Shown here: positions 1 through 64,000 of the stretch, piece after piece
Position numbering within the stretch: the first letter of the stretch is position 1
Layout of the letters: the number at the start of each line of letters is the position of its first letter
Assembly (NCBI RefSeq): GCF_963921235.1
Contig: NC_086097.1
Span: 27,778,001-27,842,000 of the forward strand
DNA length: 64,000 nucleotides
Source of the DNA: Mobula hypostoma
Taxonomy: Eukaryota
Direction: 5' to 3'
The notes under the pieces: model-generated
The model's database searches: none
What the model saw: only the letters and a program-made list of their open reading frames with translations
Told to the model about the DNA's origin: nothing
Made by a program: the position numbers and the translations under genes

Positions 1-2560
1 TACCAAAATGCAATACCTCACACCTGTCTGCATTAAATTCTATCTGCTATTCAGTCCACTTTTCCAGCTGGTTCAAATCCTGCTGAAAGTCATGATAGAT
101 TTCCTCACTGTCCACTACACCCCCAATCTTAAGCGTCATCTGTCAATTTGCTGACCAAGTTAGCCAGATTGATATACAAACCCCATTTCTAGAAAAGTTG
201 GGATATTTTCCAAAATGCAATAAAAACAAAAATCTGTGATGTGTTAATTCACGTGAACCTTTATTTAACTGACAAAAGTACAAAGAAAAGATTTTCAATA
301 GCTTTACTGACCAACTTAATTGTATTTTGTAAATATACACAAATTTAGAATTTGATGGCTGCAACACACTCAACAAAAGTTGGGACAGAGTTAAAATAAG
401 ATTGAAAAGTGCACAGAATATTCAAGTAGCACCGGTTTGGAAGACTCCACATTAAGCAGGCTAATTGGTAGCAGGTGAGGTATCATGACTGGGTATAAAA
501 GTAGCGTCCATCAAAGGCTCAGTCTTTGCAAGCAAGGATGGGTCGTGGCTCACCCTTTTGTGCCAAAATTCGTGAGAGAATTGTTAGTTCAAAAGAAACA
601 TTTCTCAATGCAAGATTGCAGAGAATTTAGGTCTTTCAACATCTACAGTACATTATATTGTGAAAAGATTCAGAGAATTCAGAGACATCTCAGTGCGTAA
701 AGGGCAAGGTCGGAAACCACTGTTGAATGCGCGTGATCTTCGAGCCCTCAGGCGGCACTGCCTAAGAAATCGTCATGCTGCTGTGACAATTATATCCACC
801 TGGGCTCGGGAGTACTTCGTAAAACCATTGTCACTCAACACAGTCCGTCGCTGCATCCAGAAATGCAACTTGAAACTGTATTACGCAAGGAGGAAGCCAT
901 ACATCAACTCTATGCAGAAACGCCGGTGAGTTCTCTGGGCCTGAGCTCATCTCAGATGGACCGAAAGACTGTGGAACAGTGTGCTGTGGTCAGATGAGTC
1001 CACATTTCAGCTAGTTTTCGGAAAAACCAGACGTCGAGTTCTCCGTGCCAAAGATGAAAACGACCATCCAGATTGTTATCAGCAAAAGGTGCAAAAGCCA
1101 GCATCTGTGATGGTATGGGGGTGCATCAGTGCCCACGGCATGGGTGAGTTGCATGTAGGTGAAGGTACAATTGACTCTGAGACATATATTAGGATTTTAG
1201 AGAGACATATGTTGCCATTAAGGCGACGTCTCTTCCCGGGACGTCCATGCTTATTTCAGCAGGACAATGCCAGACCACGTTCTGCATGGGCTATAACAGC
1301 GTGGCTTTGTAGACACAGAGTGCCTGTGCTTGACTGGCCTGCTGCAAGTCCAGATCTATCTCCTATTGAAAATGTATGGCGCATCATGAAGAGGAGAATC
1401 AGACAACGGAGACCACAGACTGTTGAGCAGCTGGAGTCTTATATCAAGCAAGAATGGACAAAATTTCCAATTGCAAATCTACTACAATTAGTATCCTCAG
1501 TTCCAAAATGATTTAAAAAGTGTTATTAAAAGGAAAGGTGATGTAACACAATGGTAAACATGCCTCTGTCCCAACTTTTGTTGAGTGTGTTGTAGCCATC
1601 AATTTCTAAATTTGTGTATGTTTACAAAATACAATTAAGTTGGTCAGTTAAACTATTGAAAACCTTTTCTTTGTACTTTTGTCAGTTAAATAAAGGTTCA
1701 TGTGAATTAGCATATCACAGATTTTTGTTTTTATTGCATTTTGGAAAATATCCCAACTTTTCTGGAAATGGGGTTTGTAGATGACAAACAACAATGGACC
1801 CAGCACTGATCCCTGTGGCACAATCACAATCTCAGAGGCCAACCATCTGCTGCCGCTCGGACTTGCCCTACAAAGCCAAGGTCTTATCCAATTTTCTACC
1901 TCATCTTGAGTGCTGAGCGGCTATACCTGCTTGACGTATCTCCCATGTAGGATCTTGTCAAAGGCCTTGCTGAAATCCATGTAGACAACATCCACTGCCT
2001 TGCCTTCATCAACTTTCCTGGTAACCTCCTTGAAGATCTCTATAAGATTGATTAGACGTAAACTAACACGCGCAAAACCCTGCTGACTATCAGTCCATGT
2101 CCATCCAAATTCTCATATATACAGTATCTCAGAATACCTTCCAGTAACTTTCCCACTACTGATGTCCGGCTCACCGGCCTATAATTTCTGGGTTTATTTC
2201 TTAGACAACAGAACAACATTGGCTTTCCTCCAATCTTCTGGCGTCTCATCTGTCATGAAGGATGATTAAAATATCTCTGCTAGGGCCCTTGCAACTTCTG
2301 CACTTGCCTCCCACAGTGTCCAAAGGAACACCTGGGGATTTAGCCACTATGATTTGCCTCAAGCCAGCGAACACCTTCTCCTCTGTAATCTGTATAGAGT
2401 CCATGAAGTTCATGCCGTTTTGTCTTACTTCTATAGACTCAGTAAATACAGATGGAAAAAATCCATTTAAGGTCTCCCCCCCACCCTCGCCTTTGGCTCC
2501 ACACATTCTGATCTTCCAGAGGGCTGGTTTGGTCCTACGCTATCCTTTTGCTCCAATGGA
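1..2560 (-). mobile_element. Degraded CR1 LINE RT fragment interrupted by the Tc1 at 177-1777
   Basis: Remnant peptides [15 protein letters not shown] and NYRPVSRTSVVGKLLE; the sequence is continuous across the Tc1 TA target site. Confidence 0.8.
177..1777 (+). mobile_element. Full-length Tc1 (DD34E) transposon with ~210-bp TIRs and disrupted transposase
   Basis: TA|CAAACCCCATTT...AAATGGGGTTTG|TA. Transposase from ATG 538 carries WSDES, FQQDN-x-SPDLSPIENVW with 34 residues between D and E, plus frameshift and stops. It splits a minus-strand CR1 fragment. Confidence 0.95.
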
Positions 2561-3039
2561 CTACAAAATGACTGACTTGTGCTCAAGTGGCAACACAAGA
2601 GTCTGCTCATGCTGGAAGCAGGAGCAACAAACAATTTGCTGGAGAAAGGAGAAAGGCAACAGGTTGAGCAGCATGTGTAGGGGAAAGGAACTGTCAATGT
2701 TTCAGCTTGCACCCTGCTTCCCGCTGAGTTCCTCCAACAAAATGTTTGTAGTCTGTGGTCAAGGGAGTTTCTCGATAGAAACTTTACCATGAGGGACAGG
2801 TGATGCTGCAAAGTTCAACCAAACGGAACATTCTGCAGCAATGAGTCATAGCTATCCTTCACCTTACATAAACAGTAAGTGGCATTACATGCTGCAGTTG
2901 TCTGTCCCCACCGCAGCCACACACAAAGGTGGCTACATTGTGTTTGTTGCTCCTGGAAGCCCCACCCAACCAAGACATTCTCTTGTCTCCTCTTCCCATC
3001 AGCTGAATATACAAAACCCTTAAAGTACACACCATCAGG

Positions 3040-4651
3040 GAAGTGGAAGGGAGGGATGGAAGGGAGGGAAGGAAGGGAGGGAAGGGAGGGAAGGAAGGGA
3101 GGGAAGGGAGGGAAGGGAGGGAAGGGAGAGGGAAGGGAGGGAAGGGAGGGGGAAGGGAGGGAAGGGAGGGGGAAGGGAGGGAAGGGAGGGAAGGGAGGGA
3201 GGGGAGGGGGAAGGGAGGGAAGGGAGGGAGGGGAGGGGGAAGGGAGGGAAGGGAGGGAGGGGAGGGGGAAGGGAGGGAGGGGAGGGGGAGGGGGAGGGGA
3301 AGGGAGGGAGGGGAGGGGGAGGGGGAGGGGAAGGGAGGGGGGGGAGGGGAAGGGGAAGGGAGGAAGGGGAAGGGGGGAGGGGAAGGGGGAAGGGGAAGGG
3401 AGGGAGGGGAGGGGAAGGGGAAGGGAGGGAGGGGAGGGGGAAGGGGAAGGGAGGGAGGGGAGGGGGAAGGGGAAGGGAGGGAGGGGAAGGGGAAGGGAGG
3501 GAGGGGAAGGGGAAGGGAGGGAGGGGAAGGGGAAGGGAGGGAGGGGAGGGGGAAGGGAGGGAGGGGAGGGGGAAGGGGAAGGGAGGGAGGGGAAGGGGAA
3601 GGGGGGAGGGGAAGGGGAAGGGAGGGAGGGGAAGGGGAAGGGAGGGAGGGGAGGGGAAGGGGAAGGGGAGGGGGGAGGGGAGGGGAAGGGGAAGGGAGGG
3701 AGGGGAGGGGGAAGGGGAAGGGAGGGAGGGGAGGGGGAAGGGAGGGAGGGGAGGGGGAAGGGAGGGAGGGGAGGGGGAAGGGGAGGGGAGGGGGAAGGGG
3801 AAGGGAGGGGGGAAGGGGAAGGGAGGGAGGGGAGGGGGAAGGGGAAGGAGGGGAAGGGGAAGGAGGGAGAGGGGAGGGAGAGGGGAGGGGAGGGAGAGGG
3901 GGGAGGGGGGAGGGAGAGGGGAGGGGGGAGGGAGAGGGGAGGGGGGAGGGGGGAGGGGAGGGAGAGGGGAGGGGGAGGGGAGGGGGGAGGAGAGGGGAGG
4001 GGGGAGGAGAGGGGAGGGGGGAGGGGAGGGAGAGGGGAGGGGGGAGGGGAGGGAGAGGGGAGGGGGGAGGGGAGGGAGGGGGGGGGGGAGGGGAGGGAGA
4101 GGGGAGGGAGAGGGGAGGGGGGGAGGGAGAGGGGAGGGGGGAGGGGGGGAGGGGGGGAGGGGAGGGAGAGGGGAGGGGGGAGGGGAGGGAGAGGGGAGGG
4201 GGGAGGGGGGGAGGGAGAGGGGAGGGGGGGAGGGGGGAGGGAGAGGGGAGGGGGGGAGGGAGAGGAGAGGGGAGGGGGGAGGGGGGGAGGGAGAGGGGAG
4301 GGGGAGGTGGGGGGAGGGGAGGGGGGAGGGGAGGGGGAGGGGAGGGGAGGAGGGGGGAGGGGGAGGGGGGAGGAGGGGGGAGGGGAGGAGGGGGGAGGAG
4401 GGGAGGAGGGGGAGGAGGGGAGGAGGGGGGAGGAGGGGAGGAGGGGGGAGGAGGGGAGGAGGGGGGGAGGGGGAGGGGAGGAGGAGGGGAGGAGGGGAGG
4501 GGAAGGAGGGGAGGAGGGGAGGGGGAGGAGGGGAGGGGGAGGAGGGGGGAGGGGAGGGGGGAGGGGAGGAGGGGGGAGGGGGAGGGGGAGGGGGAGGGGG
4601 AGGGGAGGGGAGGGGAGGGGGAAAGGAAGGGAGACGGGGGAAGGGGAGAAG
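3040..4651 (+). repeat. Polypurine (G/A) low-complexity tract in TTC7B intron 1
   Basis: 3058-4634 is G/A only apart from one T seen at 4308. Confidence 0.97.
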
Positions 4652-4931
4652 TTTGGTGGAAATAGATTGCGCGCGGTTGACGGACAGAGGGGGCGGGGCC
4701 GGGGTCCAGCCATCTCTCCGCTGCAGTATAGTTCCGGTCCCTAGTTCGACCCTGGTTAATGCTGGCGCTGCGGACCTGAGGTGAAAGCTCACTGAAAAAC
4801 TGCGGGTAACACCACCCGGGGACCTGGGCCAAATCCGTCTGCTGCCCGCCAGAGTGTATGCTGCTGTTCCCGACCGGATGGGCCCTCCCCAACTGACAGT
4901 TGAATGAGCGTCTAGGCCGCAGCATCCTTAC

Positions 4932-5052
4932 CGTTGCCGATGAGTTTTGCTGACAGTTGCTTGATGAGCTCTGGGATCTTCTCCCACAGGCACTCGTTGC
5001 GGCAGCGCTCAATCTCGATCTCCAGCCGCGTTCCGGACTTCTTAGCGGCCAT
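4932..5052 (-). CDS. TTC7B: Tetratricopeptide repeat protein 7B, first coding exon (121 nt)
   Basis: ATG at 5052 reads [40 protein letters not shown], matching the recalled TTC7B N-terminus ([40 protein letters not shown]). Ends at a G|GTAAGG donor at 4932/4931, lies in CpG-rich sequence and is downstream of RPS6KA5 as in human. Confidence 0.93.
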
Positions 5053-5098
5053 TTCAGCGGCAGGGGCCGGTGTGCGCCGGAGCGGGGCCGGGAGGACC

Positions 5099-5480
5099 GG
5101 GACTGTAGCGCCCGCCCCTGCCCTGGCGACGGTTGCCGGGACTGCAGCGCCGCTCGCTCCTGACACGGCGGCGTTTCCAGGGACTGCAGTTCCCGCTCCT
5201 GACACGACGGCTTTTCCAGGGACTGCAGCGCCTGCTCCCCCTCTGGCGGTGGCCCCCGGGACTGCAGTTCCCGCTCTTGACACGGCGGCGTTTCCAGGGA
5301 CTGCAGCGCCTGCTCCCCCTCTGGCGGTGGCCCCCGGGACTGCAGTTCCCGCTCTTGACACGGCGGCGTTTCCAGGGACTGCAGCGCCTGCTCCCCCTCT
5401 GGCGGTGGCCCCCGGGACTGCAGTTCCCGCTCTTGACGCGGCGGCGTTTCCAGGGACTGCAGCGCCGCTCGCTCCTCCCT
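5099..5480. repeat. Tandem repeat, 39-bp monomer / 78-bp dimer, about 10 monomers
   Basis: GGGACTG(C/T)AG anchors at 5099, 5138, 5180, 5219, 5258, 5297, 5336, 5375, 5414 and 5453, with two alternating monomer types. Confidence 0.92.
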
Positions 5481-6864
5481 GTCAGCCGAAGTTCCAGGCA
5501 TACAGCGGCGTCTTCGCTCACCTTAGGGGCAACTCCAAGCATTGTAGCGCCTATTGCGCCGCCATGTGGCGACCTTCGGTACTGCAGGCGCGCCGACTTC
5601 CGTGAGGACTCAACACCGTAGCGTTCAACTGTATTAACGCGGACCAATTGTTAAATGTAATTTCCTGTACACAATGCAAGGAGAACAAAATAATTGTTAC
5701 TCCAGATCCGATGCAGCACAAAAACACGAAAGATAAAGAATAATAATAGTTACTTAATAAAATAAACATTATATTTAATAAATAGAAATGCAAAAGATAG
5801 CTTCTATACATAGATTGACATGAAAGTAGCACTACGCTCTACATACGGTGACAGACAGGAAATAATAAAGTAGTGGTGGAGTTAGTGGGTGGAGGTGTTG
5901 AGTCGCCTTACTGCTGGGGAAAGTAAATGTTCTTGAGTCTGGCAGTCATGGGGTAGCCTCCTGCCTGTGGGACAAACGGTCCATGAGAAGGGTGTGTGGG
6001 ATCCTTCATGATGGCACACTGGCACTTTCCTTGATGATGGGGCAGCTGATGCTGGTGATGTTTTGAGCAGTTTTGAATGCCCAGTATAGAGCTTTCCTCA
6101 GCTGTGCAGTTTATGTACCAAACAGTGAGACAGCTTGTTAGGACGCTGTCTATTGTGCATCTGTAGAATGACATGAGTACAGATGTGCAAAGCTCTCTTC
6201 ACCCCCCCATCTCAGAAAGCGGGGGGGGTGGACTTTATTGACAGTGTAGGTGACCATGAGGGTTTGTGTGAGATGTGCCCTCCCAGGAGTTTGAAACTGC
6301 TCACGGTTTCCATCTCTTTGCTGCCGATGTAAAGGGGGTGTGAGAAATGCAAGTTCAACTGAAGTCAATAACCTTCTCCTTTGTCTTGTTGACAAGAGGT
6401 TATTTGTCAGGCACCCGGCCTTGAATTCTCCCTCTTCTTCTCTGCAGGCCATCTCATCACTGTTGTGTCATCAGCGAAGCTGAAGGTGTGATTACTCAGG
6501 TACGGCAATGGGCTCAGCACACAGCCCTGGGGGTACCTGTAATGAGGATGATGGCGAGGGAGGGGCAGATGTACATCCTGACTATGAGGTCTGTTCATTA
6601 GGAAATCCAACACCCAGTTGTGCTTGGTGTATTTAGACCGAGGCGCAGGAGTTCGTTCACCAAGGTCTGTGGGACAACAGTGTTGAATGCCGAACCGAAA
6701 TCCAGAAACAGCGTTCTGACACTAGTGTTCTTGTTTTCTAGGTGTGTCAGGGCCAGTGGGTGATAGATGCCTTGGCATCTGTTGTACAGTGGGTCTGTCA
6801 GTAAGCATATTGATGAGTGTCCCATGTGGGAGGGTTGGAGTGCCATTACCAGCCATTCAAAGCA

Positions 6865-8390
6865 CTTACTTTATACTTTATTGTCACCAAACAATTGGTA
6901 CTAGAACGTACGATCATCACAGCGATATTTCATTCTGCGCTTCACACTCCCTGGATTACAAATATTAAATATTAAAAATAGTTAAAATTAGTAAATATTA
7001 AAAATTTAAATCATAAATCATAAATAGAAAATAGAAAAATGGAAAGTAAGGTAGTGCAAAAAAACCGAGAGGCAGGTCCAGATATTTGGAGGGTACGGCC
7101 CAGATCCAGGTCAGGACCCGTTCAGCAATCCTATCACAGTTGGAAAGAAGCTGTTCCCAAATCTGGCCGTATGAGTCTTCAAACTCCTGAGCCTTCTCCC
7201 AGAGGGAAGAGGGATGAAAAGTGTGTTGGCTGTGTGAGTCCTGTCCTTGATTATCCTGGCAGCACTGCTCCGACAGCGTGCGGTGTAAAGTGAGTCCAAG
7301 GATGGAAGATTGGTTTGTGTGATGTTCTGCGCCGTGTTCACGATCTTCTGCAGCTTCTTTCAGTCTTGGACAGGACAACTTCCATACCAGGTTGTGATGC
7401 ACCCTAGAAAAATGCTTTCTACGGTGCATCTATAAAAATTAGTGAGGGTTTCAGGTGTGACAAGAATACACATAGATAAGATGTTAGCTGTCCTATGTGA
7501 TCAGCAGTTGGTCTGCCACCTGTCTTCAAGAGAGAGATAAGGAACACAATGAAACAGCATCTGGAGATGTGTAATGAAGGGACGGGGGAGAGAGAGCTGT
7601 CTGGAGCGGCTCCCCCCTTTGAACCCTGAACTGTTTGAAGTGATGGACAGGCGATACCCCAGCAGGGGGATAAAAAGGGACAGGTTCGCCAAGGCAGGAC
7701 ACACACGACACCCGAGGTAACGAGATCCTGGAAGCGGTGCACCTCTCACAAGTCGGTGGGAAGTATCGGACAACGCACAGGGTGGAAAGGTACGATCAGT
7801 GGGAACCCGGTGTGTGTCCGCCCTTGCCTGGGTGCCGGGTTCACTGCAGAGGATCGACCACATCTGGAGGAGGGGTCACAGTCGGTGACCTCAGGTGACA
7901 TCACAAAGGACCTGCCCAAAGGCTGCTTGTGAGCCATCTCGCCGGTCTGTGAGTGGAAGCAGTTCTGAATGATCAGTCGTTCCCGTTCTCTCTCTCTCTC
8001 CCCCCCCCCACGTTGTCCATCGCCATGGCAACGATTATTGCGAACTGAACTAAATTGGACTGAACTTTTGTGTCACTTTGAAATTTGGTCATTTACCCCT
8101 AGACAACGATAGAGCTTGATTGATGCTGTTATCTTAATTCTGTGCACATGTGTGTTTATCATTGCTGAACTGTTGCATTTATTATCCTTTCGATTACTGT
8201 GTTGCTTGTTTCTTTAATAAAACTTTCTTGGTTCTAGTAATCCAGACTCCAACTGAGTGATCCATTTCTGCTGGTTTGGCAACCCAGTTACGGGGTACGT
8301 AACACAGGGGACAGGCCAAATTTCTTTAGTTTTCTCGGGAAGTAAAGGCGCTGGTGGGCCTTCTTGGCAGTGAACTCTGCTTGCTTGGCC
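6865..8390 (-). mobile_element. Second Rex1-type LINE 3' fragment nested in the first and split by a solo LTR
   Basis: Peptide LPSGRRLRSLKTHTARFGNSFFPTVIGLLN; AATAAAGTATAAAGTAAGT-type tail on the minus strand at ~6865-6885; the RT frame (KKAHQRLYF..KFGLSP..LTNFYRC) rejoins across the LTR. Confidence 0.75.
7456..8304 (+). mobile_element. Solo LTR (849 bp) with 4-bp TSD CAGG
   Basis: TGTGAC...GTAACA termini; CAGG at 7452-7455 and 8305-8308; TATA-like GATAAAAA near 7669; AATAAA near 8217. Confidence 0.85.
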
Positions 8391-8899
8391 AGGGATGTTG
8401 TCTGGCCCAGCCGCCTTATGGGGGTTGACCGTCTGCAGAGTCCTTCTCACGTCTGCTTGTTACAGACAGTGGCTGCTCACCTGCGGGGTATTGGGGGGGG
8501 TAGCTTTTGTGGCCAGCGTTGTGTTGCATGTCTCCAAGTGTGCATAAAAGTTCTTTAGAGCATCAGGGAGGGGAGAATCGCTGGTGTGGTCGATGCTGTT
8601 TTCCCTTGTGTAGTCAGTAATGCCTGTGGTCTCCAGCCAGATACACAGGGAATCATTATCAGACAGAATCTTTTCTGCATAGGTGGTCTTTGCTCTCTTG
8701 ATGTCTAAGGTAAAGTTCCTGCTGGCTACTCTGAGAGCTGTTCTGACACCGGACTTGAAGGCAGTGTCACAAGGTTGTCATAGGGAGCCTACCTCTGTAT
8801 TCAGCCAGGGCTTCTGTTTGGGCTGTGAGATTAACCGTGAGGTACCAATGTTGTCTATGCCCTTGGCATTCAGACCTTGAAAGAGATCAGAGTTAATCA

Positions 8900-9650
8900 G
8901 AGTCTTGCTTGTCAAGTAAGAACTTGGAGCTCAGGTTTTATAGGGTTTTGCTCAGACCACATTTGGAGTATTATGAGCTGTTTTGGGCCCCTTATCTAAG
9001 AAAGAATTTAAGGCAGAGGTTAATAGATTCTTGATTGGTCAGGCCATGAGGGATATGGAGAAAAGGCAGGAGACTGGGGCTGAGAGGAAAATTGGATCAG
9101 CCATGATAAAATGGGGGAGCATACTTGACAGGCCAAATGGCCTAATTCTGCTTCTATCTTATGGACTGATATTGAAGAGGGTCCCGGGGAAGTTCACAGG
9201 AATGAAAGGATTAACATGAGGAGTGTTTGATGGTTCTGAGTCTGTACCCACTGGAGTTTAGAACAAAGAGAGGGAATCTCATTGAAACCTAGTGAATATT
9301 GAAAGACCTAGACAGAGTGGATGTGGAGAGTTTGTTTCCTGTGGGGGGAGTCTAGAATAAGAAGGCACTGCCTCAGAATAGAAAGATATCCCTCCAGAGC
9401 AAAAATGAAGGAGGAAGTTCTTTAGCCAGAGGGTGGTGAATCTGTGAACCTCATTGCCACATACAGCTGTGGAGGCCAAGTCATGGGGTATATTTAAAGG
9501 AGAGGTTGATAGGTTTTTGATTCGTAAGGATATCAAAGGTTACAGGGAGAAGGCAGGAGAATGGGGTTGAGTGGAAAAATAAATCAGCCATGATTGAATG
9601 GTGAGGTAGACTTAATGAGACAAATGGCTCCTATGTCTTGTTGTTACAGA
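8900..9650 (+). mobile_element. CR1 3' fragments
   Basis: RPHLEY-like start, FFSQRVVNL and FKAEVDRFL motifs, and CR1 3'UTR sequence. Confidence 0.7.
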
Positions 9651-9789
9651 AGGAGATAGAAGTGGGCAGTTATGGAGTTGGGGAACAGTCAGGTCTGATG
9701 GTATGGGACACATCCTGCTCTATTAGGAGGCATCTGAGAACTGCACCAGTCCAAATGAAGTATCTCAGACCAAAACATTGACTGTCAAA

Positions 9790-12700
9790 CAGGCAGGTGG
9801 TCACACCGGGGCCATGGGAGACAGACAAGTGGGTCACAGTCAGGAGGGGGAAGGGGAAAAGTCAGGTACTAGAGAGTACCCCTGTGGTTGTACCCCTTGA
9901 CAATAAGTACTCCTGTTTGAGTACTGTTGGGGGGTGGGGAGACAGCCTACTTGGGAGAAGCAACAGTGGCCGTGCCTCCGGCACAGAGTCCGGCTCTGTG
10001 GCTCAGAAGGGTAGGGAAAGGAAGAGAATGGCAGTAGTGATAGGGGACCCATAGTTAGGGGGTCAGACGGGCGATTCTGTGGACGCAGGAAAGAAACTCA
10101 GATGGTAGTTTGCCTCCCAGGTGCCAGGGTCCGGGATGTTTCTGATCACGTCCACGATATCCTGCAGTGGGAGGGAGAACAGCCAGAGGTTGTGGTACAT
10201 ATTGGTACCAATGACACAGGTAGGAAAAGGGAAGAGGTCCTGAAAACAGACTATAGAGAGTTGGGAAGGAAGTTGAGAAGCAGGACTGCAAAGGTAGTAA
10301 TCTCAGGATTACTGTCTGTACCACGCGATAGTGGGTATTCCACCGAGATGCAACACAGAGCGTCATAGGAAGTCATTCCTGCCTGTGGCCATCAAACTTT
10401 ACAACTCCTCCCTTGGAGGGTCAGACATCCTGAGCCAATAGGCTGGTCCTGGACTTATTTCATAATTTACTGGCATAATTTACATATTACTATTTAACTA
10501 TTTATGGTTTTATTACTATTTATTATTTATGGTGCAACTGTAACGAAAACCAATTTCCCCCAGGATCAATAAAGTATGACTATGACTCTGACACTAGGAA
10601 TAGAATGAGGTGGAGAATAAATGCGTGGCTGAGGAATTAGAGCAGGGGGCAAGGATTCAGATTTCTGGATCATTAGGACCTCTTTGGGGGCCTCTTTTGG
10701 GGTTGGCTCACAAACAGAGAAAGCTTGTAGACAGTGCAAGAGGGGGGATAGGCAGGTGATAGAGAAGGGACGCGCTCAGACCAATGGTTTGAGATGTGTC
10801 TATTTTAACGCAAGGAGTATTGTGAACAAAGCGGATGTGCTTAGAGCATGGATCAGTACTTGGAGCTATGATGTGGTGGCCATTACAGAGACTTGGATGG
10901 CTCAGGGACAGGAATGGTTACTTCAAGTGCCAGGTTTTAGATGTTTCAGAAAGGACAGGGAGGGAGGCAAAAGAGGTGGGGGCATGATACTGTTGTTCAG
11001 AGATAGTGTCACGGCTGTAGAAAAGGTGGACGTCATGGAGGGATTGTCTATGGAGTCTCTGGGTGGAGGTTGGGAACAGGAAGGGGTCAATAACTCTACT
11101 GGGTGTTTTTTATAGGCCGCCCAATAGTAACAGGGATATCGAGGAGCAGATAGAGAAACAGATCCTGGAAAGGTGTAATAATAACAGAGTTGTCGTGGTG
11201 GGAGGTTTTAATTTCCCAAATATCGATTGGCATCTCCCTAGAGCGAGGGGTTTAGATGGGGTGGAGATGATTAGGTGTGTTCAGGAAGGTTTCTTGACAC
11301 AATACATAGATCAGCCTACAAGAGGAGAGACTGTACTTGATCTGGTATTGGGAAATGAACCTGGTCAGGTGTCAGATCTCTCAGTGGGAGAGCATTTTGG
11401 AAATGGTGATCATTATTCTATCTCCTTTACCATAGCATTGGAGAGAGATAGGAACAGACAAGTTAGTAAAGCATTTAATTATGAGGCTATCAGGCAGGAA
11501 ATTGGAAGCTTAAATTCGGAGCAGATTTCTCGGAAAAGTACGGAAGAAATGTGGCAAATGTTCAGGGGATATTTGTGTGGAGTTCTGCATAGGTACGTTC
11601 CAATGAAACAGGGAAGTTATGGTAGGGTACAGGAACCGTGGTGTGCAAAGGCTGTAGTAAATCTAGTCAAGAAGAAAAGAAAAGCTTACAAAAGGTTCAG
11701 AGATTTAGGTAATGTTAGAGACCTAGAAGATTATAAGGCTAACAGGAAGAAGCTTAATAAGGATATTAGGAGAGCCAGAAGGGGCCATGAGAAGGCCTTG
11801 GTGGCCAGGATTAAGGAAAACCCCAAGGCATTCTGCAAGTATGTGAAGAGCAAGGGGATGAGATGTGAAAGAATAGGACCTATCAAGTGGGAAGGTATGT
11901 ATGGAACCAGAGGAAAAAGCAGAGGTACTGAATGTATACTTTACTTCAGTATTCACTATGGAAAAGAATCTTGGTGATTGTAGTGATTACTTGTAGTGGA
12001 CTGAAAAGCTTGAGATGGAGATATTAAGAAAGAGGATGTGCTGGAGCTTTTGGAAAGCATCAAGTTGGGGAAGTTGCCTGGACCGGATGAGATGTACCCC
12101 AGGCTACTGTGGAAGGCGAGGGAGGAGATTGCTGAACCACTGGCGATGATCTTTGCATCATCAATGGGGACGGGAGAGGTTCCAGAGGATTGGAGGGTTG
12201 TGGATGTTGTTCTTTTATTTAAGAAAGAGAATAGATATAGCCCAGGAAATTATAGACCAGTGTCTTACTTCAGTGGTTGGTAAGCTGATGGAGAAGATCC
12301 TGAGAGGCAGGATTTATGAACATTTGGAGAAGTATAATATGATTAGGAATAGTCAGCATGGCTTTGTCAAGGGCAGGTCGTGCCTTACGAGCCTGATTGA
12401 ATTTTTTGAGGATGTGACTACACACATTGATGAAGGAAGAGCAGTAGATGTAGTGTAGGTGGATTTCAGCAAGGCATTTGATAAGGTACCCCATGCAAGG
12501 CTTATTGAGAAAGTAAGGAGGCATGGGATCCAAGGGGACATTGCTTTGTGGATCCAGAACTGGCTTGCCCACAGAAGTCAAAGAGTGGTCGTAGACGGGT
12601 CATATTCTGCTTGGAGGTCGGTGACTAGTGGTGTGCCTCAGGGATCTGTTCTGGGACCCTTGCTCTTCGTGATTTTTATAAATTACCTGGATGAGGAAGT

Positions 12701-13630
12701 GGAGGGATGAGTTAGTAAGTTTACTGATGACACAAAGGTTGAAGGTGTTGTGGATAGTGTGGAGGGCTGTCAGAGGTTACAGCGGGACATCAATAGGATG
12801 TGAAACTGGGCTGAGAAGTGGCAGATGGAGTTCAACCCAGATAAGTGTGAGGTGGTTCATTTTGGTAGGTCAAGTATGATGGCAGAATATAGTATTAATG
12901 GTAAGACTCTTGGCAGTGTGGAGGATCAGAGAGATCTTGGGGTCCGAGTCCATTGGCGCTCAAAGCATCTGCGCAGGTTGACTCTGTGGTTAAGAAGGCA
13001 TATGGTGCATTGGCCTTCATCAATCGTGGGATTGAGTTCAAGAGCCGAGAGGTAATGTTGCAGCTATATAGGACCCTGGTCAGACCCCACTTGGAGTACT
13101 GTGCTCAGTTCTGGTCGCCTCACTACAGGAAGGATATGGAAGCCATAGAAAGGGTGCAGAGGAGATTTACAAGGATGTTTCCTGGATTGGGGAGCATGCC
13201 TTATGAAAATAGGTTGAGGGAACACAGCCTTTTCTCCTTGGAGCGACGGAGGATGAGAGGTGACCTGATAGAGGTGTATAAGATGATGAGAGGCATTGAT
13301 CATGTGGATAGTCAGAGGCTTTTTCCCAGGGCTGAAATGGTTGCCACAGGAGGATACAGGTTTAAGGTGCTGGGGAGTAGGTACAGAAGAGATGTCAGGG
13401 ATAAGTTTTTTACGCAGAGAGTGGTGAGTGCGTGGAATGGGCTGCCAGCAACGGTGGTGGAGGCGGATATGATAGGGTCTTTTACGAGACTTTTGGATAG
13501 GTACATGGAGGTTAGAAAAATAGAGGGCTATGGGTAAGCCTAGTAATTTCTAAGGTAGGGACATGTTCAGCACAACTTTGTGGGCTGAAGGGCCAGTATT
13601 GTGTTGTAGGTTTTCTGTTTCCATGTTTCT
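9790..13630 (+). mobile_element. Near full-length CR1 LINE (SGNH-esterase ORF1; APE+RT ORF2), inactivated
   Basis: ORF1 VIGD..VVCLPGA..VHIGTND; ORF2 [45 protein letters not shown](A)TG-type tail at ~13610-13630; several frameshifts and stops. Confidence 0.92.
10337..10594 (+). mobile_element. Short Rex1-tail element with (TATGAC)n tail, inserted in CR1 ORF1
   Basis: Starts ATTCCACCGAGATG and ends AATAAAGTATGACTATGAC; near-identical to 29386-29640 and 58827-59056. Confidence 0.88.
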
Positions 13631-14289
13631 AATTAAGTGCAAAAATGCTGCCTGACCTGCTGAGTTCCTCCCACGTCTTGCATGTAACATCATTACTTTG
13701 AGCTTCCAATCTACGTCACTGTGAAGTTCCAGCTTTCTATTTTGTAGATTTAATTTATTCCAGTACAGTATGTGTCTAAGGTCAAAATCAGGTTTATTAT
13801 CACTGACTTACTCTGATGTGAAATTTAAGGCAACAGTACAGCACAAAAACATAAAACTACTCTAAATTACAAAATAATTTGTGCAAAATAAAAGTCATGG
13901 GTTTGTCAACTGTTCAGAAATTTGATGGCAGGGGGACAGAAGCTATTTCCGAATCATTGAATGGGGCTCCGGCTTCCGTTCCTCTTCCCTGATGCTGGTC
14001 CTGAGAAAGTAGCATATCCCAGACGATGAAACCCCTGAATGAAGATGAATGCCTCACCCATTGGAGATGTCTTCAGTGGTGGAGGGAGTTGTCCCCATGA
14101 TGGAGATGGCTAAGACTACAATTCTGTGCAGCCTCTGTGATCCCATGCACCAGAGGCTCTGGGCCAAGCTGTGAGGCAATCAGTCAGAATGCTCTCCACG
14201 CTTACATCTGCAGAAATTTGAAATTTATTAAACTCTTCGGAGATACTGCAGTTGATCCCTTTTCTGAAAGATAATTCACTTTGGAAGGC

Positions 14290-16500
14290 TGAATCTGAAG
14301 AAAGAATAGAAGGTTAATAGCAGGATTCTTAACAGTGTGGAGGAACAGAGGGATTTTGGGATCCATAGATACCTCAAAGTTGCCACACCAGTTGATGGGG
14401 TTATTAAGAGGGTGCATAGTGTGTTGGCCCTCATTAGTCAGAAGATTAAGTTCAAGAGTTGTGAGGTAATGTTGCAACTCTTTTCATCTTTGGTTGGACC
14501 TCACTTGTAATATTGTGTTCAGCTCTGATTGCCTCACTGTAGGAAGGATGTTGAAGGTTTAGAGAGAGCACAGAGGAAATTTACCAGGATGCCGCCTGGA
14601 GTAGAGAGAATGCCTTATAAAGATAGGCTTAGCGAACTAAGGCTTTTTTCTTTGGAGAGGAGAAGGATGAGAAGCGATTTTATAGATGTGTACAGATGGT
14701 AAGAGACATATATAGAGCGGACACCCAGGGTAGTAATATGAGGGGGCATAATTTTAATGTGATTGAAGGAAAGTACAGGAGGACATCAGATGTAACTTTT
14801 TTATTTGCACGGAGTGGTGGGTGCACAGAGGTAGTGGTTAAGACAGATACATCAGGGATATTTAAGAGACACGTAGGCACATGGACGAAAGAAAAATAGA
14901 GGGTTATGTGGAAGGGAAGGGTTAGATTGATTTTAGACTAGGGTAAAAGGTTGACAAAACATTGTTCTATCTAAAACTGGTTGAGTAAATAGTTCCATGC
15001 ACTGCATTCAACTCGGGATCTTCAAGTAAGAGAGAATTTTAAAGATTTGGGGGTGACAGAGGGTTATCCTCTCAAGATAAATGCTGCTGTCTTAAAAAAG
15101 GACCTTGTCATAAGGTTTATTTCACAGTGCTGGAGAAAGATAAATGAGAGTTGCTGCCACCATCGGCACAGTTAGTTAGATGGTAGTTAAAATGATCACC
15201 TGGGAATTACTGTAGCAGCAGACTGAGTCTGGCTTTACAACTTTAACTTGCAGAAAGACAGGAGGCCTTCACTAACACACCTTTGGCAATTCACAACAGA
15301 TAGCATGAAATGGGAGAGTGGGGGATGGAGCATCTGTTTGTACCTGAAAAATCCATCATCAAGGTTCCCCACCGTCCAAGCCACACTCTCTTCTCGCCGC
15401 TACAGTCGGGCAGAAGGTACAGGAGCATTAGGTTCCACAGCACCTGATTCAGGAACAGTTATTACCCTACAAACATCAGACTTCTGAACCAGTGTGGATA
15501 ACTTTACTCACCTTAACTATGAACTGATTCCACAACCTATGGATGATTAAGGACTCTTCAATATTATTTATTTACTTTTTAAAAATTTGCGTAGGTTCTT
15601 TTCTTTTGCACATTGGTTGTTTGTCAGTCTTTGTGTGCAGTTTTCCATGGATTCTATTGCATTTTGTTCTACTGTAAATGCCTGCAAGAAAATGAGTCTT
15701 ACAGTAGTATACGTACTGTGATAAGAAATTTACTTTAAACTTTGCAATTGAGAGGAAGGAGCCATTGCTGCAAGGTGGTACAAGTCTAGATAGTTAATTT
15801 TCAATCGCTTGGAAATAATGGGCCAACCATCCGCATTCTTAGCTCTGTATTTTCTGATCGATACTTAAATCGAATAAGAGAAATGGGGGAGAGGTCTAGA
15901 TTACACAGAGCAGGCTCTGCTTTTGTTCTCTGGGAAGTTAATGTAATGTGCGTTGACACCATTAGACACAGGAGCAGAATTAAACGCATGGAGTTTGCTG
16001 TGCCATTCCATCATGGCTGAGTTATCATCCCTCTCTATTCTCCTGCTTTCTTCCCATAACCTTTGATGCCCTTACTGATCAAGAACCTATCAACCTCTGC
16101 TTTAAATATGCCCAATGACATGGCCTCATGTGGCAAAGAATTCCACAGATTTACCACCCTCTGGCTTAAGAAATTCCTCCTCAGGTTTGTTCTAAAGGGA
16201 TGCCCCTCTATTCCAAGGCTGTGCCCTCTGGTCCAAGATTCCCCCACTATAGGAAACATCTTCTCCACGTCTAGTCCCTTCATTATTCGATAGGTTTCAA
16301 TGAAATCCTTCCTGCTACTGATTCTATTAATTTCCAGCAAGTACAGGCTCACCCAAAGCCAACAAATGCTCTGCATATATTAACCCTTTCATTCCTGGGA
16401 TTATTCTTGTGAACCTCCTCTGGACCCTTGCCAATGCCAGAATACCACAAAGAGCCCAGAATAAACCAAGTACAATCTGCCCAATGCCTGATGAGCAAGG
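14290..16500. mobile_element. Cluster of old CR1 (14290-14970 +, ~15960-16500 -) and Rex1-type (~15340-15745 +) 3' fragments
   Basis: CR1 C-terminal motifs (TRGHS..NFLSQRVVNLWNSLP) and a Rex1-type ..GTRFRNSYYP.. remnant. Confidence 0.65.
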
Positions 16501-18035
16501 TCATTGAACAGCACAGGAGCTGGCCTTTCGGCCCATCATGATGCTGATTTAAACCGCACTTTCAATAACAAAGCAATACTGGAGATTATCTTCATCTCCG
16601 GAGATGCAATATTTGTTTTTCATCTTTGAGTGGAAAACACATTGCAGTTGAACAATGGTGATGGCTTGAATATTTATTAGGTCGCTAACTGGGCTAGTGG
16701 GAACGTTACAGAATTTATTACAGCATATGCTCTTTTAGCACTGAATGTAGTCACTGGCATTTCATAGCATCATAGGCTGCTACCAAAAGGAGATGATTTG
16801 ACCCATCAAGTCATCCTAGCCCTTACAAAGAGCAATCTGGGTAGTGGAAGGCTACCATTAACTCCTTATTCAAATCCTAACCACCCATTAAAAAAATATA
16901 TCCCTCCTCGCTGACTTCTTTCCCTGTCAACAGGGGTGTTATGTGTTATGGGATGATGGGAGTACCTTCCCAAGCCATAATGATCCCACTATGCTGATAT
17001 GCTTGATTGTCCAGGACAGTGTTAGTAGTGGGAGGTGTTCTGGACAGGATGAAGAGGAGATTCACCAGGATTTTGGCTGGGATGGAGTGACTGAGAGACT
17101 GGAAATTCTGGGTTTGTTTTCCTTGGAGCAGAGGAGTCTGAAGGTGGATGAAGTAGACAATAGTAAGATCATACCAATGATAGGTTAATTGGCCACATGG
17201 GTGTAATTGGGCTTCCCGGGCTCGTTGTGCTGGAAGGGCTTGCTACTATGCTTTATTGCGAAAGAAGCGCCTGTGATTCTGGGACAACGGTAATGAGTAA
17301 GAGGTTTATAGAGTTAGAGCACTATAGCGCAGAAACACGCGCTTCAGCGCATCTACATTAAATGAGGGTTTTTCTTGACACCATCAAGCGCACTGTCCTG
17401 TACTTACTTGGGCTTTCCCTGTTGTCTTTCTTGAATAGTCGTACTGCATTTTGTTGTCCTCAAATCACCTAGCACTGCAGCTGCGAATATTAAAAAAAAA
17501 ACAATTTCCTGTCTAGTCTGGGATGCTTCTCATCAGGCACTGAGGATTTATTCACCTCTACGCCCGCTAAAACATACACCCTCCATTTTTAATGTTAATC
17601 AGAATATCCAATCCTTCTCCCTGAAACCTCCAACCACAATGCCTTCTCCCTATTGAATACGAGATTACAGCATACGTACTGTCTGTACTTTCTATCCTGA
17701 GTTATTGTAGTGATTGTAAACAGGTTCAACATGTCTCCTTTGATCCTCACCAATTTTTATCTATCACCATAGAAAGCACCTATCTAGCTTGATGTGGCAA
17801 CTGCTGTGCCCGTGACCCTAAGAAACTGTAGAGAGTTTTGACACGGCTCAGGATATCAGCCTTCCCTCCACAGACTCTGTCTACACTTCTCACTGCCTCA
17901 GTAAAGCAAACAGTATTATCCAAGACTCCATCCACCCCAGATGTTTTCTCTTCTCCCCCTTCCATCGGGCAGAAGATACAAAAGCCTGAAAGCACGAACC
18001 ACCAGGTTCAAGGACAGCTTCTATCCCGCTGTTTT

Positions 18036-18915
18036 TAAAGCAAAATGAACTTTATTCATTACAAAATCTTTACAAGAATAAACCGTTCAATACCTTTTCA
18101 ATCTTTACATTCGTAGCCAGTGCTTTCCATACTGTTCTACTACATTCATACACACCAATGGCACCGCTGGCCTCATGTGTCACTGTGGGTTGGCATACTG
18201 CTTCAAAAATAATTGCGGGACCTCCTCCCTCTCCGGTAGAGGAAGACCCCTACACTGTGGTCTTACTCCCACCGAGCCCCTGCAGGGGCTGCACCAAGCT
18301 TCCGTGCATCCCTCAGCACGAACTCCTGCAGCCTGGGATGTGCCAGTCGGCAGCGTTCATCCACGGACATCGCGATGTGCTGGCAGACCAACATGTTTCG
18401 GGCAGACCAAAGAGCGTCTTTCACCGAGCTGATGATCTGCCGACAGCACGGAATGCTTGTCCCTGGTGAAGCCGTAGATCAGATTCTGGTCAGCATGAAC
18501 CGTGACGTCTTTCTCCGCACACTCCTCACAAACCCGCAGTCTGCAAAGAGATGAACGACTGTCTCTTCCCCTCGACAGTCATCCTGCGGGCAGCGAGCTG
18601 TGGGAGTGAAGCTCCTGGCATGCGGGAAGGATCTGACTGGGAGGGCCCCTCTCACCGCCAGCCAGGCAAGGTCTTGGTGCCTGTTAGTGAGGCCTGGCGA
18701 TGAGGCATTCTGCCAGATGGTCTGGACAGTCTGCTCAGGAAACCACCCCAATGTGTCCATCGAGTCCTTCTGCTGCAGTGTCTGCAGGATGTTCCGTGCT
18801 GACCAATGCCAGATGTGGTCAAAGCAGTTGGTGCGGAAGAACTTTCCACGTAGGACAGGTAGTGCAGATGCACGTTGCGCGGCAACACTGGCGGCAGATA
18901 GAACATAGTGCTAAT
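18036..18915 (-). mobile_element. L1/Tx1-clade LINE 3' fragment nested in an older Rex1-type remnant (~17770-19140)
   Basis: IWQNASSPGLTNRHQDLAWLAVRGALPV...CPQDDCRGEETVVHLFADC is the zinc-binding C-terminus typical of Tx1/L1 ORF2; minus-strand AATAAA near 18052. Confidence 0.75.
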
Positions 18916-19192
18916 TGGTGTCAACGTATTCTCAAGCGGACCTCTTGTACCGTAAAGATGAACTCTTGATCTCACAATCTACCGTCATGGATCTTGTACT
19001 TGTCTGCCTGCACTGTACTTTCTATGTAATTTAACTACATTATTGTTTTTCCCTTGAACTACCTCGATGCATTGATGTCGTGAATCGAAGTGTGGATGGC
19101 ACGCAAGTTTTTCCACTGTAATTCGGCACACATGACGATAATACGCCAGGCTCTTCCTGATTTGTTTGGCTCGGTGTCTCGCTGCGCTGCTC

Positions 19193-19207
19193 CCACCAGG
19201 GGGAGCA
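19193..19207 (+). promoter_or_regulatory. Candidate CTCF site
   Basis: CCACCAGGGGGAGCA is a close match to the CTCF core CCACCAGGGGGCGC and lies in non-repeat sequence. Confidence 0.55.
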
Positions 19208-19255
19208 GCTGCACCAGTTTTCAGCCACACTAACAGTAGATGAAAGAAGACTGCA

Positions 19256-19338
19256 AATAAAAAAAACTAACACACTTCTTTCATTCTATTGGTGAGTTTA
19301 TTTCATTTCAAAAACAGACAGTAGCAAGTACATTTATT
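19256..19338 (-). terminator. Candidate distal polyadenylation region (two AATAAA plus downstream GU/U-rich element)
   Basis: Minus-strand AATAAA at 19333-19338 and 19297-19302, followed by GTGTGTTAG and a T-run. Confidence 0.45.
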
Positions 19339-22300
19339 CACACAAATGTCTCTGAAAGTGTGAGCCCTTGTTTACAATTGTAATCCTTAGTTTAAAACTG
19401 AATGAAACTGAAGCCAGCGTATTCGTACAGGCCAAACATTGCACCAGTTCGTAAAAGTATTAGTTTACAGAGCACAGTTCTCTCTACCATCTGACGCGAG
19501 TTTTCAAGTTGATACAACTTATCAGTATATTCCCTAAAAACACAGGGATAGTTGCTTCCGTTATGACACCAAGTTTATAAACTCTCCCTCTCGCAATATT
19601 AAAATAATCCTGATTTGATCATCTCTACAATAAATAAACCATATTATAAAAACCATGTCACTCTTGTAAATATGCCCCTAACTACCACCACCACCACCAC
19701 TATATTACATATAACAAGCTAATATTTCTCTCCAGGCCTGAGTGATATATATGTACAGCGACGGATGAAAAATTCAGTACTTTGGCATTCCACTTTGATT
19801 TAAAAATCTTCGCTACCGACTCGTTGTTGTCAAGGTTCTACACAGAAAAGCTTCAACACTTTCAATTCCTAGCCCAGCTAGAAGATAGAGACTATTTTTG
19901 AACAGACGGTTGAATAGATAACATACAGGTACAGTCTTGTGTTGCATAAAGGAGGATTTCCACAGTGTGTGTGACTCACGTTGTCTCAGGAGAAATAACC
20001 TGCACAACACACAAGCATTGCTGTGTGGTTTGTTTTGCCTGTTACAACTTAAGAGTGTGTGCACGTGTACAATATGTATTATAGAAACTACTCATACATC
20101 AAGCCATATTAAATAAGTACAGTAGCTATTCACAATATATCTCCCTTCCCCCAACACACCTCTAAAACTTTGACAATCGAACTCATTGTTAAAATGTTCC
20201 ACCGTTTAATTAAATTTCTACTTCCATATTATAAAACCCAAGTCACTCTTGCCCGTAGTTACCACCAAATATGCACGTAACTACTGTCGAGTCTGACAAA
20301 GGCTGCCTTCAAGTTTGCACGATCACTAGGTGAGGAATGGAAATAATTTTGTTACAGTTTGTTCCACTTTGGACAAAGCAAGTAATGGGTTATGGGGATG
20401 GGGGAGGGGGGTGACTGCTGGGCAGGAGTGTGGTAGTTCAATGGTTAAATTACTGCACTAATAATCCAGAGGAAGCGATCTAATTAGGTTGACAGCAGAG
20501 AAATGTAAATTTAATTAGTGTAAAATTTGGAGCATTTAAGAAACTTGTAGATAGGCACATGGTTGATAGAAAAAAATGGAGGGTTATGTAGGAGGGAAGG
20601 TTGGCGTAGGTTAAAAGGTCATCACACTATTGTGTTCTAATTAGTTAAATAATCCGGAGTTAGTAACTGTAACTACCCAAGGATGAAAGAAAATGGAGGA
20701 CTATGTTAAAAGGTCAGCACACCATTGTGGGGCAAGAACCCGTACCGTTCTATGTACCCTGACGATGTAGTTGGGGATAGCTTTAGTAGAATTGTGGTTA
20801 CCCTTCAGTAAGACTGTTGAAGAGCTTCCACATAGTAGACTGACCTGGAAGGTTAGATCACATGAAATCCCATTATACCATGCAAAAGAGGTTTCACCAG
20901 GTTGCTAGTGGAATAGAACGTCTGAGCAGCAAAATGTTTTCTGAACTCAGGTTCTTTAGACCATAAGAGTAGGAGCAGAATCAGACCATTCAGCCCATCG
21001 AGTCTGCTCTGCCATTCCATCATGGCTGATCCCGGATCCTGCTCAACCCCATACACCTGCCAGTCGCCATACCCTTTGATGCCCTGACCAATCAGGAATT
21101 GATCAACTTCTACCCATGGCCTCCACCACAGTCTGTGCAGAGCATTCCATAGATTCATTCCTACCTGGCTAAAACACTGTCACAGGCTGAGAGCAGACTG
21201 ACAGAAGCTTTTAGAATTATGAGAGGCACACACAGATAGGGTAGGCAGTCTTTTTTGCCAAGGCAGAAATGTCAAATACTAGAGGACACACATTTAAAGA
21301 GGAGGGACAGATAAAGAGAAGCAAAGCGATAAAGAGGGGGGCCAGAATGGGGAATGGAAAAAGAGAGAAGGGAGAGGGGGGAAGAAATTGCTGGAAGTTG
21401 GAGAAACTGATGTACATGCTGTCAGTTGGAAGCTATCAGACGGACTATGAGGTGTGGGACTCCATCGTGTATCTTTTTTGCTACATAATTATGACAACCA
21501 TGTTTAAGAATTTTTACCCTTCAAATTGTTGTTAAAATGACAGTGAGGAAAGAATGGAGGAGGTCATTTTCAGGAGAGATTTCACTGATCAGTTGAATTG
21601 CTGCGTTTCCACTGTCTGGCTTGGAAATGGATCAGGTGCAGATGAGGTTCCTTGAAGAGGAAGAGCTGTACGGCAGAGACACCAGGCCTTTCAGCACACA
21701 ATGTTGTGTCGACTTTTTAACCTACATTAAGAACAATCTAATCCTTCCTTCTTACATGGTCCTCCATGTTTCTATCATCCATGTGCCTACCTACCCCCAC
21801 CCTTGACAGAGTGTTCCACACATCCGTCACTCTCTGACATTCCCTTGTATTAGCCATTTCCAACCTGGGAAAAAAGTCTCTGGCTATCCGCTGAACCCAT
21901 GCCTCTTATCATCTTGTATACTTCTACTAATTCACCTCTCATCTGCCTTCCCTCCAAAAGAGAAAAGTCCAGCTCCTTCAGCCTTTCCTCATAAGACATG
22001 CTCTCTAATTCAGGCAGCATCCTGGTTAATCTCTTCTGCACCCTCTTTAAAGTTTCCACAGCTTTCCTATAATGAGGTGAACCAGAAATGAACACAATAT
22101 CCCTAGTATGGCCAAACCAGTGTTTTATAGAGCTATAACATTACCTCATCGATCTTAAACTGTCACCATGAGCCCTTGATCTCATAGTAACTGTTGTACC
22201 TGTCTACGCTAGATAACCCCTTAGGTCAACAGCAGAGTAACTGGTTTCATTCCTGTTTTATGTGCAAAGCTCAGTCAGACTTCTTCCCAAGTTTGGACTT

Positions 22301-22394
22301 ACCAAATGTAAGCAGGAGTGGAAATCTCTGGGATATGATAGATTTACAGAGAATACCAAAGCAGTGCATATCTTGACAAAGGATTTGAGATACA

Positions 22395-23987
22395 CAGCGG
22401 CATGCAAAAGTTTGGACACCCCTGGTCAAAATTTATGTTACTGTGAATAGCTAAGCGAGTAAAAGATGACCTGATTTCCAAAAGGCATAAAGTTAAAGAT
22501 GACACATTCCTTTAATTATTTTAAGCAAGATTACTTTTTTATTTCCAAATAAAATAACAAAAAAGAAAAAAGGCCCAAAGAAAAAGTTTGGGCACCCTGC
22601 ATGGTCAGTACTTAGTAACACCCCCTTTGGCAAGTATCACAGCTTGTAAACGCTTTCTGTAGCCAGCTAAGAGTTTTTCAATTCTTGTTTGGGGGATTTT
22701 CGCCCATTCTTCCCTGCAAAAGGCTTCTAGTTCTGTGAGATTCTTGGGCCATCCTGCATGCACTGCCCTTTTGAGGTCTATCCACAGATTCTCAATGATG
22801 TTTAGGTCGGGGGACTGTGAGGGCCATGGCAAAACCATCAGCTTGCGCCTCTTGAAGTAGTCTATTGTGGATTTTGAGGTGTGTTTAGGATCATTATCCT
22901 GTTGTAGAAGCCATCCTCTTTTCATCTTCAGCTTTTTTACAGTGTGATGTTTGCTTCCAGAATTTGCTGGTATTTAATTGAATTCATCCTTCCCTCTACC
23001 AGTAAATGTTCCCCATGCCACTGGCTGCAACACAAGCCCAAAGCATGATCGATCCACTCCCGTGCTTAACAGTTGGAGAGGCATTCTCTTCATGAAGTTC
23101 TGCACCTTTTTTTCTCCAAACATACCTTTGGTCATTGTGGCCAAAAAGTTCTATTTTAACTTCATCAGTCTACAGGACTTGTTTCCAAAATGCATCAGGC
23201 TTGTTTAGATGTTCCTTTGCAAACTTCTGACGCTGAATTTTGTGGTGAGGACGCAGGAAAGGGTTTCTTCTGATGACTCTTCCATGAAGGTCATACTTCT
23301 GCAGGTGTCGCTGCACAGTAGAACAGTGTACCACCACTCCAGGGTCTGCTAAATCTTCCTGAAGGTCTTTTGCTGTTAAACGGGGGTTTTGATTTGCCTT
23401 TCTAGCAATCCTATGAGCAGTTCTCTTGGAAAGTTTTCTTGGTCTTCCAGACCTCAACTTGACCTCCACCATTCCTGTTAACTGCCATTTCTCAATTACA
23501 TTATGAACTGAGGAAACGGCAACCTGAAAACACTTTGCTATCTTCTTATAGCCTTCTCCTATTTTGTGGGCATCATTTATTTTAATTTTCAGCGTGCTAG
23601 GCAGCTGCTTAGAGGAGCCCATGGCTGCTGATTGTTGGAATAAGGTTTGAGGAGTCAGGGTATTTATAAAGCTTTGAAATTTGCATCACCTGGCCTTTCC
23701 TAATGATGACTGTGAACAAGCCGTAGCCCTAACAAGCTAATTAAGGTCTGAGGCCTTGGTAAAAGTTATCTGAGAGCTCAAATCTCCTGGGGTGCCCAAA
23801 CTTTTGCATGGTGTTCCTTTCCTTTTTTTCACTCTAATATTGTACAAAACAAAAATCCTTAAAATGTTGAAAAGAATGTTTCATCTTTAACTTTATGACT
23901 TTTGGAGATTAGTTCATCTTCTATTCACTTAATTATTCACAGTAACAGAAATTTTGACTGGGGTGCCTGAACTTTTGCATGCCACTG
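22395..23987 (-). mobile_element. Second full-length Tc1 (DD34E) transposon of a different family, disrupted
   Basis: Termini CAG(C/T)GGCATGCAAAAGTT; right TA at 23988-23989, left TA reads CA. Transposase 23622->22605: GEGYKKIAK..RSGRPRK..QQDNDPKH..SPDLNIIENLW. Confidence 0.92.
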
Positions 23988-26018
23988 TATCAAATATTTA
24001 AAGTGCTTCACACATGCCTAAATAACTTGATCAAGAAAACATTCTCAGGATTTGCCATTGTCCAAGCCATCTGCCTCACTGTCCAGACAACAAAAAGTCA
24101 CAACACAACACACAATTCACAAATACTAAGAACATAGTAATACTGTAAATATGCTATCAAACTGTTTTGAAAGGTACAAATATTAATTAATGCTAAAAAT
24201 ATATTGTTAAAAAATAAAACTCCCAGTGTTAGTCTAGTGCACATGAACAAATCTGTCCTCAGAATAAAACAGGGTAAGACAACTCAGAGGATAGGCAATT
24301 CTCTTTGGAGATGGGAATTAATACAGCCACGCACTGAAAGGCAGTGTCCTTTGAAATTGCTAAACACCTGCTTTTAAAACAGGATCAGTGAAGAAATGCC
24401 AGGAATCCATGTTATTGAAGCAATGGAATCTGTTGGTTTACTTGTCATCTCTCAGCTATGTAGTTCTCTGGCCTCTGTTCAATTCTTACCTCAGTGCATC
24501 TTTAGGAGCAGGCACTAAACCAAGGCCTGCATACATCCCCTTCTTTGGATGCAAAACAATCCCATTGCAATACTTTGAAGAATTAGTTATATTGAACCCT
24601 TAAACTTCACAAAAAAAAACTTCACCAAACAAGTTCACCTGCCTCTCGATGCACTACTGCCCTGTTCCTTACAATAATGATTACACCTCATTTGGTTATA
24701 AAGCATTTCCAGCTGGCCTGAGGTTGTTAAAGAAATGCAAGGTGTTTCCTGTTACTGTATGAATAAATACAGTTTTTTTTGTTGAGGTGAATCGGAGATA
24801 ATCTTACATTAAAATCTGATTGAATTCCTTCTATTTTGTACTCCATAAGAGTATACTGGTGTTTGCAGGAGGTCTCTGGGAATGTGGCATTTGGTGTGTA
24901 AATTGCTGTGACCAACTACATTTAAACCAATCTTGTTTGTCCATTGACACCATTTGCATCGGCCTGCATTGGGACTGTACCTACTGGGGTTGGTCTGTAT
25001 ACCGATTGTATCTGATTCTACTACCTCCTCTAACAGTGAGATCCAGCTAACAACCACTCTGTGTGAAAAAAACACTTTATTGGATACATTGCTAGCCTGT
25101 ATTGCATAAACTCTTTAAAACTCCTTCCTCTCAAGATTTAAGATTCAAGTTTACATCGAAGCATGCATTAAAGCTGCGTCATTTGCATTAACTAATACTT
25201 CAGAGGGTGAGCAAGTGTCACCACACATTCCAGTGCCAACATAGCATGGCCATAATGCTCTGCAAAACAACACAGAACACAACAAGCAACAAACAACAAC
25301 AGCAGAAACAAGTCCTGTTCCTCCCTCTCATCCACATACATCTACAGTACTTTAACCTCTTAAAACCACTTAAACCCGCACCTTAAACCTATCCCTTCTT
25401 GTTTCTAATACTCCAGCAAGGAAAAGGATTCTACTGTCTACTCAATCTATGCTTCTTATCATTTTATGAATCTCTACCAACTTACCTCTCAGCCTCCTTC
25501 ACTCAATGAAAAACATGCCAATTTTATCCAATCTCTCACCATTACTAAAATCTTTTAATCTAGGAAACATCCTGGTGAATATCATCTGCACTCTCTCCTA
25601 TGCAGTCACATCCTTCCTATAGCTAGGCGACCAAAAATGGACACTATTCTCCAGGAGGTACCTAAGCAGCATTTTGTAAAGTTACAATTTAAGATCCTAT
25701 CTCGAGTGTCAAGAGATACTGCATTTTTTCCATACACAAAGGTGTTTAAATCCTTTACACACTGAAAGTAAACGGACAAATTCATGGAATTACCTAGCAA
25801 ATACTTTGGAAAATGGGGCAGAATGTAAATGGTTAGATGTAAACTATAGGCAGATCGGATTAAAAAGATGTAATGTGTCAGACTTCATCAAGTCTCCCAA
25901 ATGGTTAACACTCCTTAATTTAATTGCAATGTGAAAGATGGGGTTATATTTTTCATTAACTTTGAGAAACATTACTTACTTAAATATAACTCTATTTTTT
26001 AAAAAGTAAATGACCAGG

Positions 26019-26290
26019 ATGTGTTGGCGCATGGCCAAGTGGTTAAGGCATTGGTCTCGTGATCTGAAGGTCGCTAGTTCGAGCCTCTGCTGAGACAGCA
26101 TGTTGTGTCCTTGAGCAAGGCAGTTAACCACACATTGCTCTGCAACGGCACTGGTGCCAAGTTGTATCAGCCCTAGTGCCCTTCCCTTGGACAACATCGG
26201 TGGCATGGAGAGGGGAGACTTGCAGCATGGGCAACCGCCAGTCTTCCAAGGTGCAAATCCATGGTCTCACAAGACTAACAGATACCTATA
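26019..26290 (+). mobile_element. tRNA-derived SINE with CORE-like domain
   Basis: A box TGGCCAAGTGG, B box GTTCGAGCC, then GTGTCCTTGAGCAAGGCAGTTAACC; approximate TSD AA(A/T)TGACCAGG. Confidence 0.75.
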
Positions 26291-28139
26291 AAAAATTTAA
26301 TTGACCAGGGTTCCATCTGGTTTGTACAAGTGATCATCCGTGATTAATGGGATCCCATTAACTGCTTTTCTCAACTAGATGCCCTCTCTGTACAAAGTAA
26401 CAATGCTCATGTGAGTAGGTACTGTATCACTGTAAAGTTTACTGTTAATGCAGAGAACTTACATTAGAAATTATTCCACCCATGTGGGGAACAAGAAACA
26501 GAAAAGGTCAAATGTGTACAAATATGAAAAGTAACAGGGATCTATTCTACAACTGCTGTGATGTAACTAAATACTGGATTTAGTATTTGGCCTCGATTGT
26601 GAAGGGACTCCAGGTGTGACTGGTGCTTGGTATACACAAAGTGAGCAAAATGCACAGATTATCCTCCCAGCTCCAACCTTTTTCCTGAATACTCTACAAA
26701 CTATTCTGCGCTTTCTACAAATGCTGCCTGTTTCTTGGATTTCACAGCCTTTCCTAGTTTGTACCAAGACGTTGTCAGAAATGAATGAAAATTCAACCAG
26801 TGAGCTCCTCTGCCACTCGATTACTAGCAAGATCCACTCTGAGTTGTTCTGGTGATCTCTGGTTCCATATTATAAAGCCCTAGCTTCTTAAACAGGCTTG
26901 TGTAACCTGGCATAGATACATCTTCAGCTCCATGGTTAGCATCTACCAGCCATAGAATTATAGAACACAGAAATAGGCCCTTCGGCCCAACTAGTCCATG
27001 ATGAGCAAGATTCCTATCTGAGCTAGTCCCATTTGCCAGTGTTTGGCCCATATCCTCCTTTCCTACTTGTGTGCCTTTTAAATGTTGTTAATGTACCTGT
27101 CTCCACCACATCCTCTGGTAGCTCATTCTATATCTTCTGGGTGAAAAAGTTGCTCCTTGGGTTTCTATTAAATCTCTCCCTGCTCAACTTAAAAGCTAGA
27201 AGAGTGAAAACTAAATGCTAATAAATCCTTGAGTTAAAATATTTAAGTAAAAAATGGCCTTGAGTTAAACTAGTTAATCCTTGAGTTAAAAGTTTATTAG
27301 GTGTGATTTCTGGGAAGGGCCATAGTTCCTTTAAACCTGTTGCCAAATATTGGTGATTGCTTATTGCAATTTCCTCTGTACATTTCAAGTTGCTGTTGAG
27401 CCTGGTTTAACAACTGGGAGAGGCAATCTGGCCTTTGCACTATGTTTACTGTGAAATACTTCTTCCCTGTAACTCAGGCTCTCAACAATTTCCAGTATAA
27501 ACTGCTGGGAAGTAGAAATGGTATGAAGCCAGCAGGAGATGTAAGCAGACAGATTCTGATGTTACATCCATTACAGATCCGTGGACAACACAGAAAACAG
27601 CACCAAGCTGGTTGGCAAACTTTCCATTAGTCAGGTGGCAGTACACTCACAGCACAAGAACCTGCCAATATATTCAAGCAGTGACATGACAGATGTATTT
27701 TATTTGACACAATCTAGAATGTGCTTGGTGGGGCTAGGGAGAAACAGTTCACCTCCTGCTGGATGGCAGGGAAGCGACAGGGAATTGGGATCAGATTGAC
27801 AAGTCTTCCTGGGAGCTGATTTTGTGTTCTCTTTAATATCACAAAGAGGTCTACTCAGGCACGTGTCTACTTAATGTCAGCCTCAGGGGAACCCAAAACA
27901 AGACACAGTAAACGAGAGACTGACACTTAGCAAGCCAGCAGGGAATTCAGTACAAGTTTAAGAACATAAGAAATATGAGCAGGAATCAGCCCGTCAGGCT
28001 TGCTCTGCCATTCAATAAGATCATGGCTGATCTGGCCATGGACTCACCTATAATTACCTGCCTTTTCCCCCATAGCCCTCATTTGCCCTATTATTGGAAA
28101 AAAGTTTCTTGATTCAGAGAGTGAGGAGAACTTGGAAGT

Positions 28140-28445
28140 TGGTGTGGCACATTGAGACAGCGAGCAGAGTTGCATTTTCACAGTGCTATAGATCAAGGTC
28201 CAATTCCAACCTGTGTATGGAGTTTGCACTGGATGGAGTTGTGAGCATGTGTGCCTTCTTGAGGTGCTCAAGTTTGCTCCCACATCCTAGAGATATGTCA
28301 GTGGGTAGGTCAACTGGCAGCCCCTGGTGCACGTGGAGTGCTGGGATTGATGGGAATGTACGGAGAATACAGGGACATTCAGTGAGCACTGGGATTGCTC
28401 TGTGAATTGGCATGGACTTAACAGGACAAATGGCCTCCTATGTGG
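28140..28445 (+). mobile_element. V-SINE-like (HE1-type) remnant; another on the minus strand at ~31260-31400
   Basis: TGTATGGAGTTTGCAC...GGTGCTCAAGTTTGCTCCCACATCC central domain with a CR1-like tail. Confidence 0.6.
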
Positions 28446-28864
28446 TAATGAAATATAAAAAAAAGTAGAACTAAAAAAGTCAGAGACTTCTTCCCAATGT
28501 GGAAATGGCACAGTTTTAAGCAGATTGGAAGAAAGCATAAGGGGGATGTCAGAGCTAAGTTCTTTACACAGAGAGTGGTGAGTGTGTGGATGGCGGTAGA
28601 GGCAGATACATTAAGACATTTTAAAAACTCTTAGACAGGCACATGGATGATAAAAAAAATGGAGGAATATGTAGAAGAGAAGAGTTAGATCTTAGAGTAG
28701 GTTAAAAGGACAGCACAACATCATAGGCCAAAAGGTCTGTACTGTGTTGTAATGTTCTATGCTCTAAAAAGGACAAGGGAGAAAGGAACAAAAGGATATA
28801 ATAAAAGATGAGCTGACAGGTGTTGACAGGATGGTTGTGTGGTGTAATAAACACTGGTACAGCC

Positions 28865-30205
28865 CATAAGACCATAAGACAAAGGAGCAGAAGTCAGCCA
28901 TTCGGCCCATCAAGTCTGCTCCACCATTCTATCATGTTGCTGATCCAATCTCCCATTTAGTCCCACTCCCCCAGCTTCTCACCATAATCTTTGATGCCCT
29001 GGCTACTCAGATACCTATCAATCTCTGCCTTAAATACACCCAATGACTTGACCTTCACTGCTGCCTGTGGAACAAATTCCACAGATTCCTCTGGCTGAAA
29101 AAATTCCTTCGCATCTCTGTTCTGAATGGGCACCCTTCAATCCTTAAGTCATGCCCTCTTGTACTAGACTTCCCCATCATGAGAAACAACTTTGCCACAT
29201 CCACTCTGTCCATGCCTTTCAACATTCGAAATGTTTCTATGAGGTCTCCCCTCATTCTTCTAAACTCCAAGGAATACAGTCCAAGAGCGGACAAACGTTC
29301 CTCATAATGTTAACCCTCTCATTCTCGGAATCATTCTAGTGAATCTTCTCTGAACCCTCTCCAACGTCAGCACATCCTTTCTTAAATTCCACCGAGATGC
29401 AGCACAGAGCGTCATAGGAAGTCATTCCTGCCTGTGGCCATCAAACTTTACAACTCCTCCCTTGGAGGGTCAGACACCCTCAGTCAATAGGCTGGTCCTG
29501 GACTTATTTCATCATTTACTGGCATAATTTACATATTACTATTTATGGTTCTATTACTATTTATTATTTATGGTGCAACTGTAACGAAAACCAATTTCCC
29601 CCGGGATCAATAAAGTATGACTATGACAATGACTATGACTATAAGGAGCCTAAAACTGCACACAGTACTCCAAGTGAGGTCTTACAAGTGCCTTATAGAG
29701 CCTCAACATCACATCCCTGCTCCTATACTCTATTCCTCTAGAAATGAATGCCAACATTGCATTCGCCTTCTTCACCACCAACTCAACCTGGAGGTTAGCC
29801 TTAAGGGTATCCTGCACGAGGACTCCCAAGTCCCGTTGCATCTCAGAACTTTGAATTCTCTCCCTATTTAAATAATAGTCTGCCTGTTTATTTCTTCTAC
29901 CAAAGTGCATAACCATACACTTTCCAACATTGTATTTCATTTGCCACTTCTCTGCCCATTCTTCCAATCTATCCAAGTCTCTCTGCAGTCTCTCTGTTTC
30001 CTCAGCACTACTAGCCCCTCCACCTATCTTTGTATCATCAGCAAACTTAGCCACAAAGCCATCTATTCCATAATCCAAATTGTTGATGTACAAAGTAAAA
30101 AGAAGCTGCCCCAACACGGACCCCTGTGGAACACCACCGGTAACCGGCAGCCAACCAGAATGGGATCCCTTTATTCCCACTCTCTGTTTCCTGCCAATCA
30201 GCCAA
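28865..30205 (-). mobile_element. 5'-truncated CR1 LINE
   Basis: ORF 29650-30354 carries PQGSVLG..KFADDTK..RPHLEYCVQF; (TCTTATGG)n tail near 28865. Confidence 0.9.
29386..29640 (+). mobile_element. Short Rex1-tail element with (TATGAC)n tail, inserted antisense in CR1
   Basis: Same 5' end ATTCCACCGAGATG as the copy at 10337; the host sequence CTTAAATAAGGAGCC can be rejoined. Confidence 0.88.
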
Positions 30206-33200
30206 CCCTTAGGTAACACACTGAGCATTCTGGCTTTCCTCTTGCCATCCTCTGAATGTGTTACCAATGTGAATGGCCTGTTTCTGTACATTCTATGTAA
30301 ACCAAGATACTGTGTTATTTTAATGGGGGAGATAATGTAGGAATTGTAACACATTAACGCTGGTAATGTGCCCTGCGGCTTGTTTTAATACTAATGTTTA
30401 CACCCAGGGGATATCAGACTAACGGCACTCATAGCAGTAACATTTTAAATTTTGATGGTTAACATTTACCTAACACAACAAAGGTGGTTGTTGGCAAATT
30501 TAAATATGTTCTGTTGAAAGGTCATCAAGTTGAAAAGTCATTTCTGGCTTCTCTATCCCTAATGCTTCCAGCGTTTTCCATTTTTATTTTAAACAGTTTG
30601 TTACTCTGTACTTGAGATTGGGGTGGAGGGTGGGGGTTGCAATGACGGGATGTTAATATTACACTAGAGTAACTTTGCTACTATTTCTCTTTGCAATCAT
30701 ATGGAAAGTGATTCTGTGTCTATATTTTCTCAGAAGGTTAAGGGGGTTTGGCATGTTCCTTCTTGTAAAAACTGAGTATAATTTGTTTATTTTTTTCTTG
30801 TGAGAGCTGTTTTTCTGATGCTATGTGCCTGTTATGCTGCTGTTAAGTTTTTAATTGTACCTGTGTACATACGTACTGTGCAGATGACAATGAACTCGAT
30901 CTTTACTCTATTTATTGTCAACTGAACAATGCTGTCACTGAAAACTAATGCATCAATTAGTTTCAACAAAATGTTCCGTGGTTGCACTTATCTAGTTTAC
31001 CTGGTTAACCTGTGGAGTGTTTCTACATGGGCTTTGCAGAGACTGGAAACATTCAGCAGGTTAGGCAGTATTTGCAAAGATAGAAACAGTCAATATTTTA
31101 GGTGAATGACCTTTCATTGGGACTTCATTTTTGGCAGAATTTTTGTTTCAGATTCCTAGAATCTACAAGTTTTATTTCAGTTACAGTGGAACTATGTACA
31201 CTTTTCATCCGACTGCAGTCCTGTAATTCGACTGGTGAGGATGAAGCCTGCAGCAAGCAGGCACCATCTTTGGAATATGGGAGGAAACTGGAACACCCAG
31301 AGGAAATGCATGCAGTCACAGGAGAACATACAATGTCTTTATGGGGAGAGGTGGATTTGAACCCAGATCGCTGGTGCTGAGGTGGTGTTACTAACATGTC
31401 ATTACCGGGGTTAAGAAGGGCAGTGTAGAATGGAGGGGTTCAGTATGATTACTCCTGCAGGGATCAGGCACATCTGTTATGGGATAAGTGGACAGATATG
31501 CACCAGAACTGTATCCTTGAGATGGTTCGATCACATTTGCTGTACAAATTGTTCTATTCCTTAAGACAACAAAGAATACCTAAATTTATGGCAAAGCAAA
31601 ATGCTATTTTCCTGTAAGTGTCAATAAAGTGTAATCATTATTGTGGAGCAAGATGCCCTCACAGACTTGCAATGTTAGTCATTGAAATGTTCTGAATTAA
31701 ATTGCATCAATCTCATAGCACATTTGTACAATGGACAGTTGTCCTCAACACACACAATAAATCCACAAATAATTTTTCTTTTTAAAAAATACAATGAATA
31801 TTTGCCAACCTCCTTTTAAGAAGTTGCATTTAAAACAATTTGACTTTAATGTTCTAAAAAGTCTTAAAAGCTTTCACAGGCTCACCTGAATAATGCTTTC
31901 AACTTTTAAAAACTTTGTACAAGTCGCTAGAAAGCTATAATAAACTTATCAATACTTTACTCATTTTCCTCATTAAATAATCAATAAATATATTACGGCA
32001 GTTCCCCTGTAAGAACAATATTCTACTTTTAATCAAGCTTTGTAAAAGTCAATATTATACAGGGTTAAAAACTATATGCAAAAATTCATGTTCAGTATGA
32101 TTTTGTTTAAACATATAAGCCCAACTCCCTTAAGTATAAAGACTTGGAGGAGAAGAGGTTTTGAATAGTTTTGCACTGTGTATTGTGTACAGCTCTGTAG
32201 AGTATGTTTCACCTAGACTGAAGAGAAGCCTGTAGCTCTTTAAAACTACTGGTCGTATTGAACCTGGATGCATAAAGAAATTAACAATGCAATCTGTTCA
32301 ACATCTTAATATTTACAAAGTCCCAAAAAACGATGGCAAGATTATAATGAAAGAAGCCTCTAAAAAGAGACTGCACAATTCAGCCTGGACCGTGCACCAA
32401 ACATTTAGAGATGCAATGGTCGACACCCACTTAAAGCACACCATGTACTCTTAAGGGTGTGGAGTAATTTAGTAATCCCCATGCTGAGAAAACTCATACT
32501 AACATTAAAAAAATACATTTTTAAGAACTTCCCTCAGATACTGTCCAGGCATACATGGTTAACAGATTCATAATACACCCAGTGCAACATACCCAGTAAC
32601 AGTAAATAAAATATAATTAAAATGGTTGAAAACTTCCTGGGAAAACTTTGGCATCAAAAGTGATGTGGCATGTTACGTGAAGAAATCTTTGGATATAATC
32701 CACTTCAATGACCTTTAGTGAGATTTTGCCATACACATATCAATGATCATTCAGATATGTCCGTTGAGACACTCCTCCCATCACTTACAAAGCTCCATCT
32801 CTGGACAGTGTCTTGAATTTAGATGAGTAATGTAGCAGTATGTCTACATTAATAATTTATGTTAATGGCACCATAGCCTCAGAGTTACTTGGACTGAAGG
32901 ATATTTTGTTTTCTCCATTGTATTTTTAATAAGTGTTCCACTAGAGCAAACATTAATCAACTTCACAAACTTTGAGCTTTGCACGACACTGACATTCAAA
33001 GGACAGGACAGCTGTAATGGTGTTTTTTGTAAAGTCCTATTCAGTACAATGACAGATTGGATGAGGGGGTTGCTGAGGAATAAGATATCTGCCTGTGTTT
33101 TATGCCCTGATCTTCCCAGGAAGTTTCAACTGCAAGTCCCCACTGGTAAAATAAGCACAGGAACAATTGTAATAGGGCGATCCAGAACCCAGGCCCATCT

Positions 33201-33959
33201 GCTCTCTCTGGCCTTCATTGTTCCTTAAGCTGATAACCAAGCAGAGATACAGATAAATACAGGTAGTCTTCACTCAAAGCAATCCCTCAAGCACAGAGAT
33301 ACATTGTTTAAATATGACCGGTGGGCAAGATTGCATTGGTACGAAAAATTATGGCCCTTGCTTTTGGTCATGTAGATCACAATGATAACATTTCCTTTTC
33401 AGTAAGGTATCATACTTCGAAAAGTTTCCTATTCACACGAAAGAAATCAGAGACAACAGACTTCTAAAAACTCAAACCCCAAGGTTATTTGAAAATTATT
33501 TTGTACTCGGTCACAGATCAGATCAGATCAAAACTGACATAGGCTAAAAGTCAGATGTTCCTCTGTGCCTCCATGACTGATAAAGAAAACTTTAGATGCA
33601 CACAAGAGACTGCAGATGCTGGAAGTCTTGAGCAACGCACACAGAATGCTGATGGGACTCAGCAGTTCATAAAGCCCGAAACGTTTATTTCTTTCCATAG
33701 ATGCTGCCTGACCTGCTGAGTTCCTCCAGCATTTTTTTTTAGAGAAAATGAAAACAGCAAGTGCTGGAAACAGGCAAGTTGGTGGAATATGTGGAGGGGA
33801 GAAAAATAACTGTTGTGTTCTTTGCAGAGTAGATGTGCATTTTAGCATGCACTATTTTCATTTCAGGTTTCCTTCTGCAGCATTCTGCTTATATTGCAAT
33901 TTATATTTCATTAGAGAGTGTAAAAGGCATTAGCGAAAGTCAAAGATGGGAATCAGCTT

Positions 33960-34490
33960 CCTGAACACAAGGATTTTGTAGATGCTAGAAATCTAGAGTA
34001 ACAAAGACAAAATGCTGGAAGAACACAGCAAGTCAGGCAGTGTCTATGGAGATGAATAAACAGTCCATCTTTCAGGCAGAGACTACTCATTAGGACTGGA
34101 AAGGAAGAAGGCAGAAGTCAGAATAGGTAGGTGGGGGGAGGAGAAGGAGTACAAACTGGCGGGTGATAGATGAGACCAGCTGAGGGGTTAGGTGCTTTGG
34201 TTAGGGAGGGGGATAAAGTGAGAAGCTAGGAGGTAAGATGTGGAAAAGGTAAAGAGCTGAAAGAGGAGGAATTGGACAGGAGAAGACAAAGGACCATGGA
34301 AGAAAGGGAAGGAGGAATAGCACCAGAGGCAAGTGATAGGCAGTGAAGAGTAGAGAAGGGATAAGAGGGGAGCCAGAATGGAAAAAGAGATGGGGTCAGG
34401 GGAAAGGAGAAATTATTGGAAGTGGGAGAAATCAATGTTCACGTCATTAAGTTGGAGGCTACCCAAACAGAATATGTGGTGTTGCTCCAG
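33960..34490 (-). mobile_element. Penelope-like element terminal (pLTR) remnant with degenerate hammerhead motif
   Basis: Homologous to the reverse complement of ~42970-43425; minus-strand CAGTCCTAATGA...GAAAGATGGACTG at 34061-34098. Confidence 0.65.
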
Positions 34491-35328
34491 AAGTTGGAAA
34501 ATGTGGCAAGTTTTTGGAAGCCTGTTGCTTGTTGTGCATAGAATCTGTGACTCTCACCTGCAACTACTGTGGGGCAGGTTGAGCATCTATCATTCTATTC
34601 ACCTGAATTCCTATGGATAATCTTCACTGAGTTTTTGCTAAAATGACTGAGCTGCAGTTTACCTGCAGATGTACTTAAAAATAATATACACTTTCATCCA
34701 ACAGGGGACTTCACATCATAAGGGTCCCTGCAGTACAAATAGTGCGTAAATTTTCCGTGCAACAATGCAGCACAGATTATTTATATTAGCAAGAGCAGAG
34801 TCTGCATCACTCAACTATCTAACTATTGGTCATTCATGAACACAATTACCAAGCAAGACAAGCTGTTGGCTGCGAGACAGCAGTAGAGAAATTAATGGCT
34901 GGAACACAAACTTTTTAAAAACTTGTACTAACAGGTTTGCTACAAGATTATTGCTCATGCAAGAAATAAACAGATTACATGCCAAATAATACATTTATAA
35001 CAAAGCATTTGGCAACAGAAGCCAAACATTTCTATCAAAAAGCCATTGCTTCACTATATAAGCAACTTACCAAATGGTACCCACCCACCCACTCTAACAA
35101 ATAAAACAGCATAAATAAAAGTCACCTTAGGACTCAGATTTCTCAAATGGTTCACACACTTTACACTCCTGCAGTGTTCATAGTTAGTAACATAACAACA
35201 AGGGTTTATTTTGAAGGTGAACAATTAAAATAAAATCTCCCAACCCTGCTGGGAATATAAATTTCTTCTCAGATTGCCAGGAGACAAACAGCACCAAGCA
35301 CCAAGAAAGCAGGGAGATAAACCTGCTA

Positions 35329-35864
35329 CACACAAAATGCTGGAGGAACTCAGCAGGTCAGGCTGCATTTATGGAATTGAATAAAAAGTTGACATTTCAG
35401 GCCGAGACCCTTCGTTAGGACTGGAAAGGAAAGGAGAAGAAGTGAGAAAGAGAAGCTGGGGGGAGGGGAAAGAGTACAAGTTGGCAGCGTTAGGTGAGCG
35501 AGTCTGAGCTCATAGTTGAAGGTTTAGCAGAGACCTTGAAGGGGAGCAGTGAGACAGTCTTAATGAACTCCCATCAAAGAGAATATTTAAACTTCTTCAG
35601 GGTAGGTGTACCTTGAAGAGAATTCACAGTGGAGCAGCAAATCATAAACATGAGAGATTCTGCAGATTCTGGAAATCCTTAGCACTCACACAAAATGCTA
35701 GCAGGTCCAGCAACAGCTATATATAGAAACTCAATGTTTCAGGCCAAGACGGTTCAAGACTGTTTATTCCTCCCCACAGATGCTACCTAACTTGCTGAGT
35801 TCCTCCAGCATTTTGTGCATGTGTTGTTCTGGATTTCCACCATCTGGAAAATCTCTTGTGTCTA
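35329..35864. mobile_element. Penelope-derived insertion with inverted terminal segments and a perfect 14-bp TSD
   Basis: TSD AGATAAACCTGCTA at 35315-35328 and 35865-35878; CACACAAAATGCTGGAGGAACTCAGCA and its inverse; hammerhead-like motif at 35388-35424 on the minus strand. Confidence 0.8.
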
Positions 35865-36885
35865 AGATAAACCTGCTAAGTTTGCACCAAAACACATCAG
35901 GCTGCTGGGTGCTTTGATACTGAGAGAGGAAATGCAGGAAAGACAACTGAGAGTGATTCCAATACTCCAACAGACAGAGCAGGAATATCAAAGTGTCTGG
36001 AAAAGAATTAACACCAAGTGGCAGCTGTAAACAGTCTAGCAAATAATCTGAGAAATCTGAATCCTCTGCCTACCTCTGTTGCATATTTTATGTACATCAA
36101 TAGATCTATTTATACAGCAAATCTGTCATCGATACAGTCTTTTAGATAAAGGTAAGTTAGTAAACACCGCGCTTTCATCTTACCTTCAATCCTTTCAGGC
36201 CTGTACAACAGAGATATGTTCTTTGAAAAATACACCTCATAGATGTTTGCATACTGCAGCCATTCTTTCACACAAAAAATACACAGAGTAAAGAACTAAA
36301 AGCCCTTTGAATGCCAGGCACAGAGTTTCACTCTCTGCAGTACATCTATTTTTGAATCTTTTAAAAATCAGTCCCTGTTCCAATATACAGAATATTACAT
36401 ACAGAAATTACAGCACAGGAACAGGCCACAGGCCCAAGTGGTCCATGTTGCTTTCATGCTCTCTCAGAGCCTCCTCCTGCCCTACTTCACCCTGTCAGTA
36501 TGGGCCTTTTGTTCTGTTCTTCCTCATGTATTTAGTTATTTTGCCCTTAATCACAACTACTCTATTCATTCCAACAATTACATGAGGTAGCACGTTCACC
36601 ATTCTTGACACTCTTTGGGTAAAGACGTTTCTCCTGAATTTCATTATTGAATTCATTATTTGGATCTTGTACTTAATGACCCCCTAGCTCTGGATTCCCC
36701 AGAGAAAACTGGGTCAATCAACCTTGTAGGACAATGCAGGACTATCTACATATACACAACATAAATAAATGTCACAAGATACTATGGAGGAATGCATTTA
36801 AAAATGGCATGTGGTCTTCAAAGGGTTATACGGATGATTAAAACATGATTTTTTTTTTAAATTGTGAAAGAGGGACTGTAGCAGC

Positions 36886-37125
36886 TTAATCAGAGAACTG
36901 GAAGATACTGTCTGTGTTATTGCTGTCCACTGGGTTGCTGGGCTGCATCATTGGGGTGGGAGTGGTCTTGCCTTGGGACTGGGAAGAGGAGGAATGGGAA
37001 CTTTCACTGGAGCTGCTCCGCGTCTCAGTGCTGGTGCTAGTTTTCTTCATTTTGCGCCTTTTCGCCAGGGGTGCCTTGTCCACATTCTGAAGGCAAAAGC
37101 CCTCCCTCTTGCACTTGTTGAAGGC
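36886..37125 (-). CDS. RPS6KA5: RPS6KA5/MSK1 last coding exon
   Basis: Polypyrimidine tract and CACAG acceptor, then AFNKCKREGFCLQNVDKAPLAKRRKMKKTSTSTETRSSSSESSHSSSS...FQFSD* (TAA at 36886-36888). Contains the MAPK-docking/NLS motif LAKRRK of the MSK1 C-terminus. Confidence 0.95.
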   Translation of the reverse strand, partial: AFNKCKREGFCLQNVDKAPLAKRRKMKKTSTSTETRSSSSESSHSSSSQSQGKTTPTPMMQPSNPVDSNNTDSIFQFSD

Positions 37126-37249
37126 CTGTGATGGGGCAGAAAGAGAGAGAAAAAAACAGAGAGGTGGGATTCACTTCATTATGCATCTACATGAACTACA
37201 TTCTGCCTTCAATGTCAAAGTAAAAGCCGGTAAGAAGGTTATTGTTAAG

Positions 37250-40200
37250 AAAGGTGGATAAATCCCCAGCGCCTGATGAGATGTAGCCTAGGTTGCTATG
37301 GGAGACTGCTAGAGCTCTGAGATTTAAAATTTTTAGATTTTTGCTAGCCACAAGTGAGGTGCCAGGTAGAGTCATAGGGTACTACAGCACAGAAACAGGC
37401 CCTTCGACCTATCTAAACCATGTAGAACTGTTATTGTTGATGCACCATAGCCCCCATACTCCTCCCATCCATATATTATCCAAACTTCTCTTAAATGTTA
37501 CAATTAAACCCACATCCACCACTTCCACTGATAGCTTGGTCAACCCTTGAGCCATACCCTGAGTGAAGAAATTCCCCATCAGATTCCCTATAAATAGAGT
37601 CATAGAACACTACAGTGAAGAAACAGGTCCTTTGGTCCATCTAGTCCATGCCAAACCAGTAATCTGCCCAGCCCCATCGACTAGTACCTAGGCCATAGCA
37701 CTCCATACCCCTCAATGACTACCAAATTTCTCTTCAATGTTGAAATCAAACCCACAACCATCAATTGTGCTGCCAGATAGATCCACACTCTCACCACCTT
37801 CTGAGTGAAGGTTTCTCCCTCATCTTCCCCTTAAACATTTCACCTTTCACCCATGACCTCCAGTTGTAGTCTCGTTCAACCTCAGTGGAAAAAGCTTGCT
37901 TGTATTTACCCTACTTATATCCCTAATAATACCTCAATCAAAAAATCTCCCCTCAATCTTCTACAAAGTGTACATTCTTGGGAATAAAGTCCTAACCTTT
38001 TCAACATTTTCCTATAACTCAGGTCATTAAGTCCTGACAAAATCCTTATAGATTTTCTCTGCACTCTTTGAATCTTATTTACATCTTTTCTTCGGAAGGT
38101 AACCAAAACTGTTCCCAGATTCCTGTTTTACCACACTCCTCAGTGCCCACCAGCTCACCATGTAAGACCTACCGTGGTTGGTCCTCCCAAATTGCAATTG
38201 CTCACACTCGTCTGCATTAAATTCCATCTGCCATTTCTCAGCCCATTTTTCCAGGTGGTCCAGATCTGCCACAAGCTTTGATAGTCTTCCTGGCTGACCA
38301 CTATACCCCCAATTTTGGCATCATCAACAAACTAGCCGATCCTGTTTACTACATTATCATCTAGGTTGTTAATATAGATAACAAACAACAATGGATCCAG
38401 CACCAATCACTGCGGCACACCACTAGTCATGGGCCTCCAGTCAGAGGCAACCATCTACTACCACTCTCATTTTCATGAATGGTAAGCGACTGAACCTTCT
38501 TGACCAACCCTCCATGTGGGAGCTTGTCAAAAGCATTGCTAAGGTCCATATAGACAACATCCACTGCCTGAACTTCATTAACTTTCCTGGTAACCTCCTT
38601 GAAAAAAACCTGCAAGACTGTTTAGACACCATACACAAAGCCATGTTGACTATCCCTAGTCAGCCACTGTCTATCAGTCAGCTTAAAATACCTTCCAATA
38701 ATTTTCCCACTACTGTTGTCAGACTCACTGGCCTAATTTCCTGGCTTATTCTTAGAGCCTTTCTTCACAATCAGAATCAGGCTTATTATCACCCACCAGG
38801 TTTCGTGAAATGTGTTAACTTAAGCAATGGGACATTGCTTAAAGTTTCCCTAAACATTCTATCCTTGCCTTTCATTCTAACAGGAACATACAAACTCTAT
38901 ACTATCAAAATTTCACTTTTGAAGGCCTCCCACTTAACAAGTACACCTGTGTCAGAAAACAGCCTCTCCCAATCCACACTTGTCCGATCCTTTCTGATAT
39001 CATCAAAATTGGCTTTTCTACAATTTAGAATCTCAATCCAAGGACTAGACCTATCCTTTTCCCTAATTTTCTTGAAACTAATGGCATTATGATCACTAGA
39101 TGCAAAGTGTTCCCCTACACCTGACCTGTGTCATTCCCTAACAGGAAATATAGTATCACACTCTCTCTAGTTAGCACTTCTATGTATTGGTTAAGGAAAC
39201 TATCCTGAACACATTTGACAAACTCTTTCCCATCCAGCCTCTTTATAGTTTGGGAGTCCCAGTCAATATGTGGAAAGTTAAATTCCCCTACTTTCACAAG
39301 CTTATGTTTCTTGCAACAGTCTGCAATCTCAAAAATGCCACAGATTGTTGGGTGGTCTATAATATAATCCCATTAACATGGTCATACCTTCTTATTCCTC
39401 AGCTCTACCCTTAAAATCTCCCTAAATAAGCTCTCCAGTTTGTCCTGTCTGGGCACTGCCGTGACATTTTCCCTGACTAGTAATTCCACCCCTCCATCTT
39501 TAATCCGTCCTGTTCTATCATGTCTAAAACAATGGAACCCTGGAGCTGCCAGTCCTGCCCCTCCTGCAACCAAGTCTCACTAATGGTTACAACGTCATAA
39601 TTCCACATGTTGCTCCATGCCCTCAGCTCATCCACCTTTCTTACAATACTCTTTGCACTGGAATATTCACAGCTCAGAACATTAGTCTCACCACGATTGT
39701 CTGATTCCTTCTGATTCCTGACCTTGTATGTAGCCTTAAGAACATTTTTCTCCACACCTGCTCCACTAACTGTTCTGGCACTCTGGTTCCCACCTCCCTG
39801 CAACTCTAGGCCTATTTTTAGCAAAGAATATTCTGCCTATTTATGAATAAATATTTCACCTTTCACCCTTAACCTATGACCTCTAGTTTTTGTCTCACTC
39901 AATCTCAGTCTGCTTGTATTTACCCTATGCCCCTCAATTTAGTATACCTCTATAGGATATCCCTTCATTTCCCTACATTCCAGGGAATAAAGACATAACC
40001 TTTTCAACCCTTCCCTTTTACTCAGGTCCTCAAGTCTTGGCAACACCTTGTAAATTTTCTCTGCATTCTTTATAGTTTCCCCATAGGCAAGTGACCAGAA
40101 CTGTACACATTCCTCTGAATTTGGCCTCACCAACGTGTTATACAAATTCAACATAACATCTCAACTCGTGTACCCAATACCTAGATTTATGAAGGCCATG

Positions 40201-40270
40201 TGCCAAAGGCTCTCTTTACCATCTTATCTACTCATGATACCACTTTCAAGGAATAATTGATCTGTATTCT
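37250..40270 (-). mobile_element. Fragmented, nested CR1 LINE copies in the last RPS6KA5 intron
   Basis: Remnants KWQMEFNADEC, VDVVYMDLSNAFDKLPH, FNFPHIDW and YDVVTISETWL. Confidence 0.8.
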
Positions 40271-40505
40271 CAGATCCCTTTGCTCTATCGATAACTCAGT
40301 ACTTTTATTCAAGGGGACAACATGGATGAACAGGTATTTACAAGTCTGTGAATGTAATGACCACGGCAGGGAGGTTATCTGAAAAAAAACAGACAGGACA
40401 TTTCTACACTTGAAAAATCATGGGTTATTCACAGATAGTCAGCATGGTTATACTATGGAAATATCTGTATGAACAATTTGAATTAATTCTTCAAAAAGGT
40501 AAAAA

Positions 40506-41059
40506 TACATTTAGTGGCCACAGCTGTATACCTGCTTGTTAATGCAAATATTTAATCTCCCAATCATGTGGCAACAATTCAATGCATAAAAGCATGCAGA
40601 CATGATCAAGGGGTTCAGTTGTTGTTCAGACCAAACATCGGAAAGGGGAAGAAATGTGATCTGAGTGCTCTTGACCAGGGAATGATTATTGATGCCAGAC
40701 AGATTGGTTTGAGTATCTCAGAAACTGATAATCTTCTGGGATTTTCACACAACAGACTCTAGTGTTGACAGAGAATGGTGTGAAAAACATTAAACATCCA
40801 GTGAGTTGAGGTTCTTGTGGGTGAAAATATCTTTTAATGAGAGGTCAGAGGAGAATGGTCTGACAGGTTCAAGCTGGTAGGAAGGCAACAGCAACTCAAA
40901 TAATCACATATTACAACAGCGGTGTGCAGAAGAGCAACTCTGAACGCACAACACATTGAACGTTGAAGTAGATAGCTACAGCATAAGAAGACCACAAACA
41001 TACACTCAGTGGCCACTATATTTGGTACAGGAGGCACCTAATATATATTACTGAGTGTA
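40506..41059 (+). mobile_element. Internally deleted Tc1-like element
   Basis: GKKCDLSALDQGMIIDARQIGLSISETDNLLGFS is a paired-like HTH N-terminus of a Tc1 transposase; degenerate CACTCAGTGGCCAC-type ends. Confidence 0.65.
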
Positions 41060-42504
41060 TATTGATGAGGGCAAGCTACTCTACACAGAATTCAGTATGG
41101 TATGTGACAAGGTTAGAAAATGGTCCAGAACATTAGAATTCAGGAGATCCAAAGTAAGTTTATAAACTGGATCCAAACTTGACTTGGCAACATGAGGCAG
41201 AGTACCATGATAAGAGGTGTCATATGATGGGACATACTGTTTATGTAAACATTCACAGTCTGGATATGAATGTAGGAGATATAAGTTGGCAAATGATACG
41301 AAAGTTTGTGGTCTTAGACTACAAGATAATATTGAAGAGTTGGTAAAATGGGCAGATGGAAGCTAAATGTGAAATGTGCAAGGTGAGGCATTATGACATC
41401 ATCCTAACCCTAAACTTTGGGAGGACCAACAGTGAATTCAAGGTACAGTTCTAGTAAACATTGAGAAAAAGGAACCTGGATGTAAAGGTTCAAGGCTCCT
41501 GAAGATGGCAGCACAAGTAGATCAGACAGTGAAAAAGGCATATAGGATACTTGCCTTCATAAGAAATTCAGAATCAGGTTTATTATTACTGTCTTACATG
41601 CTGTAAAATCTGTTATGTCGTGGCAGCAATACAGTGCAAGACACAAAATTATGATAAATTACAAAATAATTAGAGCAAAAAGAAAGGAATAATGTGGCAG
41701 TTTTCACGAATCATTCAGAAATCTAATGGTCAAAATTAAAGTAAATTTATTAGCAAAGTACATACATGTTCCTATATACTACCTTGAGATTCATTTTTTA
41801 GCAGGTATTTACAAGAAAATAAAAAAATAAAGATGGTGGAAGAGAAGGAGCTTTTTTTGAATCAGTCTTCAGGTTTCTGTACCTCCTCCCTGATGGTACT
41901 AATAAGATTATTATACAAGTTTAGCTGGAGTACTGTGTCCAGTTCTGGCTACCATGGTATCGGAAACGTGATTGCACTGGAGAGGGTGCTGAGGAGATCC
42001 ACCAAGATGTTACCTGGGTTCAGTTATGAGGAGAAACTGTGTTTGTTTTCCTTAAAGAGGAGGAAACCAATATAGGGAGTAAAAGAGGTATACAAAATTA
42101 TGAGGTCCATAGATAAGGTAGCAGGACATACTTCTCCACAGGTACAGTGCCTGAACTCAGGTGATGTAGCTTTATAGTAATGGAGAAGAGGTACAGAGGA
42201 GATCCAAGGAGGACTTTTCTCCTCTCTAGAATTCACTGTCTGAGGGGGAGGTGAAGGCAAGGACTCTCACTAACTTTTAATAACCATCTTGGACTGCCCA
42301 GGCAAAGGTGGTTTCATACTAAATGCTGGTAAATTGGATTACTGAGGATGGAGGCTAGGCATAGATATATGGGGAGGACTGATGGGTGTGTTTCTGTGCT
42401 TTATGACTCCATGAGTAGACACTGAGAACCTAGACTGGGGCATGGGTGTGAGGGGATGCAGTTAGCATAGAGATGGTGGCAGTGGAGAAAGGCAGGATTA
42501 ATCA

Positions 42505-43425
42505 AGGATGTTCCCTTAGAACAGGGATGAGAATCGTCCGCCACCTTCAACATGATCTTTAGACCAAACACAACTTAACCTCCTTCCCAACTACCCCCCC
42601 ATCACCCACTCTTTGCAGGGATTTCACAGGGAATGGACCAGTGTTTCCCTGGTCCATTCATCCCTCCCAGCACTTAGCCCTGTAAGCAGAAAAAGTGCCT
42701 CATCTGCTCATTAACCTTCCCTCTCACCTCCATTCAGGGCCCCTAACAGTCCTTCCAGGTGAGGCAACACTTCATCTGAGTCTGTTGGGATAATCTACTG
42801 TATCCAGTGTCCCGATGCAGCCTCTTCTGCATCGGAGATACCTGACACAGACTGTGGCACCACTTTGTCGAGCACCTATGCTTGTCTGCAGCAAGCAGGA
42901 TTCTCGTTGGCCAGTTCCATTTCCATTCTGACATGTTGGTCCATGGCCTCCTCTACTGTCACAATAAAGCCATTCTCAGGTTGTCTCCAACTTGAAGACA
43001 TGCAAATCAACTTCCCTAACTTCTATTTAACTTTACTTGCTCCTCCACCCCTCATCTTCCATTCCTCACTCTGAATCCCCTCTCATCTCTTCTCTTCACG
43101 CCGTCACATCCCTCTGGTGTGCCTCCTCCCCTTTCTTCCATAGACCACATTTCTCTCCCATCAGATTCCTTCTTGAGCCCTTTACCTTTTCCACCTATCG
43201 CCTCCCAGCTTTTCACTTCATCTCCCCTCCACCACCTACCTACTTTCCCTCTCACCTAGCTTCACCCATCACCCTCCAGTTGGTACTCCTTCCCCTCCTC
43301 CTACCTTTTATTCTGGATTCTTCTCCCTTCTTTTCCAGTCCTTATGAAGATTCTCGGCTCAAAACGTTGAATGTTTGTTCTTTTCAATAGATGCTGCCTG
43401 ACCCTGAGTTCCTCCACCATTTTGT
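42505..43425 (+). mobile_element. Penelope-like element 3' remnant: GIY-YIG endonuclease plus pLTR
   Basis: Frameshifted reading QSFQVRQHF..SVGIIYCIQC.RCSLFCIGDT.HRL.HHFVEHL at ~42745-42880; pyrimidine-rich 3' region; CAGTCCTTATGAAGATTCTCGGCTCAAAACGTTGA hammerhead remnant at ~43336-43372. Confidence 0.72.
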
Positions 43426-43577
43426 ACATGTTACTGAGGAGGAATTTCTTTAGCCAGTGGGTAGTGAATCTGTGGAATTCATTGCCACAAACAGCTGTGG
43501 AGACCCTAGTCATTGAAAGTATTTGAAGCAGAGGCTGATAGGCTCTTGATTAGTCAGGGTGTCAAAGGTTATGGACA

Positions 43578-46500
43578 GATCACCGCCATATCCAGCGGGA
43601 AGCTGTATGAGAGGGTGCAGAGTGATAGGGCTTAGGTGGAAACGGGAAGAAGCTTCCTGCGACCATTGAGTCTCATAGTAAAGGGGTAGGTTACAGGTTT
43701 ATTTATTTAGTAATAACAGTAGCATTAGAGGTATGCATCTAGGATTAGTGTTGTGCTTGGAGTGCCAGATGTGGGGACCCTGGGAGACTCCCAGCTTCCC
43801 CAAGGATTACATCTGCACCAGGTGCATTGAGATGAGGCTCCTTAAGGACTGTGTTAGGGATCTGGAGCTGCAACTTGATGACCTCCAGCTAATTAGCGAA
43901 AGTGAGGAGGTGATTGATAGTACCTATGGAGATATAGTGGACAGCACCCCTGTGACAGTCCACCTCAGAAATCGATATATCATTTTAGATACTGTTGGAG
44001 AGGTTGATCTGACAGAGGAAGACCACAGCAAACGGGACTCTGGCACTCTGCCCAGTGCCGTGATCAAGACAGCAAGGAGAAATGCAGTAGTTATAGGGGA
44101 TTCCATAATGAGGGGAACAGAGAAGAGATTCTGCGAGCTGGACAAGAATACCCGGATGGAGTGTTGCCTTCCTGGTGCCAGGGTATGGGATGTCTCAGAT
44201 AGGGTCCAGAGTATTCTGAGGAGAGAGAGCGAGCAGCCAGAAGTCTTGGTACATGTTGGTACCAATGACATAGACAGAAAAAGAGAGGAGGTCCTGAAGG
44301 AAGATTACTGGGAGCTAGGAAGAAAATTGAAAAGCCGTACTTACAGAGTAATAATCTCAGGATTACTGCCTGAGCCACGCGCTAATGAAGGTAAAAATAG
44401 CAGAATTAAGCAGATGACTGTGTGGCTAAGTAACTGGTGCAGGGGGCAGGGCTTCAAATTCTTGGATCATTGGTTTCTATTTTAGGGGAGGTACGACTTA
44501 TACAAAAACGATGGGTTACACCTGAACTCAAAGGGTACTAATATCCTGGCAGGATTGTTTAATATAACTGTCAGGGAGGGTTTAAACTAAGTTGGCAGGG
44601 GGAAGAAAACCAGGGTGTTAGGGTCAAGGAAAAGGAAAATAGAAATAAGTCAAAGATACTGTGCAGCAAAGATGGCAAGAAGGACAGGCAGGTGAATAGA
44701 CAGGATAATTTGCTGTGCAATAGAAATATAGCAAAATCGGTAACAGATACTGATCTAAATGTACTGTACTTAAATGCACGCAGCATTAGAAATAAAGTGG
44801 ATGACCCTGTTGTACAGCTACAGGTTAAAAGATATGACATTGTGGCCATCACCGAGTCATGGCTAAATGATGGATGTGATTGGGAACTGAATGTCCAAGG
44901 ATACACAGTGTATAGGAAAGATAGGAAGGTAGGTATAGCGGGTAGCATGGCCCTGATGGTAAGCAACGATATCAAATCAATAGAAAGAAGGGACATAGGA
45001 TCAGAAGAGGTAGAATCCTTATGGGTCAAGTTAAGAAATGGCAAGGGTAACAAGACACTAATAGCAATTATATACAGGCCTCCAAACAGCAGCTGGGATG
45101 TGGACTACAAGTTACAGCTGGAAATAGAAAAAGCATGTCAGAAGGAAAACGTCAAGATAATTATGGGGAATTTTAATATGAAAGTGGATTGGGGAAGTCA
45201 GGAAGGTACTGGATCTCAGGAGAGGGAGTTTATAGAATGCCTACGGGATGGCTTTTTGGAGCAGTTTGTCCATAAGCCCACCAGGGGGTCAGCTGCTTTG
45301 GACTGGGTGCTGTGTAATGAACCTGAGGCGATTAGGGAGCTGGAGGTAAAGGAACCCCTTGGAAGTAGTGATCATAATATGATTGAGTTCAGTTTCAAAT
45401 TTGAAAGGGAGAAGCTGGTATCAGCTGTATCGATATTTCAGTGGAACAAAGGAAATTACAGTGGTATGAGAAAGGAACTGGCTCAAGTAGATTGGAAAAG
45501 TAAGCTAGATGGAGGGATGGTAGAACAGAATTGGATGAAATTCCTTTAAGAAATAAGTGCAAGAAAAATATATTCCAAGAAAAAAGAAAATCATGAATGG
45601 AAAAATGGCACAAATGTGGCTAACAAGAGAGGTTAAGGCTAAAAGCAAAAGAGACGATGTACAAGGAAGCAAAAATTAGTGGGAAAACTGAGGACTGGAC
45701 GGCTTTTAAAAACTTACAGAAGGAAACTAAGAAAGTCATTAGAAAAGAAAAGATGAATTATGAAAGGAAGTTGGCAATTAACATTAAAAAGGATACTAAG
45801 AGTTTTTTTTAAATATTTGAAGAGTAAAAGAGTGACACGGGTAAATATAGGACCGATTGAAAATGATGCTGGAGAAATTATAATGGGTAACAAAGAGATG
45901 TCGGAGGAACTGAATGAGTACTTTGCATCAGTCTTCACAGTGGAAGACATGAGCAATATACCTGATAGCCAGAGGTCTCGGGGAATAGAATTAGGTACAG
46001 TCAAGATTACTAGAAAAAAGTGCTTGGGAAGTTAAATGGACTAAGAATAGGTAAGTCTCCCGGACCGGATGAGGTGCACCCAGGGGTTCTGAAGGAGGTG
46101 GCTTTGGAGATTGTGGAGGCATTGGAAATGATCTTCCAGGAATCAATAGACTCTGGCATGGTTCCAGAGGACTGGAAGGTCGCAAATGTAGTTCCGCTGT
46201 TTAAGAAAGGAGGGAGGCAGCAAAAAGAAAATTACAGACCTATTAGTCTGACATCAATAGTTGGAAGGTTATTGGAGTCGATCCTCAAGGACGAGGTTAT
46301 GAAATACCTTGAGGTGTGTGACAAGATAGGCCCAAGACAGCATAGTTTCATGAAGGGAAGATCCTGCCTCACCAACCTATTGGAATTTTTTTGAGGTAAT
46401 CTCAAGTAAGATTGATAAGGGAGAGGCTGTGGATGTTGTGTATTTGGATTTTCAAAAGGCCTTTGATAAGGTGCCACATAAGAGGCTGCTTAATAAGATG

Positions 46501-47632
46501 AGAGCCCATGGAATTACAGGAAAGATATTGGAATGGGTGGAGCATTGGCTGATAGGCAGAAAGCAAAGGGTGGGAATAAAGGGATCCTATTCTGATTGGT
46601 TGCCGGTTACCAGTGGTGTTCTGCAGGGGTCGGTGTTGGGGCCTCTTCTTTTTACAATGTATGTTGATGATTTAGATTATGGATTAAATGGTTTTGTGGC
46701 TAAGTTTGTAGATGACACCAAGATAGGTGGAGGAGCAGGAAGTGTTGAAGAAACGAAAAGGTTGCAGAGAACTCGGTCAGTATAGGAGAATGGGCAAAGA
46801 AATGGCAGATGAGATACAATGTTGAGAAATGCATGGTTGTACATTTTGGAAGAAAAAATAATTGGGCAGATTATTATTTAGATGGAGAGAAAATTCAAAA
46901 ATCGGAAGTGCAAAGGGACTTGGGGGTCCTCGGGCAGGATACCCTAAAGGTTAACCACCAGGTTGGACCGGCAGTAAGGAAAGGGAATGCTATGTTGGCA
47001 TTCATTTCAAGAGGAATAGTGTATAAGAGTAAGGAGGTGTTGATGAGGCTCTATGGGGCACTGGTGAGACCTCATTTGGAATACTGTGTGCAGTTTTGGG
47101 CCCCCTATCTTAGAAGGGATGTTCTGATGTTGGACAGAGTTCAGAGAAGACTTACGAGGATGATTCCTGGAATGCAGGGGCTAACATATGAGGAGTGTTT
47201 GTCGGCTCTTGGACTGTTTTTATTAGAGTAGAGAAGAATGAGAGGGGATCTCATAGAAACATTTCGAATATTGGAAGGGTTGGACAGAGTAAATGTGTAA
47301 AGGCTGTTTCTCTTATTCGGTGAGTCCAGGACAAGAGGCCACAGTCTTAGAACTAGAGGGTACCCATTTAAAACAGATATGAGGAGAATTTTTTTAGCCA
47401 GAGGGTCATGGATTTATGGAATTCATTGCCACATACAGCGGTGGAGGCCCGATCATTGAGGGTGTTTAGGGAGGAGATTGATAGGTATCTAATTAGTCAG
47501 GGTATCAAAGGATATGGGGAAAAAGCCAGAAACTGGAACTAGATGGGAGAATAGTTTAGCTCATGGTGGAGTGGCGGAGCACACTTGATGGATCAAATGG
47601 CCTACTTCTGCTTCTTTGTCTTGTGATCTTGT
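43578..47632 (+). mobile_element. Near full-length CR1 LINE (zinc-finger/coiled-coil/SGNH ORF1, ORF2), inactivated, nested in an older CR1 3' end
   Basis: ORF1 CLECQMW..YICTRC..VIGDS..VHVGTND (43733-44485); APE 44692-45549; RT fragments to ~47540; TCTTGTG tail. Confidence 0.93.
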
Positions 47633-48213
47633 GAAGACAGGATAAAGGGGTTGAGAGCAAAAATAAATAAGTTATGATTGAATGGCAGAACAGATATGAT
47701 GGGCTGAATGGCCTAATTCTACTTCTATGGCTTATGGTCTAATCTACACTTGGAAAGGCAGTCCCATGCAGGGTCCCAAAACATTGACTGTCCATTTTGC
47801 TCCATGGAAGTTCTGCTGAGAGCTCCAGATTCCAGTATTTGCAGTCTCGTGTCTCCAGTGATTACTCAAAGATAGTCAATGTTGCTCTGTTACAGGGATA
47901 CACTGTCTCATCAATATGATTGAATTTTAAAGCTTAAGCATCTAAGAGCATGCCTGCTATAGAAGGGCTGAGGAAATCATGGATTCACATGATACTAAAA
48001 TTGCCAAATGCAGATTTTGGGGTTGAAAGAGATCACAGAAATATAGCGGGGTGCAGGAATTTGAACAAAGGCATTGCAGTTTTAAAACTGACCTGAAGAC
48101 TTCCACTTGTTTCAACAGAGTCAAATTTCATATCCTATTGCTGTCTTGGGAGATTCATTTTTGTAAAAGGCATCATGTAAATGTAAATGTAGTTTGTAGC
48201 AGCCAAAGAACTA

Positions 48214-48480
<267 letters not shown>

Positions 48481-48838
48481 TTACAGAGAATGGTTGGTGC
48501 CTGGAATATTCTGCTGGGATGGTCATGAAGGCAGACATGATAGTGCAGTTTAAGAGGCTCATAGGTAAGCTCATGAACATGCAGAGAATGGACCATGTGC
48601 AGGCAAAAAGGATTAAGTTTCATTAATTATCATTACCTGAATTAGTTTGGCACAACATCATGGGCTGAAGAGTCCTTTCCTGTGCTCCTGATTCCAGGAT
48701 CTGCACTTTTATGTCTGTTTATAAATTTATGGCCCCAAATCCACCCTTTCCTTCTGCTGGAGGGACTCTTTCCTCAGATAATCATCCCCTATTGCAGGAT
48801 TTTTTTGTTACAAATAAATAAGGGATAAACTGTGATTA

Positions 48839-50375
48839 CAGGTGTCCCCCGCTTTTCAAACATTCGCTTTATGAGTCCTCGCTGTTACAAAAGACCTACA
48901 TTAGTTATCTGTTTTCGCTAACAGAAGGTGTTTTCACTGTTACGAAAAAAGCAGCACGCGATAAAAGGCAGCACGCGCTCCAAGCAGCCAAGCTCCTCCG
49001 CCGGAACTGCATTCTAGCCAGCATTGCTTAAACACGTGCCTGTGAGCAGTCGTTAGCAAGATGAGTTCTAAGGTATCGGAAAAGCCTAAAAGAGCTTGTA
49101 AGGCTGTTACACTTAGCGTAAAACTAGACATAATTAAGCGTTTCGATCGTGGTGAATGAAGTAAGGACAAAGTGAGTTTGGCTTGTGGAAGTTGACGAAG
49201 ATGATGTTGAAGAGGTTTTGGCATCCCATGTCCAAGAACTGATAGATGAAGAGCTGATGCAATTGGAAGAGGAAAGGATAACAACTGAAACCGAATGCAG
49301 TGAAGTCGTCCAGGAACTAAACGTGAAGCAACGGCGTGAGATGATAGAAAAATGCGCGAGGATAAGCAGTCAAGCATACTATCGTTTTTCAAGCTTTCCA
49401 CATCAGCCACAGCAGACGCCGAACCTCGACATCGAGGCAGGCAGACATAGAAGAAGATGACCTGCCTGCCCTGATGGAAACAGATGACGACGAGATGACA
49501 CCCTAGTGTCCCACCACCCCAACCCCCCGGCCGCGGACTGATACATTGCCGCAGAGAATGCAGCGGTAGCTGGGACGCACCCAGCACATCTTTTAGAAAA
49601 AAGCCGAAATAAACAAGTTAATTAATTAGGTGCTGCCTGGCACATAAATGTCGGCCCAGATCAGAGGCGATTGCCGATTGCGTCACCTTTGATCTGGGCC
49701 GACATTTACGTGCCGGGTGGCACCTAATTAATTAGCTTGTTTATTTTGACTTTTTTCTTAAAGATGTGCTGAGTGTGTCCTGGCTACCGCTGTACCGCTG
49801 CATTCTTCACGGATCGGTATCTGTTGGCGGCCTGGAGGTTGGTGTCCACCGCACCACCCCACCCCACCCTCCGACGACTCAGCCTAACACATCATCATCA
49901 GTGTGCTCGGCGCTGTCTTTCCAATTCCAGTAAGTGATACTACACTGTACACACATTATTTCTACTTTATATAGTCTGTGTATTTTTATGTGTTACTTGG
50001 TATGATTTGGCAGTTTCATAGCTTAAAGGTTACTGGAGAGAGTGTTTTTGCTGAGAGCACTTGCACCGTGTTTCTGCCAAGAGCGCTTGCGTGAGATTTT
50101 CACTACAGAGAACAGCGCGGCAATGATTGTAGAGTAGTATTTCTACTTTATATAGGCTATGTATTCATCATATCATTCCTGCTTTTACTATATGTTACTA
50201 TTATTTTGGGTTTTATGTGTTATTTGGCATGATTTGGTAGGTTATTTTTAGGTTTGCGAACGCTCACAAATTTTTCCCATAGAAATTAATGGTAATTGCT
50301 TCTTCACTTTACGACATTCCGGCTTACAAACCGTTTCATAGGAACGCTCTACCTTCGGATGGCGAGGGAAACCTG
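48839..50375 (+). mobile_element. Tigger/pogo internal-deletion derivative with TIRs and TA TSD
   Basis: TA|CAGGTGTCCCCCGC...GCGAGGGAAACCTG|TA. Remnant MSSKVSEKPKRACKAVTLSVKLDIIKRFDRGE (CENP-B-type HTH) abuts the acidic C-terminus EVDEDDVEEVLASH..EELMQLEEE with no DDD domain between. Confidence 0.85.
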
Positions 50376-50679
50376 TACTGTAAATTTGATTTAAACACAG
50401 AAACTACTGGCAGGAGTCATCAGATCCCACTCAGCATCTGGTGACAGAAGCAGTAGGGAAGGTGTTTGAGGTGTTGGACTGCTTTTCTTTCCCAATGCTG
50501 GTTATGCAGAGATTTAGGATATTTTTAAAGTCAAACATCACAGAAATGAGCCCTTTAGCCGAATTGGTCCATGCAACCAAAATTCCCATCTAAACCAGTC
50601 CCAATAGCCCATATTTGTTCCATATCCATCCATACCTCTACTTTCCATTTACCTGTCCAAGTACTTTTCATATGTTGTT

Positions 50680-51175
50680 AACGTATAAAAGTCTTGGGTA
50701 CATATATATAGCCAGGGTGCCTAAGATTTCTGCACAGTACTGTAGTAATTTTACGTACTGTTTAACTGTTGCCACAAAAAATATACAAATTTCATGACAT
50801 ATGTAAGTGATGATAACCTTGATTCTGATATTGGTCATTTTGTGAACTGAGAATGGGAAGGGGGAAGGGGGAAGGGAGAGGGAAATCATGTTTGAGGAAG
50901 GGGGAAGGTTGCGAGGGGAGCACCAGAGAGACATTCTGTAATGATCAATAAATTAGCTGTTTGGAACAAAATGACCTTGCTTGGTGTCTGCACCCGCACC
51001 ACCTCTCTCCTCGCCCCTGGCGCTCTTGCGGTGCTCCATCCTCACCATTCCCAACACTGCTTGCTCACAAAAGATTTACAAACTCATTCTTTACTTCACG
51101 AATGACAAACACAGTACTATGCAAAAGTCTTAGGCACCCTATGTAAATATGTAAAGACTTTTTCCAGAGTACTGT
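50680..51175. mobile_element. Two tiny Tc1-type hairpin MITE remnants (~50680-50743, ~51112-51175)
   Basis: CAGTACT(A/G)TGCAAAAGTCTTAGGCAC-type ends in inverted orientation around short AT-rich spacers. Confidence 0.5.
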
Positions 51176-51419
51176 ACCTACCTTAACCACATCCTTTGGC
51201 AAGTCACTCCATAAACTGTCTATTCTCTAGGAGAAAATACTGCCCCTCAGATTCCTACTAAATCTCTCTATCACCTTCTAGTTGTTGATTCCCCAATCTT
51301 GAGAAAAGAACAGTGCGCATTGCTCCATCTATGTGCCATATGATTTTATACACCTCTGTAAGATCACTCCTCATTCCCCTACACTCCACTAAATAAAGAA
51401 TTGATATTGGTATCAGTAT

Positions 51420-54400
51420 ATAATGACCTTGGTGACCTACAGTTTATTAGGGAAAGTGAGCAGGACATAGATAGGAGATATAGGAAGTTAATCACCCTGA
51501 AGCTGCAGGAGTTAGATAAGTGGGTGACTGTCAGAGAAGGGAAGTAGAGAGCACCCAGGTGGCCGTCCCCCTCAGTAATCGTTATCTCATTTTAGATGCT
51601 GTTGAGCAGGGTGACCTGCCAGAGGATGACCACGGCAATCAGGTCTCTGACACTGAGTCTGATTCCGTGGTGCAAGAGAAAGAGATAATGATGAGGAATG
51701 CGGTAGTCATCGGGGATTCCATGGTGAAGGGAACAGGCAGGAGGTTCCGTCAGCCTGATAATCATAACTGCATGGTGTGTTGCCTCCCAAGTACCAGGGT
51801 ATGGGATGTCTTGGATCAGGTTCAGAGTATTCTGAAGGAAGAGGGTGAACACCCATAAGTCTTGGTAAATGTTGGTAGATAGAAAAAGGGAGGAGATCCT
51901 GAAGAGAGAATTCTGGAAGTTGGAAAGGAAGCTGAAAAGCAGGATCTCCAGGGTAGTAATCACAGGATTGCTGCCTGTGCCACATGCTAACGAGTGCAAG
52001 AATAACATGATCAGGCATATTAATGCGTGGCTGATAAGTAGAGTAGGGGGCAGGGCTTTGGGTTCCTGGATCACTGGGGCCTCTTCTGGGGAGGTACGAC
52101 CTGTACAAAAAGGACGGGTTACACCTGAACCCAAAGGAGTCCAATATCCTAGTAGGCAGGTTCAACAGAGCTGTTCGGGAGGGTTTAAACTAATTTGGCA
52201 GGGGGATGGGAACCGGAGTGATAGGGCTGAGGAAGGGGAAAACAGAAATAAATCAAAGATAGCGTGCAACAGTGATGATAGAAAGGACAGGCAGATGAGG
52301 CCAGTGGGATGAGTTACAGGGCAATAGAGGTGTGGTGCAGTTAAAACAAACCAAAAAATACTGGACTGAAAGGGTTATATTTGAAAGCAGACAGCATTAG
52401 AAATAAAACAGACGATCTTGAAATTCAGCTACAGATTGGCAAGTATGATGTTGTGGCCATCTCCGAAACTTGGCTAAAGGATGGCTGCCATTGGGAGCTG
52501 AACTTCTAAGGATAAACGGTGTATCCGAAAGATAGGTTAGTTGGCAGAGGGGGTGGTGTGGCCCTGTGTATAAGAAATAATATTAACTCATTAGAAAGGG
52601 ATGACATAGGATCGAAAGGTGTAGAGTCTCTATGGGTTGGGTTTGAGAAATGGCAAGAATACAGGCCTCCAAATAGCAGCCAGGATGTGGATTACAAATT
52701 ACAGCAGGAGATAGAAAAGCCGTGTCAGAAGGACAATGTCATGATAATCGTTGGAGATTTTAACATGAAAGTGGATTGGGAAAACCAGGTCAGTACTGGA
52801 CCTCAAGAGAGAGAATTTGTAGAATTTCTAAGGGATAGCTTTTTAGAACAGCTTGTTGTTGAGCTCACCAGGGGATCAGCTGTGCTGGATTGGGTGTTGT
52901 GCAATGATCTGGAGGTGATAAGCGAGCTTAAGGTTAAGGAACCCTCAGGGAACAGTGATCACAATACGATCGAGTTCAGTTTGAAATTTGAGAAGGAGAA
53001 ACTAAATTCCAGTGTGTTGGTATTTCAGAGGAATAAAGGAAATTACAATGGCATGAGAGGGGAAATGGCCAAAGTTGACTGGAAAGGGACAATAGTGGAA
53101 AGGACAGCAGAGTAGCAATGGCTGGAGTTTCTGCGAAAAATTAGGGAAGTGCAAGACAGATATATTCCAAATAAGAAGAAATTTTTGAATGGAAGAGGAA
53201 CACTACCGTGGATGACAAGTGAAGTCAGAGCCAAAGTAAAAGCAAAAGAGAGGGCATACAAAGAAGCCAAAGATAGTGGGAAGATAGAGGATTGGGAAGC
53301 TTTTAAAAACTTGCAGAAGGAAACTAAGAAGGTCATTAAGAAGGGAAAAATGAAGTATGAAAGGAAGATGGTGACTAATTTCGAAGAAGATACTGAAAGC
53401 TTTTTTAAGTATATAAAGAGTCAAAAAGAGTTGACAGTAGATATAGCACTAACAGAAAATGGCACTGGAGATATTGTAATGAGAGACGTAGAGATAGCAG
53501 AGGAACTGAATGCGTATTTTGCATCAGTCTTCACAGTGGAAGACATCTGCAATATACCGGACATTCAAGAGTGTCAGGGAAGTGAAGTATGTGCAGTGAA
53601 AATTACGACTGAGAAGGTGCACAGGAAGCTTAATGGTCTGAGGGTGGATAAATCTCCTGGACCTGATGGAATGCACCCTCGGGTTCTGAAGGAACTAGCT
53701 GGAGAGATTGCAGAGGCATTAACAATGATCTTTCAAGAATCAATAGATTCTGGCAGTGCACTGGATGACTGGAAAATTGCAAATGTTACTCTACTATTTA
53801 ATAAGGGTGGGAGGCAGCAAAAAGGAAACTATAGACCTGTTAGTCTGACATCAGTGGTTGGGAAGCTGTTGGAATCGATTGTTAGGGATGAGATTGTGGA
53901 GTACCTGGAGGCACATGACAAGGTATACCAAAGCCAGCATGGTTTCCTGAATGGAAAATCCTGCCTGATTAATCAACTACAATTTTTTGAGGAAATTACA
54001 AGCCTGGTAGACAAAGGAGATGCAGTGGATGTGGTGCACTTGGATTTTCAGGCCTTTGACAAGGTGCTGCACATGATGCTGCTTAGCAAGGTGAGAGTCC
54101 ATGGAATTACAGGGAAGTTATTAGCATGGGTGGAGCATTGGCTGATCGAAGAAAACAGAGAGTGGGAATAAAGGGATCCTATTCTGGCTGGCTGCTGTTT
54201 ACCAGTGGAGTTGCACAGGGGTCGGTGTTGGAACCGCTGCTTTTTACGATGTATGTCAATGATTTGGGATTAATGGATTTGTGGCTAAATTTTTTGATGA
54301 TACAAAAATAGGTGGAGAAGCGTGTAGTGTTGAGGAAACAGAGAGTCTGCAGAGAGACTTAAATAGCTTAGGGGAATGGGCAAAAAAGTGGCAAATGAAA

Positions 54401-55202
54401 TTAAATGGTGAAAAGTGTATGGTCATGCACTTTGGTGGAAGAAATAAACGGGCAGACTATTATTGAGATGGGGAAAGAATTCAAAATGCAGAGATGCAAA
54501 GAGACTTGCGAATCCCTGTGCAGGATACCCTAAAGGTTAACCTCCGGGTTGAGTCTGTGGTGAAGAAGGTGAATGCAATGTTGGCGTTCATTTCTAGAGG
54601 TATAGAATACAAGAGCAGGGATGTGATGTTGAGGCTCTGTAAGGCACTCATGACACCACACTTAGGGTATCGTATGCAGTTTTGGGCTCATTATTTTAGA
54701 AAGGTTATAGTGACATTGGAAAGGGTTCAGAGAAGATTCATGAGAACAATTCCAGGAATGAAAGGGTTACCGTATGAGGAACATCTGGCAGCTCTTGGGC
54801 TGTATTCCCTGGAGTTCAGGAGAATGAGGAGGTATCTCATAGAAATATTCCAAATCAGATTAGATATGGCAAAGTTATTTCCCATGGTAGGGGAGTCTAG
54901 GACAAGAGGGCACGACTTCAGGATTGAAGGACGTCCATTTAGTAGTGAGCTGCAGAGAAATTACTTTAGTCACAGGGTGGTAAATCTATGGAATTTGTTG
55001 CCATGAGTGGCTGTGGAGGCCAAGTCATTGGGTACATTTAAGGCAGAGATTGATAGGTTTTTTTATTAGCCAGAGCATCAAAGGGTATGGGGAGAAGGCA
55101 GGGGATTGGGGATGACTAGAAGAATTGCATCAGCCCATGATTGAATGGCAGGGACTTGATGGGCTGAATGGCCTACTTCTGCTCCTATATCTTATGGTCT
55201 TA
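51420..55202 (+). mobile_element. Near full-length CR1 LINE, inactivated
   Basis: ORF1 VIGDS/CCLP remnants; APE 52519-53115; RT 53149-55006 in several frames; TCTTATGGTCTTAT tail. Confidence 0.92.
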
Positions 55203-56817
55203 TTATTGCCACACATACCAAGATGCAATGAAAAGCTTGTCTTGCATACAGTTTATACACAGTGCATTGTGTAAAAGCTACCAAAAGACTGCAGTGCAGG
55301 TAAACAATAAACTGCAAGATCATAGTGAGGCAGACTACGGCCAAAAGGTCTATTCAACAGTGGGATAGAAGCTGTCCTTCAGTCTGGTGGTTTGTGTTTT
55401 TAGACGATTGCATCTTCTACCTGATGGAAGGGAGAAGAGAAAGTGTTTAGGGTGGCTGGGGTCTTTGATTTTGCTGGCTACTTAGAAGTATAGACAGAGT
55501 CCATGGATGGGAGGCTAGTTCATGTGATATGTTGAAGTGTGTCCACAACTCTCTGTAGTTTCTTGTGGTCACAAGTAGAGTGGTTGCCATACTAAGGCGT
55601 TATGCATTCAAGCAGAATGCTTTCAATGGTGCATCAATGAAAATTGTTTAAGAGTCAACGGAGTCATGTTGAATTTCTTTGCTCTCCTAAGGAAGTAGAG
55701 GCATTGCTGAGCTTTCTTGGCCTTGACCAGGACAGATAGTAGGTGATATTCATACCTAGGAAGTCCCAACCTGCTCAGCCTCTCGACATCTCAGTCCCTG
55801 AAGTCCTGGCAGCATCCTGTAGCTTCAAGTTACTGTACATTAACATCTCAGAAGATTTTTCCTGGGCCTAACACATTGATGCAATCATGAAGGCCCACAC
55901 CAGCAGTTATCCTTTTTTAAGAGATTGAGCAAATTTTGCATGTCACCAAAGACTTGCAAATTTCTAATGTATGCTGGAGAGCACTCTGACTGGTTGCATC
56001 ACAGCCTGGTCCAATGCCCTATATCACAAGAGGTTGCACAGCCAGCTCCACCAAAGGCACAACCTTCCCCTCCACTGAGAACACCTTTACAAAGTGGTTC
56101 CTCAAAAAGGCAGCATTCATCACTGATATCCCTCACTGTCCATGTCATAGAAACATAGAAAAACATAGAAACATAGAAAATCTACAGCACAATACAGGCC
56201 CTTCAGCCCACAAAGGTGTGCCGAACATGTTCCTACCTTAGAAATTACTAGGGTTACCCATAGCCCTCTATTTTGCTAACCTCCATGTACCTATCCAAAA
56301 GTCTCTTAAAAGACCCTATCGTTTCCGCCTCCACCACCATTGCTGGCAGCCCATTCCACGCACTCACCACTCTCTGTGTAAAAAAAAAAATTACTCCTGA
56401 CATCTCCTCTGTACCTACTCCCCAGCACCTTAAACCTGTGTCCTCTTGTGGCAACTATTTCAACCCTGGGAAAAAGCCTCTGACTATCCACACGATCAAT
56501 GCCTCTCATTATTTTATACACCTCCATCAGGTCACCTCTCATCCTCCGTCACTCCAAGGAGAAAAGGCTGAGTTCACTCAACCTGTTTTCATAAGATATG
56601 TTCCCCAATCCAGGCAACATCCTTGTAAATCTCCTCTGCACCCTTTCTGTGGTTTCCACGTCCTTCCTGTAGTGAGGCGACCAGAAATGAGCACAGTACT
56701 CCAAGTGGGGTCTGACCAGGGTCTTATATAGCTGCAACATTACCTCTTGGCTCCTAAATTCAATTCCACAATTGATGAAGGCCAATACACCGTATGCCTC
56801 CTTAACCACAGAGTCAA

Positions 56818-57750
56818 CCTCTGATCTGGGCCGACATTTACGTGCCAGGTGGCACCTAATTAATTACGTAAACACGAGGAATTCTGCAGATGCTGGAAAT
56901 TCGAGCAACACACATCAAAGTTGCTGGTGAACACAGCAGGCCGGGCAGCATCTCTAAGAAGAGATACAGTCAACATTTCGGGCCTGACAAAGGGTCTCGG
57001 CCTGAAACGTCGACTGTACCTCTTCCTAGAGATGCTGCCTGGCCTGCTGTGTTCACCAGCAACTTTGATGTGTGTTATCTAATTAAATAGCTTGTTTATT
57101 TTGGCTTTTTTCTTAAAGATGTGCTGGGTGTGTCCCAGCTACTGCTGTACCCCTGCATGCTTCACGGATCGGTATCGGTTCACTGCCCGGGGGGGTGGGG
57201 GCCACTGCACCACCCCAACCTCTGACGACTCAGCCTAAAATACCATCATCAGTGTGCTCGATGTCATCCCGATTCCCGTAAGTGATACTACACTATACAT
57301 ACATTATTTCTACTTTATATCGGCTGTGTATTTTTATACTTTATTTGGTATGATTTGGCAGCTTCACAGCTTAAAGGTTACTGGAGAGAGTGTTTTTGCC
57401 AAGAGCGCTTGCGTGAGATTTTCTGCCCAGAGCGCTTGCGCCACGTTTTGCCAAGAGCACTTGCGTGAGATTTTCGCTACGGAGAACAGTACAGGTAAGG
57501 ATTGTAGAGAAGTATTTCTACTTTATATAGGCTGCGTATTTATCATATCATTCCTGCTTTTACTATATGTTACTGTTATTTTAGGTTTTATGTGTTATTT
57601 GGCATGATTTAGTAAGTTATTTTTGGGTCTGCAAACACTCACAACTTTTTCCCATATAAATAAATGGTAATTGCTTCTTCGCTTTACAACATTCCAGCTT
57701 ATGAACCATTTCAAAGGATCGCTCTACCGTCGGTTGGCGGGGGAAAGCTG
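56818..57750 (+). mobile_element. Right half of the Tigger derivative (homologous to ~49686-50375)
   Basis: Starts CCTCTGATCTGGGCCGACATTTACG and ends GGCGGGGGAAAGCTG|TA. Confidence 0.88.
56867..57078. mobile_element. Penelope-derived hairpin insertion with hammerhead-like core and ~11-bp TSD
   Basis: Inverted arms of ~75 bp; CTGACAAAGGGTCTCGGCCTGAAACGTCGACTG at 56984-57016; TSD CTAATTAA(T/A)TA at 56856-56866 and 57079-57089. Confidence 0.8.
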
Positions 57751-58413
57751 TATTCATTAAGTAGTTCTGCTATTTCCTCCGGTTCCATACACACTTCCAC
57801 ACTTGATAGGTCCTATTCTTTCACGTCTCATCCTCTTGCTCTTCACATACTTGTAGAATGCCTTGGGGTTTTCCTTAATCCTGCCCAAGGCTTTCTCATG
57901 GCCCCTTCTGGCTCTCCTAATTTCCTTCTTAAGCTCCTTCCTGTTAGCCTTATAATCTTCTAAATCTCTAACATTACCTAGCTCTCTGAACCTTTTGTAA
58001 GCTTTTCTTTTTTTCTTGACTAGATTTACTACAGCCTTTGTACACCACGGTTCCTGTACCCTACCATAACTTCCCTGTCTCATTGGAACGTACCTATGCA
58101 GAACTCCACACAAATATTCCCTGAACATTTGCCACATTTCTTCCATACCTTTCCCTGAGAACATCTGTTCCCAATTTAAGCTTCCAAGTTTCTGCCTGAT
58201 TGCCTCATAATTCCCCTTACTCCAATTAAATGCTTTCCTAATTTGTCTGTTCCTATCTCTCTCCAATGCTATTGTAAAGGAGATAAAATTATGATCACTA
58301 TCTCCAAAATGCTCTCCCACTGAGAGTTCTGACACCTGACCAGGTTCATTTCCCAATACCAAATCAAGTACAGTCTCTCCTCTTGTAGGCTGATCTATGT
58401 ATTGTGTCAAGAA

Positions 58414-59056
58414 TGTGGACATGATGGAGGATTACAAATACCTGGGGATACGAATTGACAATAAACTGGACTGGTCAAAGAACACTGAGGCTGTCTACAA
58501 GAAGGGTCAGCGCCATCTCTATTTCCTGAGGAGACAGGTCTTTTAACATCTGCCGGACAATGCTGAGGATGTTCTACGAGTCTGTGGTGGCCAGTGCTAT
58601 CATGTTTGCTGTTGTGTGCTGGGGCAGCAGGCTGAGGGTAGCAGACACCAACAGGATCAACAAACTCATTCGTAAGGCCAGTGATGTTGTGGGGATGGAA
58701 CTGGACTCTCTCACGGTGGTGAGTGAAAAGAGGATGCTGTCCAAGTTGCATGCCATCTTGGACAATGTCTCCCATCCACTACATAATGTACTGATTGAGC
58801 ACAGGAGTACATTCAGCCAGAGACTCATTCCACCGAGATGTAACACAGAGCATCATAGGAAGTCATTCCTGCCTGTGGCTGTCAAACTTTACAACTCCTC
58901 CCTTGGAGGGTCAGACACCCTGAGCCAATAGGCTGGTCCTGGACTTATTTCCTGGCATAATTTACATATTACTATTTAATTATTTATGGTGCAACTGTAA
59001 CAAAAACCGAGTTCCCCCGGGATCAATAAAGTATGACTATGACTATGACTATGACT
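58414..59056 (+). mobile_element. 5'-truncated Rex1/Babar LINE with (TATGAC)n tail and 5-bp TSD AAGAA
   Basis: YKYLGIRIDNKLDW..MFYESVVASAIMFAVVCWG..HPLH..RKSFLPVAVKLYN; AAGAA at 58409-58413 and 59057-59061. Confidence 0.9.
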
Positions 59057-62000
59057 AAGAAACCTTCCGGAACACACCTAACAAATTCCATGACATCTAA
59101 ACCCCTTGCTCTAGGGAGATGCCAATCGGTATCTGGGAAATCAAAATCTCCCACCCCGACAACTATGTTTCCCTATCTGCTCCTCGATATCCCTGTTACT
59201 ATTGGGCAGCCTATAAAAAACACCCAGTAGAGTTATTGACCCCTTCCTGTTCCTAATCTCCACCCAGAGACTCCATAGACAATTGCTCCATGACATCCAC
59301 CTTTTCTGCAGCCATCATACTATCTCTGATTAACAGTGCTACACATCCACTTCTTTTGCCTCCCTCCCTGTCCTTTCTGAAACACCTAAAACTCGGCACT
59401 TGAAGTAACCATTCCTGTCCCTGAGCCATCCAAATCTCTGTAATGGCCACCACATCATAGCTCCAAGTATTGATCCACGCTCTAAGCTCATCCACTTAGT
59501 TCACAATACTCCTTGCGTTAAAATAGACACATGTCAAACCATCAGTCCCTTCTCTATCACCTGCTTATCCTCCCTCACACACTGTCTCCAAGCTTTCTCT
59601 ATTTGTGAGCCAACTGCCTCTTCCCCAGTCTCTTCAGTTCCGTTCCCACCCCCCATCAATTCTAGTTCAAACTCTCCCCAGTAGCCTTAGCAAACTTCCC
59701 CGCCAGGATACTGGTCCCCCTGGGATTCAAGTGCAACCCGTCCTTTTTGTACAGGTCACACCTGCCCCAAAAGAGGTCCCAATGATCCAGAAATCTGAAT
59801 CCCTGCCCCCTGCTCCAATCCCTCAGCTACGCATTTATCCTCCACCTCATTCTATTCCTATACTCACTGTCACGTGGCACAGGCAGTAACCCCGAGATTA
59901 CTACCTTTGCGGTCACGCTTCTCAACTTCCTTTCTAACTCTCTGTAGTCTCCTTTTAGGACCTCTTCCCTTTTCCTACCTATGTCATTGGTACCAATATG
60001 TACCACGACCTCTGGCTGTTCTCCCTCCCACTGCAGGATATCGTGGATGCGATCTGAAACATCCCGGACCCTGGCACCTGGGAGGCAAACTACTATCTGA
60101 GTTTCTTTCTTGCATCCACAGAATTGCCTGTCTGACCCCCTAACTATAGAGTCCCCTATCACTACTGCCTCTCTCTTCCTTTTCCTACCCTTCTGAGCCA
60201 CATGGCCAGACTCTGTGCCAGAGACACGGCCACTGTTGCTTCCCCCAGGTAGGCTGTCCCTGCCCAACAGTACTCAAACAGGAGTACTTATTGTTCAGGG
60301 GGACAGCCACAGGGCTACTCTCTAGTACCTGACTCTTCCCCTTCTCTCTCCTGACTGTTACCCACTTGTCTGTCTCCCATGGCCCCGGTGTGACCGCCTG
60401 CCTATAACTCCTTTCTATCACCTCCCCGCTCTCCCTGACCAGGTGAAGGTCATCGAGCTGCAACTCCAGTTCCCCAACGCGGTCCCTTAGGAGCTGCAGC
60501 TCGACACACCGGGTGCAGATATGGCCGTCCGGGAGGCTGGGAGACTCCAGGACCTCTCACATCTGACACCGAGCATAGAACACTGGCCTCACACACATAC
60601 TTCCTTCCCCCAATTAACACAGGTAAACCTACCTTGCCTCGTCCCGTTACTGCCTAAGCCCGCTGAGTCAAAGCCCTACCACTCTGCTACCCTCTCACTC
60701 CCATGCCTGCTGGATATGGCGGTCTTCTTTTTAAACTTTTCCTGCTCTACTGGCTGACGTCACCCGCCTGCACAGTCTTGCTTCTCTTTACCCCGAGTAG
60801 TAAAATGCCTTTGCTCCAGAAATCCTTAGCCATTCCACTCGCAGCTTTCTTGCTTCAAATCTAAAACCGCTGAAGATTCCTTGTCTTTTTAAGCCTTTCC
60901 AGCTCTACTGGCTGACGTCACGCACCTGCACAGTTTTGCCTCTTCCCATTACTACTAGAAAATTTTGTTTGGTACAAAACAATACCAGTTGTTTTATTTC
61001 TTCAGATAGGGCTCACAGTAAAAATACAGACAGGTTGTACAAAGTTAGATGCACAATTCAATATAGGTTAGAAGCTCAGTACAACATTGTGAGCCAAATG
61101 GCCTGTAGCGTTCATGCTGTTTATACAGCTTCTGCATAGTTTTCATTAATTCTATCGTATTGCTTTATTTTCCTGTAAACACCTGCAAGACAATGTCTCA
61201 AGTTAATATATGCTGAGAAATACATAATTTGAGAATAAATTTACTTTGATGTCTCTGTAATTCGACCATGCTCAGTCAGGTTTATAAGTATTTTTTAAGC
61301 ACTCAGCATTTACAGACCCAAAAGCAAATTTATTTTTAAAGTATGTGCTCTTTCTTCACTGCTCCCTTCTAGAAAGAATGCTTCACCAAGGAAGGGCAGG
61401 GGCATTTAATCCCTGGGATTAAAGTCAGCATGGGACCTGCTGACTTTATCCAGAAGGTAGCACGTAGAGCTCAGTGTCAGCAGTGACTGACGGAGCAAGG
61501 GAAATGGAACAGGACAGTAAAAAGCAGTAATGTAATTGAACACTGACAAATGAGGACCAGCTACTTCACCCTCTGACCCACTAACCTTGTGTTATTATTG
61601 TCACAATACCTTTTGAGCGAATCGTCAGGAGCTGCTCAATTTAACATCAGCAATTTTATGTTCAATGCAATATTAGAAATTAACACAGAAGCAAACTTCT
61701 GCTCATAGAACATAGCATAGTACAACACACACGTGGCCTTCAGCACACAATGTTTTGTCGACCATTTAACCTAACACAGAAGCAAAACCAGTTTTGATCT
61801 GTTAACTCTGCTTACGAAAAATTATGAGAGGTGTCAGCAGGGTAGACAGGGTCAGTTTATGTATCCAGGGTGGAAATATCAAATACGAGAGAGCTTAGGT
61901 TTTAGGTGAGAGGGGAAAGCTTAAAGGAGATGTACGATGCAAGTTTTCCTTCAGCACAGAAAGAGAAGTAGGTGCCTGGAACACACTGCCAGGGCAAGTG

Positions 62001-62272
62001 GTGGAATCATTAAAGAGGTATTTAGACAGGCAAAGAAGACCATTTACAGTGAGATGAGATTGGCATCATGGTCAGCACAGACAGGCTGGGCCAAAAGGCC
62101 TGTTCCTGGGCTGTATTGTTCTATGTTCCTCACTTTACAAATGCTGCCTAGCCTGTTGAGTATTCCCAACATTCTCTGTCTTAAGAGAGGAACCTACCTC
62201 TAAAAGCAGGTAGGGAGTAATGAAGAGGGAGGACAATGATGCAAATGGTCAGGAGGGGAAAACTGGTAACTA

Positions 62273-62476
<204 letters not shown>

Positions 62477-62499
62477 TCAAGTTTAAATCTTAAAAAGCA

Positions 62500-63040
62500 T
62501 AGAAAATAGAAGACATAGAAAACATAGAGCACAATACAGGCCCTTCGGCCCACAAAGCTGTGCCAAACATGTTCCTGCCTTAGAACTGCCTAGGCTTTAC
62601 CCATAACCCTCTATTTTTCTAAGCTGCATGTACCCATCCAGGAGTCTCTTAAAAGACCCTATTGTTTCTGCCTCCACCACCGCCGCCAGCAGCCCATTCC
62701 ACGCACTCATCACTCTTTGCTTAAAAAACTTACTCCTAACATCTCGCTGTACCTAGTTCCAAGCACCTTAAAACTGTGCCCTCTCGTGCCAGCTATTTCA
62801 GCCCTGGAGAAAAGCCTCTGACCATTCACACGATCAATGCCTCTCATTATCTTGTACGCCTCTATCATGTCACCACTCATTCTCCGCTGCTCCAAGGAGA
62901 AAAGGCTGAGTTCACTCAACCTATTCTCATAAGCCATGCTCCCTAATCCAGGCAATATCCTTGTAAATCTCCTCTGCACCCTTTCTATGATTTCCACGTC
63001 CTTCCTATACTGAGGCGACCAGAACTGAGCACAGTACTCC
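62500..63040 (-). mobile_element. CR1 3' fragment beside an RPS6KA5 exon
   Basis: EYCAQFWSPQYRKDVE..TRGHSFKV; (TTTCTATG)n tail at ~62500-62530. Confidence 0.88.
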
Positions 63041-63467
63041 ACTGTGGAGGCAGGAGTATTATTTTTACTGTGCTGAATAGGTTTAGATCCATGACAATAT
63101 TTGTAAGCAAATCACTATTTTTCTCTAAGTATGGGATGCTTAAACAACTGGCTTGTCTACAAATAAATGCAGGTAGACAATAAAGTGCAAGTTTTACAAC
63201 AAGGTACATTGTGAGGTCAGGAGACAGTCTTATCACAGTAGGGGAATCAAAATCAAGTTTAAGTATCACTGGCCTATGTCATGAAAATTGTTGTTTTGCA
63301 GCAGCAATACACTGCAATACATAATAAAAAACTATAAATTACAGTAAGTATACACATAAAAATTAAATTCAGATAAATATGATCAAAAAGTGAGGTAGTG
63401 TTTATGGATTCATTGTCCAATAATCATATAATAGGGGGATAGAAGTTATCCCTTGTGCCTAGTTGTA

Positions 63468-64000
63468 CAGTCGGCCCTTCTTATCCACGAGTTCCACATA
63501 CATGAATTCAATCAACCGCGAATCGAGAAAACCCGGAAGTGCTCTTCCAGCACTTGTTGTTCGAGCATGTACAGACTTCTTTTTCTTGTCATTATTCCCT
63601 AAACAATGCAGTATAACAACTATTTTACATGGCATTTACATTCATTAGGTATTATAAGTAATCTAGAGACGATTTAAAGTATACGGGAGGATGTGTGTAG
63701 GTTATTGTGGAGCGGGATCGAAAAAAAAACGGAAGTTCTCTTACTAAGTAAGTTGGAACAGGTACATCTGGTATTATTTAGCGTCAGTTAGTCAAACGTT
63801 TGTCTTAGTATATACTTTATCTTTCTATGCATATAAAACACTTAAGAAACGTATGTTTCAGCACCGGGCTCGAGTTTGATCCAGTGACAGACCGCTCCTG
63901 AGCACGCTGTCCATGCCTGCCGGGTTGATGTGAAGGATCAAAAACCCAAACCCAAAAATTAAACCACTGCGTTGCTTAGTAATAATTGTAGCTTTAATCG
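63468..64000 (+). mobile_element. Tigger3/MER2-like DNA transposon end, running off the window
   Basis: TA|CAGTCGGCCCTTCTTATCC terminus; internal CTTGTCATTATTCCCTAAACAATGCAGTATAACAACTA...TAGGTATTATAAGTAATCTAGAG matches the recalled MER2/Tigger3 consensus. Confidence 0.75.

What the first reader, a model, noticed from the sequence alone, without database searches (positions are those of the whole stretch)
56867..57078. Mini Penelope-derived hairpin element carrying a minimal hammerhead ribozyme core
Seen: a 212-bp insertion with an ~11-bp TSD and long inverted arms. Its centre reads CTGACAA-A-GGGT-CTCG-GCCT-GAAAC-GTC-GACTG. Comparing about eight related copies (~9750, 31085-31125, 33675, 34061, 35388, 43336, 47760) gives the consensus CAGTC-CTGATGA-A-GGGTCTCGGCCC-GAAAC-GT(T/C)-GACTG. 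That is stem I, the CUGANGA box, stem II, GAAA and a palindromic ACGU in place of stem III. Known: Penelope-like elements carry such minimal type I hammerheads in their pLTRs. The copy at 43336 follows a GIY-YIG remnant, linking the hairpins to a PLE. Inference: this is a non-coding, ribozyme-bearing hairpin family mobilised by a PLE. This copy has G8A and has lost the 5' strand of stem I, so it is probably inactive.
Basis: partly seen in the sequence, partly recalled or inferred. Interest (0 to 1): 0.75.

Follow-up and report, generated by a model that had tools for sequence, protein, structure and literature searches.

The report
Dead fold-back Penelope retroelement insertion
This hairpin-shaped 212-base insert is a real but ordinary leftover of a Penelope-type jumping gene in a cartilaginous fish: two stubs of the element's end joined head to head, with a broken copy of a self-cutting RNA motif already known from such elements.

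Summary
The insertion is real. It spans 56867-57078, has an 11-bp TSD (10/11 identical), 78-nt arms (92%) and a 40-nt extension on one side only; two empty sites lie in the window. Its centre is a decayed minimal type I hammerhead: G8A, G10.1·U11.1 wobble, stem I cut to 1 bp, and masked by the hairpin by 20 kcal/mol. Related ends follow a Cys-linker/GIY-YIG remnant, so the parent is a Neptune-type Penelope-like element. Best protein hits are from rays and skates.

The 'hairpin family' reading is not supported. Five fold-back loci in the window (three clear, two weaker) have five different junctions, and this junction holds at most about 2% of family depth in four runs. It fits the published inverted-copy-plus-tail PLE insertion, truncated on both sides.

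The scan found the same pattern before in two other genomes. Ordinary, though usable as a record of PLE integration.

The parts
56856..56866 (+). Left copy of the 11-bp AT-rich target-site duplication
   Evidence: single copy at the empty sites
56867..56906 (-). About 40-nt PLE 'tail', present on the left arm only; ends at the distal 3' terminus of the family
   Evidence: no partner on the right; aligns with tails of 7 other window copies; family alignments in run X14 stop near 56869
56907..56984 (-). Left arm: inverted, 5'-truncated pLTR end, starting 15 nt downstream of hammerhead C3
56983..56984 (.). Head-to-head junction; 2-nt overlap (CC) shared by both arms, no added bases
   Evidence: read from the sequence and the arm pairing
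56983..57076 (+). Right arm: direct, 5'-truncated pLTR end from -1 to +92 relative to C3, no tail; followed by 2 extra bases
   Evidence: in run X14 contigs continue into the tail after 57076
56984..57016 (+). Decayed minimal type I hammerhead: C3 at 56984, G8A at 56989, stem II 56992-57003 (4 bp, 4-nt loop, G10.1-U11.1 wobble), GAAA 57004-57007, palindromic A-C-G-U, C17 at 57011, stem I 3' strand 57012-57016; stem I 5' strand lost but for 1 nt
   Evidence: descriptor scan; per-position table; family G at 56989
57079..57089 (+). Right copy of the TSD (1 mismatch)
56818..57752 (+). Host repeat into which the element inserted (class not identified by any search)
   Evidence: matches 49685-50377 at 83-96%
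49685..50377 (+). Paralogue of the host repeat with the empty site (11-mer once, 49724-49734)
49561..49667 (-). Second short paralogue with the empty site
42531..43437 (+). 3' fragment of a Neptune-type PLE: Cys linker (C-x4-C-x2-C) and broken GIY-YIG (42660-42983), pyrimidine-rich 3' UTR, decayed hammerhead with C3 at 43341, tailless end
33960..34499 (-). 3' PLE fragment: last about 28 codons of the ORF, 3' UTR, decayed hammerhead (C3 at 34093), tail
   Evidence: tblastn E 3e-4; 71% to the 43k copy over 473 nt
35315..35878 (.). Composite PLE insertion with a perfect 14-bp TSD (35315-35328 / 35865-35878): two pLTR ends on the minus strand plus one inverted end; head-to-head junction at 35758-35762 coincides with stem I and the cleavage site
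33597..33745 (.). Fold-back copy with another junction (left arm from +58 with tail, right arm from about +16); no CUGANGA box; no TSD found at its ends
2578..2763 (.). Old fold-back copy (left arm from +18 with tail; right arm weak, 5 of 200 shuffles as good); candidate 10-bp TSD with 1 mismatch
31037..31180 (.). Old copy with a hammerhead core on the minus strand (C3 at 31120) and a weak opposite arm bearing the tail (score 38, 0 of 200 shuffles)

Best explanation
The 212-bp insert is a one-off, dead product of a Neptune-type Penelope-like retrotransposon (PLE), not a member of a self-propagating hairpin family. SHOWN: an insertion with an 11-bp TSD at an AT-rich site; two head-to-head stubs of the PLE 3' end; a tail on one arm only; a hammerhead remnant; homology of these ends to RT/GIY-YIG elements; differing junctions between loci. 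INFERRED: the GIY-YIG nicked both strands 11 nt apart. Each 3' end primed reverse transcription of PLE RNA, the left at the distal start site (tail included) and the right about 40 nt further in (no tail). Both cDNAs stopped early (at +15 and -1 relative to C3) and were joined through a 2-nt overlap. Each arm holds sequence the other lacks (tail left, core right), which simple self-copying of one arm cannot give. Part of the shortening may instead be later deletion at the centre of a longer palindrome. The hammerhead is a passenger: it belongs to the parent's pLTR, where it would work as a dimer or with protein help, and here it is truncated, mutated and masked.
For: Empty sites and TSD. [quoted passage not shown] PMC11167929 (parts 1-2 of 4): a PLE protein nicks and extends both strands, prefers AT-rich ATT sites, and starts RT at two sites that delimit the tail. 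Five fold-back loci with five junctions: left/right starts +15/-1, +18/about +40, +58/about +16, -5/+28, -4/about +60; 3 of the 5 show the double asymmetry. A perfect 14-bp TSD bounds the composite at 35329-35864. In four runs 723, 565, 456 and 138 contigs leave the right arm at 56983 for pyrimidine-rich sequence ending in a stem I 5' strand; the bin holding the inner left arm has 0.4-2.1% of the depth of the next bin; 8 of the 15 joints shown (of 578) link left and right parts at other places. GIY-YIG link: 23 hits at E up to 0.001, best 1.3e-11; 9 of 11 hits scanned match Pfam GIY-YIG at E up to 0.0021 (2 of them above the curated cut-off), and 2 also match RVT_1 below its cut-off. Opening the hammerhead fold in the hairpin RNA costs 20.1 kcal/mol.
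Against: No genome was held, so no genome-wide junction census was done; five loci is a small sample and two have a weak second arm. One search used assembled contigs at 85% likeness: depth is not copy number, inner-left-arm sequence is preferentially placed on the right arm, hairpins assemble badly, and the tool warns that short-sided joints often come from repeats. The GIY-YIG link is through older, 70-75% similar copies; no ORF of the young subfamily was seen. Twin priming cannot be told from post-insertion deletion at this single locus. PMC3846280 favours self-priming for such junctions.
Confidence: 0.8

Rival explanations
1. One reading: a non-autonomous hairpin family, transcribed as such and remobilised in trans by the PLE enzyme, with this copy as one member.
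For: The insert keeps both PLE 3' termini, including the tail, and pLTR sequence was reported to suffice in cis for mobilisation of other sequence (PMC3846280). Non-autonomous PLE derivatives are described (MRC1; retrozymes). Both arms share one non-majority letter (56933/57050), as copying from a variant template would give. The depth bound (up to about 2% of a very abundant family) leaves room for many copies.
Against: Five junctions in five loci. Most contigs leave at 56983 for parent sequence. The shared letter is a CpG site carried by about 20% of family depth in runs X1 and X5. Retrozymes are head-to-tail tandems, not fold-backs. A 78-bp duplex would bury the ribozyme.
Confidence: 0.08
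2. The insertion began as a longer PLE copy with an inverted 5' end (like the composite at 35329-35864, made by twin or self-priming) and lost its centre later by microhomology-mediated deletion. Same parent and same dead status, different route to the small size.
For: 2-nt overlap at the junction. Microhomology deletions in PLE copies are described (PMC3846280). The 35.3-35.9k composite looks internally deleted. Long palindromes are unstable (general knowledge, no call).
Against: No longer allele was seen, but no listed contig spans the locus, so this was not tested. 5' truncation on insertion is the rule for PLEs.
Confidence: 0.1
3. A MITE or DNA-transposon derivative, or a miRNA-like hairpin gene, with a chance resemblance to a hammerhead.
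For: Long inverted arms. Rfam gives only sub-threshold miRNA matches (best 44.8 bits against a cut-off of 88) and no hammerhead family. The descriptor hit with one mismatch is matched by one null hit.
Against: The ends are asymmetric. The arms are homologous to the 3' end of GIY-YIG-bearing fragments on the coding strand. The motif sits where PLE hammerheads sit and meets the published consensus once the family letters are considered.
Confidence: 0.02

Closest known systems
Complex insertions of endonuclease-positive Penelope-like elements: inverted 5'-truncated copy plus one-sided tail (Craig et al. 2021, PMC8557442; Arkhipova et al. 2013, PMC3846280; passages read)
   Same: Head-to-head pLTR ends, overlap at the inverted junction, 30-40-nt tail on one end, short TSD at an AT-rich site (published 8-10 bp; here 11 and 14).
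   Different: Both copies are cut back to under 120 nt, so only a 212-bp hairpin is left, with no ORF and no full pLTR.
[quoted passage not shown]
   Same: CUGANGA + one extra base, G10.1-C11.1, short stem II, GAAA, palindromic N-N between A15.1 and U16.1, U/C at 17, pyrimidine-rich 5' flank, position 3' of the GIY-YIG ORF on the coding strand.
   Different: This copy has G8A, a wobble at 10.1-11.1 and a 1-bp stem I. Older window copies lack G5. No cartilaginous fish is among the rows of their Fig. S3 or Table S1 as I read them.
Neptune clade of PLEs
   Same: Cys-rich linker (C-x4-C-x2-C) just before the C-terminal GIY-YIG at 42678, the trait given for Neptune (and Nematis).
   Different: No RT remnant in the window and no tree built, so Neptune versus Nematis rests on the linker and on Neptune being the vertebrate clade.
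Animal non-LTR retrozymes (bioRxiv 10.64898/2026.07.22.740005; parts 1 and 3 of 5 and passages read)
   Same: Non-coding, pLTR-derived, type I hammerhead; reported also in one chondrichthyan genome.
   Different: Retrozymes are head-to-tail tandem units with intact ribozymes; this is a single head-to-head fold-back with a broken one.

Membership tests
EN+ Penelope-like element insertion | Sequence is the 3' end of an element whose ORF ends in GIY-YIG | tested here: met
   Arms align to the copies at 34k and 43k, which follow ORF remnants; hits carry GIY-YIG and RT. The link runs through older relatives.
EN+ Penelope-like element insertion | Inverted 5'-truncated copy joined head to head | tested here: met
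EN+ Penelope-like element insertion | 30-40-nt tail at one end | tested here: met
   56867-56906, 40 nt, left only
EN+ Penelope-like element insertion | Short TSD at an AT-rich target, with empty site | tested here: met
EN+ Penelope-like element insertion | Full-length RT-EN parent with this pLTR in the genome | not testable with these tools
   no genome held; no RT remnant found in the window
Neptune clade | Cys-rich linker between RT and EN | tested here: met
   C-x4-C-x2-C at 42678 aligned to the linker of an 816-aa RT+GIY-YIG protein
Neptune clade | Placement in an RT phylogeny | not tested
   no RT sequence of this family was at hand
Minimal type I hammerhead (this copy) | Intact CUGANGA box | tested here: not met
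   G8A
Minimal type I hammerhead (this copy) | Stem I of 3-7 bp | tested here: not met
   1 bp
Minimal type I hammerhead (this copy) | Stem II of 3-7 bp and GAAANNUH | tested here: met
   4 bp with two G-U pairs, 4-nt loop; GAAA-CG-U-C
Minimal type I hammerhead (young subfamily) | Core and stem I intact in the family | tested here: inconclusive
   G8 is the majority letter (65-95% of depth) and loose ends restore a 5-bp stem I with one U-G pair. G5 is only inferred, from contigs aligning back to 56983 across the G8 mismatch; 40 of 134 variant rows were shown.
Minimal type I hammerhead (older copies) | G5 conserved | tested here: not met
   0 of 5 older copies with a core have G5: 4 A, 1 T
Minimal type I hammerhead | Covariation in stems I and II | tested here: inconclusive
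   6 copies: 81.5% of cells paired (slid controls 17-40%), 2 pairs changed on both sides, 150 of 500 shuffles as high
Minimal type I hammerhead | Self-cleavage as dimer or with protein help | not testable with these tools
   bench assay needed
Non-autonomous PLE-derived family (retrozyme or SINE-like) | Many dispersed copies sharing one structure and junction | tested here: not met
   5 loci, 5 junctions; rough depth bound of 2% or less; window-scale only
Non-LTR retrozyme | Head-to-tail tandem units with intact hammerheads | tested here: not met
   single head-to-head unit; no intact core in the window

The most novel reading that the evidence does not exclude
The thousands of such fold-back stubs in ray and shark genomes are a fossil record of PLE integration. 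Their double asymmetry would show twin priming from the two RT start sites, and their inner ends would pile up at the hammerhead cleavage site, as the right arm at 35758 does (it starts exactly at +28). That would be in-vivo evidence that the minimal ribozyme cuts the template. An older subfamily may have spread with a G5-less, dead core.
Probability: 0.15. Interest if true: 0.6.

Novelty: new member of a known kind. Interest (0 to 1): 0.22.

Why it matters
As a locus it matters little: a dead transposon stub inside another repeat. As a class, such stubs are abundant and small enough to be read whole, with both ends, junction and TSD. They could test two open points about PLEs: how the inverted copy and tail arise (twin priming versus self-priming), and whether the pLTR hammerhead cuts in vivo. 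PMC11167929 found that cleavage is not needed for insertion in vitro and saw no RNA-seq ends at the cut site. For annotation, such hairpins can be mistaken for MITEs or miRNA precursors.

Tried and rejected
No whole genome was available, so the genome-wide consensus and junction count were not done.

Rfam: no hammerhead family, only sub-threshold miRNA-type hairpin hits, rejected as generic.

Collection scans for more copies: arm motif gave 1 locus in viral contigs, 0 in metagenomes, 0 in prokaryote genomes; hammerhead motif gave 2, 0 and 0 loci. All 3 loci match only over the motif and are chance.

Pfam on three frames of the broken GIY-YIG region: no GIY-YIG hit, one irrelevant weak match. 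The word-index protein search also failed; the exhaustive phmmer search succeeded.

An attempt to read family letters at G5 and G8 from predicted peptides across the motif found no candidates.

Sequencing runs: no RNA holder on record. X14 is only guessed to be RNA, so nothing is claimed on expression.

TSD searches at 33.6k, 31k, 9.7/13.7k, 34k and 43k gave only 7-9-bp matches at chance level.

Two descriptor hits in LINE remnants (13083, 56712) and one at 30254 with two core mismatches were treated as chance; the null gave 0 at that setting, and two of the three are copies of one repeat.

Tail folds gave small hairpins of -5 to -11 kcal/mol with no single shared structure; no covariation test was run on them.

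Literature: 7 searches. Penelope + Neptune + shark + inverted gave 0 papers; Penelope + hammerhead + Chondrichthyes gave 3; Penelope + twin priming + inverted gave 2, seen as listings only and apparently off-topic. No paper describing this family was found in that library, which lacks most subscription papers; Repbase and Dfam could not be checked. Lunse et al. 2017 was seen only as cited in PMC6765202 (passages). The supplements of the 2026 preprint, which may list chondrichthyan families, were not seen.

Full report
SETTING. The window is repeat-rich vertebrate DNA: many LINE-type RT remnants and Tc1-type remnants and one coding exon matching the TTC7 N-terminus at 4912-5049 on the minus strand (Pfam E 6.9e-11). 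The closest named proteins to the endonuclease remnant are from Hypanus sabinus and Leucoraja erinacea, so the source is most likely a ray or another cartilaginous fish. No genome was held.

THE INSERT IS REAL. Bases 56867-57078 lie between two 11-bp direct repeats (10 of 11 identical). Such a repeat arose in 10 of 300 random window pairs, so the empty site is the stronger proof. Two paralogues of the host repeat in the window carry the 11-mer once. In four public runs contigs skip 223 bases here, and 165, 222 and 121 contigs in three of them run from 56866 directly into the right flank. The arms are 78 nt at 92%; the fold has z -20.6, with 0 of 200 shuffles as good.

ANATOMY. Taking hammerhead C3 (56984) as 0: the right arm runs from -1 to +92 on the plus strand; the left arm runs from +15 on the minus strand through +92 and on for a further 40 nt that the right arm lacks. 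The two overlap by two bases with nothing added. Seven other window copies carry an alignable 40-nt extension. This is the PLE 'tail'. Craig et al. (PMC8557442, passages) describe an inverted 5'-truncated copy at the 5' end and a 30-40-bp tail often on one end only. Arkhipova et al. (PMC3846280, passages) describe overlapping inverted pLTRs with 8-10-bp TSDs.

LINK TO A PLE. A 100-residue reading of 42678-42977 found 23 proteins at E up to 0.001 among 1.84 billion, best 1.3e-11. Of 11 scanned, 9 match Pfam GIY-YIG (E up to 0.0021, 2 above the cut-off) and 2 also match RVT_1 below its cut-off. An 816-aa RT+GIY-YIG protein aligns to 42636-42983 (E 1.8e-10), including a C-x4-C-x2-C linker, and the ORF's last codons recur at 34499-34416 (E 3e-4). 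In both fragments the hammerhead-like motif lies about 320-360 nt downstream on the coding strand, and the target's arms align to that end (scores 89 and 75 against null maxima of 34-35). The linker points to the Neptune clade; no tree was built.

THE HAMMERHEAD. I coded the published min-HHR descriptor (PMC4209133 Fig. S7). No site in the window passes intact. This copy is the only hit with one core mismatch if stem I may be 1 bp, and the null gave one hit too, so the motif is not significant alone. Its standing comes from context and family. At 56989 the family letter is G in 83, 73, 65 and 95% of depth. In the four runs 723, 565, 456 and 138 contigs continue upstream of 56983 into a pyrimidine-rich stretch ending in a strand that pairs with 57012-57016. 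With those letters the young subfamily meets the published consensus. G5 in that subfamily is inferred, not counted. This copy has G8A, C11.1U and no stem I. Single changes at C3 or G8 abolish cleavage in a PLE hammerhead (G8C and C3G tested in PMC11167929). Forcing the ribozyme fold in the hairpin RNA costs 20.1 kcal/mol. Stems pair in 81.5% of cells, but covariation does not exceed shuffles (150 of 500). Rfam has no matching hammerhead model.

FAMILY OR BY-PRODUCT? Five loci are fold-backs, three clear and two with a weak second arm. Their inner ends are +15/-1 (target), +18/about +40 (2.6k), +58/about +16 (33.6k), -5/+28 (35.7k) and -4/about +60 (31k): five loci, five junctions. The 35.7k fold-back is the end of a larger composite bounded by a perfect 14-bp TSD, the textbook arrangement in miniature. 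In the runs, the bin holding the inner left arm has 1.4, 2.1, 1.9 and 0.4% of the depth of the next bin, a rough ceiling on contigs that cross this junction. Eight of 15 joints shown (of 578) join left and right parts at other places. These data are contigs at 85% likeness and only suggestive. Together they favour repeated independent production by the PLE over one amplified hairpin.

HOW IT MOST LIKELY FORMED (inferred). In vitro, a PLE protein nicks both strands at AT-rich ATT sites, extends both, and starts RT at two internal sites that delimit the tail (PMC11167929). The target here is an AT-rich palindrome with ATT on both strands. Nicks 11 nt apart, one cDNA from the distal start and one from the proximal start, early stops and a 2-nt join give exactly this insert. 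The left arm has the tail and lacks the core; the right arm has the core and lacks the tail. One arm folding back on itself cannot supply both without later trimming. Three of the five loci show this double asymmetry. Later deletion from a longer palindrome is the main rival for the small size, and self-priming has been argued for such junctions.

KNOWN OR NEW. It works like, and meets the testable features of, an EN+ PLE insertion. This copy fails membership as a working hammerhead and as a retrozyme. Seven literature searches found no description of this family, but repeat databases could not be checked. Two earlier notes of this scan, on other shark-type genomes, reached the same reading. 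I stated my reading before seeing them and do not count them as evidence.

VERDICT. Observation largely right, interpretation half right: a dead, doubly truncated, inverted Neptune-type PLE insertion with a relic minimal hammerhead. New member of a known kind; interest 0.22. What remains open is the G5-less older copies and whether junctions cluster at the cleavage site.

Noticed in passing
window 9752, 31120, 34093, 35418, 43341 (C3 positions): All five older copies with a hammerhead core lack G5 (4 A, 1 T), at a non-CpG site, while all keep G8. Unexplained: possibly an older subfamily that spread with a dead core.
   Followed up: partly
window 35315-35878: Miniature composite PLE insertion with a perfect 14-bp TSD. 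Its head-to-head junction falls on stem I, so the right arm starts exactly at the hammerhead cleavage site. About 135 nt at 35510-35645 may be the element's 5' region; not confirmed by homology.
   Followed up: partly
window 9748-9785 and 13636-13685: These look like two halves of one PLE end split by a 3.8-kb LINE insertion at about 9791-13628.
   Followed up: partly
window 56818-57752, 49685-50377, 49561-49667: Host repeat of about 700 bp with a short internal tandem repeat (57394-57475). Two copies near 49.6k lie in opposite orientation. Its end resembles a TA-flanked DNA transposon terminus (recalled, not tested).
   Followed up: no
window 4912-5049 (-): Coding exon matching the TTC7 N-terminus (Pfam PF19440, E 6.9e-11), next to a GC-rich tandem repeat (5097-5476) and a long purine-rich low-complexity tract (3037-4651). 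The target lies about 52 kb upstream of it.
   Followed up: partly
window 56933 and 57050: Both arms share the same non-majority letter at a CpG site (about 20% of family depth in two runs): a shared template variant, arm conversion or coincidence.
   Followed up: partly
window tails at 56867, 33960, 33595, 35644, 35818, 2588, 47820, 31140: The tail tends to fold into a small stem-loop (-5 to -11 kcal/mol), but predicted structures differ between copies. It may mark the RT start sites.
   Followed up: partly
window 945-1511, 22605-23685: Tc1-type transposase remnants (DDE_3, E 6.4e-16 for 945-1511; the second by its look only).
   Followed up: no
window 47766-47840 and 62126-62179: Further decayed single PLE ends (E 0.008 and 4.8e-7).
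   Followed up: no
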